Shown here: positions 1-64,000 of the stretch, in pieces
Layout: every line of letters begins with the position of its first letter
How positions within the stretch are numbered: the stretch's first letter is position 1
Source: Macrostomum lignano
Lineage: Eukaryota
Direction of reading: 5' to 3'
NCBI GenBank assembly: GCA_002269645.1
Contig: NIVC01000249.1
Location: forward strand, 186,001-250,000
Length of the DNA: 64,000 nucleotides
Made by a program: the position numbers and the translations under genes
The notes under the pieces: generated by a model
Databases searched by the model: none
What the model was told of the DNA's origin: nothing
What the model saw: only the letters and a program-made list of their open reading frames with translations

Positions 1-176
1 TGTTTCTGGAGTTTTCATTCAAGGTTGGTGTTTTATTTTTAAGTAAACTAACTGCTTCGATTTCTTCTATCTTTCCTATCTTCATTTGTATGAGCATTCA
101 GCTTCAGTTTTCACTTTCGCAACAAAAAATCCGAAAAAATAGGATTACTTAAATAATTCTACTTAAGGTACTTAAG

Positions 177-3100
177 GTTCGTGCCAAACTGCACTTGATG
201 CTCGGACTCTCATCGAGTCCATCCACCTGAATGCCACCAAATCCCAATTCTCATCGGGTCCTCAAACGCCTGAAACAACTTTGCAGAATGCCATTGCGGA
301 CCTCATGACGCAGCGGGCCATCAGCATCCCGTCTCAGCAGCGACGCCGCGCCGGAGGCGGACAGGCCGGCAACGCCGCGACCATCCGACCAAGTCGTCGG
401 GCCCGAGAAGCTGCCGCGGCCGCTGCCGCTGCGGCAACCGCCACCGAAAAGGCGACGCTCGGTAGCGGAGTCGACGGCGTTGGCGTTGGCGGTCAGGTTC
501 CGGAAGACGACTCCCATGGAAAAGCCTCGGAGGCGGCTGCCGGCGACGCATCGGCTGCTGGCGAGGAGCGCGAGCTCGGTAGCCTAACTGAAGAGGATGG
601 CGATGATGAGGCCTATGACGAGGAAGCGGAGGCTGATGAGGAGCTGAGAGCTCAAGAAGAGGAGGCCGAATTCAAAGATGCCATCAAGACGGCCCTGATA
701 TCGGCCAGTGAGTTTTACTTCAGTCACATTAGATTGGCATTTAGTAGTCACCGCTTTTTTATGTGGATGAAAAAAATTTACACGATTGCAGTTACCAAGA
801 CTGCTGGCGACACGGATGCATCGGACTCCGGTGCCAACGAAGACATTGAGATGCCAGACGAAATTTTAGAGATGCTGGCCGCTCCCGGCTCGAGCGGCCT
901 GCAGCCGACCGATCTGGTAGTGGTGATCGACCCGCAGACCGGGCGCCGGGTGATCAGCACCAAGGAGCGGCTGGTGCAGCAGGCGATGGCCGACGCCCAG
1001 GCCGATCCCGAGGCGGCGCTGGCGCAGATGCAGGCCACAGCCAGTCAGTCGCAGCTGTCTCCGCTGTCTCCTAGTCAGCAGCAGGAGCAGAAAACTTCTG
1101 GCGGCGAAAAATCTGAGAAGCAGGCCAAGCCAAAAGAAGCCTTTAGAGTTCGTGAGTGCAGCTTATCTATTTTACGAGTGCTTGACTTCGATTCCATATT
1201 TTGGGGACAGACACGAGAACTATACTTGATTCGAGTCATTGGGATAAATACAAATGCATCCTTTGAATTCACTCCACAGTATCCTTAAAAACCGAATGCT
1301 GTCTAATTTTAGCCCGAGTCGTGCACAAAGACAGCGTACAGTCAGTCTTCACTGGAGGCGTTAGCCGCGAAGGTAAGTCCGCCTTATATTTATTTATACC
1401 AAATTTCCGCTTTTGAGAGCACCTCTGCCCAATATCTTCATGAATTCTCTTCAGCATCAAACGTAGAGGAACTAACTCTGCCGCGGATACCGTCGAACTT
1501 AGTCAGGGCTGGTGAGTTGGAAAATCGCGGGATACCTTTCTAGTTTGAGCATTTCTGTACTGAAAACGCAACATGGCAACTCGAACATTTCCAATCACCA
1601 GCAGCCGCGGAAGCAGCTGCAGAGCCTGGCAGAAAGGCCGATGCCAAGACCCGCCGACTCAAGCCGTCTAAGAAGAAGCCAGCAAAACAGGCGCCAGCTG
1701 CGGCGGCTGAGGCGCCCAAAGTATCGGAGGACAAGAAGACTGGCAAGAAGAAGGCCGCAGGCAAGAAAGCTGCCGCCGCGGCCGCTGCCGCTGCCAGTCA
1801 GAAAGAGTCCATCGCCGAGGGCCCTGTTCAACAAGAAGTGGAGGCTGAGGCGCGTCCGGAGGAAGAGATGAGCTTCGTTAGAGTTGAAGAGTACTTTTCA
1901 GACGAAGATGGTGAGCATGTTCGAATCGTTACATCTCAAAGTAAAGTTGGTTCGATGAGCCAATTTAAAGCTTTTCGAAAGTCTCTGAGAATTCGTTGCG
2001 TAAAAAATCTCCCTGTAACTCTTACGGAACGTCTGAGAAAAAATTACCACTATTTAGCCACTTTTTAATAATTTTGCTATGTGCACGTTATTGAAAATGT
2101 CAAACTTTCACTTGAATTAATCCTCTCCTCAGGTGCGAATCGCGACCCCACAACCATGATGGCCGCCGATGACGATGCCAGCGCAGCAGGCAACAGCAGC
2201 AGTCTATTCCCGCCTGGCACTGATGTGGGCGGTGACGATGAGGTCGAAGCCGAGTTCGAGCGCCAGCTGCAGGAGCAGATGCGCCGCATGAGCGTTAAAG
2301 AGCAGCGCGAACTGCGGCGTCGAGCTGATGCAGAGCGGCGTCGGCGGGAAACTGAGCGGCGCCGAAGCGAAGCTGCAGAAAAACGACGCCGCGATCAGGA
2401 GGCGGCGGAGCGCCAAGCCCAAATGGAGCAGGAGATGGAGGCCGAGAGGCTGCGCAAAGAGGAGGAGGTGCGGGAACGGCGCCGACTCGAGCGGGAGGCG
2501 CGCGAGCGCGCAGAAGCGGAGGCGGAAGCGGCGGAGCGGCGCGAGCGGCTGGCGAAGGACCGCGAGCAGCGGGAGCGGGAGAATTTCATGCGCAAATTGC
2601 AGGAAGCTCGCCGCTTGAAGGAGGAAGAAGAGGAAAGACGGCGATGTGAGCTGCTTGTTTATACTCGTACCTGTTTATACTGATAGAGTTAACCTACAAC
2701 CCTCAAATCCCAGTCGGTAATGCATCTTCACGTGAAAAATAAAACACAATCCACAGACGAAGAGATGCTGAGACAAGAAGAAGAAGAGCGCCTCCGCCAG
2801 GAAGAGGAGGCCCGTCTAGCGGAGATGGAGGAGCAGGAGAGGCTGGAGTACCTGAGGCGCAAGGCCGAGGAGGAAGAGCAGCGCCGTCGCGAGGAGGAGG
2901 AGGAGCGGTACGAAGTTAATAAAACACGCACAGAAATGTTGAAGTGAAAACATCTAATAACAAATTTCACACAACTCAAATCACGTAACTGGATCTAGAG
3001 AGTTTCACACAGAAACCCATTGCCAACAGTGAGCAACCTCAGTGACAAACCCCATTGCTAACAGTGAGCAACCTCAGTGACAAACCCCATTGCTAACAGT

Positions 3101-3820
3101 GAGCAACCTCAGTGACAAACCCGATTGCCAACAGTGAGCAACCCGAGTGGCAAACCCCATTGCCAACAGTGAGCAACCCGAGTGGCAAACCCCATTGCCA
3201 ACAGTGAGCAACCCGAGTGGCAAACCCCATTGTCAACAGTGAGCAACCTCAGTGACAAACCCGATTGCCAACAGTGAGCAACCCGAGTGGCAAACCCCAT
3301 TGCCAACAGTGAGCAACCCGAGTGGCAAACCCCATTGCCAACAGTGAGCAACCCGAGTGGCAAACCCCATTGCCATCAGTGAGCAACCTCAGTGACAAAC
3401 CCCATTGCCAACAGTGAGCAACCCGAGTGGCAAACCCCATTGCCAACAGTGAGCAACCCGAGTGGCAAACCCCATTGCCAACAGTGAGCAACCCGAGTGG
3501 CAAACCCCATTGCCAACAGTGAGCAACCTAAATGAAAAACCTTATTGCCAACATGGTCAACTACCGACAGGCTACGCCAGGAGGCGGAGGCCAAGAAGGC
3601 GCTAGAAGAGGCGCGCCGTCTCGCAGAAGAGCTGGCCGCAGTGCGCGCCGCCGAGCTCGCCAGGCGCCGATTCCAGCGCTCGCTGCGCGTAGAGAAGGCC
3701 GGCCAGGAGCGCTACCTGTCCGTGACGCGGGCTTTCGAGTTCAGCTACTTCCAACTGCTCAAGTGGATCGGCGTGGACTTATCAAAAGCGGTGAACGCGT
3801 CAAAGGCGGGCAAAGCGTAA
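177..3820 (+). CDS. KIAA2012: KIAA2012/DUF4670-like Glu/Arg-rich coiled-coil protein, 5'-partial, multi-exon
   Basis: Exons splice in frame at GT-AG sites: ~177-707, 792-1151, 1313-1372, 1455-1511, 1602-1910, 2133-2645, 2757-2907, 3571-3820 (TAA). The E/R-rich coil ends ...EKAGQERYLSVTRAFEFSYFQLLKW, resembling the recalled KIAA2012 C-terminus (..QNISRPWVYSYFQFL). Confidence 0.7.
3012..3528. repeat. Intronic minisatellite, ~35-nt unit CCCCATTGCCAACAGTGAGCAACCCGAGTGGCAAA
   Basis: About 15 near-identical tandem units in the last intron of the KIAA2012-like gene. Confidence 0.95.
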
Positions 3821-4197
3821 TTGTCACTTCTGAAGTCCCCAAGAAATTAATCAAAAACGTACTGTAGTAGATTTCTGTCTATTTTCTTTTGTACTTTTCT
3901 TCTGTGTATTCGCTATTTAATGGTTGGTTCGCATCGCTGCCCTTTATTTAAAACTCTAACAGTTAAATGAAAAGCAGAATGTCTTTCCAATTCAACCGTG
4001 TACTTTTATATCGAAGCTAAAATTGTTATAATGCTTTGTTTCATTCAAACGCCTGTGTTATATTGTTATCATAAATATACTAAAAGTGTGCCAGAATTGT
4101 TTTTTGCTTGTTGTAAACTGCATGCGAATGTACGTGAAAAATGCTACTGAAAACTGCCAGGCATTAATTTGTTTAATTTTATAAATATACGGAGAGA

Positions 4198-4307
4198 ACG
4201 GAGAGAACCTGGCGTGGAAGTGGAACTCCGGCCACTGCAACTTTCCTGGTGAGTTTTTCTACTACCTTTATTCAGGTGACACCTCAGCTCGGTGAGTAAC
4301 TGGACAA
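4198..4307 (+). repeat. Displaced ~110-bp duplicate of the CAP gene 1 exon1/intron1 junction
   Basis: Matches 5341-5450 with one visible mismatch and includes the GTGAGT donor. Confidence 0.9.
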
Positions 4308-4940
4308 CAAAATTAAAAAACCGCCACCTTTGAGACTGCGCAGTAAATTCCAGCTCAGTCTTGACTTTTGAGGGACGCAACTTGCGTCACGCGACGCAGG
4401 GTTGGGCTGGGTACGGAGGGATTGGGAAGAGTGGAGGGGGCGAAGATTGGATGGATTGAAGCTGCCGCCTGGTTTTCATTGTTTTTCTCAATTTGTTAAT
4501 ATCAAAATTAATTGCCAGGTGACAGACCGTAGTCGAAAGGCACTGCTCACTGAGGCTGAGTATTTACAGAGACGATTTACCATGTTTACGAAACTATTAA
4601 ATTAGTTTGAGCTCAAAGTACTTCTCTCCTACATTGTCATCGACTCACCGACTTATGCTACACTGCACGAGATAAGCAGTGTTGGAGAGCAGTCTGCAAA
4701 AACGAAACGATTAGTCACATATAGCAATGGAGTAAAAATGATAAGCAAGTTGCCTACTCCCCCCCCCCGGGTTAGACTTTGGCAGCCAATCAGAGAGCTT
4801 GAAAAGCAGTCATGACTTAATGCATGGGGAGCCCCTTTGTGTTGGCAGTGCAAGCTGTGTTGATATAATAAACAAATTTAACTGCGATTGATTTTCTCAC
4901 TGCTGAGCTCTGAGTCAGTACCTGGTGCACAGAGACCACA

Positions 4941-6033
4941 ATGAACCAATCCAGCAAGCCCAAACAGCCAGCCAACGGCAGCACAGGAGTGAAAGCTGTC
5001 ACCAAGACCAACAACTCTGGATCAAAGCCAGCGACAAGCAATTCAACAGCCGCTGACAAAAACAACAACAAAAACAACAACAATAACAAACCTGCTGCTG
5101 CTCAAAATGCATCCAACGAAGCAGCCAGCGGTCAGGTGAAGCTGGTGACCCAGCCCCAGCCTCCACCCGCAGTCCAGCTGAGACCCTTCGACCAGCTGAT
5201 GCTGGACTCGCACAACTACTACCGGGCCCATCACAGCGCGCCGCCTCTAAAGTACTGCTCAATCATGGCCAAGCGAGCGCAGTACTGGGCTGACACCCTG
5301 GCATCCAAAAACAGCATGTACCACGAGCGGCAGACTTGGGACGGAGAGAACCTGGCGTGGAAGTGGAACTCCGGCCACTGCAACTTTCCTGGTGAGTTTT
5401 TCTACTACCTTTATTCAGGTGACACCTCAGCTCAGTGAGTAACTGGACAATGTCGGTGGGAGTTTAAAATCTCACTAGTGGGGACGTATTAAAAAATAGG
5501 CAGTTTTTGTAGAATAACTTCGTACAACTAAGTAAATTTCTTCATTTTAACCCCCCCCCCCAGCTACGGATTTTGTCAACATGTGGTACTATGAAGCTCA
5601 GCACTACCGGTTCCCGGGCACCGAACTTGGTGAGCTTGTCTTGCGTTCTTTTTTTGCATCTTTTTACTCGTAACTAAAACAAATTGTAACTTGTATACAA
5701 TGTATAGAAATTTCCTTTGCATTCCAGGTAAGATTAACAACGGAGGCAATTACATTACAGGTGAGAGAAAATGCTTTTCGTGCCAAGAGACAAAAGACAG
5801 CGCGAAAATGAAATGAGAACACTTTGCACGTTGCTTATTAACCCGCAGGTCACTTCTCTCAGGTTGTGTGGAAAAATTCCCAGCGCGTGGGATTCGGCCG
5901 CGCCGTGTCCAAGACTGGCCGGGTGTATGTTGTGGCCCGCTACCGACCGCCTGGCAACTTCGTCGGCTGGTTCAAAGCCAACGTGCTGCCGCCCAAGGAC
6001 GGAAAGCTGGCCGTGCGATTTCGGCGTCAGTGA
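4941..6033 (+). CDS. CAP/SCP-domain protein 1, GAPR-1/GLIPR2-like, no signal peptide
   Basis: Exons 4941-5391, 5564-5629, 5849-6033. Motifs HNYYR, GENLA, WY.E, GHFSQVVW, GFG, VVARYRPPGN. Confidence 0.9.
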
Positions 6034-7514
6034 AATGATATAACCTAAACTATGACGTCATCGTTGTCTTAAAAGGCCGCATGCATTTTATGTCGATCTT
6101 TTTCTTTTATGACCAATGTTAATTTTGATGATTTTAGCCCAAAAAATAAACTGCACAGACAACATACACTCGTATTTTATAATATTTATATCGACTATAT
6201 AATCGATATCTGAAAGATTTTCTCTCTATACTCTTAATCGAGTTTTTAATTGTATCTTGATCAGTCGAATCAAGTATTTAAATGTGTGAAAGTCAAAGCA
6301 TTTACAGACCCTATCAAGAAGCGTGAGAATATGAAAACTTGAAAATAAAATAAACCAGCTAACTATCAATGGCTAAGTCGTGCATTAAACTGAACTGTAC
6401 ATGGCTAGTGGATCATTCTTCCTATAATCACTGTACATCGGTCGCGTGAATCGATGGCAAAATTGGAGGGAGCTGGTCATTTTTTGTGGAGTTTATGAGC
6501 CGTACATGTTCTTGTGCCATTTTAGCACATCAATGTACATAGTACATAGAAATCGAGCCAATTAAATTCACCAATCAATGCGTACACATACTTTGTACAT
6601 GGCGGTTAAGGCGGCAGGTGCGAGCCGTTCAACCCCTGCAACGTCTTAATGAACTCTGGGCGCAAATTCAGCCAATCACAGCAATGCAATGCAGAAAGTT
6701 TTAGTCTACTTGTGCACAAAGGCTTAGTAACATATATTTTTATTCAGATCAATGTCTGCCTAGTGAAAATTGTTTTGCTACGAGTAATAAAAAACGCGAC
6801 CGGTGACTGCGCTCTGAAATGTCGTGCTGTTCGTTTTGGTAAGTTTTTCCTCGCTTGTTAAAATTTACCAGCAATCTGCGCCCCACTTAGGGTATCAATT
6901 TTCTTAAGCTACATGTATCTTTTGACCTTGTACAGTCACTATTGGTAGTTTCTGAAGGGAAAATTTATGCTAAAAGAAAAGCAGCTAGCTATCTACCCTA
7001 AGATTTCAGCCTCCCATTTGAGCTTTGGTATCAGAGCCTCCATTTAAGCCATGGCTTAACCCTGACTTTTCCTCTCCCTTTCATGCTTGACCTTCCAACA
7101 ACTCCCAATTGACCCTTGGCATCTCAGCAACCCCCCAATGAGCCACAGCGTTTTAGTTTCCAACCCTGAGCTCTGGCATCTCAACAATTCTTCACATGAG
7201 CTTTGACATCTGAGCAATTCCCCATGTGTCTTTTACGGTAGACATGACGAGTTTTACGAATATAATCCCCTTAGCATTGAGAAATTTCTTAGCCCAGACA
7301 TATGCACAGTTATCGAAAGATTTCTGATCTAACGATGAAAGTTTCTTAAAAATTGGTTGAGACAATCATCTTTAGTATAGTTCATGGATGGATTGGGCTT
7401 TTCCAAGCCTAGGCAGCTCGTAGCAGTACAAGTAAGTAAATGGGTAGTTTCTAAATGCTGCATATGCGTGAAAGCACAGAATGTCTGATTGCCAGAAATT
7501 CGTAACCGATTTAC

Positions 7515-9652
7515 ATGCCTCATCTCAACCCCAGCTGCCCATGGCGACACCAAGCGGCGATCGACTCTAAAAGTGAGAAGTCACCTGATATCGAGGCAAC
7601 CTCAACGTCCACATCAGGGGTCGCATTTGTCCAATCTAAAGACGATAATAACAACAAAATCAGAGATTGCTCAGTTAACGCACGGGATGTCGACGATAGC
7701 GTGATCATCAAGCAGCCGATGTGTGACCGCACCGTCGACATGGAACGGATGGCGCTCATGAGGTCGATGGTGGCTTCATCCAATAATTCGGACCACGTTG
7801 AAAAGTCATTTTCTTATCATAAGAATGATCACGTGAATGTGGCGGATTCCCAGTCAGTTCACGGCGAGATTTACGATGATTGTTCGAAGCTCGAAGAGTT
7901 GGACATGTCGGTTGACCTAAGGAACGAAATGGAGTTGCTGTCGGTTTCTGATCTGAGGAACATGCAGGAGACGGTACTATTCACAGAGGACAGCTACTCG
8001 AGGCTCTATCAGCCCTGCGAGTACGATTTCGGCAGTGAGAATGGCTTGAATCTAAGGCTAACAATTGACTTTGACGAAAAACCCGGACAGGACCTCTTAG
8101 ACTTGTTCCAGGAGGTGCTGAAGCAGCGGCCCGAGACGGGGCAAAGTCAAGAGACCGAAACATGTGTCCCTGAGTTGCTGACAGAAGAGGATCTAGAAAA
8201 ATTCGTAGAGGAGAAAATGGTTGAAGATACCGTGGAGGAGCTGAGCGCTCATGAAACAAATGAAGCTCTTGACTCAAAGCTGGAACAAGATCTTGAAATG
8301 CCGTCGGAAAAGGAGCAAAATGAAGAACTCCTGCAGTTACTGCTGACAGTCTACGAGCAAAGAATCAAGCAGGGACGGCAGAAGCCGACTTCGAGACCCA
8401 AGCAGCAGTTCAGACCGTACAAACGGATGCTGATGCCTACAATTCCACCTGTTGATGAGTCCCATGGGAGGCAGCTGAGCCCGTTCGAACAGCAAATGCT
8501 AGAGGCGCACAATTATTACCGCGCACGTCACAACACGCCGCCGTTGAAGCCCTGCCCGGAGTTGAGGCTGCGCGCCCAGACCTGGGCAGAGTACATCGCT
8601 CAGCGTGATCTTCAGCTGCTGGAGCACCAGGAGCTAGATGGCGTCAACTGGGGCTGCGTTGAGCTGCCAGAAGGATCCAATGAAGTTAATGGCAAGGACT
8701 ATTTTTTATCGCTACTACCTTGTGAATTTTGGAAACCATGCATTTGATCTATCAATGTGCTCAAATACACGCATTTTTTCAGGCGAGTTCTTCGTTAACG
8801 GTTGGTACAAGCAGTGCCAGCATTATGACTACCATGGACAAAAAATTCGTGAGGCTCAAAAACAGTTTTCTGACAAATATTTTGCTAATTATAGTGTACT
8901 TTTCTTGTGTCTTTATCAATGCTTCATCAAGCGTTTTTTGCACAATTTTAGTACAGACCAGCATTAATGATCCCAAAACTACAGGTAAGATGATTCATCA
9001 ATAAATTATACGCTTTAAATTTGCGAGAAAATGTGTCTCTAATTGACCAGATTGACTTTATATTCTCACTTGCCCACACAATCAACCAATCCATTTCAAC
9101 ACAATCCAACCCAATCCAACCCAACTTAACGCAACCCAACCCAACCCAACCCAACCCAACGCAACCCAACCCAACCCAACCCAACCCAACCCAACCCAAC
9201 CCAACGCAACCCAACCCAACCCAACCCAACCCAACCCAACCCAACCCAACCCAACCCAACCCAACCCAACGCAACCCAACCCAACCCAACGCAACCCAAC
9301 CCAACTCAACGCAACCCAACCCATTTGAACCCAACCCAACCCAGCTTAACCCAACCCAACTCAATGCAACCTAACCCAACCCAACCCTCAACTCGATCCA
9401 ATCCAACCCCATTGAAGCCAGCGTACACAAACTTCAACTCCAAACCACCCAAAAGCAGTGGTACAAAATTCAAAATTCCTATTACAAACCAACGCAGCGA
9501 ACTTCGAGCAGCTCATATGGAGAAGCAGCCAGCTAGTTGGATTCGGTCGCGCTGTCTCGGCATCGGGACGGGTGTTCGTCGTGGCCCGGTACCGCCCACC
9601 TGGCCGAGTATCTCGCGAGTACGAAACCAACGTGCTGCCGCCTGTAGGCTAA
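7515..9652 (+). CDS. CAP/SCP-domain protein 2 with ~320-aa acidic N-terminal extension and degenerate CAP motifs
   Basis: Exons 7515-8691, 8783-8848, 9498-9652. HNYYR, WY and VVARYRPPG are present; GENL is replaced by GVNW and GHFTQ by PNFEQ. Confidence 0.85.
9085..9420. repeat. (CCAAC)n pentanucleotide microsatellite, intronic
   Basis: Direct CCAAC/GCAAC repeats in intron 2 of CAP gene 2. Confidence 0.95.
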
Positions 9653-10074
9653 TAAATGGTCGCCTACGTCTGAAGTAGAAAATCACTTTACAAATACCTT
9701 GACGCTTAAAAATTTTAACATCCCTTGGATAGCGTTTTTATGTCGCCCGCTTTTCTGTCTATTAAATTTTTCTGCAAAAAGAGCATCTTCTATTGGACGA
9801 ATCCTTTTTCGGAAGGTTTATTCCAGACCTGATTGTCGCACAGGTATTCTTCTGACATTCTGTCTCTATAAAACTGCTTTGCAATTGAGCATTGTAATGC
9901 AATTCGTTATTTACACTCTGATTGTGGATAGACCTACATATACCTTAAAGCTACTATCAGTAGACTTGGAGCTTTTAATTGCGTTGAGATCAAGATTTGA
10001 GTACCTTCCTGTATGTAGGAGTAGAACTGTTGAAAAAACAACATAGTTTCAGTCGAGAAAAACATCCAAGCAAA

Positions 10075-10570
10075 ACATTTCCTTTGAAACTTCACAATGG
10101 CAATCCGGCCCGCTTAAGGTTTGTGGCTCTGCTCAGCTCTTTCTCTTCTCCATCTTTTCTCTCCCCTCTCCCTTCTCTTATTCTCTCCCCTCTCCCTTCT
10201 TTTATTCTCCCCTCTCTCTTCTCTTCTCCCCTCTCCCTTCTCTTCTTCTCCCCTCTCCCTTCTCTTCTTCTCCCCTCTCCCTTCTCTTCTCTCCCCTCTC
10301 CCTTCTCTTCTCCCCTCTCCCTCTCTTCTCTCTGTCTTTTTTCCCCTCTCCTCTCTCTTTTCCTCTTCCCTCTCTCCCTCTGCCTTCTCCTCTTCCCTCT
10401 CTCCCTCTGCCTTCTCCTCTTCTCTCCTCTTTCATCTTTTCTCTCATCCTATTCCCCGCCTCTCCTCTCTTCTCTCATCTTTAGTCTTCCATTCCCTTTT
10501 CCTTTCCACTCTGATCTGGCCCGCAGACAAGAGCTGAATTCCCTATCTGGCCCTCGAGGTAAAAAAATGT
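10075..10570 (+). mobile_element. Truncated copy of a hAT-type non-autonomous element with an internal CT tract
   Basis: Flanks of the CT-rich tract (TTGAAACTT..GCAATCCGGCCCGC..GTGGCTCTGCTCAGCTC; ATCTGGCCCGCAG..GGCCCTCGAGGTAAAAA) match the reverse complement of 46172-47001. TIRs are missing. Confidence 0.65.
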
Positions 10571-12744
10571 CTAGGTCGAGGTCTACGAGTATATGGGGGG
10601 GTTGCTGTCATGCCCTGAGCGCACAGGCGCCAGCGCGCACATCCAAAAGCACTGCATTTTTAACATTCTGTCAGGGGCGCAAACTTTTGACAAGGTCCGG
10701 CAGGAATTAGATCCACTGTTGGTTTGAGTATGACATCCCGAGTCACAAACACTTCGGGCTTGTTCACGCCATCAAATGAGCTATTAAATCGCTACTGGTG
10801 TACAAAGCGACGACACAGCGATTACGCAAATAATGGCCTCCTTTGATTGCGAGCTGTTCGACCCAGAGACGCTGGCCAGCTGTGTCTGCCATCGGCATCG
10901 TATCAGGGAATGTTTCAGGGAATTGAATAGTTGAACACTTTTGATGATGAGCACTGTTGACTTTGGCTGCTTTCATTTACCTGCGCGCTTTTGCCAAACA
11001 TTGACAGCGCCAGTACGCGCGCATGCCAACGTTTACCATTTTTGCGCGCTTTTCAGCCTTCCCGTCTTCCCTGTATTGGAAGTACAATTAGGAGTAGCAA
11101 TTCAGAATGCCAAATCCTCCAGTAAGCCACAGGCCTGGATTTACTCCTAGCTAACTCAAATCCTAAGTTGCCTTGAGGGGCAGCAAACTGTGTAATTTTT
11201 ATGTGCCGAAGCATTATCGATCGATCTTTGTTGGAAAACTGAATGTTGTAGAATTAAGCAGTGTAGTTAGTTGGTGCTTAAGCTATTGAAAAGTAATTTC
11301 AACAGCGAATAAAAGGAGTCTACTGGGTACCTACCTACCATTGGGCCAAAGACCGAAGACAATTGGACAAAACTTCAATAGCCATGCCATGATATCCACG
11401 CGATTATTATACCCGTAATTGTGAATTCAGGACCGGCGTGTCTTGATTGTCCCAGACACAGAGCACCGGCCCTCTAACTTCATGGACTTGTTTCTACAAT
11501 TCTACCCCTTCTCCCCTGACACTACGTTGATCTCTCTCGCCAATTGATTGTGTCTGGTCTGGTTTGGCGTAGCCGGGCTAGAGGGCAACCCATAAGTCCA
11601 TAGTTCAGAATAGTTCAGTAGTCCAGTAGTGGGAGCCTTTTTACGATAGATTAGATAGTAGTGAACGGGGGCGCGGATTTGGGGTGGTGGGGGCAGCACG
11701 CTGGAGTGTGCGTACATGTATGGACCACCGCGCTTTTGAGACTTTTTGTGAAGTCAAAATTGGCCACACGGCGCAATGTACATGTATGCTAGAATAAGGA
11801 GGAGAGGAGGTGGGTCGTCAACAGCGGGGTTTGGAGGTTGAGGTGGTTGGTCTATAAAGCGGAGGGGGGTGGGTGTGTGTGGCGGGCGACTTCAAATTAA
11901 ATTGCTCTTCCCATTGCTCTCCGCGCGCGCTGGCCTCTCGCAGGATCAACTATCATTGTTGGTATTGGCCGCTCTGTTTTATAGCAAGCCTTATCTTAAA
12001 CAGGCAGACACGAGTCCCGCCAACTCCTCTCATCGGAAGTTTAAATTGAAGCCGCAATTTAGCGCTGAAAGAAAGTTAAGGACATTTGAATAGCCAAACC
12101 AGAGGTATTAAATTCAATACCAATAACCGTTCCAAATTAAACCATGCTGTGCTGTGGAATCAAGTGAGAGATTTTTTACAATTTCTTTTAGTCTTATTAG
12201 CTTGCTCGACTTTGCTCTGTTTGTCTTTAACTGTGCAATCGTGCATTATTTCATACAGGAAGCTCGTTTTAACTCTCTGGATTCACATAGTCACCATTAA
12301 TTACTTTTGCTAGGGCAAGTAATCAATCTCAACTGTTAGGACCGGAAGCTTAGCCCTATAAAGTTTAGTTGGGGATTATACTGTGTATAAAGTTGATTTA
12401 TGATTATGAATTTTATGATATTGGCCTTTTTGTGCTAAATTTAAACAGAAGCTCTCCACAGGAGTCTAGACCGAGACCTGGACCAGACAGGACTCTCTTC
12501 TACGCCTCTCTTTATCTTTCTGGACTTTGCGAGTGCGTGCAGAAAACAGGAAATCAACAGGAAAACGAACTTCAATATATATTATGATATAATATATGCA
12601 TATATACGTTCGCCACACATTCTTAAAATGCGAGCTTATTATAATAAACTTGAAGCAATCTAGCAATACATATGCATACATTGCATACCATATTTTGGTT
12701 TCCCGCAATACACTCGCAACGCACGAAATCCCCCTGCTGTACAT

Positions 12745-13115
12745 GAATTTCCTCCTTCCTAAATTACACGGATCCCCCCCGCAGTTCACGAATTCCCCCG
12801 CAGTTCACGAATCCCCCCGCAGTTCACAACCCCCCCCCCCGCAGTTCACGAATTCCCCCCCCCCGAAGTTCACGAATCCCCCCGCAGTTCACGAATTCCC
12901 CCGCAGTTCACGAATTCCCCCCGCAGTTCACAAATTCCCACGAATCTCCCCCGAAGTTCACAAATCCCCCCGCAGTTCACGAATCCCCCGCAGTTCATGA
13001 ATTTCCCCTGCAGTTCACGAATTCCCCCGCAGTTCATGAATTCCCCCCCCCGCAGTTCATGAATTCCCCCCCCCGCAGTTCACGAACTCCACTCCAACGC
13101 ACAATTTACCCCGTG
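12745..13115. repeat. Minisatellite ~19-20 nt (GAATTCCCCCGCAGTTCAC)
   Basis: Tandem units immediately upstream of the CAP gene 3 acceptor at 13135-13136. Confidence 0.9.
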
Positions 13116-13136
13116 AATTCCCCCCGGCAACAACAG

Positions 13137-15846
13137 GCTGAAACGACGCGGCAACGCGGAAAAATCCTCGAACTCCAACAAACCGAAAGACGCCGCGGAC
13201 GAAGCCGGCGACTCGTCGGCCGCCATCGCTGACCCCTTCGTCAAGGAGATGCTGGACGCGCACAACAGGTTCCGCGCGCATCATCAGACCCCGGCGCTGG
13301 CCTACAGTCCCGAGCTCACCAAAGGCGCTCAGAAATGGGCCGAGGAGATCGCGGCCAGGGACCGCCTGGACCACGACCCCGAATGCCAGGGCAACATGGT
13401 GGGCGAGAATGTCGCCATGAAGTACAGCTCCGCGCACACCAACTTTCCTGGTGGGTTCCAGCACCCGCTTCAGTGTCAGTCAGAGCAGCAGCCACTCCAG
13501 CTGGAACAGCCCACTCTTTGTGTCAGACCAACTCCCACGTTAGTGTCAGACCAAGTCGCACTTTAGTGTCAGAGTCAGATCAGCACCAACTTTAGTGTCA
13601 GACCAGCCCACTTCAGTGTCAGACCAGCACCCACCTTAGTGTCAGACCAGCAGCCACTTTAGTGTCAGACCAGCAGCCATTTTAGTGTCAGACCAGCAGC
13701 CATTTTAGTGTCAGACCAGCAGCCATTTTAGTGTCAGACCAGCCCACTTCAGTGTCAGACCAGCACCCACGTTAGTGTCAGACCAGCAGCCACTTTAGTG
13801 TCAGACCAGCAGCCATTTTAGTGTCAGACCAGCAGCCATTTTAGTGTCAGACCAGCCCACTTCAGTGTCAGACCAGCACCCACCTTAGTGTCAGACCAGC
13901 AGCCACTTTAGTGTCAGACCAGCAGCCATTTTAGTGTCAGACCAGCAGCCATTTTAGTGTCAGACCAGCAGCCATTTTAGTGTCAGACCAGCAGCCATTT
14001 TAGTGTCAGACCAGCAGCCATTTTAGTGTCAGACCAGCCCACTTCAGTGTCAGACCAGCACCCACGTTAGTGTCAGACCAGCAGCCACTTTAGTGTCAGA
14101 CCAGCAGCCATTTTAGTGTCAGACCAGCAGCCATTTTAGTGTCAGACCAGCCCACTTCAGTGTCAGACCAGCACCCACCTTAGTGTCAGACCAGCAGCCA
14201 CTTTAGTGTCAGACCAGCAGCCATTTTAGTGTCAGACCAGCAGCCATTTTAGTGTCAGACCAGCAGCCATTTTAGTGTCAGACCAGCAGCCATTTTAGTG
14301 TCAGACCAGCAGCCATTTTAGTGTCAGACCAGCATCCAATTTAGTGTCAGACCAGCACCCACCTTAGTGTCAGACTAGCACCCACTTTAGTGTCAGACTA
14401 GCACCCAATTTAGTGTCAGCCCAGCAGCCAATTTAGTGTCAGACCAGCAGCCAATTTAGTGTCAGACCAGCATCCAATTTAGTGTCAGACCAGCATCCAA
14501 TTTAGTGTCAGACCAGCATCCAATTTAGTGTCAGACCAGCATCCAATTTAGTGTCAGACCAGCATCCAATTTAGTGTCAGATCAGCAGCCATTTTAGTGT
14601 CAGACCAGCACCCACTTCAGTGTCAGACCAGCACCCAATTTAGTGTCAGACCAGTTTGTATAATTACTCAGTTCTCTTATTGAATAAGTAAAAAGTCGTT
14701 AGCAGAAACAATGAAAGCTTCATCCCACCCCTGCGAACTCACTCACGAACTCAACACAGGCACGTCATTCGTTGACTCATGGTACAGCGAAGCTGCCGAG
14801 TACAAGTTCGACGGAACTGAGGATCAAATTGAGCACGGTGAGCATGCTTGCGTGTGCAGCCATTTTACGAGCGTAATTCTAAGCTATGATGCACCGTTGC
14901 CTACTATAAGTAGGAATTGACTTAAAAAGTACGAAAATTCTGATTTGAAGGCTGAAATTCTTTTCAAAATGCATTAGTAATATTGTTCACAGCTCAAGCT
15001 TGTGCGGTCCATACCTTGCGGTACTTAAGTAAGTTCCGTTATAAATCTACTCTTTACACAACCCACCCTCTGCAACAACAGGCCACTTCACCCAGGTGGT
15101 TTGGAAGGCCTCCAAAGAGGCTGGATTCGGCCGCGCAGTCTCCAAGACAAACAAGGTCTACGTAGTCGGGCGCTACCGGCCCGCTGGCAACTACACTGGC
15201 GAGTTCACGCGCAACGTCCTGCCCCCGGCGGACGGCAAGGTGCTGCGCCCGTCTGCCGATTCCAGTATGTACCTTGGAATGTTGATTGGTGACTTGTGAG
15301 AAACGCAATTTCATGAATTCCCCATTCCCAATCCCGAAGTCCCAATGACATTTTGGGATCCCAAATCCCAAGTCATGAATCCCCATCTCCAAGCCCGAAG
15401 TCCCAATGAGATTTCGGGATCCCAAATCCCAATTCGTGAATCCCCATCTCCAATCCCCAAGTCCCAATGAGATTTCGGGATCTGAAATCCCAACTTTTCA
15501 TGAATCCCCATTCTCAAGCCCAGAGTCCCAATGAGATTTCGGGATCTCAAATCCCCCATTCTCAAGCCCGGGTTCTCAAATCCCGAGAAATTCTAAATCC
15601 AAAATCACGAATCCCAAATCCTTGCTGACGCCAACGCCCTCTGTAGCCAAGATCGCCTCGACCGCCAGCCCGCGGGTGGAGCCGGTCATCGGGCCGGACG
15701 ACCCGGCCGACTTGCTTATTGAGACTCAGACGGTCACCAAGACGGTTGGCGCTAAAAAGATCGTCAGCATCACCGAGACCTACCGGATGCAGGACGGCAA
15801 GACATACACCAAGACTAAGGAGACCGCCACCACCACCGGGGCCTGA
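13137..15846 (+). CDS. CAP/SCP-domain protein 3, GAPR-1-like with C-terminal extension; first exon not located
   Basis: Exons 13137-13450, 14760-14837, 15082-15264, 15647-15846 join in frame. Motifs HNRFR, GENVA, SWYSE, GHFTQVVW, YVVGRYRPAGN. Confidence 0.88.
13510..14655. repeat. Intronic minisatellite 19-22 nt (TTTAGTGTCAGACCAGCAGCCA)
   Basis: About 50 tandem units in a CAP gene 3 intron. Confidence 0.95.
15315..15625. repeat. Degenerate intronic minisatellite (AATCCC..AAGTCCCAATGAGATTTCGGGAT)
   Basis: Imperfect tandem units in the last intron of CAP gene 3. Confidence 0.8.
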
Positions 15847-16884
15847 TTGATCGCTTCGGCAAACACTTCGAATTTCCCGCAATCTCTAAAATAGAAATCT
15901 CACTTGGACAATGGGGTACCTCTCAGTCTCTGGTTTTCTTCAGACTCTTTTTTGTTTGCCTTTTCTCACTGCTGCTTTTTGTTCCGAAACTGTCCGACTG
16001 TCTGCTTTTGGTGGCTGTTTTGTTTTTTGCTTTTTTATAAAATCGTTTTTGATATGAGGAAAAAACTTTCTAATATTCAGTTATATGCAAATAAATAGCC
16101 AGTGCATATTTAATGCGTTTCAGTAGCGTCAGAGAATGGCCCATAGACTGATTTTAAATTGTTCAGTCGAACGTCGTCCTCAGTTAAACAAATTTTAATT
16201 AATTCAAATTGAATTTTCAGTCCGAGAACACGAAACCGAACTCGTTCACTATTCAATATCGAATTTATGCTAGATAGTGATTATATAATACGCGTTATAT
16301 TCATATTTATATTTTCATCACTTTTTTAAATGCGTATTATAATTTTTCTTGATTTAATGATTGATTGAGGTTTTTGACTCAGTTGAAAATACACCATTTC
16401 TGGAGAGCCAATCTACCAATTATGATTGAACCGATGCCAGCTATGAAAGCCACCTGATTTCGATGCATTCTTTCGCTTTCAAAAAGAATTTTTAGGGCTG
16501 ACAGTCACAATGCCCTAAGTTATTGTGAACCCTAATTAGTTCCAATTTCCTTAAATTGAAAATTTCTAGATAGGAACGCTCTTTTCATGGAGCAATTATA
16601 GCAAAATTTGAATAAAGTCTCCCCGAACTCGCTCATTAGTTCGCTAATGACGCAATGTGTCTCAGTTTGTGACTGCTCAATAAATCATAACTGATAATTA
16701 GCGTCTCGCAAGGTCATTGGAAACTCATTAAAGCTCAGAGATTATCCGCAGCACTGCTCCTTCAGAGGGATTAAGGTGTGACGGTGAATTAGTAGACAAT
16801 TTGTTCGCCTGAGATAATTGAAGTTAATGAAATTACTGGTTCGCCTGATCCGATCCAGTCTTAGATTCATAGTTTGGATTCATA

Positions 16885-17500
16885 ATGCGTGTCTTAGTGT
16901 TGTGTTAGCGTGTCTTGGTGTGTCCTAGCATGTGTCAGTATACATCTTAGCGTATGTATAGCACATGTATAGCATCTTAGCGTGTCAACATGTGTCTTAG
17001 TGTGTATTCAGATTTAATGTGTTTTAGCTGTGTCTTTGCGTGTCTTAGTGTGTCTTAGCGTGTCTTGGTGTGTCCTAGCATGTGTCAGTATACATCTTAG
17101 CGTATGTATAGCACATGTATAGATAGCATCTTAGCGTGTCAACATGTGTCTTAGTGTGTATTCAGAGTTAATGTGTTTTAGCTGTGTCTTTGCGTGTCTT
17201 AGTGTGTCTTAGCGTGTCTTGGTGTGTCCTAGCATGTGTCAGTATACATCTTAGCGTATGTATAGCACATGTATAGCATCTTAGCGTGTCAACATGTGTC
17301 TTAGTGTGTATTCAGATTTAATGTGTTTTAGCTGTGTCTTTGCGTGTCTTAGTGTGTCTTAGCGTGTCTTGGTGTGTCCTAGCATGTGTCAGTATACATC
17401 TTAGCGTATGTATAGCACATGTATAGCATCTTAGCGTGTCAACATGTGTCTTAGTGTGTATTCAGATTTAATGTGTTTTAGCTGTGTCTTTGCGTGCCTC
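16885..17500. repeat. ~150-bp tandem repeat x4, built from degenerate GTGTCTTAGC subunits
   Basis: CGTGTCTTGGTGTGTCCTAGC recurs near 16910, 17060, 17215 and 17365. Confidence 0.9.
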
Positions 17501-17699
17501 GGTACGTCTTATATTGAATAAATGTAGGTCGGGAACTTCTTGAAAATTTCGAAGGCTCCTGATTTCAGTAACTGCAATACTGAAACAGGACCACCGTAAT
17601 TGACAAGGTTTTACACTAATAGCCAGTGCTCTGTCTTGATTACAGCGTAACTTCCAGTGTTCCTTAAACTGAGAAAAGGAAATTTTTATAAAAATCGTT

Positions 17700-18135
17700 C
17701 CGGAGTCATGAGCACTATGTCATCCTGAGTCATAGAAACTCAGCACCGAGTCATGGACACTCGTCCCTGAGCCATATGGACACTTATCCCCGAGTCATGA
17801 ACACTCGTCCACGATGAATCATGGACACTCATTCACTAGTCATGGACACTCATCCACGAGTCATGGACACTGTCATCACCGAGTCATGGACACTCATCCA
17901 CGAGTCATGGACACTGTCATCACCGAGTCATGGACACTGTCATCCTCGAGTCATGGACACTGTCATCACCGAGTCATGGACACTGTCATCCTCGAGTCAT
18001 GGACACTGTCATCACCGAGTCATGGACACTCATATCCCTGAGTCATGGACACTCATCCCTGAGTCATGGACACTCATATCCCCGAGTCATGGACACTCAT
18101 ATCCCTGAGTCATGGACACTCATCCCTGAGTCATC
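17700..18135. repeat. ~23-nt minisatellite (CGAGTCATGGACACTGTCATCAC)
   Basis: Tandem units visible; the overlapping ORFs are repeat translations. Confidence 0.9.
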
Positions 18136-18429
18136 CGTAGAGCTTAAGTACGTAGAACAAGTCTGTAATAAAGTTGATGTGTCACTCACAGGCGTCTAAA
18201 GACGAGGGAAATTGATCAAATTATTTATATATTTAATCATAGTGACAAGATGTGGCTGTGTTAAAAAGTTAATATGTTTCTGTCTAGTAAGAATTCTTCG
18301 GAAAATACGTTAAGGGCTGAATAAGCAATATTTTTGTGTAGTTTTTCAACAGACTTAAAAATCAGCTGCACGATGCATATAGTTATCATGAACTAGCAAG
18401 TGCAGGTATTGTGGAAAGGTACGTGGTAC

Positions 18430-19312
18430 AGCAGGTAACTGTTATTAACTTATTAGGGACAGCAGGTAGCAGTTATTGGGGACAGCAGGTAGCAGTTATT
18501 GGGGACAGCAGGTAACAGTTATTGGGGACAGCAGGTAACAGTTATTGGGGACAGCAGGTAACAGTTATTGGGGACAGCAGGTAACAGTTATTGGGGACAG
18601 CAGGTAACAGTTATTGGGGACAGCAGGTAACAGTTATTGGGGACAGCAGGTAACAGTTATTGGGGACAGCAGGTAACAGTTATTGGGGACAGCAGGTAAC
18701 AGTTATTGGGGACAGCAGGTAACAGTTATTGGGGACAGCAGGTAACAGTTATTGGGGACAGCAGGTAACAGTTATTGGGGACAGCAGGTAACAGTTATTG
18801 GGGACAGCAGGTAACAGTTATTGGGTACAGCAGGTAACAGTTATTGGGTACAGCAGGTAACAGTTATTGGGTACAGCAGGTAACAGTTATTGGGGACAGC
18901 AGGTAACAGTTATTGGGTACAGCAGGTAACAGTTATTGGGGACAGCAGGTAACAGTTATTGGGGACAGCAGGTAGCAGTTATTGGGGACAGCAGGTAACA
19001 GTTATTGGGGACAGCAGGTAAAAGTTATTGGGGACAGCAGGTAACAGTTATTGGGTACAGCAGGTAACAGTTATTGGGTACAGCTGGTAACAGTTATTAG
19101 GGACAGCAGGTAACAGTTATTGGGTACAGCAGGTAACAGTTATTGGGTACAGCAGGTAACAGTTATTGGGTACAGCTGGTAACAGTTATTGGGGACAGCA
19201 GGTAACAGTTATTGGGGACAGCAGGTAACAGTTATTGGGGACAGCAGGTAACAGTTATTGGGGACAGCAGGTAACAGTTATTGGGGACAGCAGGTAACAG
19301 TTATTGGGTACG
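18430..19312. repeat. 23-nt minisatellite (ACAGCAGGTAACAGTTATTGGGG), ~37 units
   Basis: Highly homogeneous tandem array. Confidence 0.95.
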
Positions 19313-19489
19313 AAGGCATTGCGAACAATTGTTCAGTATTGCAAGTACAAAGCACACTGAAACACGGAAACACAGCAACAGCATCAGGCGAAGTTAAGTC
19401 TATAAAAAGTCAAAGTCATATTCAAGGTGTTGAATGTTCACAGTCTACTAGGAGCATCCCGAGCAGAGAACCGGCAATTACAACCGAGG

Positions 19490-20656
19490 TCAGTTGCTGG
19501 AATCTCCATTCTCGCTGAGCAAGGGATCTGTGAGGTGCTGGGACGGCCGCATCAGCGAGAGCGGCACCGCCTCCAGCCTCCTAGCATCCGGAAGATCAAC
19601 GGACCCCGGCGTTGGATCGGCTTCGTCCATCAGGCCAGCCTTGGCGTGAGCAGCCGTCTCGGCCGCCGGATCAACCGCCATGGCCGACAGGTGGCGGCTG
19701 CAGCAGCTCGGCAGGAGGCTGCGGAACTCCGACTGAAAGTTGGCGTTGAGCCAGCCGTATAGGAACGGGTTGTACATCACCGAGCTCATCGCCAGCACGT
19801 GGCAAACAAAGAACAAGCACTGGAAGGTGTGTTCGCTCGCTAAGCCCGTGTCCTTGGCCAACCACAGCAGGTTTATCGGGATCCAGCTCAGCACAAAGAT
19901 CAGCACCATCGCCATCAGCATCCTGTTCGTGCGCCTCTTCCTCTTGATGTCGATGGCCTCTTTTATGCGCGATCGGCAAGCCGCCATGTGGCTTTGATGG
20001 CGACGGCTGAGACTGGCGCTGACTCTGGCGTAGCAGACGGTAATGACGGAGCAGGGAGCTAGGAACTGCAGCACGAAGCTGATCACGGTGAACACGGCCC
20101 GGTACTCGCTCTTCCAGTCCTCCACGCAGCTCACCCGGCTGCGATCGTCCGAGGCTTTGGTCCTCTGGAACACGGCGATCGGCGCGCTGATGAGCATGGC
20201 GACTATCCAGACCACGGCCACCACCAGCACGCAGAGGCTGGTGCGCATCCGGGGGACGAACGGGTGGACAATGACAAAGTAGCGGTCCATGGCGATGGCG
20301 GTGGAGGTCAGGGTGGAGACATACACCGTGACCCCCATGGTCATGGGCATCAGCTTGCACAGGGCGGTGGGCAGAGTCCAGCTGTTCATGAAGATTGCCG
20401 CTGGAGTCAGCGGCACATTCACGACGCTCATGATGATGTCGGAGACGGCCAGGTTGGTGATGAACAAGTTGGTGATTGTCTGCATGCTGCGCTTTCGAAG
20501 AACAACGAATGCCACCAGAGCGTTCCCGGCGGTGCCCAGGCAGCCGATCACGGCGTAGCTGGCGATGATCAGCGTGCGCATCCACAGCGGGCCGCCGGCC
20601 CAGGCCGCCTCACTGCGGCTCTCGTTGCCATGGATACCGATGCTCCCTTCTGACAT
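19490..20656 (-). CDS. Class A neuropeptide GPCR of the NPY/sNPF/PrRP receptor family, intronless
   Basis: 388-aa ORF with seven hydrophobic segments. Motifs GN..V, TNLFITNLAVSD, TAIAMDRYFVIVHPF, RTNRMLMAMV.IF.LSWIP, AMSSVMYNPFLYGWLNANF. Confidence 0.92.
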   Translation of the reverse strand: MSEGSIGIHGNESRSEAAWAGGPLWMRTLIIASYAVIGCLGTAGNALVAFVVLRKRSMQTITNLFITNLAVSDIIMSVVNVPLTPAAIFMNSWTLPTALCKLMPMTMGVTVYVSTLTSTAIAMDRYFVIVHPFVPRMRTSLCVLVVAVVWIVAMLISAPIAVFQRTKASDDRSRVSCVEDWKSEYRAVFTVISFVLQFLAPCSVITVCYARVSASLSRRHQSHMAACRSRIKEAIDIKRKRRTNRMLMAMVLIFVLSWIPINLLWLAKDTGLASEHTFQCLFFVCHVLAMSSVMYNPFLYGWLNANFQSEFRSLLPSCCSRHLSAMAVDPAAETAAHAKAGLMDEADPTPGSVDLPDARRLEAVPLSLMRPSQHLTDPLLSENGDSSN

Positions 20657-21010
20657 GGAGAATTGGCCTGAAGCTGAAGGTAGGTTTTAGCGAGGACTCT
20701 GATGGTTAGGTAGGCGGTTTCTAGCACTAAACTGACAATATCTCAGCTTCTGGACTTCCGAATAGCAAACGAAGCATAGCTTAGCCAAGTTAAAACCTCT
20801 GCAGAGCTTTGAAAAAAGCAAATCTTTGCGAAAACCAGTTTAGAAAACACAACTGCGTTTGACTTGTGAACCAACGTGGGATAAACACATATGATTGCTT
20901 TATTAGAACTCAGAAATGCAGTTGGTGAAAACGCGGTAAAACTTCCAATCTCGATGATGCATTTCCAGCGAGAAGCTGTTAAATAATTGGATTCTACGTA
21001 AATCACCTAG

Positions 21011-21197
21011 GGGTTGTAGCCCAGTGGTCAGAGCATCGGGGGTTCGATTCTCGACCCTGCACTCGGAAAAATCTGTGTCCTGGAGCTAGACACTTAACTA
21101 TGCCTATGGGTGCCAGGATTAGCTGGGGTTATTGAAGGTGTGTGTGGCGACCCCCCCCCCCAGTCCTTTGGACTGAACAGCCGTACGCAGCCTTCAG
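21011..21197 (+). mobile_element. tRNA-derived SINE family A, internally deleted copy
   Basis: A-box TAGCCCAGTGG, B-box GGTTCGATTC, core TGTGTCCTGGAGCTAGACACTTAAC. Homologous to reverse-strand copies at 23240-23430 and 39620-39844. Confidence 0.75.
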
Positions 21198-21742
21198 ATG
21201 CGCCGATATATTAATTTATTATAAATGTCATTATATCAATACTTTAAAAAGAAAAACAACAACAGTCAACGAACAATTTTACCTGCAATGGGCTCAGCAA
21301 TTAGTTCCGAATATGGGCAGAAAATTCCCAGCAACAAGCGTCAGATTTTCTTCAGCAGGCTTCTGACATCAATTTGAAGATTTTCATACTGAAGACGCAA
21401 CTCGGAGTTTAGGCCAATCAGCGATCGAGCAGCTCAGATTGGCGAGATCGGGCCCTGAGGTGCCGCTTCGCTTACCGTGAGCAGTGTGTGAGAAGCTGCT
21501 CTGAAATTCCTCTATCTGTTCATGCCACAGTAAAAAACGGGATGAAGCGAAACACGTAGAAATTTATGGTGGAGCAGGCGGTGTCGCTTCTATGCCAGAG
21601 CTTCCCAAGGCCGTGCCAGATTTTTCATCTCAGATTTTTACCTGAGAAAATTTAACAGAAAGTGACTTTAAAGCTTAGTTCTGGACACTTGCACTTAGTG
21701 AGACATTACTAAATATTGCTAATCAAAGTGAGTGATTTTACG

Positions 21743-22200
21743 ACTGACTGACTGACTGACTGACTGACTTGAGTGAGTGGGTGACTGACTGACTGACTGA
21801 CTGACTGACTGACTGACTGACTGACTGACTGACTGACTGACTGACTGACTGACTGACTGACTGACTGACTGACTGACTGACTGACTGACTGACTGACTGA
21901 CTGACTGACTGACTGACTTGAGTGAGTGGGTGATTGACTGACTGACTGACTGACTGACTGACTGACTGACTGACTGACTGACTGACTTGAGTGAGTGGGT
22001 GATTGACTGACTGACTGACTGACTGACTGACTGACTGACTGATTAAGTGAGTCAGTAAGAGAATGAGTTAAGTGAGTCAGTAAGAGAATGAGTTGAGTGA
22101 GTCAGTAAGAGAATGAGTTGAGTGAGTCAGTAAGAGAATGAGTTGAGTGAGTCAGTAAGAGAATGAGCTGAGTGAGCCAGTAAGAGAATGAGTTGAGAGA
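21743..22200. repeat. (GACT)n microsatellite followed by a 25-nt repeat (AGTGAGTCAGTAAGAGAATGAGTTG) x~6
   Basis: Directly visible. Confidence 0.95.
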
Positions 22201-23239
22201 GTCTGTAAGTCGGTAGTCCTATGATTTTGAGATAGGTAACGATTCGAAGTTCATCAGTTCATGTCTCAAAGAAACTGCTGCTTCAAAATACACTGCGAAC
22301 AAATTTTCAAATTAGTTTTCTGTTTCTTTCCGAGCCAGCTTTCCGTGATAATCAGGGACAGACTGTTAAACTGAATGCATTTCCTTCTATCGTTGAATTC
22401 AGCACGAATGAAATGGAAAATTGAAAAGAGCGAATCCCTGTTCCCGCAGTTCCGCCTCAGAAATTGAGCTGAATATCCCACTGTCAATCCATTTTTTCAG
22501 ACAGACTGTCTGAATCCGAGGACATGATGAAGACGGAACAGTCTGCTTTCATGGAATTGGATTCTGCAGGACCAGTTTCCTGCGCATAATCAGCGGATAA
22601 TTATTTGCTTCGATTAGCAGCCATGATAATCCAGCTGCACATTTTTAAACAGATGCTACATCAGCGCTACAGCTATAGCAGAGTTCGAGTGCAGAAATAA
22701 TACGAGTAATTCCTCTTAGTAAACCGATTGTCAGGCTGCAATTTTATGTCTGCATCAGGTGCAGCCGCTGGTAGTGAAGTATTAATCAGTAGGAGAGCGA
22801 GCTTGAAGCAACAGTTGTGCCATCCGATTCCATGCGGGCACTTCTACAAGCAGCCTTGCTTCGAACAAGAGCCTGTTTTCCCTAACTGGGACCCCCACCC
22901 CGAGCTGACTAGATGAGAGATGGAACCCTGAGGAAATTCTTATTGCCAGAAGAGCTAAAGAGTAAATCCACAGTTACCTGCCTGCCTTTGCCGTGCAGTT
23001 GCACCTGTATTTATCTAGCCAGGTTGAGCCAGGGCAGTGCAAATAATACAGTAATCACATCTTGGGCGTCTCGTTCATCTTCGCATCAGCTTAGCAAGCT
23101 GCATGTTATTAAATAAAGCTCGTCAGCTCCCACTTACGTCTGCCAGATTTCCAGCAACCTTCTCAATTTTTATTGATTACACCTGCACTAATGGGTATGG
23201 ATATGCAACCGTCAGCTCAGCCGCAGCTATTTGCGCAGC

Positions 23240-23430
23240 GCATCTGAAGGCTGCGTACGGCTGTTCAGTCCAAGGACTGGGGAGGGGGTCGCCACACACC
23301 CTCAATAACCCCAGCTAATGCTGGCATTTTACAGCTGGGTGAACCGAAGCAATGCAGAGTTTAGTGTCTTGCTCAAGGACACAAATTGTTCGGGAATTGA
23401 ACCCCCGACCTACAAGTCGTGTACGCTCTA
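23240..23430 (-). mobile_element. tRNA-derived SINE family A copy
   Basis: Shares GCTGTTCAG..AAGGACTGGGG..CAGCTAATGCTG..TTACAGCTGGGTGAAC..CAAGGACACAAATT with 39620-39844. Confidence 0.7.
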
Positions 23431-24392
23431 TTTTTAGCTTTTTAGCTACGAGCGCACAAGTCTTCGACCGGACTTGACGACAGACGCTGATCCGTCAAGT
23501 ACGGTTAAGCTTTAAATCTTCTGGACACTCCACGAGTTTAAGGACAAGCCGTGACCAAACAGGTGCAAGACAAGTTTGTTTATTTCACTTTCGATTCGGC
23601 CAGATGTTTTGCAGCAACAGATTTCTTCTCACGCTCGTATCAATTTCCAAGTCTCTTGCTGCTTTCTGCATCAAGCTTCTTACAGAGAGTTGCGACTTTA
23701 TGAGGTGGGTGCGCTGTTTTTCGTCTCATTCTTATCTTGACGTCAGGCAACTGTCCAAAATAAGAAAACTGAAAACATTGGTAACCAAGCAAACGATAAA
23801 TGTACCCTCTTCAGTTTCAATTTCAACAGAACTCGCATTCAATATCGGCAAGCTGACATTCGAATTCTTTATCTAGCTACTGTTTATTTAAAAACCAGTG
23901 TATGCTGTTTTCTAGTAGCGAACTTCGAGGAGAGCAGCACTAAGTTTAAAGAGAGATACTATAGAGAGCCACAGGCAGTTACATTATTTGTTGTTAGTTT
24001 AAGAGGGGGCTGTTCAAGATTGATACAGTACACTAAAAAAGCGCGCCAAAATATGCTGAAATTGAAAGCGAGTTTTGTTGAAATTCAACGGAAAAGGTGT
24101 ACTATAGTTTCAGTGGTTAACAATGTAAGTTGAGTTGCAAGCAAAAGTTGAGTTGCCAGATCGAAAGTGGCCTAAAGCAACGATTTTTATGTATGTTTTC
24201 AATTTACAATGTATCAACTGATTTACACCTTTAGAAACTAAGATTTACTCTTTCAAACCAAGGAGTTCTTTTTGCACTTCTTAAAAGACGAAATTCTATG
24301 GCCCAATGTAAGCAGTGTCAAGTAAAAGCATTTATTTAGGTTTCACCGAAGCCCTACTTGCCTGAGTCAAAAATAAATACAACTGGCTGAAA

Positions 24393-25398
24393 ATGAGCGC
24401 CGTGTCCTTGCCATCGGCAGCCGCGTGTGCCCGGAGTGACAGCCTGGATTTGTCCAATTCATCCAACGAGGCGATTCCAAACAGCGACATTGAAGTTGCT
24501 TCGTCGCTTGGCGGCACCTCTGACCGCGAGTTCAGCATTGGAGAGTCGTGGCGTACCGTGGACGGTGAGACTTTTTCAATAGTTGACGAACTTGATGAAC
24601 ATGGCTAGGCTTGAAAACCGCGAGACCATGGTGTAGTGAAAGCATCGCCATGACTGTCTGCTTCCAGATGGCAGCAGCAGAGACAGCCAGTCCAGACCAG
24701 ACGACCGAGTTCCAGCTCTGACGCCGAGAACGCTGATAGAGTCAAATAGCCCGGCAACTACCGCAAACGGTACAGTGGTTGCGGAGGCCGTGACGGATGT
24801 CTTTGCGGAAGCGGTGCCAACAGCTGTAATACCAGAAGAAAAGCTTCCAGACAAGCCGGAAGCAGAGAAGACTGGCGCGGAGCTGCCGCTGCGTCCGCGG
24901 AAGCGCTGGCGTCCGCGACGTCGCCAGCCGCCGGTCAGTAGCTCCAGGACTGCGGCAGGTGTACCGGAATCGGCCGCACTGACCATGCCGAACTCCGCAG
25001 CAACTGCGTCAGAGTCACCGGTGCAGCGGACGGTTTCGGAGCTTCGGTCTCTGGCTTTGGTGGGCGACGCCAAGCTGCAACATCGCACGGCCATCAAAGA
25101 GGAGCAGCAGCAGCGAAACCTCCAGTTGGCTTTCAGCAACTCGCACAACAACTGCGACTGCGGCGAGACAGTGGAAGACCCGGACGACAGCAGAACTCAC
25201 TGGATTTGCCGGCCCAGCGACAATCCAACCGCTGCCGCTTTCAGAGCTGCCGAAGTTGACGCGAGAAGCAGTGACAGCCACGAAAGCAGCAGCTGCAGCC
25301 TGAAAAGTAACGAGCGACAATTAGCGAGTAACAATAACGAGGGGTTCTCCAGCAGCCCGGAGGCTGCAGGGAGCGGCGGCAGCAGCAGCAGCGGCTAA
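24393..25398 (+). CDS. Uncharacterised ~300-aa Ser/Ala-rich protein with a basic NLS-like patch
   Basis: Exons 24393-24564 (GACG|GTGAGA) and 24668-25398 (TTCCAG|AT) join in phase 1. Contains RPRKRWRPRRRQP. No family recognised. Confidence 0.55.
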
Positions 25399-26299
25399 TA
25401 TCGCAATTATTGCATCTCAAAAAGCGATGAGAGTTTTTCTAACCGAATCAGCAGCGATGACTATCGAGTTTGTTCCCATGATTCCCCCCGGAATATTCTG
25501 GCCCAGTGAAACGAGAACTGTAAAACTGCGGCCCTTCATTTGTTCGCATCGGGCGCAAATATGGCTATTACAAGTCTGTCTTCTAACATGCACTGTTGAA
25601 GATTAATCTTTATTACTTCAGAGCCTTAATACTTTAGCGTCATACGATTGAAAAAGTACATTTGTACGTTTATTTTGATCACAAAATCGATTCAAAACAA
25701 GTTTAAATATTTCTCCAAAAATTCAATGGAAAACAATGAATAAGGATTGTGCGAGGTTTTAAGAGGCTGCTTTATTTTAGCTTCGCATACTAGTTTGCTA
25801 TAAGAAGGAATGGAAAAATTTTAGCTCCAGTTGACCTTTTGTCTCATTCTCAAGGTATACATGAAAAATTCTCAAGCATAAAATGTGTAGTAAATTCAGG
25901 CAGTAGGTTGCTACTATTCTGTAACTGCAAATTTTATAGGTATTAAATCCCTTTCGAAAACACGTCACTGAGCCCTTTGATGCTCATCTAGTCTTCGTCA
26001 ACTGAAGACTTCGTAACTTCAAGGCTAGACCAGAGATAACCGAAACAGGTATTTTGCTACCGTCACCTCAGCATCCACCATCAACAGTAATAAACATTGG
26101 CCGGAGGTAAGCGCCTTTGGTGACACCGTCCAACAACCAGTGCTGAGGCAACTCTGCCCATTCCTCAGACTCCTGAGCACTCATACACACGCTCACGCAG
26201 GGTGTACACAGAGACTACTCCCTGGGTAGTTTGAGTAGTCCCTGGTTGTACATCGGCCCTAAATTTTTAATCGTCAGGCACACAGACAGAATCTGCCTC

Positions 26300-26370
26300 G
26301 CACAGAATCGAACCAGGGGTGGTCGCTGGCGCGAGAATCAGACGCGTTCGCAACTGAGGTGCTCAGCATC
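26300..26370 (-). mobile_element. Possible second tRNA-derived SINE head, family B; similar copy at ~29645-29705
   Basis: Reverse strand reads CTCAGTTG..CCCCTGGTTCGATTC and CTCAGTGG..CCCCTGGTTCGATTTC (Pol III A/B-like boxes). Confidence 0.35.
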
Positions 26371-27102
26371 TACCATTGAAACAGTTTACAGATAGCTAAA
26401 CTCCGAGTATTTGCAAAGTAGTTTTTACAGATTCTTCTGAACTGGGATTCGAACTCCCGATACCTCGGAAACGGTTTCCGGGTCTTGAGTCTTCTACTCG
26501 GTGTCAGCTGGTCTGATAGCCACCGAGAGCCCACCTGTGGCCAACACAGGAGCCTATAACTATTTTTTCGCACACGATAAGGGATTATCGGTTTACACTC
26601 TATTCTTGCTACTCCCCCAGTAGTCAATCTCTTTTGAAGAGGACAGAATAGTCGTTGAGTGCAGACTTGAGGCCAATTAAAATATTTGCAGCGTCAGTGT
26701 GGGATTCTGACAGAACTGAAACCGTTCTGCAACTTCCCATCGAGAAGCAGCTGACAGAGCTGGATTATGAATTTTTAATAACATAAAAGCCTTAGGCTTA
26801 AGCCATGCAGGCGAGAAGTTGTTGAGAAACGCATGCCTAGTGGATTCTGTGAGGGCGAAAGCTCTTCTGTTTACAGAGGCAAGCTATGCCCTGTGGCATA
26901 CAGGGCCTCATTCAGTTTAACAAGTTTTCTTTAGTTGCTATGGCGACGGAAGCAGACGGGGGGAAAGATGAGGAATGAGGGAAATATGTTGATAAGGAGC
27001 CCCGCTTCTTCGTTTCCTGACTTTGCGTGGATGCAAGAAGACTTGATTGCTTTTGCTGCCATTGACTGCCAAATCCGCCGTCTCATGGCCGCTCCGCCTT
27101 GC

Positions 27103-30023
27103 ATGGAGGTGACGCTTCTTTTTGCCGTGCTTTGCGTCGCCGTCTGCTCGGCAGGTAAGAATTTCACTATGGCAGGGGTTCGAGCCATGAAAAATCACAA
27201 AAATGGCACAACTTGTCTCAATCGTTGTATGAATCTATTTCAAGTCATTCTGTAAGACATTTTGTTGTAAAAAATGAAAACCTCCAATATCCGTAATGCG
27301 ATATTTTTCCGTAAAACCTGCCTACTAAAACTTTCCAAGAAACGTAGCTTCCCGTCCTACTTGAGTTGTCCTTGATTAATTGATGGTAGGATGATAACCT
27401 GCTCTCTGTTCTCCAATCCAGGCAAGTTTCTTGGGGTTTTCCACCCGAGATTTGTCCTGCTATTTTTTTCACCCGCCGAGGTTTAGCTGTCAATTTTCGG
27501 TAGTTTGCCAGCCAAGAATTCGAAAGTCTGAGTCCTATTAGTTGCTAGGGCCTGTAGCGGCTACAGTGCATGCCTGCACACAGCGGCCCTTGAGGCTTAT
27601 GTGTACATCCCATTCTAATTTTATGATTCTCTGGTTGGAGACAGGAGAAATACAAGAGCTCCAGTGGATGCAGGGGCGCTAAGAGGGCGCCAAAAAAACT
27701 CGGCGGTAAAACTCGATGAAGTCCCTGAGTTGAGATGACCGGGGGGGGGGTAGACGCAGACACAATGTTCCTCAAAAAGCTTCTCTTCGATTTGCGCATA
27801 GAAACGTTGCTCCTGAGATGAAAATGCCCAACAACATCTGCGAGGATATGAGAACAGTAGCAGTAAAACACTATTAATGAAGAAAATGTGCTGCTTATAT
27901 GCAAAGCGTGTTGTGATTATGACCTATTAATACCGATTAAATTTTTGCAGCTCCAAAGCTGATTTTTAATTCAAAATTCTTGAGTCGATAGACGAACGTA
28001 TATTAGAATGCACAAGTCAACTTTGAATGTGCATCTTCAGTGAGGTAAAGCAATAGCACAGTGCACCTGAGTGAATGAGACATTGCTAAATTTCTGGTCC
28101 TGAGGATGTCAAGGTTTTTAGCGAAACGCGTTGGCTTTTTGCTGCTTTTGGAAGTTTAGTAAATTGAAATTCTCAGACCTGCAGGTGCAGCAGCTGCCGA
28201 AGAACATGCAGGCCAAGCTGTCAACCAAATGGACGCCGAGTGAAAACGCGAATCTCGGGAACAACGGCAATACCTCCGGGACGTACTACTCGGGCTCGCA
28301 GTGCGTTCACGCAGCGGGGGACGACACGCTGCCGTGGTGGATGCTAGACATGCAGACGGTGCGCCTGCTCAGCTCTGTGAGGATCTGGAACCGCCTCGAC
28401 TGCTGCTCCGGAAAATTCAGCAATGTCACATTCGGTAGGGGGAATTTTCTGTCTTCACCGATTGCCCTGCGCTGGCACTGACTTTCCCACGTCGCCCTGC
28501 TCTGCTAGGCGTCAGCGCTTTCGAATCCGTGTGGAGCAGCTTCAACTCGTCGCTGATTGACGAATGCTACCGTTACACCGGGGTGCCGGCGCACACGGAG
28601 AACCCTCTGAGTTTCACCTGTTCGCGACCAGTGGCCGGTCGGTACCTGACTTTGGAGAGAACGCCTGCATCCCCAGTGTACTTTCACTTCTGCGAGATTG
28701 ACGTCTACGTCTGTGAGTTTGCGGTGGTCTGATGGTAGGCCTCATCGAGGCACCCGGAAGCGGATAATACCTTATTTATAGCACACAGCCACGATATTGC
28801 GTAAAATGTAAGGCAAAAAATAAAGTCAATGTTTGCAAGAAGCCTGCGGCCACCCTAGCGCTTCGCCTTTGGCGACATCGCTCCACATCCAGCGCTGGGG
28901 CAATTCTGCCCGTTCCACATCCAGCGCTGGGGCAATTCTGCCCACTCCACAACCAGCGCTGGGGCAATTCTGCCCACTCCACAACCAGCGCTGGGGCCAT
29001 TCTGCCCATTCCACAACCAGCGCTGGGCAATTCTGCCCGTTCACATCCAGCGCTGGGGCAATTCTGCCCATTCCACATCCAGCGCTGGGGCAATTCTGCC
29101 CGTTCCACAGACTTCTGAGCACCTACAAGCAGTTCCACTTCCAGCGCTGGGGCAATTCTGCCCGTTCCACAGACTTCTGAGCACCTACAAGCAGTTCCAC
29201 AAGCAGCGCTGGGGCAATTCTGCCCGTTCCACAGACTTCTGAGCACCTACAAGCAGTTCCACTTCCAGCGCTGGGGCAATTCTGCCCGTTCCACAGACTT
29301 CTGAGCACCTACAAGCAGTTCCACTTCCAGCGCTGGGGCAATTCTGCCCATTCCACAGACTTCTGAGCACCTACAAGCAGTTCCACAAGCAGCGCTGGGG
29401 CAATTCTGCCCATTCCACAGACTTCTGAGCACCTGCAAGCAGTTCCACAAGCAGCGCTGGGGCAATTCTGCCCATTCCACAGACTTCTGAGCACCTGCAA
29501 GCAGTTCCACAAGCAGCGCTGGGGCAATTCTGCCCATTCCACAGACTTCTGAGCACAGACAAGCACGCACTCAGACACACGCTCTAGGGTTGGCCCTAAC
29601 GGTTGAGAATCTCAAGAAAAGTCACAAGCTTCAAATGGATGCGACCGCTCACGAAATCGAACCAGGGGTCGAATCATCGCGTTTACCACTGAGCTTCTCC
29701 GCCCCTCAACTAATGAGAGTCAGAGCATAGAATTTCAACATCGCCAACGCCCTTCGTCGCCTCCAGTCACGAAGTCCGCTCCGCACCGATTCCTGGACGC
29801 TCAGCCGATTTTCTCCACCGCCGCGGCGGCTCCTCTGATGGAGGTTCTCAGCATCCGGTCGCTCATCGAGTGCAGCCTGCGGTGCGGCGACCACCCGACC
29901 TGCCTCTACGCGATGCACTTCAGAACTGGCAGCTGCCGGTTCTTCCTGTCCCCGACGGTGCCGCTCAGCCTCCGCGACGGCTTCATCGCCGAGTCTGGCA
30001 GCTTTGTCGGCCTTGTTGGCTGA
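27103..30023 (+). CDS. Secreted F-type lectin (fucolectin/FTP domain) with C-terminal PAN/apple-like domain
   Basis: Exons 27103-27154 (signal peptide MEVTLLFAVLCVAVCSA), 28177-28434, 28509-28712, 29767-30023. Motifs CVH..PWW.LD..VRIWNRLDCCSGK, GRYLTL, FCEIDVY; then SLIECSLRCGDHPTCLYAMHFRTGSCRF. Confidence 0.85.
28870..29570. repeat. Intronic 31-nt minisatellite grading into a 62-nt higher-order unit
   Basis: The CAGCGCTGGGGCAATTCTGCCC core repeats at ~31-nt and then 62-nt spacing. Confidence 0.92.
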
Positions 30024-30639
30024 ACGTTGGATAAACAATCTGCATAAATCATTGCTAGGATCAGAGCTTAGCAATTACTGCCAAAATTTGTAGTCCTACT
30101 AATAAATAGAGCTTGTAAGTCCACAATTTCAAAGTATGATCCACCAAACCCCAATAGAAATTTCGGTCAATAAGGTTCATTTTTAGTATATAGATGAATA
30201 TCTTATGCAAATTACCAGAATGATGAAATTTTTTAAGTCGTATGGTATCTCTTTTTACAACTGTTTAGATATTATACAGTGTCAAAAGTTTTTTGTTGTT
30301 AAGAACAATAGCTTCTGTTTCTCGTTTGAGTTTCAGTTTACTTTCAGTAAAGTGTTTCTCAAATCTTGCAATTGAAGACTTCAGATTTAGAGAGAGCAAA
30401 TAAAATCGAATTTTTATAATAATTTTGAAGCCCCTTAACTTCAATCAAGATTTTTCGAATATTTGAATTGCGTTTCACTTTTGCGCCCTCACCTCACCTC
30501 CACCTCAGTGTTCATTAGAGAGTAGGCTTGAACAGAATAACTGAACACGGAGGCAGGGACAGCTACAGCTGAAGTAGAAAGACCAAAATTTGTCTATGGC
30601 TGAACCCTATTCAGGGCTATGCGTTCTCTGAAGCTCCGT

Positions 30640-31575
30640 GAGCGCTGTGTTGCATCCTTCTACATCAGCTGTCTAATTCATCTATGGCTAAATCCTATTC
30701 AGCGCTGTGTTGCATCCTCCTACTTCAGCTGTCTAATTCGTCTATGGCTAAACCCCATTCAGCGCTGTGTTGCATCCTTCTACTTCAGCTGTCTAATTCG
30801 TCTATGGCTAAACCCCATTCAGCGCTGTGTTGCATCCTTCTACATCAGCTGTCTAATTCGTCTATGGCTAAACCCCATTCAGCGCTGTGTTGCATCCTTC
30901 TACTTCAGCTGTCTAATTCGTCTATGGCTAAACCCCATTCAGCGCTGTGTTGCATCCTTCTACTTCAGCTGTCTAATTCGTCTATGGCTAAACCCCATTC
31001 AGCGCTGTGTTGCATCCTTCTACATCAGCTGTCTAATTCGTCTATGGCTAAACCCCATTCAGCGCTGTGTTGCATCCTTCTACTTCAGCTGTCTAATTCG
31101 TCTATGGCTAAACCCCATTCAGCGCTGTGTTGCATCCTTCTACTTCAGCTGTCTAATTCGTCTATGGCTAAACCCCATTCAGCGCTGTGTTGCATCCTTC
31201 TACTTCAGCTGTCTAATTCGTCTATGGCTAAATCCTATTCAGAGCTGTGCTGCATCCTCCTACTTCAGCTGTCTAATTCGTCTATGGCTAAATCCTATTC
31301 AGAGCTGTACTGCATCCTCCTACTTCAGCTGTCTGATTTGTATATGGCTAAATCCTATTCAGAGCTGTGCTGCATCCTCCTACTTCAGCTGTCTGATTTG
31401 TATATGGCTAAATCCTATTCAGAGCCGTGTTGCATCCTCCTACTTCAGCTGTCTGATTTGTCTATGGCTAAATCCTATTCAGAGCTGTGTTGCATCCTCC
31501 TACTTCAGCTGTCTGATTTGTCTATGGCTAAATCCTATTCAGAGCTGTGTTGCATCCTTCTATACTTCAGCTGTC
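30640..31575. repeat. 60-bp tandem satellite, ~16 units
   Basis: Exact 60-nt period (sequence lines align), with polarised variants toward the 3' end. Confidence 0.97.
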
Positions 31576-32244
31576 CATGCACGGAATTCTTCCATCAATA
31601 TTGGAGTGTCGTGACTCAAAGTGACCACTAATTTTATACTGGAGCAATGAGCGGTATTGAAATGCTACAAGCATTCATATTCATACTAGGCTCTATGATG
31701 CTCTATGAGTCTGTGAGTTTGAGATGAGTAGCGCTTCTTCAAAAAGCAACTCAACATCTTTACCGTGAATATTTTGCCAGCTTTTTTCACTCGGCACTGA
31801 AACTAATGAGCACAAAATTGCAAAAAAATTGTGGAAAAGTAGTGACTTTAAATTATTCCGATGCATCAAGAAGAATCGCAATAGTCAAGTCAACCCAATT
31901 GTTCCCGTGGGCTATACGGTGTTTAGTAAGAGTTTAAATAAAATATTGAATCTGTTTAGTTGATAGATTGGTCCCACTTGCGATTGCAGCAAGCAGACTC
32001 TGCGTTTCTATTAGTTGAGTTTAGTTGCTGTGGCAACTGCCCAAGCAGGACGAAGAGGGTAGAAGAGGTAAAAAGCAGACATGCAGGGCTGCTAAGCCAG
32101 GCTTTACTCCAGATCCCCATCGGCAGAAGTTCTCTGTTCCCACAAAGCCTGTGTTCTGTATTTTTTCATGCTGAAAATCCCTAACTAAAGAGGGACTCTC
32201 CACTTTTCTAAGTTGTTTTCGGACTCCGTTTAAAGCCTAGCTTA

Positions 32245-32400
32245 GGTGCCACTAGCATGGGAACACTGGAGACATTGTGGCTTAGGTACGACTAGCATGG
32301 GAACACTGGAGACATTGTGGCTTAGGTACCACTAGTGGGAACACTGGAGACATTGTGGCTTTATGTACCACTAGTCAGGGAACGCTGTAGACATTGCAGT
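32245..32400. repeat. ~41-nt repeat x3-4 (TAGCATGGGAACACTGGAGACATTGTGGCTTAGGTAC)
   Basis: Directly visible. Confidence 0.85.
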
Positions 32401-32719
32401 GACACAGCAGAAGCACTGGCACGATAGAGAACTGCAAGACCGAATAGGAGAAAGAGAAAGGGAACTTCTACTTCGGATAAGCATCAGATTCATGGATAAG
32501 AATGGTTGACCAATGCAATACCAAAGAAATCTAAGCACCTAAAAAGTTGCGAGTGCAGAACAGCCACGAGAGCGTCTCAATTCCAGGTACGAGTATGACA
32601 AACTTGCTATTATCATAGGCATCTCTCTAAACTGATAAACGGCGCTTTTACCTGCTTCTCTCATTGATTACCTTCTTTACCATCTTCTTTGACATGATTT
32701 GACTTTGCCCTTTAGGCAA

Positions 32720-33590
32720 ATGGCCACTCCAGCGAGTCCGTCACTGAGCAATGATTTGGAGATTCTTGGAAAAGCTTTATTTCTTGCACGTGAGAAGATA
32801 CGAAAGATTGGCGTAGCACTTATAATTCCAAAAGAACATCTTTATTCTGTAGATATTAATACAGAAGTTATCAACTCGAATTTGCCATTAATTATTGAAT
32901 TCAGAAGCACTCTGAAGGACTGCATTCGCACTGCCGAATCGTTGATTATTAAAGTATCAGGCATTTACAAGAATTACTTAAAATGTCTTGAAGAGCTGAA
33001 AAACATTGCGAAGTCGGGAACTCTGAAAACTAAAATTCCGAAAGCATGAAGGACACATTGACCAAGCTCGTCAGAAACTTTGAAGGATTCGGACGTGAAT
33101 TGGGTGAATTTGTGGAGCGCGTAAATGAGTTGCAGAGAGTGTCGGAGAGAGTGAAGGATGAGGCAACTTGGGAGGAACAGAAAGTTAAACAAGAGGCGGC
33201 CAGCGCGAGATCGGGGGCCCAGTCGGAAAGTCTTCTCCAATGGACGGCCGGCATTGCCACACCGGGCCTCATCACTCTAGGTAGCAGCTTCCAGGACTCG
33301 GTAAAGGCGAACAACGAACGGTATGAGAGGGCAGATGAGCTGGATGCCATTTTCCGAAAGTTCAACAGGGTTCGAGAAGTGCTGGACGACGCTTTTCGAA
33401 AAATCAACCGTGTTGCAGAAAGAATCGGGAGCCGTCCTGTCCAGCTTACAGAAGAAGTAACTCAGGTTATCCGAGCTGTTCTCCTGCAGTACGAGAAGAT
33501 TGCTGAAAGCAGAAAGCCGCTGAATTGAAGGAAAAAATGGAACGCAATCGCAGGGAGATATGGAGGAGATGAGAAAAAACCTGGGAAAGT
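32720..33590 (+). pseudogene. Disrupted copy of the helical ClyA-like protein family
   Basis: Homologous to 36772-37728 and 42815-43771. Frameshift near 33030-33046 (the ORF splits) and deletion plus premature stop in the C-terminal coil near 33510-33528. Confidence 0.8.
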
Positions 33591-35791
33591 AGCTAGCTGA
33601 TCGGCTTCTTATTCTGGACTCGTTGACTGAAATAATTTTCAAATTTTACTTCAGATTTTGACTAAAGAATGAAGCCGTGAAATCATGTTGCTTTATGGTT
33701 TTTCGAGAATAAAAATTTTCAGACTAAAAAGAAAGTTGTAACTTTATATATGCGAGCGTAAAATCACCCTCTTCAGTGTGTCCAACTTTTTTAGCCTAAT
33801 ATTTCAACTCACCTGAGATTTTTTAATTGTTAACTTATAGTACTTGTACTAATTCGTCAATATTTAAAAAATATAATCTGCAGGTGCGTGACACTCAATA
33901 GTTAGTTATCCTTACCGATATGGTTCACTATCTGAAATCTCTCTTTATTTGGCTGGCCATTGCTTACACTTTTTTGTTTGATTTTAGTTGTTATTCAATA
34001 AAAACCAATATTTCATCCAGCATCTTGCAAAGCGTTGTGAAATCATCGCGTATTCAGCATTTTATTAATGAAAGACATGCTCAAGTAGCCAATAGTTCAC
34101 TAAGTTCAGTGACCAACAGTTCAGTAGCCAATAGTTCAGTATAACAAACATCTTGCAGAACGCAGCGTGCAATGGATACTGAATCAAAGTAGCGTGCACA
34201 ACAAGCAACAGCAAGCAAAAGCATTAGAGGTGTGCACTGTAAAAATAAAAAGGGAATTTCATGCTGATACCTGTTGCAATCCTAAGCTAATTGAGAAAAG
34301 CATAGTTTAGTAGAGCTCTTTGCAGTGCTATGTAATTAAAAACAATATGCCTGATATATTCTGGAACAAATCTGGCTCTGAAGAAGTCGGATCTTTCTGG
34401 CACAGATGCTTTTTAATCGAATTTTTCTATGGCCAAACCTCATTCAGCGCTATGCGTTCTCTGGAGCATACTGAATGCACTGGCGACACGACCAACTTAG
34501 GTTTCTTTCTCCGGCTTGTTTGTCCTCACGGGCCCAACACGGGCTGAAACTAAACAAATTTATCGAAGAAAAAAATAATCGGCCGATCCAGCACCGAATT
34601 CCAGATGCTGCCTGTCTCCACACTGTCTCTGCAGTCTCCAGTTTGCACTGCACAATCGGCCATATTGGCAAGCGACAGGCCGCGTCGACATGAAAAATTC
34701 CAGCATGTCCGCAGCGCGCCATCGCTCACAGCCTGTCATGTGGCCGGGGCCAACACGAGTGCACAGGATAGAAAAATTTAGTAGCTGCTTAAATCGAATG
34801 TCCATGGGGCATAGACCTTTCCTTTGCTCCATGACTAAGTCTCTACTGCCCTGTTGGTTCACTTTTAATCTGCCCGTTTTCAGCACGATTGTAGCGAAAA
34901 AGCCGTGGGTTTGAATCGCATCACTCTTACTAAAAATCTGAGAAAAGTTAGAAAAGTTTTCAATGTCTGAGTCCACGTTTCCACCCCGACACCAGTTGTC
35001 AACTAGTGATAGCTTTAATCCAACTATTAGCCACAATTCTCCAGTTTCTCCTGGGGCATTGTGACGCAATTGCATCGCCCACACAGTTGAGACAACAAAG
35101 AACCGCACGCGTCAAGTAAATTGCGTTCGTATTAAAACGTATTTAAAAACCCCTGCTTTTATCTATAGGCTAAGTCGTATGCAAGGCCTGAGAACATCTC
35201 CAGGAACACACTTGAGATCTGCCTCAGTCGAATAACTATCCGACGATCGAACTTAGAAAAGCTTGTAAAGTCCGACCCTGAGATTGTTGCTATACATAAC
35301 GCCAAGTCCTTTCTTTACATTTAGCATTTCAAAGCTATTCAACATGGCTTACTCAGTTTGCTTAGGATCGCTAAGGATGCCAGGAGGAAGTTCCCTTTTC
35401 ATGTTTTAAAGTGCACACCTCTAGCTATTGCTTGTTATGCACTCTCCTTTGTGGCTTTGTCTCGATATTTGTTGCAGCACGATTGTACAATCTACTGTAC
35501 TGCATACGCTCGTAGAAGGCGGAAGTTCCCTTTTAAATATGCATCCCAATCCTACAATGGGTTATCCGGATAGATGCACTCGTAACTTAACTGTTGGTCA
35601 CTGAAGCAACTTCAGCATGTTTTCATTAAATAAACTGCTAATGTCGCCATGTCTTTTCACTTCGCTTTTGCCGAGTTTTGATGAAAATTAGATTTTTATT
35701 GAACAACAACTGTCGAATAGACAATAAACTAATAGAACGAGATATAAGTGGTGCAGAAAGGAAGAGAGGGGAAAGAAGTGAAGGGCCTAAG

Positions 35792-36180
35792 CATGGATGA
35801 ATGAATAGAATGGATTGCTATTCTGGCTCTGGCTATTTTCGTTTTTGACTCTTTTGCATCCGGTTCCCCCCGTGCCTTTTCATTGGTTGATGATTGCCAT
35901 AGACAGTTTTCGGCCTTCGCCCCTTTCTTTCGATGCACAAGCGCAAAGAACTGAGAATGTCAGTTACTTGCAGAGAATATCGAGCGCTCGTAGGTCTTCC
36001 CCCTTTATTTCAAAACACGAGCGAAAGCGCTTGTGCATCGAAAGAAAGGGGCGAAGGCCGAAAATTGTCTATGGCAATCATCAACCAATGAAAAGGCACG
36101 GGGGGGAACCGGATGCAAAAGAGTCAAAAACGAAAATAGCCAGAGCCAGAATAGCAATCCATTCTATTCATTCATCCATG
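35792..36180. mobile_element. MITE, 389 bp, ~155-bp terminal inverted repeats, 8-bp TSD (hAT-like)
   Basis: Arms 35792-~35944 and ~36026-36180 are reverse complements (CATGGATG..CATCCATG). Flanks GGCCTAAG and GGCCCAAG match at 7 of 8 positions. Confidence 0.85.
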
Positions 36181-36771
36181 GGCCCAAGCCGCGGGTTGAA
36201 GTTGTATTTATACTAACAATGATGAACAGGCCAGCCAAATTGTCTGTGGTAAATGAACGGTTACGATAGTCTGTGGAAAAGGCATGGTAGACAAAGGGAG
36301 ACGGCTAACTGAAAAGTACAAGGTAATAGAAAATACAAATATTTGGAGGATGGAAATCCGACAACTCACAGCAAACACAAAAATTTAAGCAATGGCCGGT
36401 CAAATAAAGAGAGAAATTCCAGGCAATCAATCATATCGTTAAGGATAACTTGTGAGTCTCAGACACTAGCAGATAAAAAAATGAAATCGTATTGATACGC
36501 TACAATACGAGCTACAATTTCAGTCTAACTATCGTACTTGACAATTAAAATTTATCAGGCGAGTTGAAATATCAAGTTAAAAGGAGACACACTGAAGCTG
36601 GTGATTTTATATATAAAGAGAGTTACTACGCTTGCTTTAGTCTGAAAATGTTTATCCGCATAAGATCATTAAAAACACGATTTCACCGCTTCATTCAATA
36701 AGGCAAAGTCTGGAGTAAAAATTAAATATGATTTCAGTCAGCAAGTCCAGAATAAGAAGCCCATCAGCCTG

Positions 36772-37728
36772 CTACTTTCCTTGGTTTTTTTTCATCTTCT
36801 CCATCTCCCTCCGCATGCGTTCCATTTCTTCCTTCATTTTAGCATTCTCCTTCTTTGATTCAGCGGCCTCCTGCTCTGCTCTAGCGGCTCTTTCCTCTGC
36901 TTCAACAGTTTGCTGCTGAGCTTGGGCAGCCTGTTGCTGAGATTCAGCAATCTTCTCGTATTGTAGGAGAACAGCTCGGATAACCTGAATTACTTCTTCT
37001 GTAAGCTGGACAGGACGGCTTCCGATACTTCCCGCAACACCGTTGATTGTTTGCAAAGCGACGTCCAGCAGTTGTCGAGCCTCCTTGAACTTTCGGAAAA
37101 TGGCATCCAGGTCATCTGCCCTCTCATACAGTTCGTTGTTCGCCTTTACCGAGTCCTGGAAGCTGCTACTTAGAGTGATGAGGCCAAATGTGGTGATTCT
37201 GGCCGTCCATTGACAAACATTGTTCCACTGGGCCTCCGATCTCGTGCTGGCCGCCTCTTTTCGAACTTTCTGTTCCTCCCGAGTTGCCTCATCCTTCACT
37301 CTCTCCGACACTCTCTGCAATTCTTTTACACGCTCCACAAATTCACCCAATTCACGTCCAAATCCTTCAAAGTTTTCGAGGAGCTTGGTCAACGCGTCTG
37401 TCATGTTTTTAACATTTTCAGTTGTCAGAGTTCCCGAATTCGCAATGTTTCTCAGCTCTTTCAGGCATTCTGAGTGATTCTTGTAAATGCCTGCCACTTT
37501 TCCACACAACGATTCGGCAATGCGAAGGCAGTCCTTCACAGTGTTTTTAAATTCCTGAAGGGATGGCAAAGTCACGTTGATGGAGTCCGTATTATTATCT
37601 ACCGACTCGAGTTGTTCCTTTGCCTTTCTTAGTTCTCCGCCAATCTCGCATATCTCCTTACATGCATTGAAAGCTTTTCCAAGACTCTCCAAATCCTTGC
37701 CAAGTGAGGAACTCGCTGGAGTCGCCAT
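36772..37728 (-). CDS. 318-aa all-helical protein with a central hydrophobic tongue; candidate ClyA/Hbl/Nhe-type alpha-pore-forming protein (copy A)
   Basis: Intronless ORF starting MATPASS. Amphipathic helices flank W174TARITTFGLITLSSSF190; C-terminal coiled coil. The ORF is solid; the fold assignment is inference. Confidence 0.7.
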   Translation of the reverse strand: MATPASSSLGKDLESLGKAFNACKEICEIGGELRKAKEQLESVDNNTDSINVTLPSLQEFKNTVKDCLRIAESLCGKVAGIYKNHSECLKELRNIANSGTLTTENVKNMTDALTKLLENFEGFGRELGEFVERVKELQRVSERVKDEATREEQKVRKEAASTRSEAQWNNVCQWTARITTFGLITLSSSFQDSVKANNELYERADDLDAIFRKFKEARQLLDVALQTINGVAGSIGSRPVQLTEEVIQVIRAVLLQYEKIAESQQQAAQAQQQTVEAEERAARAEQEAAESKKENAKMKEEMERMRREMEKMKKNQGK

Positions 37729-38373
37729 TTCTCTAAAAGTCAAAGTCAAATCTTATTAAAAATATTGATCAACGAAGGTAAAATCCGATTATCGGTTCAG
37801 AAATATGCCTCTGATATTAGCAGGATTGCCATAATTGCATACCGTTATAATTATAGCTATATTTCAAGAATGCGAGCACTTACCCGGAATGAGACGCTCT
37901 CGTTGCTGTTCTGCCCTTGCAACTTTGTAAGTGCTTAGATTTCTGTGCTATTATATGGGCCAAAGTAGAAGTTCCCTTTCTGCCGAATACGTAAAAAATT
38001 CGTGCTCAAGGCCAGCAGTGTGTACGAGTACGCTCGTACGCATCTGCTTGGCAAGTCGAAGTTCCATTTTCTTGGTCGGTCTCGCAGTTTGTGTGTATTA
38101 TTCGTACATAGAGGGCGAAAAATAATGCAGTACACACAATGTGCTCGGTTGATATACAAAAACTGAAGTTCCATATTAACCGTGCTCATTTAGCTCAGTG
38201 CATTTTTAAATTGATGCTGCAAGCGGGCCAATCCAGTGGCTTGTTTGTCTCCTGCCCATGCCTGTCGTTCACATTTCACTCTACAAATACCTGGCATCTT
38301 AGCCTCCTGAAGCGCAATCCTTTTCTACCCGCAACAGTTTTCATCACTCAAACCACAATTGTTCGATAAAATC

Positions 38374-39222
38374 ATGTCCGTACTTACAATATTTGAGAGT
38401 TCGCCCGAAAGTACTGTCAAAAAAGCCAACAAGTTTAAGCTGAAGCAGAACTGGACTCCAGCAGGAAGAAAATTTAAGGAAGCCGCTGAGCTCTACCGTC
38501 AGAAAGGGGAAGACTTTGAGGTGGCAAAGTGTCTGAGCGAGGCGGCCAACTGCTTCGTCAAGGATGACGCACGCTTAGCGATTCTGGCACTGAATGAGGC
38601 GGCTGGAATCCACGGCGAGCTCGGCCACGTAAACTTTGCTGCCGGAATGCACAAGAATGTCGCCGAGTGGGCGGTGGGTCTGGAGCGCAAGATGCCCGGA
38701 CACCTTCTCTGGACTGATGTTGGCGGCCACTCGCAGCTCGATCAGCAGGAACGCCAAGCCTTGGAGAAGGAGCTGCAAGAGTCTGCTCTGAGCCTGGCAG
38801 CCAGACAATATGCCAAGGCGGCTGATCTATACAGAATGGAAAATAGTCCAGCGAACGAGGCCGAGTGCCGCGAGGAGAGAGCCAAGGTCCTGGCTGACAA
38901 GGGCGATGGGCAGCGAGCTGCCGACGAGTTCAAGGAGCTGACGAGACACGCTGAAAAGCACGAGCTGCTCAGCGCCAGAAAGCACGCGTTCCAGGCCTGT
39001 CTGTGCAGACTGGCGGCCGGACTGGACCCGGAGGTGGACGAGATCGGACGGGAATGTCCGGACTTTGCCAGGTCCGACCACAGCCAGTTGGTGCGGGACC
39101 TGGCCGCGGCTGCAAGTGAGACGGCTGTGATGGAGGCCCGGCGCAACTTTGAGAAGTTCAACGAGTTCGACAAATGGCAGGAGAGGCGGTTCGCCGAAGT
39201 GAAGCGCGGGAAGATACAGTGA
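38374..39222 (+). CDS. Divergent, N- and C-terminally truncated alpha-SNAP (NSF attachment protein) homologue, intronless CDS
   Basis: KANKFKLKQNWTPAGRKFKEAAELY..FEVAKCLSEAANCFVK..AAGMHKNVAE..YAKAADLYRME..AFQACLC..PDFARSD..FDKW tracks the alpha-SNAP TPR-like helices (AANMFKMAKNWSAAG..AAKHH.SIAE..SADYYKGE..FKAALC..PAFSDSRE..LDQW). Confidence 0.85.
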   Translation: MSVLTIFESSPESTVKKANKFKLKQNWTPAGRKFKEAAELYRQKGEDFEVAKCLSEAANCFVKDDARLAILALNEAAGIHGELGHVNFAAGMHKNVAEWAVGLERKMPGHLLWTDVGGHSQLDQQERQALEKELQESALSLAARQYAKAADLYRMENSPANEAECREERAKVLADKGDGQRAADEFKELTRHAEKHELLSARKHAFQACLCRLAAGLDPEVDEIGRECPDFARSDHSQLVRDLAAAASETAVMEARRNFEKFNEFDKWQERRFAEVKRGKIQ

Positions 39223-39619
39223 CAGCTCAAGAACCGTCGAGAACTACCGAGGAGCGAACTGATGTGAACATGACATTGTACTTTAATAGAACTGAACTTC
39301 AAATCTAACGCTAAGACTTGTTCTTGGATCAAAGAATATAAGATCTATGCCTTGGATACATGGGTCTAAAATTGTCGCACATGATTAATGGGATTCTACA
39401 ATAAAAATTAATTATTTTCAAGCAAAAATTATTACTCTTTAATATCGTTCATCTTGATTATAAAGCAATACATTCTGAAGTAAAAATTCATACCTAACAT
39501 TTTGCGAACTGTTTTTAGAAGAAGCATAACCCACATTATCAATGCATCGTTTCCTTAATTTCGAACTCTTATAATAATAATAACAAAATAATTGATTACA
39601 CCTGCCTAATTGGGCAGAC

Positions 39620-39844
39620 TTTTGAAGGCTGCGGGCTGTTCAGCTCAAGGACTGGGGGGGGGGGGTCCTCCCACATACCCCCAATTACCCCAGCTAATGC
39701 TGACACCCATTTTACAGCTGGGTGAACTGAAGCAATGCAGAGTTAAGTGTTTGCTCAAGGACACAAATTGTTCTGATTGGGTCGAGAATCGAACCCCCGA
39801 CCTTTCAGTTGTGAGTCCGACGCTCTAGCCACTTGGCTACAACC
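39620..39844 (-). mobile_element. tRNA-derived SINE family A, most complete copy
   Basis: Reverse strand reads GGTTGTAGCCAAGTGGCTAGAGCGTCGGACTCACAACTGAAAGGTCGGGGGTTCGATTCTCGACC followed by the TGTGTCCTTGAGCAAACACTTAAC core. Confidence 0.8.
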
Positions 39845-39914
39845 TCTTCTCTTATGAACTCGTATGCGCTTCATGCAAGTAAACCAATAAAGGTAGATAA
39901 ATGTAAAAAAAATT

Positions 39915-40030
39915 AATAATAATTATTACCCATCCAACCGGGCTACTACATCCTCTAAACAGAGTCAGAGCTGCTCAGCTCAGTGGACAATGGGTCGGGC
40001 TCTTCATGGCTTAATTGTGCAGCTCAATTC
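39915..40030 (-). mobile_element. Short LINE 3'-end fragment
   Basis: Homologous to 44876-44970; TAA/T-rich tail on the minus strand. Confidence 0.55.
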
Positions 40031-41424
40031 CATGAGGTACGTAATGTACGCATTTTTCGGAAAACTTGCCTCTTAAAATTTTCCAAGAAACGTAGCTTTC
40101 CGTCAATCCTAATTGCGTTGTCCTAGATTTGTCTATGGCGAAACCTCATTCAGCGCAATACGTTCTCGAGAGCTCACTAAATTCACTGGCGAAACGATAA
40201 GTTTACGTTCCTTTCCAGCTTTCTAAGAAAATCGTCCTGCGACATGCTACAAGTACTTCGGCTGCCCATGTTTAAACCATCTCACGGGCCCAACCGGACT
40301 GAAAATAAATTTGTTTATCGGAAAAAAGATCTGCCGATCCAGCACCGAATTCCAGATGCTGCCTGTCTCCACACTGTCTCTGCAGTCTCCAGTTTGCACT
40401 GCACAATCGACCATGTTGGCAAGCGACAGGCCGCGTTAACATGAAAACTTCCAGCATGTCAGCAGCGCGCCATCGCTCACAGCCTGTCATGTGGCCAGGG
40501 CCATCACGAGTGCACAGGATAAAAAAATCAAGTAGCAGCTTTAATCCAATGTCCATGGTGCATAGACCTTTCTTTTCCTCCATGAATAAGCCCTATTGGT
40601 TCACTTTTAATCTGTCTGTTTTCACCATGATTGTAGCGTAAAGGCCGTGGGTTTGAATCGCGTCACTCTTACTGAAAATCTGAGAAAAAATCTCAGTGTC
40701 TGAGTCCACCCATTCACACCTCAGCAACATGTTTTAGCTTAAAATCCAACTCTTAGCCACAATTCTCCAGTCTCTCCTGGGACATTGTGACGCAATTGCA
40801 TCTTCCACACAGTTGAGACAACAAAGAACCGCGTGCGTGGTGTAAATTGCATTCGTCACTTGAGGCTGAGATCTGAGGAGAGTTCTCAGATTGGAGAAAA
40901 TCCGTGCAGCTGTTAAAATAGTTGTCCAAATGCAAATAATAGCTATTCGTATTAAAACGTATTTAAAACCCCTGCTTTTACCTATAGGCTGAGTTGTATG
41001 CAAGGCCTGAGAACATCTTCAGGAACACACTTGAGATCTGCCTCAGTCGAATAACTATCCGAAGATCAAACTTAAATAAAACTTCTAAAGTACGACTCTA
41101 AGGTTGTTTGTATGCATAACGTCAAGTCCTTTACATTTAGCATTACAAAAGCTATTCAGCATGGTAACTCAATTTACGTAGGATCGCTAAAAATGCCAGA
41201 AGGAAGTTCCTCCTAATTGCTATTGCTTGATATGCACTCTCTGTAGTACGATTGTACATTGTACTGTACTGCATGCGCTCGTAGAAGGTGGAACTTCCCT
41301 TTTAAATGTACATCCCAATCCTACATTGGGTAGCCAGAGAGATGCGTATGGATGGAGTTTGGTAGATTTACTGAAATTCCCAGGTGAGCACTGACTGTCT
41401 ACATGATTTTGATGTTTTCGATTC

Positions 41425-41485
41425 GAGTGAGGGCTTACCGCCAGATGAGAGGACTTTGAGGTAGCCAAATGTCTGAGCCAGGCAT
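41425..41485 (+). pseudogene. Internal alpha-SNAP-like relic
   Basis: TACCGCCAGATGAGAGGACTTTGAGGTAGCCAAATGTCTGAGCCAGGCA matches 38494-38545 (YRQ..DFEVAKCLS.A). Confidence 0.7.
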
Positions 41486-41489
41486 TGCT

Positions 41490-42590
41490 TACTGAATTGT
41501 TGGTCACTGAACTATTGGTCACTGAACTATTGGTTACTAAATTGTTGGTCACTGAACTGTTGGTCACTGAACTATTGGTCACTGAACTATTGGTCACTGA
41601 ACTATTGGTCACTGAACTATTGGTCACTGAACTATTGGTTACTAAATTGTTGGTCACTGAACTGTTGGTTACTGAACTGTTGGTCACTGAACTATTGGTC
41701 ACTGAACTATTGGTCACTGAACTATTGGTTACTAAATTGTTGGTCACTGAACTGTTGGTTACTGAACTGTTGGTCACTGAACTGTTGGTCACTGAACTAT
41801 TGGTCACTGAACTATTGGTCACTGAACTGTTGGTCACTGAACTGTTGGTCACTGAACTGTTGGTTTACTGAACTATTAGTCACTGAACTGTTTGTTTACT
41901 GAACTGTTGGTCACTGAACTGTACTTGGTCACTGAACTGTTGGTTTACTGAACTATTAGTCACTGAACTGTACTTGGTCACTGAACTGTTGGTCACTGAA
42001 CTGTACTTGGTCACTGAACTGTTGGTCACTGAACTGTTGGTCACTGAACTGTACTTGGTCACTGAACTGTTGGTCACTGAACTGTACTTGGTCACTGAAC
42101 TATTGGTCACTGAACTGTTGGTCACTGAACTGTTGGTCACTGAACTGTTGGTCACTGAACTGTTGGTCACTGAACTGTTGGTTACTGAACTGTTGGTCAG
42201 TGAACTGTTGGTCACTGAACTGTTGGTTACTGAACTGTTGGTCACTGAACTGTTGGTCACTGAACTGTTGGTCACTGAACTGTTGGTCACTGAACTATTG
42301 GTCACTGAACTATTGGTCACTGAACTGTTGGTCACTGAACTATTGGTCACTGAACTATTGGTCACTGAACTGTTGGTCACTGAACTATTGGTCACTGAAC
42401 TATTGGTCACTGAACTATTGGTCACTGAACTATTGGTCACTGAACTATTGGTCACTGAACTGTTGGTCACTGAACTATTGGTCACTGAACTATTGGTCAC
42501 TGAACTATTGGTCACTGAACTATTGGTCACTGAACTATTGGTCACTGAACTATTGGTCACTGAACTATTGGTCACTGAACTGTTGGTTAC
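41490..42590. repeat. 15-nt minisatellite (ACTGAACTATTGGTC), ~70 units
   Basis: Directly visible; gives the spurious TNSSV/LVTEL ORFs. Confidence 0.97.
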
Positions 42591-42814
42591 CTATGGCCGG
42601 CCAAATAAAGAGAGATTTCAAGCAATCAATCATATCGTTAAGGATAACTTGTGAGTCTCACACACTTACAGATAAAAAACTAAAATGGCAAATAATACAC
42701 TACAGGACAAGCTACTATTACAGTATAAATATTGACGAATTGGAATATATATCGTACTTAACAATTAAAATATATCAGGCGAGTTGAAATATCAAGATAA
42801 AGCCGATCAGCTGG

Positions 42815-43771
42815 CTACTTTCCTTGGTTTTTTTTCAACTCCTCCAGCTCTCTTCGCAGGCGTTCATTTTCTGCCTGCGCTTCAGCTTCCTTCTTCTTCA
42901 ATTCAGCGACCTCCTGCTCTGTTATAGCGGCTTTCTCCTCTGCTTCAATGCTTTTCTTCTGAGCTTGGAGAGCCTGTTGCTGAGCTTCAGCAATCTTCTG
43001 ATATTGTAGGAGAACAGATTGGATAAGCTGAATTACTTCTTTTGTAAGCTGGACAGGACGGCTCCCGATTCTTTTCCCAACACCGTTGATTGTTCGCAGA
43101 GCGACGTCCAGCAGTTGTCGAGCCTTCTCGAACTTTTGAAAAAGTTTATCCAGTTCTTCTGCCCTATCATACCGTCTCTTGTTCGCATCTACCGAGGCCT
43201 GATAGTAGCTTGTTTGAGTGATGAGGCCAAATGTGGTGATTAATTCCATCCATTGATAAAAATTGTTCCAGTCGGCCTCCGATCTCGTGCTGGCCGCCTC
43301 TTTTCGAACTGTCTCTTCCTCCCGAGGTGTCTCATCTTTCACTCTCTCCGACACTCTCTGCAACTTTTTTATGCGCTCCACAAATTCATCCAAGTCACGC
43401 CCGAATCTTTCGAAGTCTTCGACGAGCTTGGTCAACGCGTTTTTCATGCTTTCAGCATTTTCATTTGTCAGAGTTCCCGAATTCGCAATGTTTTTCATCT
43501 CTTCGAAACATTTTGAGTGATCTTCGGCAATGCCTGCCACTTGACTATGCAACGATTCGGCAATGCGAAGGCAGTCCTTCACAACGTCTTTAAATTCCCG
43601 AAAGGGCAGCAAAGTCACGTTGATGGTGTCTGCACTAGTATCGACTGACTTGAGTTGTTCTTTTGCCTTTTTAAGTTCTTCGCCAATCTCTTTTATCATT
43701 ACACATGCATTGAAAGCTTTTCCAAGACTCTCCAAATCCTTGCCAAGTGAGGAACTCGCTGGAGTTGCCAT
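42815..43771 (-). CDS. 318-aa helical ClyA-like protein (copy B)
   Basis: Intact and colinear with copy A (same length, identical first 23 aa). Tongue segment WMELITTFGLITQTSYY. Confidence 0.7.
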   Translation of the reverse strand: MATPASSSLGKDLESLGKAFNACVMIKEIGEELKKAKEQLKSVDTSADTINVTLLPFREFKDVVKDCLRIAESLHSQVAGIAEDHSKCFEEMKNIANSGTLTNENAESMKNALTKLVEDFERFGRDLDEFVERIKKLQRVSERVKDETPREEETVRKEAASTRSEADWNNFYQWMELITTFGLITQTSYYQASVDANKRRYDRAEELDKLFQKFEKARQLLDVALRTINGVGKRIGSRPVQLTKEVIQLIQSVLLQYQKIAEAQQQALQAQKKSIEAEEKAAITEQEVAELKKKEAEAQAENERLRRELEELKKNQGK

Positions 43772-44479
43772 TTCTCTAAAAGGCAAAGTCAAATGATATT
43801 AAAGAAGCACCCCCCAGCAACGAGAGAGGCAGATAAAACGCCACTTTTCAGTTCAGAAAGATGCGTATGATAATAGCAGGGCTTTCATAGTTGCAATTGT
43901 ATAATAATAAAGCCGTTGGCTCAATAATGCGTGCACTTACTCGTACCCGGAAGTGAGACGCTCTGGTTGCTGTTCTGCACTTGTACCTTTGTAGGTGCTT
44001 AGATTGATTTGGTATTGTATTAGTTAACAACTTATATTTATGAATCTAATGTTTATCAAAAGTAGAAGTTCCCTTTCTGTCGAGTATGCACACAGCTCGT
44101 ACTTCAGGTCAGCACTGTGTACACGCCTGCTTGGCAAGTCAAAGTTCTATCTTTCTTGCTCGTTCTCGCAGTTCTCATTGTGACTATATTCGCACAGAGG
44201 GTTATAAAATCTTGCAGTTCACACAATGTGCTTGGTTGATGAACAGGCAAAAATTGAAGTTCCATATAAGCCGTACTCATTCAGTTGTGCATTCTTAATT
44301 TTATGCTGCAAGCCCACCAATCCAGTGGCTTGTTTGTCTCCTGCCCCCAGTGGGTGTGAACACAACACATCCACAGGCCGGGCATTCAATGTATTTAGCC
44401 AGGCATTGTTTGACTTCTGAAGTGTGTTAATTTAATCTGTTTATAGCTACTCAAAACATTTTTCACGATTCAAACTATT

Positions 44480-44558
44480 TTATTTGATAAAAACATGCCG
44501 ATATTTGAGAGTTCGACCAACAGTCCGGGACTCGCTGCGACAGAACTGAACTTCAAAG
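44480..44558 (+). pseudogene. Internally deleted alpha-SNAP-like gene of unit B
   Basis: TTGATAAAAACATGCCGATATTTGAGAGTTCG matches the SNAP start (38362-38403) and lies ~30 nt from AGAACTGAACTTCAAA, which matches the SNAP 3' flank (~39287-39302). Confidence 0.75.
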
Positions 44559-44864
44559 TTAGCCGTCATTATTCGCCTATGATTGATATGATTCTATTCG
44601 GATTTCTAAGAAATTATAAAGTTTATTAATTTATTTATTAATTTAGTTTTAAAAAAATAGAAAATTTATTACTTTCTACTTTATATTGTTGTTAATAACG
44701 TTCCTCTTGAAAATTAAATTGCACATGAAGTAAAAAATTCAAACTCGCCGTTCTGGGCATTTCTTGAGAAAAAAGCATGTCCCACATTGTAAATTCTTTA
44801 TTTCGAACTTTTTTGCAGTGCCGCACTACCAGTAAATCAATAGAGGTAGTTAAAAGTACATTTA

Positions 44865-45440
44865 CACGGTTATTAGCCATCCAACCGGACTACATCCTCC
44901 TAACCAGACTTGCTCAGCTCACCGGACAACGCATCGGACTCTCAATGGCTGAACTGTGCAGCTCCCTCCCACGAGGGCCAATCCTACCAAACACTTTGAC
45001 TCAACTGCAGGAGGTTCCGGGAATCCGGATACAGCAGGAGGCGGTCGAAGTCCATTCCGCAAACCCCTGACAACCACAGGCAGCTGGTACTGCGGTGTTG
45101 CGAAGGGAGATTGTGTGATTCTCCTAGCCATTTAGGTATCGGACGAGCTGGCAGATTCTCGGGCCTGAAAAATGTCGGAAAGGTCCGGGTGTGGGCCGAG
45201 GTAGGTGAGCCTGTTGAGTACAGGCGGGGCATTCACAGATGAAGTGCTCCGCATTCTCGACACCGGAGAGACAGAATGAGCATTCCTCACTGCGGATTTT
45301 CCCTGGAGGTCGCGATGCCTGGCAAAACAGCCATGGATGCCGCGCGGGATTGCCGGCAGTCGGGGGCGTCGGCCCACCACTCCCTGTGCTTACCGTAGAC
45401 GTCAGCCACTGGTTAATCCGAGTAATTTTGATGACTTTTT
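44865..45440 (-). mobile_element. Non-LTR retrotransposon (LINE) 3' fragment
   Basis: Minus strand encodes EECSFCLSGVENAEHFICECPA, then ..RLTYLG after a frameshift; this is the C-terminal CCHC-type motif typical of LINE ORF2. Confidence 0.7.
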
Positions 45441-46171
45441 CGTCCTGTCCAAGCTTTTAAGAGCGGCACACTTGAGGTCAGATTGAATACAGATCCCAGT
45501 GATATGTTGCGACAAGATGCGATTACAAACAATTCAAAATATGTTTTATTTACTCCGTACTCGTACTAAGATCTTCTTTAAAGCAAAAATTGATGAAAAA
45601 CAGGCATGGCCCCGAGTTACATTTTTGAAAGCATATTTTTTCATTATTTTAGTACTGGCATTGACTACTTGATCTAAAACTTGACTCGACCAAAGTCCAC
45701 TACCAGCCGGCCTCAGGAGTATGTACATGTCTGACAATGAGAGTCAGGGCTACTGTACACAGCATGTGCCTGTGTAAGTGTTCTCTCTGTCCGGATTGCA
45801 TTCTCCCTAACTGGTTTACATTCTCCCTAACTGGTTTACATTCTCCCTAACTAGTTCATACCCTCCCAAACTAGTTTACATCCTCACAAAAGGGATTACA
45901 TGTACATTATCCGAAATTGAATTAATATGAAAAAGAAAAAATACATTTAAAACTTTAAATTTTCGAATCTTTTATAGTAAAATATGCGACAGTCACTACA
46001 GCAGGTATCCTGCCCCTATCCAATGTATTAATAAATACATTCTTGTCTTGCATAATGAGCATAAATGACGAATTGATGTATGACTAAATTGAAGCATATT
46101 TTACGAGCTACACTACAAATTGATCATGCAATCGGGACACCGCAGTAGCGAATGTGAAGCAAGCTTGAAAA

Positions 46172-47001
46172 CAGGGGTCGGCAAACGTTTTTACTTAAAG
46201 GGCCAAAAAAGAATCTAAATCAATAGATGATCATGCTGCGGGCCAGATGAGAGAAGAAAGCAATGGGAATGAGAGAGCGAGAAGAGGAAAGACGAGATGA
46301 GAGACCACAGAAGAGAGGTGAGGGGCGAGATGGGAGTTGCGATGAGAGATGAAAGTAGAGAAGAAAGAGGAGATGAGATGAGAGGAAATTAGATGAGAGA
46401 AAAAGGAGAGAAGAGAGGAGAGGAGAGGAAAGGAAGAGGAAGAGGAAGAGGAGAGGAGAGGAAGAGGAAGAGGAAGAGGAGAGGAGAGGAAGAGGAAGAG
46501 GAGAGAAGAGGAGAGGAGAGGAGAGGAGAGGAAGAGGAGAGGAGAGGAGAGGAAAGGAGAGGAGAGGAGAGGAAGAGGAAGAGGAGAGGAGAGGAAGAGG
46601 AAGAGGAGAGGAGAGGAGAGGAGAGGAAAGGAGAGGAGAGGAGAGGAGAGGAAAGGAGAGGAGAGGAGAGGAAAGGAGAGGAGAGGAGAGGAAGAGGAGA
46701 GGAGAGGAAGAGGAAGAGGAGAGGAGAGGAGAGGAAGAGGAAGAGGAGAGGAGAGGAAGAGGAAGAGGAGAGGAGAGGAGAGGAAGAGGAAGAGGAGAGG
46801 AGAGGAGAGGAGAGGAGAGGAGAGGAGAAGAGAGGAGATGAGAGGAGATGAGAGGAGAGGAGAGGAGAGGAGAGGAGGAGAAAAAAGATGGGAGAGAGGA
46901 GAGTACTGAGAAGAGAGCTGAGAAGAGCCACAAAGCCTGAGCAGGCCAGATTGCTATTGCAAAGTTTCAAAAGACCCGAGGGCCGGAGTTGCCGACCCCT
47001 G
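46172..47001. mobile_element. hAT (Charlie-like) non-autonomous element carrying an expanded (GAGAG/GAA) tract
   Basis: TIRs CAGGGGTCGGCAAAC..GTTGCCGACCCCTG; imperfect TSD CTTGAAAA/CTTTGAAA; GA-rich interior ~46250-46920. Confidence 0.8.
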
Positions 47002-47198
47002 CTTTGAAAAGCGGCTGCAAGACATGACAGCAGTTTGCACAGACAGTGAGCACGGGTACACATGAAAAGAGTCAATATAAAAACATTAAGCAGTAGCAAA
47101 CATCAGCTGCCAGAGCGCAGGAAAAATGTAACAAGAGAGCGCGTGAACAAAGCACTGTATTGCACTGTACAGGCGGCAGCTGGAGAGCGGCATCAGTG

Positions 47199-48062
47199 CT
47201 AATAGCCGCCCACCAGCTCGTCGTCATCGTCATCGTCGTCTTCGTCGTCGTCCTCGACTCCAATGTCAGCAACGGCCGCCAAGTTCCGGCCGCCAGCGCC
47301 ACCTGCGACATCGAACCGCAGCTGGCCGTTGCCGCCTCCAGCTTCCACATCATCCTCATCATCATCATCATCATCGTCGTCATCGTCGTCGTCCGAGCCG
47401 TTCCCGTAGAAGCCGCCAGCCAGCGGGTCGTCGTCGCCGTCGTCGACGTCCTCGCCGGTGTACAGCTGCCGCTCCTCATCGTCCTCGTCGTCTTCGTCGT
47501 CATCGACCGCGTCTGCGACGGCGGCGGTCGAAACGGCAGGCGCTGACGTCCCGGCGCCACGGCCTCGGCCGCGACCCCGGCCGCGCCCGGCGCCCCGTCC
47601 TCGGCCACGACCAGCGCCTCGGCCGCGTCCGCTGCCGCCGCGACTGCCTCGGCCGGAGGCTCCACCGCGACCAACGACAGACGACGGTGCAGCTGCCGCA
47701 GCCGCAGCCTGAGACGGCGACTTCTTGGCCAGCTTGACTGGCGGCGCTTCGTCTTCAGGCGCCGCAGCTGGCGCCGCAACCGCCGCAGGTTGGCGCACCT
47801 GGCCGCGCAACTGGCGCAGGGTGCGCGCTTTGACCAGCTCTGTGACGCGATTCAAATCGGCGCCAAAGCGGCTCACGGCGTCGCGCAGCATGTCGAGCTC
47901 CGCCGCCGACCATTTGCCGCCCCCGCCTCCGCCTGCCGCCTGCTGCTCGTCCGCGTGCAGCTGCCGGGTCAGCTCGGCCAGACGGCCGAACGCCTGGCCG
48001 GCCGAGGCGAAAATGTCCGAGACGACCGCCGCGCTGCTGCTGCCGTTGCCGCCGCCGCTCAT
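47199..48062 (-). CDS. BAP18: BAP18 (C17orf49)-like SANT-domain chromatin subunit with RG-repeat and acidic extensions, intronless CDS
   Basis: VSDIFASAGQAFGRLAELTRQLH..KWSAAELDMLRDAVSRFGADLNRVTELVKARTLRQLR matches recalled BAP18 (VGEIFSAAGAAFTKLGELTMQLH..KWTETEIEMLRAAVKRFGDDL). ATG at 48062. Confidence 0.88.
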   Translation of the reverse strand: MSGGGNGSSSAAVVSDIFASAGQAFGRLAELTRQLHADEQQAAGGGGGGKWSAAELDMLRDAVSRFGADLNRVTELVKARTLRQLRGQVRQPAAVAAPAAAPEDEAPPVKLAKKSPSQAAAAAAAPSSVVGRGGASGRGSRGGSGRGRGAGRGRGRGAGRGRGRGRGRGAGTSAPAVSTAAVADAVDDDEDDEDDEERQLYTGEDVDDGDDDPLAGGFYGNGSDDDDDDDDDDDDEDDVEAGGGNGQLRFDVAGGAGGRNLAAVADIGVEDDDEDDDDDDDELVGGY

Positions 48063-48114
48063 TTGCAGCGGGCCAATGCGGAGCTGCACAGCTGACTGAC
48101 TGGCAGGGGCCCTA

Positions 48115-49415
48115 CTGGGATCTAATCTCATGCCAATCTGCTCTGTAGTGAATCTAATCTCATGATAATAGGATCCTATCTGTATAATCTTTAAATAATA
48201 AGATCTTATTTAGATCTAATCTCATGATAACAAGACCTGAGCTTGATCTAATCTCATGATAATAGGAGCTGTTTGATCTAATCTCATGATAATAGGATCT
48301 GTTTGATCTAATCTCATAATAATAGGAGCTGTTTGATCTAATCTCATGATAATAGGATCTCAGCTTGATCTAATCTCATAATAATAGGATCTGTTTGATC
48401 TAATCTCATGATGATAGGAGCTGTTTGATCTAATCTCATAATAATAGGATCTGTTTGATCTAATCTCATGATAATAGGATCTGTTTGATCTAATCTCATA
48501 ATAATAGGATCTGTTTGATCTAATCTCATGATAATAGGAGCTGTTTGATCTAATCTCATGATAATAGGATCTGTTTGATCTAATCTCATAATAATAGGAG
48601 CTGTTTGATCTAATCTCATGATAATTGGATCTCAGCTTGATCTAATCTCATAATAATAGGATCTGTTTGATCTAATCTCATGATAATAGGATCTGTTTGA
48701 TCTAATCTCATGATAATAGGAGCTGTTTGATCTAATCTCATGATAATAGGATCTCAGCTTGATCTAATCTCATGATAATTGGAGCTGTTTGATCTAATTT
48801 CATGATAATAGGAGCTGTTTCATCTAATCTCATGATAATAGGATCTGTTTGATCTAATCTCATGAAAATAGGATCTCAGCTTGATCTAATCTCATGATAA
48901 TATGATCGCAGCTTGATCTAATCAAATAATAATAGGAGCTATTTGATCTAATTTCATAAAAAAATAGGAGCTGTTTGATCTAATCTCATAATAATATGAT
49001 CGCAGCTTGATCTAATTTCATGATAATTGGAGCTGTTTGATCTAATCTCATGATAATAGGATCTGTTTGATCTAATCTCATGATAATAGGATCTCAGCTT
49101 GATCTAATTTCATGATAATTGGAGCTGTTTGATCTAATCTCATGATAATAGGATCTGTTTGATCTTATCTCATGATAAAAGGATCTCAGCTTGATCTAAT
49201 CTCATGATAACAAGACCTCAGCTTGATCTAATCTCATGATAATAGCTGTTTGATCTAATCTCATGATAATAGGATCTGTTTCATCTAATGTCATGATAAT
49301 AGGATCTGTTTTGATCTAATCTCATAATAATTTGAGCTGCTTGATCTAATCTCATGATAAAAGGACCTCAGCTTGATCTAATCTCATGATAACAAGACCT
49401 CAGCTTGATCTAATC
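48115..49415. repeat. 30-nt minisatellite (TGATCTAATCTCATGATAATAGGATCTGTT)
   Basis: About 43 units upstream of the BAP18-like start, possibly in a 5'UTR intron. Confidence 0.95.
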
Positions 49416-50053
49416 TGATAATAGTAAGAATGATACCAACAAAATATTGCTCTATAATTGCACGAGTAACATTACTGGATGCACTCAGTCTCAAGCTACT
49501 TAGCCAGTACACAGTCGGATTTAAAAAAAAAATTCGTCTGCAAAGCGCCTCTGCAATACATTTAAAGAGAAATGTGAACAATGTATTTCATATCCAGCCA
49601 GCCAGACAAAAAGCAGTTACATAAAAATCCGACATATCAATGCCGACACAGACATAAAAGATAGACTGAAAATATTGATAAAGTTTATTAAGACACTGAA
49701 TAAAAATCTGGACGGAAATGACAATAATTCTATTTAATTAAGTGGATCTGAAGCCTTACAGCGCGTATATAAACTAAATTCCAAACTTTTTTCGCAATTT
49801 TTTACCTACTATGAGTAGTGCTGGGTGACAAAATTTATTTAGAACTATCGCATGTGTAAATAGTTATTTAAAATACAACATAGATTCTCCGCAGCGTACA
49901 TACTACTTAAGCTAGTAGTGTTAAACTATGGGCAGTGGCGGATCAACGCTCCATTGAGTAGGGGGGAGATGAACACGGATCCAGCGAGGTCAGGAAGTGC
50001 AGACAGACTGTTAGATGAGTTGGTGCTCAAAAAATCTTTTTTATTAGAAATCT

Positions 50054-53000
50054 TCATCTTCGTAACGGCGGCCCATGGGGCTCTGGGCTCGGGAGCTGCC
50101 GCCGGACCTCTGCTGCTGCTGGCCTGAGGCTGAGAAGCGGGCTGGGGAGGCGGCCCTGCAATGGGGGTGAGATGGGATCTGATCTGCTGATTCCACTCCA
50201 TTTGATGTGATTGTGGAATCTAATCCCACATTATAGAATCCAATCCCACATTATAGAATCTAATCCCACATTATAGAATCCAATCCCACATTATAGAATC
50301 TAATCCCACTTTATAGAATCTAATCCCACATTATAGAATCTAATCCCACATTATAGAATCTAATCACACATTATAGAATCTAATCCCACATTATAGAATC
50401 TAATCCCACATTATAGAATCTAATCCCACATTATAGAATCTAATCACACACTACGGAATCGAATCTCACACTACAGAATCTATAAAATCTAATCTTACAC
50501 TACGGAATCTATAGAAACTAATCTCACACTACGGACTCTATAGAATCTAATCTCACACTACGGACTCTATAGAATCTAATCTCACACTACGGACTCTATA
50601 GAATCTAATCTCACACTACGGACTTTATAGAATCTAATCTCACACTACGGACTCTATAGAATCTAATCTCACACTACGGAATCTATAGAATCTAATCTCA
50701 CACTACGGACTCTATAGAATCTAATCTCACAGTATAGAATCTAATCTCACACTACAAAATCTAATTTTTTCTTTAGAATTTAAAGACAACGAATTTTTAG
50801 CATATGGGATCTCACACTCTAGAATTCAATCTCACACTACAGAATCTAATCTCAGTCTACACTACCAGAGCATCTCAATCAAAGCTACCTGGCCGCGGCG
50901 CCAATCCTAGCAGCCAGGCGCTCCCGCTCGAAGCGCTCGGCGCAGAGCAGCCGCGCCAGCCGCTCGCTCTCGGCTTCGAGCTCGGCGCAGCGGGAGCGAA
51001 GTCGGCCGGTCTCGCGGGCGCCGGCGTCGGCACGGGCCTCGGCGGCGTCGGCGCGCTCGCGCTCCCGCTCCGCGTCCGAATCGGCCTCCTGGGCGGCGGC
51101 CCGGCAGCGGGCGGCCTCGTCGCGGCATTTGGCCAGGGCGCTGGCCAGACCCAGCCGGGCCTCGCGCTCGTCAGCCAGCGCTGCCTCCGTCCGGCCGGAC
51201 GTGTCCGAAATCTCGGACAGCTGGCCGGCTAGCTGCTCGCGCTCCGATTCGAGCTCGCCACGCTCCGCTTCTAGCTGGTCTTTGTCCGCCTCCAGCTGCT
51301 CTTTGTCGGCCTCCAGCTGGGAGCACAGATCGCGCAGGGCGGCCAGGTCGGCAAAGGCGGCCTGAAGGGGAGCCGGACGGGAGTTGACTGCACATGAATT
51401 CGAACCTGGGTGTGGTGCGCAGCCTATGCGTGTACAATGCCCTTTCTCTTGCTCTCTAGCCAACGTGCTCAGTACCCCAATTTATTGCGTAACTCATAGC
51501 TGCACGTCGGCAGCTGCGTGAATATATATCGCAAATATACGGCTCTTAGAGGCCAAGATTCTTACCCGCCAAGCGGACTACGAGTACTACAATGGCGTCG
51601 CAGCTAAACTTACCAAGCCCAGCGCGCTTGGACCTGCGAACAGACCCCAACACGGCCCAGACTAAATGGAAAAAGTGGTACGCACAATTTGAACTTTTCG
51701 CTGTGGCTGCAAACATCGAAGACAAAAAGCGGCTTCGCCAGCTTCTGCTGTATACAGCCGGAGAGGACTTGCAGTCGATTGCGGCCGGTCTCGGCGACAA
51801 AGAGGCAGCAGGCAAAGACGTCGAAACACTTGTAGCCGCGCTTAACGACTACTTCGACAGCAAGCGGAATCTCCCGTTCACCCGCTATCAGTTCAGGTTG
51901 TGCACACAGCGGTCCGGCGAGCCCATCGACGAATGGCTCCAGCGCCTCAAAGATGCTGCCGACTGCTGCGGCTTCGAGGGCCTCAGAGACTCCCTGATCC
52001 GTGACCAGGTGATCGCCGGCTGCAGTTCAGAGCAGCTTCGCCGCAAGCTGCTAGCGATCGACAATGTCGACCTGGAGCAGGCGCTTCGGGTGGCCAGAGC
52101 CATGGAGACAGCAGAGACTCAGGCAAGCCTCATGGAATCTAACGAGGCGGCGGTACAGCGACTTCGGCTTCGAGACACTGGTGCAGCGGCCTCATCAGCA
52201 GAGCGCCCAGTCAAGGGACCAGCCAAGCAGCAGCCAGGCAAGCAGACCACGTGCATCAGATGCGGAGTCCCGGGCCACCGCACATGCAACGCAGCCAGAG
52301 GCAAGACGTGCGAGCGCTGCGGAAAGCGAAATCACTTGGCGAGGGCCTGCCTCTCCCGGCCGTTGGAAGCCGTCCGCGCCCTGCAGGCCGACAGCGACAG
52401 CTCAGAGCCAGAGGACAGCATCTTCTGTCTGACCGTGGCGGCCACCGGGACGGCTACAGCGGGCGCCCGCACAACAGTGCTCGTCGACTCAACGCAGCTG
52501 GAAGTCCTGGTCGACAGCGGGGCCGACTGCAATATCTTGACAGAGAAAGCCTGGCGGAAACTGCCGCGACCCCCGCCGCTGCAGACAACTCGCACAAAGG
52601 TATTCGCCTTCCGCTCTTCAGAACCGCTCAGCATCCTGGGAGCCTGCAGCCTGCAGGTGACAACCGGCCAAGACAGCCAGGAGGTTCGCTTCATCGTCGT
52701 CCCCGGCGACGGCGTCAACATCCTGGGACGGGAGGCATCAACCTCACTCCGCCTTCTGAGCTTGGGGCCTCAGGTTCGCGCGATCGCAGCAGCCGAGACG
52801 GAGAACGCAGAGACCCTGGCGCTGGCCAAGCGATTTCCGGAGCTCTTCAAAGGCCTCGGAAAGGTCAAGGGTGTTTCGGTTCAGATTGGTATCAAGCCCG
52901 ACGCCAGGCCCGTCTGCCATCCGCCCTCTCGGGTACCAGTGCATCTCAGAGAGGCGCTGGACCGCGAGCTGGACGAGCAAGAGCGCCTGCAGATCATCCA

Positions 53001-56000
53001 GCCAGTAGAAGGCCCCACGCCATGGGTCAGTCGCATCGTCGTGGTACCGAAAGAAGACGGGAAGACCGTGAGGATCACCCAGGATTTGCGAGACGTTAAC
53101 AAGGCGGCCCTGAGGCAACGACACCAAATCCCGACTTTTGAAGAAGCTACCAGCGACATGACGGGGTCGACAATCTTCACCAAGCTCGACATCTTCAAGG
53201 CGTTTCATCAAATTGAGATCAGTGAGGACAGCCGCAAGTACTTCGTCTTCTCAACGCCCCGAGGGATGCGTCAGCTGACACGCCTGAGCATGGGATTCGC
53301 CTCCGCCTCGGAGATCCTGCAGCGCGTCATGCAGCAAGTGCTGGAAGGCCTCACTGGTGTCAAGTGGATCCACGACGACATCATCATCCACAGTCAGGGC
53401 CCTGAAGTTCACCAGGAACATGTGGCAGCCTGCCTGACCAGACTGCGTGACAATGGCATCACCCTGAATGCCAGCAAGTGCCGCTGGGGCATCGGCAAGG
53501 CCAAGTTCATGGCCATGACGCTCTCCAAGTTCGGCATTCAGCCATCAGAAGAGAAAATCGCAGAGCTGCAAGCATTCAAGGATCCACAGTCTGCCAAGGA
53601 AGTCCGGTCGTTTCTCGGCCTGGCCAATCACCTCGAGAAGTTCATGCCGCACCTTGCCGACAAAGCGGAGCCGCTGAGGCGACTAACACGGAAAGGCCAG
53701 GAATTCGTCTGGGACCGCGAGCAGCAGCAGTCCTTCCAGGCCGTCAAGGACTGCATCTCCGAGGGCTGCACGCTGGCCTTCTTCGACAAGCGGCTGCCGA
53801 CCGAGCTGGTGGTCGATGCGTCACCCGTCGGCGTCGGTGCCATTCTGCAGCAGCGGCACCCAAGCGGGCAGACGCGGCCGGTGGCCTACGCGAGCCGCAC
53901 GCTCAGTGACGTCGAACGGCGCTACAGCCAGATCGAGCGCGAGGCCCTGGGCGTCAAGTTCGGCTGCTTGAAGTTCGCGTTTTACCTGGAGGGCTGCCCG
54001 CACTTTGATATCTACACCGACCACAAGCCGCTGCTCGGGATCTACAGAGCAGACTCAAGGCCGCCGCCCCGGCTCGAGCGTATCATGCTGCAGACCCAGC
54101 ACTTCACGTTCACACTGCACTACCGCAAAGGCGAGGACAACCCGGCAGACCCGCTGAGCCGCAATCCGCTGACAAGCGCATCGTCACACAAAGACGAGGC
54201 TGAGGACACCAGACTGTGCAACGCCGTTGTCCAAGCGGCCACCCCAAAGGGCCTGACCGTCGACAGGATCCAGGCTGCGACCGAGAGAGACCCAGCTCTG
54301 GTGGTCGTCATGCGCGCCTTGGAAACAGGAAACTGGAGCTGCGGCGCGGCGAGCCCGGCGCACAGTTTTCGGTCCCTCAAAGACGAACTGAGCGTTCACG
54401 CAGGCCTTCTGCTCCGGGGAAACAGAATCGTGATCCCGGCAGAGCTTCAGCAGCTTACGATCGGTTTAGCGCACCAGGGCCACCTCGGACAGAAGAAGAC
54501 GTGCGACCGACTGCAGCGTAAGGTCTGGTGGCCCGGCATGTCCAAGCAGGTCGAGGCGGTCGTCACTAACTGCCTCCCGTGTCAAGCGGCCCGGACCGAC
54601 GGCGCCGTGAAACACCCGCCGATGCAGCCGACGCCGCTTCCGTCGGGGGCCTGGCAATCGCTCAGCGTCGACGTGTGCGGACCATTCCCAACGGGCGAGA
54701 ACGTAGTTGTCTTGGTGGACTACTTCAGCCGCTACCCGGACCTCTACGTGGTGCGCAGCCTCACCAGCGCCAGCGTCATCAACTGCGTCATTGCCTCATT
54801 CAGCCGCTTCGGTGTGCCGCAGCAGATCACTACGGACAACGCCACCTACTTCACGAGCGAAGAATTCAACGTGTTTCTGGACGGCCTCGGGGTTCGACAG
54901 CGCAGGGTCACCCCACTCTACCCGGCGGCGAACGGCGAGGTGGAGCGCTTCAACCGCAGCCTCAACAAGGCCATCAACGCCGCCACGGCCGAAGGCAACG
55001 ACTGGCGGCGGGCGATCCACGAGTGGCTGCTCGGATACCGCAACTCTGTGCACCGAGGCACCGACCGCACGCCCAACGACCTCATGTTCAACCGAGAGAC
55101 CGGCGACATCCTACCATCTGGCCTGACAAAGCAAACTGGCAGCTCCGGACGGCAGCTGCAGCTCCACGACCGCGGCTACAAGCAGGCGATGCGCAAGGCG
55201 GCCGACACGCGGCGTTCGGCTGCGCCACACGGCATCCTGGCAGGCGCCCGCGTGCTGCTCAGAAACCGCGGCAAGGCCAAGCTGCGCTGTCCGTTCGACC
55301 CGCGGCCTTGGCTTGTCAAGGCAGTCAGCGGCGGCGCCCTGACTCTGCAACGCGGCATGGCAGTCATTCGGCGGCATGTGACCGAGACGAAGCCGCTTCG
55401 TGAGCGCCCCTGGGACCTTGACGAGATGGACGGCGATCAGCGGCCGGGGGCGCCTGTGACAGAGGCAAATTCGGCCAACGACGGTCCGATTGCGCAGAGG
55501 CCTCATCCCAGGACAGCAAAGCAGCCCGTCTGCTACAAGCAGTGACTTGATTCGAACTGAGCTGGAACGCTGTCAAAGATCGGCATGCTTTAATTGTTTA
55601 AGTATTTAATCGTTCGAAATCAAAAAAATTTGACACTGTTTTACTAATTAATTTTTTTTAATCCTTCACGTCGTTTCTTGACCAATTTTCGCAATGAAAT
55701 TTTAAACCCTCTCGTATTGGACTTTTCTTTTGCTTTGGGGGAGAGATGTGGTGCGCAGCCTATGCGTGTACAATGCCCTTTCTCTTGCTCTCTAGCCAAC
55801 GTGCTCAGTACCCCAATTTATTGCGTAACTCATAGCTGCACGTCGGCAGCTGCGTGAATATATATCGCAAATATACGGCTCTTAGAGGCCAAGATTCTTA
55901 CCCGCCAAGCGGACTACGAGTACTACACTGGGGAGTTGGGCGCATGATCTGGGAGGCTGGCCCAGCAACTGAGGATCTGAGAGGTTGGCCCAGCAACTAA

Positions 56001-59000
56001 GGATCTGGGAGGCTGGCCCAGCAACTGAGGATCTGAGAGGTTGGCCCAGCAACTACGGATCTGGGAAGCTGGCCCTGCCACTGAGGATCTGGGAGGCTGG
56101 CCCAGCAACTGAGGATCTGGGAGGCTGGCCCAGCAACTGAGGATCTGGGAGGCTGGCCCAGCAACTAAGGATCAGGGAGGCTAGCCCAGCAACTGAGGAT
56201 CTGGGAGGCTGGCCCAGCAACTGAGGATCTGGGAGGCTGGCCCAGCAACTGAGGATCTGGGAGGCTGGCCCAGCAACTGAGGATCTGGGAGGCTGGCACA
56301 GCATCAAGGCAGAGGTGCAAGCAATCGTCAACACCAACCTGAAGCTCGCCGTGCTGCCTCCTCGCCGAATCCTGCGCCTCTCGCAGCGACCTCTCCAGCG
56401 TGTCGACCTTTGCCGCCAAGTCCGCCGCTGAGCGCCGCGCCTCCTGCGCCTCCGCCTCGCCGTTGTTGGCGCGCTCCCGCGCCCTGGCCAGCTCGGCGTC
56501 GCGCGCCGCCAGATGCTGCCGAAGGGCGCCGTTTTCTGTGGCGGCCTCAGAGCGGTTTCGCTCCGCCTCGGCACTGATGGCGCGGCAGCGCTCGCGCAAC
56601 TCGGCGCCAGCCTCAGTGGCCTCCTCGGCGCGGCGCGACTCCTGCGCCAGCCGGGCCAGAAGCTCTTCGCGCTCCTCCCGAGCCGCTTGCAGTTCGCCGC
56701 GCAATGCGCGAATCTCCCGCGCCGCGGCGGACAAATCCTCGCGCATGCGCGCCGCGTCAGAAGCGGCCGCCTCCGTGCGCCGGCGCTCGGCAGCAGCGGA
56801 ATCCGTGGCGGCCTGGCGCAGCTCGGCCTCGCGCGCAGCCGCCTGGTTGCGCGTCCGCTCGCAGGCCTGGCCGGCTTCGGCCGCTTCGGCGCGAGCTTCC
56901 GCCGCCTCGGCTGCCGCGGCCCGCGCCTCCGCCTCCAGGCTGCGGATCCGGTCGCTGCGGTCCTTCGCTGCGGAATCGGCGGCCGCCTTCTCGTTCTGCC
57001 AGGTGAGGAGGCCATCAAGCAGTGATGAAGCATGCACTCTTAGAATAGGAGTCGGCAAACTCCGGCCCGCGAAGCCTTTCTATCCGGCCCTCGGGTCCTT
57101 TGAAACTTCTGCTCTCCTCCCTCCCCTCTCCCCTCCTCTCCCTGGTGGCCATTCTAGAAAATTGTCGAATTCTCTGACAGGTGCAATTATACAGATGCTA
57201 GTCACCAGACTCAAAAAACCCCTCATCATGCGGCAACTCATTTTAATAATCTGAGATAAAAAATTAAGGGAATCTCTTCCTTAAGAGAGTGGAGTCTCTC
57301 TTAAATGAGAATCGAATTCGAATCTTCAGTTAGTAACTTTCATTTTGCACTACTAGTTAGTAGACAACCTCAGATGTGCAAAGTGAGGAATGTCCAGTCC
57401 GAATCTCTGGTGTTGAGAATGCGGAGCAGTTAAGAGAATCTCTGCCAGGTCTTCCATTAACCAGGTGTCGAGCTAGAGAACCTCAGCGCCAACCCCCGCC
57501 TAACCTGCAGAGCGGCGATAGTGCGGCGCATATCTTCGCGCTCCTCGCGGGCGGCGCGCAGTTCCCTCTGGGCGCGGCCGCACTGATCGTCCAGCTCGTT
57601 TGCGGCCTCCCTGGCCTCGGTGGCCTCCGCCTGCAGCTGCCGGCACTGGCGCTGGGCGGCGTCGGCGGCGGCCGCGGCGGCCTCCTGGGCGGCGTTCGCC
57701 TCGGCGGCGGCCTCAGAACGCTCAGCCAGACAGCGCTGCGCCATCTTCAGCTGCTCCTCTGCGTCTGCGCAGCGCTGCCGGAATGCGGCAGCCCGGGTGG
57801 CCATGTCGTCTCTCTCGGCTGCCGCCTGCGGATGTATGGGATTGGGTGTGAGATACAGTATGGGATGGGTGTGTGGGATAGAGTTTGGGATATAGTGTGG
57901 GATAGGGTGTAGGATATAGTGTGGGATATAGTTTGGGATATAGTGTGGGATATAGTTTAGGATATAGTGTGGGATAGGGTGTGGGATGGGTGTGGGATAT
58001 AGTGTGGGATATAGTGTGGGATATAGTGCAGGATAGGGTGTAGAATATAGTGTGTGATTGTGTGGGATATAGTGTGGGATATAGTGTGGGATAGGGTGTA
58101 GAATATAGTGTGGGATTGTGTGGGATATAGTGTGGGATATAGTGTAGGAGGGGTGTGGGATATAGTGTAGGAGGGGTGTGGGATATAGTGTGGCATGGGT
58201 GTGAGATACACTGTGGAACAGGCTGTGAGAAACAGTGAGGGAAAGTAGCACAAGGTCGTAGCACAGCCGACCTTCCTAGCGGCGGCCATGAGCTCCTCGA
58301 GTCGCTGCTCCAGCCGGGCCCTGTCACCGGAGGCGGTCTCGGCGGCAGCCCGCAGCCTCTCCCGGAGGCTGTCCCGCTCGCTGGCCGTCCGCTGCAGCTC
58401 GGCCAGGGCGTCGTCCCGGTCGGTCTCGGCCCGCTTCTGCGCGGCCTGGGCGGCCAGCGACGGGCCGGAGGCGGAGGCGGCAGCGGAAGCGCCGGCAGAG
58501 GCCAGGAGCTCCCGGCGAGCTCGGGCCAGCTCAGCCTGCGGCAACGGGGTGGTGAATTGAGCAGGGCTGAAACTCGGTCCGGCAAAAGAAATCTTAAAGT
58601 CCCTATCGCCGCAAATCCCTATTTAATCGTTAATCCATCACTATCTTTACAGCCGCCACGACTGTCTTCGACTCGTCTGCAAATATGAAACCTCTTCCTC
58701 CCACCTGCAACTCCTTTTCTCTTTTAACATCAAATCTCCCATTTTATTTTCCTGCCTAAAACATTTTACAGATCACTCTCGTACCAGGCTTCGTTTAACT
58801 AAAGTGTATGTCATCCTTCTCTCTCGCCTCTCCCGCCTTTCCTACCTCTCCCACCTCCCCCACTCTCCCACCTCTCCTACCTCTGCCCCGCCTCTCCCAC
58901 CTCTCCCACCTCCCCCACTCTCCCACCTCTCCTACCTCTGCCCCGCCTCTCCCACCTCTCCCACCTCTCCCACCTCCCCCACTCTCCCACCTCTCCTACC

Positions 59001-64000: not shown

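Follow-up and report, generated by a model that had tools for sequence, protein, structure and literature searches.

The flatworm Macrostomum lignano carries an amplified and fast-diverging family of proteins predicted to be helical, and for these proteins a ClyA-like fold is, judging from predicted structures, plausible but unproven. We put at roughly one in three the probability that the family has a ClyA-like elongated helical bundle and works via a membrane-dipping tip; that the proteins bind membranes or form pores, and what role they play in the animal, is inferred only. The original prediction had described an amplified, rapidly diverging family in an animal genome, and the paralogy and divergence measured here show that this family is real.

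Coordinates refer to the window, the whole 64,000-nt stretch of M. lignano DNA that was analysed (contig NIVC01000249.1, position 1 being its first letter). Three paralogues lie within 32720–43771. Copy A (36772..37728, minus strand) and copy B (42815..43771, minus strand) are intact open reading frames of 318 codons plus stop, both beginning at the ATG of MATPASSS, and the copy A product is all-alpha by prediction. Copy C (32720..33592, plus strand, taken as one part from the first to the last homologous base) is a broken paralogue, which in the coding-sequence alignment is homologous along the entire coding length of copy A at 84.6% nucleotide identity. In the register of A it carries three frameshifting indels, two in-frame indels and no substitution stops, and the expected two intact 318-residue frames and one pseudogene are thereby confirmed. 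A SNAP-like gene and a 15-bp satellite are located between A and B. At the DNA level, A and B are 79% identical across 1568 bp, about 500 bp of upstream sequence included, and C is 75–78% identical to A and B across more than 1 kb, a similarity that exceeds chance by a wide margin. The A and B proteins share 69–71% identity, in line with the earlier estimate that about a third of residues differ. Copy B is one residue different from the M. lignano protein A0A1I8J5V1 of UniProt (P0002), which confirms the assignment to an animal genome, and copy A is 68–69% identical to the M. lignano proteins P0001 and P0002.

The paralogues had been called intronless, which is true of the coding sequences but not of the genes, where a conserved 5′-UTR exon and a canonical intron precede the ATG. 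In A, B and the intact homoeologue A′, an intron of 151–170 nt (GTAAGT...TTTTAG) ends 4 nt upstream of the ATG. The copy A intron (37733..37883, minus strand, 151 nt) shares conserved donor and acceptor sites both with copy B and with an intron annotated for BOX15_Mlig008976g1 in the segment L001 (10063–10232); the copy B intron spans 43776..43940 (minus strand, 165 nt). The 5′-UTR exon block, conserved across A, B, A′ and C, lies at 37884..37941 in copy A (minus strand, upstream limit approximate) and runs upstream to ~44005 in copy B. In copy A, the translated block shows 90% identity to residues 1–21 of the partial model P0001. The copies are genuine nuclear genes of M. lignano. L001 itself is a homoeologous segment with matching gene order, in which C′, the homoeologue of copy C, has two premature stops and four in-frame indels and was broken independently of C. 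Broken copies make up one of three in the window and two of three in L001, and the intact genes are A, B and A′ together with an intact paralogue, P0003, at 33% identity. The history is a local triplication (C, A, B) followed by duplication of the whole block, which produced L001.

The two best-conserved parts of the family are the N-terminus and the tip. Codons 1–22 of copy A (37663..37728, minus strand; MATPASSSLGKDLESLGKAFNA) are 100% identical between A and B, 95% identical to A′ and 59% identical to P0003, against ~30% over the rest of the protein. The tip motif, W..I.TFGLIT..S, occupies codons 174–190 (37159..37209, minus strand) and is the densest run of invariant columns, with 76% identity to P0003 although this paralogue is only 33% identical overall. 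TFGLIT is the best-conserved motif, and W174 and F181-G182-L183-I184 do not vary within the family. The motif strings quoted in the original prediction are found at the residues given, and its hydrophobic segment at 174–190 is indeed a conserved, semi-hydrophobic element between predicted long helices, but one that is short and just mildly hydrophobic: the 11-residue Kyte–Doolittle mean is ~1.4–1.7, every 19-residue window is at or below 1.1, and the tip includes Thr, Ser and Arg. At low confidence, the tip I-T-T-F-G-L-I-T-L-S-S is predicted to be short, beta-prone and mildly hydrophobic, and the invariant N-terminus to be amphipathic. The N-terminus is hydrophilic and holds no signal-peptide-like segment, as had been claimed, and a role as a secreted toxin would therefore need an unconventional route. 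Codons 267–318 of copy A (36775..36930, minus strand) form a Q/A/E/K-rich coiled-coil tail that is modelled as a single long helix, and at similarly low confidence this C-terminal tail is predicted to contain heptad repeats. Paralogue lengths differ in 7-residue units, and A′ has a 7-residue repeat.

Apart from these motifs, the proteins change fast. dN/dS is 1.00 for A/B, 0.78 for A/A′ and 0.62 for B/A′, differences by codon position number 61/45/41, GC3 is close to the non-coding background, and dN is ~4 times that of the neighbouring SNAP gene over the same pair of segments. The A/B ratio, the absence of any enrichment of differences at third codon positions, the near-background GC3 and the number of broken copies would all suit decaying, non-functional frames, with every copy under neutral drift and the frames of A and B still open by chance. 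We regard such decay as very improbable, given that even one frame stays stop-free in just 0.42% of 5000 neutral simulations. In addition, 23 indel events were counted over 502 bp of upstream flank, a rate at which ~44 indels would be expected in the 954-bp coding sequence, and none that breaks the frame is present. The intactness of A, B, A′ and the 33%-identical paralogue, the strong conservation of the N-terminal motif, loops and tip, and the conserved splice signals likewise speak against decay. The reading frame is clearly maintained despite the dN/dS of 1.0 for A/B. A ratio of ~1 with a kept frame fits either diversifying selection, as proposed earlier, or strongly relaxed selection on a still-retained gene, and is compatible with weak constraint too.

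Two AlphaFold models built from four to six input sequences (pLDDT 65.5 and 69.0, pTM 0.53 and 0.57) both show five long antiparallel helices. Helices common to both span ~6–48, 55–98, 103–158/179, 188–235 and 237/244 onward, and the breaks between helices match the conserved loops NSGTLT and IGSRPVQLT. The models disagree on residues 164–185, which form a separate short helix in one and a continuation of helix 3 in the other. Model 2 places the tip in the 180–187 loop, where the chain turns from helix 3 into helix 4, and its pLDDT drops under 50 at 181–184; neither model shows a beta-hairpin. AlphaFold predicts what had been anticipated, all-helical proteins in which long helices flank a single conserved, semi-hydrophobic element, and at low confidence suggests that five long helices pack antiparallel into an elongated bundle with the tip at the helix 3–helix 4 turn.

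Foldseek searches of the PDB with full-length and tail-less models (pLDDT 65–69), using E ≤ 1e-3 for significance and TM 0.5 as a reference, gave no match at either level. With the tail-less model, ClyA-family toxins account for ~30 of the top 50 PDB matches. The best is AhlC (6h2e_Q; TM 0.47/0.49, E 1.1e-2, rmsd 6.4 Å over 237 columns), and the matches include the AhlB pore (6grj, TM 0.47), YaxB (6ek8, TM 0.45/0.48), ClyA, MakA, MakE, PaxB and SmhB, with ClyA superposing at TM 0.32–0.40; the full-length model also draws XaxA, ClyA, AhlC and Hbl-B. Generic coiled-coil matches from BFVD have similar E-values but superpose far worse, mostly at rmsd 20–50 Å. Among natural proteins, a moderate superposition on the models is seen for ClyA-family alpha-PFTs only. 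De novo bundles score equal to or above the ClyA-family entries, and long-antiparallel-helix models tend to attract the latter because few other natural PDB proteins share the shape. The structural comparison proposed at the outset yields a bundle for which ClyA-family entries are prominent in the top 50, at low pLDDT and below significance. The accompanying profile comparison gave the proposal no support: at E ≤ 10, no ClyA-family Pfam profile (HlyE, Bacillus_HBL) matches any of four members, the only NCBIfam match to this toxin family is MakE (E = 0.12 in one of the four), which is noise, and PDB searches with a single sequence and with a profile find no match. Across Pfam, NCBIfam and PDB there is thus no sequence or profile link to ClyA/HlyE, Hbl/Nhe, Xax/Yax, Mak or ApoL, and matches to SMC and Rad50 are coiled-coil noise from sequence composition. 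The proposed ClyA/Hbl/Nhe likeness stands as no more than a lead, without confirmation from any sequence test.

The N-terminus and the tip, best conserved in the flatworm family, are in ClyA the two membrane-inserting elements, and the published ClyA structure has an order of long helices similar to that predicted for the flatworm family. Members of the ClyA family share <20–24% identity, with some pairs at just 6–9%, so near-zero sequence identity is usual between known members; their head is located at the alpha3–alpha4 junction, and the heads of C components are just 15 residues long (PMC6602965). The flatworm tip is compatible with such 15-residue heads, not with a membrane-spanning head. 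Like AhlC, the flatworm proteins fall in the size range of ~260–340 residues, are predicted to form an elongated five-long-helix bundle and to carry a short (~11–15 residue) Ile/Leu-containing head at the helix 3–helix 4 turn. They differ in being eukaryotic with a spliceosomal intron and no sequence or profile match, in that no partner genes with long hydrophobic heads were seen, in a head that is less hydrophobic and includes Thr, Ser and Arg, and in an additional C-terminal tail of heptad repeats, and the likeness itself is sub-significant and derives from a low-confidence model. We know of no ClyA-family toxin with a C-terminal coiled-coil tail. With E. coli ClyA (HlyE) and B. cereus Hbl-B/NheA, the flatworm family shares a similar length, a conserved element between the third and fourth long helices, as predicted, and an N-terminal conserved amphipathic helix, and the weak Foldseek matches include ClyA (4pho, 4phq, 1qoy) and Hbl-B (2nrj). 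However, TM is just 0.25–0.40 with rmsd 9–15 Å in these cases, the Pfam HlyE and Bacillus_HBL signals are absent, and the family lacks a long hydrophobic beta-tongue (19-residue hydropathy maximum ≤1.1).

The proteins may instead be an ordinary lineage-specific structural or scaffold coiled coil without membrane activity, for example cytoskeletal, ciliary or sperm-associated, in which the N-terminus and the TFGLIT turn make protein–protein contacts and fast evolution reflects weak constraint on exposed helix surfaces or a reproductive role; we hold this about as probable as the ClyA-like reading. The only profile matches are to generic coiled coils (SMC, Rad50, SpiroCoCo, TACC, Laminin), all far below cut-offs, sperm-axoneme microtubule inner proteins occur among the Foldseek matches, and the heptad-unit indels in the C-terminal tail, the lack of a signal peptide or TM-grade hydrophobic segment, the dN/dS of ~1 and the low GC3 all suit this reading, as does the fast evolution reported for Macrostomum reproduction-related genes (PMC7336406). 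Against this, the axoneme and coiled-coil matches superpose badly (rmsd 20–50 Å), the conserved short loops cut the chain into ~45-residue helices, which suggests a folded-back bundle rather than a long rod, and conservation is strongest in a beta-prone, semi-hydrophobic turn, which one would not usually expect in a plain coiled coil. It is rather improbable that the proteins instead form a non-lytic bundle that binds or shapes membranes or lipid droplets without pores, as BAR/F-BAR domains or exchangeable apolipoproteins do. The helices are long and amphipathic, their short hydrophobic tip could insert as a wedge in a single leaflet, and F-BAR and IMD domains are among the weak Foldseek matches of the full-length model; yet BAR-type superpositions reach only TM 0.16–0.25 at rmsd >30 Å, nearly vanish with the tail-less model and come with no BAR or apolipoprotein Pfam signal.

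One automatic database name suggests a cell-death domain. UniRef names P0002 (copy B) an RPW8 domain-containing protein, and a weak Pfam SesA match covers residues 11–78 of copy A (E 0.0014, 19.2 bits; two of four members), as a four-helix bundle of the MLKL/RPW8/HeLo/SesA type would predict. Such a domain would share with the flatworm protein a helical, cytosolic nature, the lack of a signal peptide and a conserved N-terminus. We nevertheless consider it quite improbable, since the SesA score falls short of its 26.3-bit cut-off, Pfam gives no RPW8 or HeLo match at E ≤ 10, and MLKL, HeLo and NRG1/CC-R structures are absent from the top 50 Foldseek matches. The predicted helices, at 42–77 residues, are about twice as long as the ~25-residue helices of a compact four-helix bundle, and no kinase, NB-ARC, NACHT or amyloid motif is attached. 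P0003 is automatically named differently, as I/LWEQ, so both names seem to stem from weak profile hits on helical sequence, and Pfam I_LWEQ is absent at E ≤ 10 in all four members, P0003 included; the automatic names RPW8 and I/LWEQ are unreliable for this family. ApoL proteins offer a different animal parallel: they too are helical, evolve fast and form an amplified family, they carry a coiled coil or zipper at the C-terminus, and many of them have no signal peptide. The suggested ApoL likeness gained no support, as Pfam ApoL does not match at E ≤ 10, the flatworm proteins have no hydrophobic hairpin of helices long enough to span a membrane, and the structural matches include no ApoL entry.

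If the ClyA-like reading is correct, the flatworm protein would be closest to the short-headed ClyA-family members of the AhlC, YaxA and XaxA type. The helical bundle would confer solubility, the conserved tip would dip into the membrane, and oligomers would form through the C-terminal tail. Fast evolution of the variable helix surfaces would be explained by a changing partner that they face, such as a pathogen, a symbiont, a mate or a paralogue. A further and unlikely step makes the family the first from an animal to belong to the ClyA alpha-PFT architecture or to have converged on it. Its endogenous, cytosolic, amplified and diversifying proteins would then act as membrane-attack effectors, whether for immunity, for cell death or in conflict of a reproductive or genetic kind, and their age in the lineage would be great enough for every sequence likeness to the bacterial toxins to have been lost. 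To our knowledge, the ClyA family is known from bacteria only. Were this step true, an amplified and fast-evolving animal set would widen the range of eukaryotic alpha-helical membrane-attack proteins, beside ApoL, MLKL and gasdermin-type executioners, and M. lignano, being transgenic-ready, would offer a tractable model. Even without toxin likeness, this is a clean case of a lineage-restricted family that keeps its frame and a few motifs as the remainder changes at the pace of neutral DNA.

As far as current data go, the family is restricted to the M. lignano lineage. HMMER, profile and DNA-pattern searches detected relatives in M. lignano only and none in any other animal, and no bacterial or archaeal relative was found among 1.84 billion representative proteins, in 5.8 billion clusters, in 185,579 prokaryotic genomes or in JGI metagenomes. 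A recent horizontal gain of a bacterial ClyA-family toxin gene would account for coding sequences without introns and a predicted fold like that of bacterial toxins, but the missing prokaryotic relatives, the conserved spliceosomal 5′-UTR intron and a coding GC content of 0.46–0.48, close to the local 0.43, make its probability nearly negligible, and the horizontal origin raised in the original prediction is disfavoured. The existence of a paralogue at 33% identity points to a long residence of the family in the lineage.

Three paralogous genes occupy 32720-43771, as the original prediction had described and as ORF calls and DNA alignment confirm. Copies A (36772-37728) and B (42815-43771) lie on the minus strand, and each is an open 318-codon ORF that starts MATPASSS. 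Copy C (32720-33592, plus strand) is a broken paralogue. Its alignment with A spans the full CDS at 84.6% nucleotide identity and shows, in A's register, three frameshifting indels, two that keep the frame and no stop created by substitution. A and B share 79% of their nucleotides across 1568 bp, of which about 500 bp are upstream, and C aligns with both over more than 1 kb at 75-78% identity. The motif strings that had been quoted for these proteins are found at the residues assigned to them, and W174 and F181-G182-L183-I184 are invariant columns in the family alignment. The genes had also been called intronless, which holds for the coding sequence but not for the gene, as only 4 nt separate the ATG from an upstream intron. 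This intron lies at 37733-37883 in copy A and at 43776-43940 in copy B (both minus strand), with the GTAAGT donor and polypyrimidine-TTTTAG acceptor of A', the counterpart of A in a homoeologous segment, whose annotated model has a 62-nt first exon followed by a 170-nt intron (10063-10232 of its contig). The upstream exon block of A' is also kept in A and B. The GC content of A and B is 0.46-0.48, close to the local value of 0.43, and their GC3 of 0.48-0.50 is far under that of the neighbouring SNAP-like gene (0.69) and GPCR gene (0.84).

The homoeologous segment (L001) is contig NIVC01003389.1, on which NCBI BOX15_Mlig008976g1, 68% identical to copy A, is located. Its gene order, reversed, matches that of the window: B', a 15-bp satellite, a SNAP-like gene, A' and C', where B' and C' are the counterparts of B and C. 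This shared order indicates that the local triplication is older than the duplication of the larger segment. C' is interrupted by two premature stops and has four indels that preserve the frame; B' has three frameshifting indels, some of which may be artefactual, the assembly being long-read based.

Copies A and B have diverged rapidly in protein sequence. Their Nei-Gojobori dN/dS is 1.00 (dS 0.165), compared with 0.78 for A/A' and 0.62 for B/A', and it exceeds 2 in windows flanking the conserved tip motif (codons 141-220). Of the 147 differences between A and B, 61, 45 and 41 fall at codon positions 1, 2 and 3. The genes are nevertheless kept. In 5000 simulations that scattered changes of the same number and spectrum randomly over the sequence, a stop-free frame survived in just 0.42%. 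In addition, the upstream flank holds 23 indel events in 502 bp at a divergence equal to that of the coding sequence (JC 0.174), and the 954 bp of coding sequence hold no frame-breaking indel. Between the window and L001, dN is 0.17 for A/A' and 0.03-0.05 for the SNAP-like neighbour. Conservation is patchy, with residues 1-22, two loops, NSGTLT (96-102) and IGSRPVQLT (234-243), and the tip (174-190) kept; relative to P0003, a distant M. lignano paralogue, identity is 59% at the N-terminus, 76% at the tip and about 30% elsewhere. The Q/A/E/K-rich C-terminal tails (codons 267-318) differ among paralogues in 7-residue units, as would be expected for a heptad coiled coil. Together, these patterns fit a protein that is retained while its helix surfaces change, either freely or because they are driven to, with the qualification that three intact close sequences cannot part positive selection from relaxed constraint.

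As far as the searched collections reach, the family appears confined to Macrostomum. An exhaustive phmmer search of 1.84 billion representative proteins returned only two clusters, that of copy B itself (P0002, UniProt A0A1I8J5V1, one residue apart) and that of P0003, a 337-aa M. lignano protein that is 33% identical. Copy A, a four-member profile and P0003 residues 45-300, each used as query in a word-indexed search of 5.8 billion clusters, drew nothing beyond M. lignano, and DNA pattern and tblastn scans revealed no relative in 185,579 prokaryotic genomes or in JGI metagenomes. In these collections, no evidence points to a bacterial donor. The literature offered nothing relevant on this gene, on Macrostomum RPW8 or pore-forming proteins, or on metazoan or other eukaryotic ClyA-like proteins, and the gene id Mlig008976 was not found in the supplementary data of five papers on expression in M. 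lignano.

The original prediction had proposed ClyA/haemolysin-E-like pore formers on account of long helices, a short hydrophobic segment and the lack of a signal peptide. Hydropathy bears out the last of these and shows no membrane-spanning segment; the hydrophobic segment is present, at about 11 residues, but is only mild, with a Kyte-Doolittle mean of 1.4-1.7. The tip (W..I.TFGLIT..S) is Ile/Thr/Phe-rich around Gly and beta-prone, and the remainder of the protein is predicted to be helical. Only sub-threshold coiled-coil noise came from Pfam and NCBIfam (E<=10) and from sequence comparison with the PDB, whether the query was one sequence or a profile, and no match to HlyE, Bacillus_HBL, RPW8, HeLo, ApoL or I_LWEQ was obtained at E<=10. 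Pfam SesA, at 19.2 bits and under its 26.3-bit cut-off, is the sole hint towards an RPW8-type reading. UniRef names P0002 an 'RPW8 domain-containing protein' and P0003 an 'I/LWEQ domain-containing protein'; because these names conflict within one family and are not reproduced by Pfam at E<=10, we treated them as probable weak automatic matches. Readings as RPW8/MLKL, I/LWEQ, ApoL, BAR and, despite the adjoining SNAP-like gene, syntaxin/SNARE proteins were each rejected for want of a profile or structural signal.

Structure prediction gave low-confidence models of an elongated helical protein. The full-length AlphaFold model (four sequences; pLDDT 65.5, pTM 0.53) places helices at 6-47, 55-98, 103-158, 164-185, 188-233 and 244-316. 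A second model, of residues 1-270 from a six-row alignment in which each of copy C's two open pieces forms a row of its own (pLDDT 69.0, pTM 0.57), places them at 7-48, 55-98, 103-179, 188-235 and 237-269, with TFGLITLSS as a low-confidence loop capping a long hairpin of helices 3 and 4. The helix breaks of the two models coincide, at conserved loops, and the conformation near the tip differs. With neither model did Foldseek reach E<=1e-3 against the PDB. The full-length model drew a weak list of de novo bundles, XaxA, ClyA, AhlC, Hbl-B, MakA/E and BAR domains (TM 0.25-0.42). For the tail-less model, ClyA-family toxins made up about 30 of the best 50 matches, including AhlC (6h2e_Q; TM 0.47/0.49, rmsd 6.4 A), the AhlB pore (6grj; 0.47), YaxB (6ek8; 0.45/0.48), ClyA, PaxB, SmhB and MakA/E; the others were sperm-axoneme proteins, most of them with rmsd >20 A, and de novo bundles. 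As a rough background, Foldseek against the viral library BFVD returned generic coiled coils only, at similar E-values but mostly with rmsd of 20-50 A, which places the PDB E-values at background and makes the AhlC, AhlB and YaxB superpositions distinctly better. Members of the ClyA family share under 20-24% identity, and certain pairs 6-9%; the family's head is located at the alpha3-alpha4 junction, the heads of C components have 15 residues only, and AhlC subunit Q adopts the extended conformation, resembling YaxA/XaxA (PMC6602965). If the flatworm protein is a ClyA-family member at all, the models would place it nearer the short-headed AhlC/YaxA/XaxA type than ClyA.

We regard the ClyA-family likeness as a lead rather than a finding, and give a ClyA-like, membrane-interacting bundle a probability of roughly 0.35. 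Resemblance to toxins was gauged solely from the named entries that the window's own proteins drew. Its favourable points are the helix plan and the placement, in the second model, of the most conserved motif exactly at the family's head position. In ClyA, it is the N-terminus and the head/tongue that insert into the membrane, and the two best-kept elements of the flatworm protein, its N-terminus and tip, match them. Against membership stands the complete lack of profile signal in Pfam and NCBIfam at E<=10. So do the flatworm protein's weakly hydrophobic tip, its additional C-terminal coiled-coil tail and its presumably cytosolic character. The structural comparison is also biased, as models of long antiparallel helices are drawn towards the few natural PDB proteins so shaped. 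Actual pore formation by a ClyA-like bundle is less likely than the bundle itself.

A plain coiled-coil or scaffold protein peculiar to this lineage is about as likely as the ClyA-like bundle; the heptad-like tail sits comfortably with it, and the conserved tip at the head position speaks for the ClyA-like bundle. The remaining weight is shared by a bundle that binds lipid without lysis, a domain of the MLKL/RPW8 type (the sub-threshold SesA match), neutral decay (an A/B dN/dS of 1.00, in genes that are kept) and recent horizontal transfer.

Between A and B lies the SNAP-like (soluble NSF attachment protein) gene (38359-39222, plus strand), an intron-free 287-aa ORF (Pfam SNAP, E 4.5e-35) that as listed starts with TTG, the first ATG being 15 nt further downstream. 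Its L001 counterpart is broken into two ORFs, and dN/dS between the two is 0.3-0.55 (dN 0.03-0.05). Directly downstream of copy B, about 72 copies of the 15-bp satellite ACTGAACTGTTGGTC (41491-42587) give rise to long artefactual ORFs in both orientations; this satellite also adjoins B' at the matching position in L001 (5238-6334), and thus is older than the segment duplication. Just upstream of copy C, a 60-bp minisatellite (30641-31575; 15.6 copies, 96% matches) yields two artefactual ORFs, of 331 and 315 aa. Copies of a dispersed repeat, about 1 kb long, occur in the same orientation downstream of copy C (34525-35577) and in the gap that separates the SNAP-like gene from the 15-bp satellite (40281-41345), at 78-85% identity; the repeat's ORFs have no Pfam match, and it may have belonged to the unit that was originally duplicated, or else be an unclassified repeat.

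Farther away, a rhodopsin-family GPCR (19490-20656, minus strand) is an intron-free 388-aa ORF (Pfam 7tm_1, E 2.5e-53). Partial CAP (cysteine-rich secretory protein/venom-allergen-like) domain ORFs at 4941-5438 and 7515-8747 (plus strand; E 7e-7 and 3e-6) probably represent exons from a single CAP-family gene or from two. An LTR retrotransposon pol (51592-55545, plus strand) retains an unbroken 1317-aa ORF with protease, reverse transcriptase, RNase H and integrase domains, in repeat-laden surroundings of GC 0.60-0.63. The whole window is unusually minisatellite-dense, with about 25 distinct arrays of periods from 4 to 150 bp, among them 23-mers at 13511-14654 (50 copies) and 18450-19308 (37 copies), a 30-mer at 48119-49423 (43 copies) and a 32-mer at 61680-63347 (53 copies), and many of its long 'ORFs' are artefacts of such arrays.

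Follow-up and report, generated by a model that had tools for sequence, protein, structure and literature searches.

A divergent alpha-SNAP paralogue and a lineage-restricted helical gene form a putative head-to-head partner pair in Macrostomum lignano

Results

Organisation of the gene pair and its spacer

A 318-amino-acid all-helical orphan on the minus strand and a 282-amino-acid member of the SNAP family on the plus strand diverge from a common spacer in the 64,000-nucleotide stretch of Macrostomum lignano DNA analysed here (the window). The follow-up analysis found a second head-to-head locus of the same two families in this genome. The pair is tentatively interpreted as lineage-specific, co-regulated partners on a neofunctionalised SNAP scaffold with a putative function, a reading that we prefer with considerable reserve.

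The coding sequence of the helical gene (copy A) was called as an ORF at positions 36772..37728 of the minus strand and comprises one coding exon (318 amino acids plus stop), the product of which is 68-70% identical to the M. lignano proteins P0001 and P0002. The SNAP-family gene (SNAP-like 1) is a single exon at 38374..39222 of the plus strand (282 amino acids plus stop) that matches Pfam PF14938. These ORF coordinates bear out the preliminary description, in which the ATGs of the two diverging genes were placed 646 bp apart; the spacer between them (37729..38373) is presumed to be a shared bidirectional promoter. Copy A has a GT..AG intron of 150 nt in its 5'UTR (37733..37882, minus strand), with the donor CCGG/GTAAGT and the acceptor TTTTAG/AGAAATG, both of which are also present in a further helical gene, copy B. 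These sites, proposed earlier from the letters of the window, match those of P0001, a public gene model from the syntenic locus L001 that splices ...CATTCTGG/GTAAGT...TTTTAG/AGAAATGGC (intron at L001 10063-10232). Public gene models exist for the helical genes in which the coding sequence continues through the spliced 5'UTR exon; the "partial" CDS of P0001 runs through the equivalent of this exon. 5'UTR exon 1 of copy A was placed by alignment at 37883..37955 of the minus strand, its upstream end being approximate, and is the best-conserved non-coding block among copy A, its L001 counterpart A', copy B and a helical pseudogene. The alignment likewise agrees with the earlier statement that the upstream region is common to copies A and B and, in part, to the pseudogene. 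The motif GGAACTTC occurs in three minus-strand copies in the spacer of copy A, at 37968, 38058 and 38165; in the spacer of the second pair it was found only as a partial GAACTTC, with no clear conservation.

The SNAP-like protein has lost the determinants of alpha-SNAP function

The sequence of SNAP-like 1 identifies it as a degenerate alpha-SNAP paralogue. The match to PF14938 (E 6.9e-35; 121 bits, with the cut-off at 25) covers profile positions up to 279/282, and alpha-SNAP chains of the PDB were matched at E ~1e-16. The protein belongs to the same fold family as canonical alpha-SNAP/Sec17, is colinear with residues ~40-285, and retains the TPR-like solenoid and the C-terminal helical bundle. 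It spans alpha-SNAP residues ~31 to ~288/289 of 295, in agreement with its earlier naming as a truncated alpha-SNAP, and differs from the canonical protein in a ~30-amino-acid internal insertion, a single-exon gene, lineage restriction and weak expression, as well as in the losses described below.

Lost residues were mapped from the HMMER alignment, and the functional roles of alpha-SNAP residues were taken from PMC12019078 and PMC6712407. Helix alpha-1 and the hydrophobic membrane-interacting loop are absent. K122, K163, K167, Y200 and K203 are the basic and aromatic SNARE contacts on the concave face of alpha-SNAP (PMC12019078); in SNAP-like 1, K122 is replaced by G and both K163 and K167 by E, K199/Y200 are deleted, and K203>R alone is conservative. 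Of the acidic residues that contact NSF, D217, E249 and E252 have disappeared, and the C-terminus (...VKRGKIQ) lacks the NSF-activating D290-R295 tail including L294. Because helix alpha-1 and the loop, the SNARE-binding lysines, several acidic NSF contacts and the tail have been lost, it appears unlikely from the sequence that the protein carries out NSF-dependent SNARE disassembly.

A second head-to-head locus and the lineage restriction of both families

At the second locus (L002/L003), SNAP-like 2 (287 amino acids, annotated as PF14938) and helical 2 form another head-to-head pair, with 835 bp between the ATGs and the same arrangement of the 5'UTR intron as in the window. No further genes were called within ~10 kb on each side. 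Between the two pairs, the SNAP-like proteins are 43.5% identical and the helical proteins 32.6%. The preliminary description had named the absence of linked homologues elsewhere as a refutation of its reading; linkage was found in the same genome, at only 33%/44% identity. SNAP-like 1 and 2 have derived traits in common, namely the same N-terminal start relative to alpha-SNAP, the insertion and a non-acidic tail, which in SNAP-like 2 is the basic GKRAGPRLA. A hidden upstream exon restoring the SNAP N-terminus was rejected: an in-frame stop codon precedes the ATG by 66 nt in SNAP-like 1 and by 24 nt in SNAP-like 2, translating the spacer in three frames yielded nothing SNAP-like, and SNAP-like 2 is publicly modelled as a complete gene of one exon. 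The helical gene of the second locus has the same sequence in the different contigs and shows no hypervariability.

Loci with one family always have the other (2/2 loci), a number of independent pairs that gives no statistical power for co-evolution. An exhaustive search of 1.84 billion representatives with the helical-family HMM returned M. lignano proteins only, and the SNAP-like profile search returned a single close relative, also from M. lignano. Both families were otherwise undetectable among 1.8-5.8 billion proteins, and no homologue outside M. lignano was found in these databases, which may not include other Macrostomum transcriptomes.

The helical protein and its resemblance to ClyA

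The helical protein is predicted to be a cytosolic, elongated all-helical bundle. It is very hydrophilic (GRAVY -0.7), and neither a signal peptide nor a transmembrane segment is present. A single, mildly hydrophobic tip motif (W..W..I.TFGLIT..S..Q..V.AN) is conserved in the family, whose coiled-coil tail is rich in Q/E/K and variable. The AlphaFold2 model of copy A consists of five long helices (pLDDT 77).

The protein had been called "ClyA-like". ClyA homology was rejected as a family assignment by Pfam, a sequence search of the PDB, HMM comparison, hhalign, hydropathy and Foldseek: the sequence, profile and hydrophobic-head tests were negative, and the fold match was weak. Neither HlyE (PF06109) nor Bacillus HBL (PF05791) matched any of five family members at E <= 1; the family HMM scored E. 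coli ClyA at 1.4 bits, rank 160 of 2000 shuffles; and hhalign gave a probability of 0.6%. The maximum 15-residue Kyte-Doolittle value was 1.07 in all paralogues, compared with 1.87-1.91 in ClyA. In Foldseek searches with two models (pLDDT 69-77), ClyA was matched at E 2.6e-3 to 6e-3 with TM 0.3-0.44 and AhlC at TM 0.44-0.53; the matches to ClyA, AhlC, MakA/E and XaxA were all at E > 1e-3 with TM 0.2-0.53, and designed bundles and axonemal coiled coils ranked equal to them. The likeness to ClyA is a generic resemblance between long bundles only.

Two other assignments of the helical protein were rejected. An RPW8, MLKL or HeLo-like death domain, suggested by a UniRef name and a weak SesA match, was sub-threshold and inconsistent among paralogues: SesA reached 19.2 bits (cut-off 26.3) in 2/5 family members, Pfam RPW8 gave no match in the family, and the Foldseek list contained no MLKL, HeLo or CC-R structures. 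Automatic annotation has named one paralogue differently (I/LWEQ), a sign that such profile matches may be spurious. A syntaxin/SNARE-like or BAR-like protein was indicated only by noise-level Foldseek matches, Pfam support being absent.

Copy B, the pseudogene and the duplication of the pair

The coding sequence of copy B, also an ORF call, lies at 42815..43771 of the minus strand (318 amino acids plus stop); its product differs by one residue from the M. lignano UniRef entry A0A1I8J5V1 and is 69% identical to that of copy A. At the DNA level, 36757-38257 of unit A corresponds to 42800-44346 of unit B with 79% identity. The region upstream of copy B (43772..44538) is homologous to the spacer of copy A and ends in a remnant of the SNAP gene followed by a deletion junction. 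The flank 43743-44524 is colinear with 37700-38412 of unit A and includes the SNAP ATG (44495-44497) with ~40 nt of SNAP coding sequence, after which the sequence jumps to the SNAP 3'UTR (~39284 in unit A). The remnant of the 3'UTR and 3' flank at 44539..44976 of the plus strand corresponds to 39284-40037 of unit A, and within it 44656-44976 corresponds to the 3' flank at 39400-40037. Approximately 870 bp of SNAP coding sequence has thus been cleanly lost beside copy B. The colinear flanks, the ATG remnant and the 3'UTR remnant indicate that this deletion postdates duplication of the pair as a unit, as had been proposed earlier from the SNAP remnant next to copy B.

An inverted helical pseudogene at 32720..33516 of the plus strand has a frameshift near 33034-33046 and a truncated C-terminus; it is homologous to copy A with 78% identity (36943-37963 to 33507-32506). 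Its upstream region (32440-32719) retains the 5'UTR exon, the splice donor having been removed by a deletion, and its syntenic copy at L001 likewise carries stop codons.

Haplotypes, selection and expression

The L001 haplotype, which is syntenic to the window, carries a TGG>TGA nonsense codon (W113*) in its SNAP-like gene; the adjoining helical gene A' is intact and represented by a public gene model. The identity between the window and L001 is a mosaic of 85-100%. A hyperdivergent haplotype centred on copy A, where identity is at the low end (~85%), was considered and rejected, as regions to the left also show 85-94%.

The dN/dS ratios were 0.6-1.1 for the helical paralogues and 0.35 for the SNAP-like genes. 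Three helical ORFs have stayed open despite these high ratios, an outcome reached by ~0.2% of neutral simulations with equal numbers of substitutions.

Transcription was examined by searching the supplements of four M. lignano papers by gene ID. Matches occurred only in PMC12896417 and only for the SNAP-like genes; no helical gene was present among the rows listed. SNAP-like 1 corresponds to the gene model mikado.scaf249G20 of that RNA-seq data set, the identity (44.6%) and coverage (97.2%) given for it being the same as in our own SNAP-like 1 comparison. It is weakly transcribed (baseMean 11.6), and its transcript is ~30-fold lower in the viable subline DV1_10, the worms of which are more viable than those of DV1_8 (PMC12896417). 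Among the rows listed, the differential-expression table with the ~30-fold shift of SNAP-like 1 contained none of the helical genes; if they are missing from the complete table too, this speaks against tight co-regulation.

Discussion

According to the tentatively preferred reading, the two genes would constitute a Macrostomum-restricted module that is divergently transcribed from one short spacer. The SNAP-derived TPR-like solenoid would be re-used as an adaptor- or chaperone-type binding partner of the presumably co-expressed helical bundle, which may be held in the concave groove that in alpha-SNAP accommodates the four helices of the SNARE bundle. Duplication affects the two genes as a unit; surplus SNAP-like copies are then lost by deletion or nonsense mutation, and the helical paralogues are kept open and diversify quickly. 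SNAP-like 1 itself may be decaying rather than partnering, given its weak expression, the nonsense allele in L001 and the deletion beside copy B. A more far-reaching version of this reading, which we consider unlikely, is an undescribed two-component module of animals in which a SNAP scaffold stripped of its SNARE, NSF and membrane determinants is the dedicated partner of a fast-diversifying helical protein. The SNAP-like protein would then act as a chaperone, inhibitor or adaptor, and the helical protein could be active at membranes or be an immune/conflict effector, the two being inherited and duplicated as a unit with a partner that is polymorphic between haplotypes.

The two genes could also be neighbours only, the shared spacer being an accident of history, the second locus a product of one segmental duplication, and SNAP-like 1 a redundant gene heading to loss. 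This is possible, if somewhat unlikely. The same signs of decay, together with the ~30-fold variation of an already low expression between viable sublines, are in its favour, and retained adjacency is weak evidence against it because a breakpoint within a spacer of 0.6-0.8 kb is improbable anyway. It accounts poorly, however, for intact ORFs of both families at both loci despite 33-44% identity, for the same derived architecture in both SNAP-like proteins, for a SNAP-like dN/dS of 0.35 and not 1, and for the strict co-occurrence of two otherwise undetectable families. A trafficking regulator is improbable: here the SNAP-like protein would compete or act in a dominant-negative manner on SNARE/NSF or other clients, as at soybean Rhg1, with the helical protein as a cargo, a modulator or an unrelated neighbour. 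Membership of the SNAP fold family is clear, Rhg1 alpha-SNAPs and the L294A mutant are NSF-defective and toxic or dominant negative through just such a lesion of the acidic tail and L294, and SNAP-like 2 retains a penultimate leucine; but a dominant-negative effect needs SNARE binding, and the contacts at K122, K163, K167 and Y200, the membrane loop and acidic NSF contacts have been lost. The Rhg1 analogy drawn in the preliminary description stands insofar as the NSF-activating C-terminus is missing, and the loss of SNARE-contact residues makes a simple dominant-negative action doubtful. Rhg1 is similar in having a non-canonical alpha-SNAP paralogue whose C-terminus is atypical where NSF is activated, and in its tandemly repeated multi-gene block with copy-number variation. 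In the Rhg1 alpha-SNAPs, however, the N-terminus and SNARE-binding face are kept and the differences are confined to the last few residues; the repeat partners are an amino-acid transporter and WI12 instead of a helical orphan, and an NSF allele at an unlinked site counters the toxicity (PMC6712407). The extra alpha-SNAPs of the protists Leishmania and Giardia are also duplicated SNAPs with specialised roles, and Leishmania alpha-SNAP2 has the K163>E charge inversion (PMC12019078); unlike SNAP-like 1, they still have a membrane loop, a SNARE face with its aromatic and basic residues and a functional C-terminal leucine, and they show no specific pairing with a neighbouring gene (PMC12019078, PMC6172762).

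The preliminary description had suggested a toxin-antidote layout. The peel-1/zeel-1 and sup-35/pha-1 elements of Caenorhabditis elegans are animal examples, likewise tightly linked, lineage-specific and fast-evolving pairs in structurally dynamic regions. A selfish element of this type, with the helical protein as a toxin neutralised by the linked SNAP-like protein, is consistent with tight linkage, a lineage-restricted orphan with dN/dS near 1, copy-number flux, pseudogenes, a SNAP-like gene that is polymorphic between alleles and a strong expression difference between sublines. We nevertheless regard it as very improbable. Unlike in the known elements, a haplotype exists in which an intact helical gene (A') adjoins a broken SNAP-like gene; copy B has no SNAP-like neighbour, and DV1_10 is viable with little SNAP-like 1 RNA. 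These observations do not fit an indispensable antidote, with the caveat that, in a polyploid genome, the function could be supplied in trans by an intact copy at another site. Furthermore, copy B and the other helical genes lack the hallmarks of membrane toxins, and the helical gene of the second locus does not vary between contigs. A true alpha-pore-forming toxin of the ClyA family, kept soluble by a TPR-like chaperone in the manner of type III secretion translocators, is scarcely probable. Six family members (ClyA, AhlC, MakA, MakE, PaxB and XaxA) recur among the top Foldseek matches, the order and lengths of the helices are similar, and the local motifs K[IV]RKEA ... FGLI follow the order of ClyA 172-177 and 190-193; the proteins are also alike as elongated all-helical bundles of ~300 amino acids with a conserved apolar mid-sequence segment. 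On the other hand, the helical protein is a eukaryotic cytosolic orphan without profile similarity, a strongly hydrophobic head or a beta-tongue, and in the tests described above the match of its HMM to ClyA was no better than that to shuffles, and designed bundles and axonemal proteins scored equally in Foldseek. Taken together, the sequence-level claims of the preliminary description are confirmed, and its interpretation is partly supported.

Most animals have a single alpha-SNAP gene (PMC6712407), and the divergent non-canonical paralogues of soybean Rhg1 and some protists are associated with striking biology. M. lignano is an animal with two old SNAP-derived genes in which every tested SNARE/NSF hallmark has been lost and purifying selection persists, each in a fixed head-to-head arrangement with one gene of an orphan helical family. 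Should the paired proteins interact, the SNAP groove would have been re-used for a non-SNARE helical client, and a flatworm-specific gene family would gain a function. The most down-regulated gene in the published M. lignano aneuploidy data set had no ID in the original annotation and is absent from the discussion in the text of that paper (PMC12896417). The present analysis offers a possible explanation for this gene, and the allelic polymorphism between intact and nonsense SNAP-like copies is one candidate cause of its down-regulation.

Divergent organization and duplication of the helical and SNAP-like genes

ORF calls placed helical copy A (318 aa; 36772-37728, minus strand) and the SNAP-like gene SNAP-like 1 (282 aa; 38374-39222, plus strand) head to head with 646 bp between their starts, in agreement with the divergent pair of the preliminary description. 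A second intact helical gene, copy B, was located at 42815-43771 (minus strand), and an inverted helical pseudogene was recognized at 32720-33516 (plus strand) by its ORF and its homology to the helical gene. The copy B protein matched the Macrostomum lignano protein UniRef A0A1I8J5V1 at all but one residue, and the copy A protein showed 68-69% identity to two M. lignano proteins. The proposed 5'UTR intron of copy A (37733-37882, minus strand) was confirmed by the public gene model P0001, which encodes helical protein A' at the syntenic haplotype locus L001 and is spliced at CATTCTGG/GTAAGT ... TTTTAG/AGAAATGGC; identical sites are present in the window.

The DNA homology between unit A (copy A and SNAP-like 1) and unit B (copy B and a SNAP ghost) spans the entire spacer (36757-38257 and 42800-44346, 79%), and a more sensitive search extended it to A 38412, ca. 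40 nt inside the SNAP coding sequence. Unit B retains an ATG at 44495-44497 and ca. 40 nt of SNAP-like coding sequence, and then jumps to the SNAP 3'UTR (A ~39284), after which the SNAP 3' flank follows. These results indicate that both genes were duplicated together, as had been proposed, and that a later deletion removed ca. 870 bp from the second SNAP copy. A ~1-kb duplicated segment (34525-35577 and 40281-41323, 84-91% identical) marks a ~5.8-kb tandem repeat unit containing the cassette; it holds ORFs at 34560-35108 and 40272-40583 (minus strand), neither with a Pfam match, and additional copies of the octamer GGAACTTC. The 15-bp satellite ACTGAACTGTTGGTC (ca. 72 copies, 41491-42587) separates units A and B and occurs at two places in L001 (5330-6357 and 11731-13191), so that array number and size vary between haplotypes.

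The A/SNAP spacer contains three copies of the octamer GGAACTTC (37968-37975, 38058-38065, and 38165-38172, minus strand), the B spacer contains two, and the region upstream of the pseudogene contains one; further positions include 44065, 44256, 32461, 35387, 35522, 41203, and 41290. The copies sit inside the conserved blocks ..ATGGAACTTC.. and ..GGGAACTTCTACTT.., and the 11 occurrences in the window compare with 2.4 expected, a count reached in 0 of 100 shuffles. The octamer is a candidate transcription-factor site of a shared promoter. The spacer of a second pair contains just a partial GAACTTC, not the full octamer.

A second pair and lineage restriction

This second pair comprises P0004 (helical 2), a distant helical paralogue 32.6% identical to copy A, and P0006 (SNAP-like 2), a 287-aa PF14938 gene whose product is 43.5-44.6% identical to the SNAP-like protein of the window. 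The two are head to head on all three M. lignano contigs that carry P0004, and the sequences of two of these, L002 and L003, were used. The orientation is as in the window, the ATGs are 835 bp apart, the helical gene also has a 5'UTR exon and intron, and no further gene was called within ca. 10 kb. The preliminary description had made its pairing depend on linkage of homologues elsewhere, and such linkage was thus found in M. lignano. Just downstream of helical 2, at L002 12243..12022 (minus strand), lies an extra SNAP-like 2 fragment (residues 37-109, 84% identical), which indicates a partial tandem duplication of the unit at this locus too. Between L002 and L003, the helical gene and spacer (8730-9593) are 100% identical, whereas SNAP-like 2 differs at 10 residues, about half of them within its internal insertion (MKSKSRFGQFGQ versus MKRQIRFRQFCQ); this variability pattern is the opposite of that at the first locus.

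When 1.84 billion representatives, from which other Macrostomum transcriptomes may be absent, were searched exhaustively with a profile of the helical family, only M. lignano proteins were found. With the same possible absence, a search with a SNAP-like profile gave P0006 as the sole close relative, followed by generic SNAPs (22-30% identity). Any locus with one family has the other (two independent pairs).

Features of the SNAP-like protein

SNAP-like 1 matched Pfam SNAP (PF14938) with an E of 6.9e-35 and alpha-SNAP PDB chains with an E of about 1e-16. It is colinear with alpha-SNAP residues ~40-285 but begins at about residue 31, so that helix alpha-1 and most of the membrane-interacting loop are missing. 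The exon cannot extend further in frame, because a stop codon lies in frame 66 nt before the start, and SNAP-like 2 begins at the equivalent place. An insertion of ca. 30 aa follows alpha-SNAP residue 98. On the concave face, the alignment revealed K122>G, K163>E, K167>E, deletion of K199/Y200, and K203>R; we take K122, K163, K167, Y200, and K203 of alpha-SNAP to be SNARE-contact residues. D217>G, E249>A, and E252>S affect what are presumably acidic NSF contacts. SNAP-like 1 ends six or seven residues early, thereby lacking the acidic tail and L294, and the tail of SNAP-like 2 is basic (GKRAGPRLA). K163, Y200, and K203 have been placed on the alpha-SNAP concave face, and mutation of L294 renders alpha-SNAP dominant-negative (PMC12019078). 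In the literature searched, papers matching non-canonical alpha-SNAP paralogues dealt with protists, plants, and mammals.

Features and evolution of the helical protein

No Pfam family matched the helical protein above threshold; the matches were coiled-coil noise differing between paralogues. The UniRef names of two paralogues conflict (RPW8 versus I/LWEQ), which suggests spurious profile hits. The AlphaFold2 model comprised five long helices, with a pLDDT of 69 when one sequence was supplied and 77 when five paralogues were used. In a Foldseek search of the PDB, ClyA-family toxins (ClyA, AhlC, MakA, MakE, PaxB, and XaxA) recurred with TM 0.2-0.53, none at E <= 1e-3, interspersed with designed bundles and axonemal coiled-coil proteins. 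The family HMM gave 1.4 bits against E. coli ClyA, a score equalled or beaten by 160 of 2000 shuffles, and hhalign gave a probability of 0.6%. The protein lacks a signal peptide and is very hydrophilic overall; its most conserved segment, W168...I178-T-T-F-G-L-I-T...N197, is merely mildly apolar, and the maximum 15-residue Kyte-Doolittle hydropathy was 1.07 in any paralogue versus 1.9 in ClyA. On the basis of the HMM, hhalign, hydropathy, and sub-threshold Foldseek results, the earlier label "ClyA-like" was reduced to "long helical bundle".

L001 (NIVC01003389.1) is syntenic to window ~27971-44580 in the order pseudogene, A, SNAP, B, as a mosaic of 85-100% identity. The dN/dS values of the helical paralogues (A versus B, 1.13; A versus A', 0.80; A' versus B, 0.62) show that their differences are mainly replacements. 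A, A', and B all retain full ORFs, and in simulations the frame stayed open in just ~0.2% of sequences with an equal number of neutral substitutions. This pattern fits selection maintaining the ORF together with diversification. Blocks that do not vary are found at the N-terminus and at ANSGTLT, RKEAASTRSEA, TFGLIT, and IGSRPVQLT. The DNA of B', the L001 counterpart of B, is 98.5-100% identical to B, yet contains indels that may be assembly errors.

Expression of the SNAP-like genes

The gene mikado.scaf249G20, assigned to subgenome S without an original Mlig ID, has BOX15_Mlig015185g2 as its best match (44.6% identity, 97.2% coverage) (PMC12896417). Since these are the exact values for the 282-aa protein of the window, it was matched to SNAP-like 1. 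Of all genes, it was the most strongly down-regulated in DV1_10 (2n=10) relative to DV1_8 (2n=8) (log2FC -4.93, adjusted p 0.011, baseMean 11.6), and SNAP-like 2 (scaf2633G8, chrL) had a baseMean of 107 and a log2FC of +0.78 (PMC12896417). SNAP-like 1 transcripts are therefore present, at a low and variable level. Subgenome S copy number is equal in both sublines (PMC12896417); the down-regulation may plausibly stem from an allelic difference, e.g. the nonsense allele of L001 combined with mRNA decay. The helical genes were not among the listed rows of the differential-expression table. mikado.scaf249G20 appears in Table 5, Table S4, and Table S5 of that paper and is undiscussed in its text.

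Interpretation of the pair

We tentatively favor a lineage-specific, co-regulated partner pair, in which a SNAP-derived scaffold, now unsuited to SNARE/NSF functions, would bind or regulate the helical bundle protein on the other side of the spacer. Somewhat less likely is the main rival, in which the two genes are neighbours only and SNAP-like 1 is decaying. In L001, a change of one base turns codon 113 of the SNAP-like gene (9527..8691, minus strand) into a stop (TGG>TGA, W113*); this gene also differs in its tail (..VKRGTRP) and adjoins the intact A'. For the SNAP-like gene, comparison of the window with L001 gave a dN/dS of 0.35.

Interference with trafficking by the SNAP-like protein is unlikely. 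In its atypical C-terminus it resembles the NSF-defective, cytotoxic alpha-SNAPs of soybean Rhg1 (PMC6712407), and to this extent the analogy drawn in the preliminary description stands; unlike them, it additionally lacks the SNARE face and membrane loop, a loss that, judged from the alignment, argues against a simple dominant-negative role. The toxin-antidote element first suggested is slightly less probable; DV1_10 worms are viable (PMC12896417). None of the papers searched joins toxin-antidote with flatworm. Least probable is that the helical protein is a genuine toxin of the ClyA type held by a chaperone. Two short motifs, KVRKEA/KIRKEA and FGLI(T/I), follow each other in both the helical protein (copy A residues 154-159 and 181-184) and E. 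coli ClyA (172-177 and 190-193), but the overall alignment is not significant.

Other features of the window

The window consists of satellite-rich eukaryotic DNA. An intact 388-aa rhodopsin-family GPCR ORF (Pfam 7tm_1, E 2.5e-53) lies at 19490-20656 (minus strand). The C-terminal end of an ORF at 7515-8747 (plus strand), probably a single exon of a larger gene, matches the start of a CAP / cysteine-rich secretory protein domain (E 3e-6). An unbroken 1317-aa retrotransposon pol ORF (51592-55545, plus strand), with protease, reverse transcriptase, RNase H, and integrase, is situated within a GC-rich (ca. 60%) block between satellites. Large tandem arrays at 30641-31575, 48119-49423, and 61680-63347 show periods of 60, 30 (also 92 and 122), and 32 bp, and several such arrays yield long spurious ORFs.
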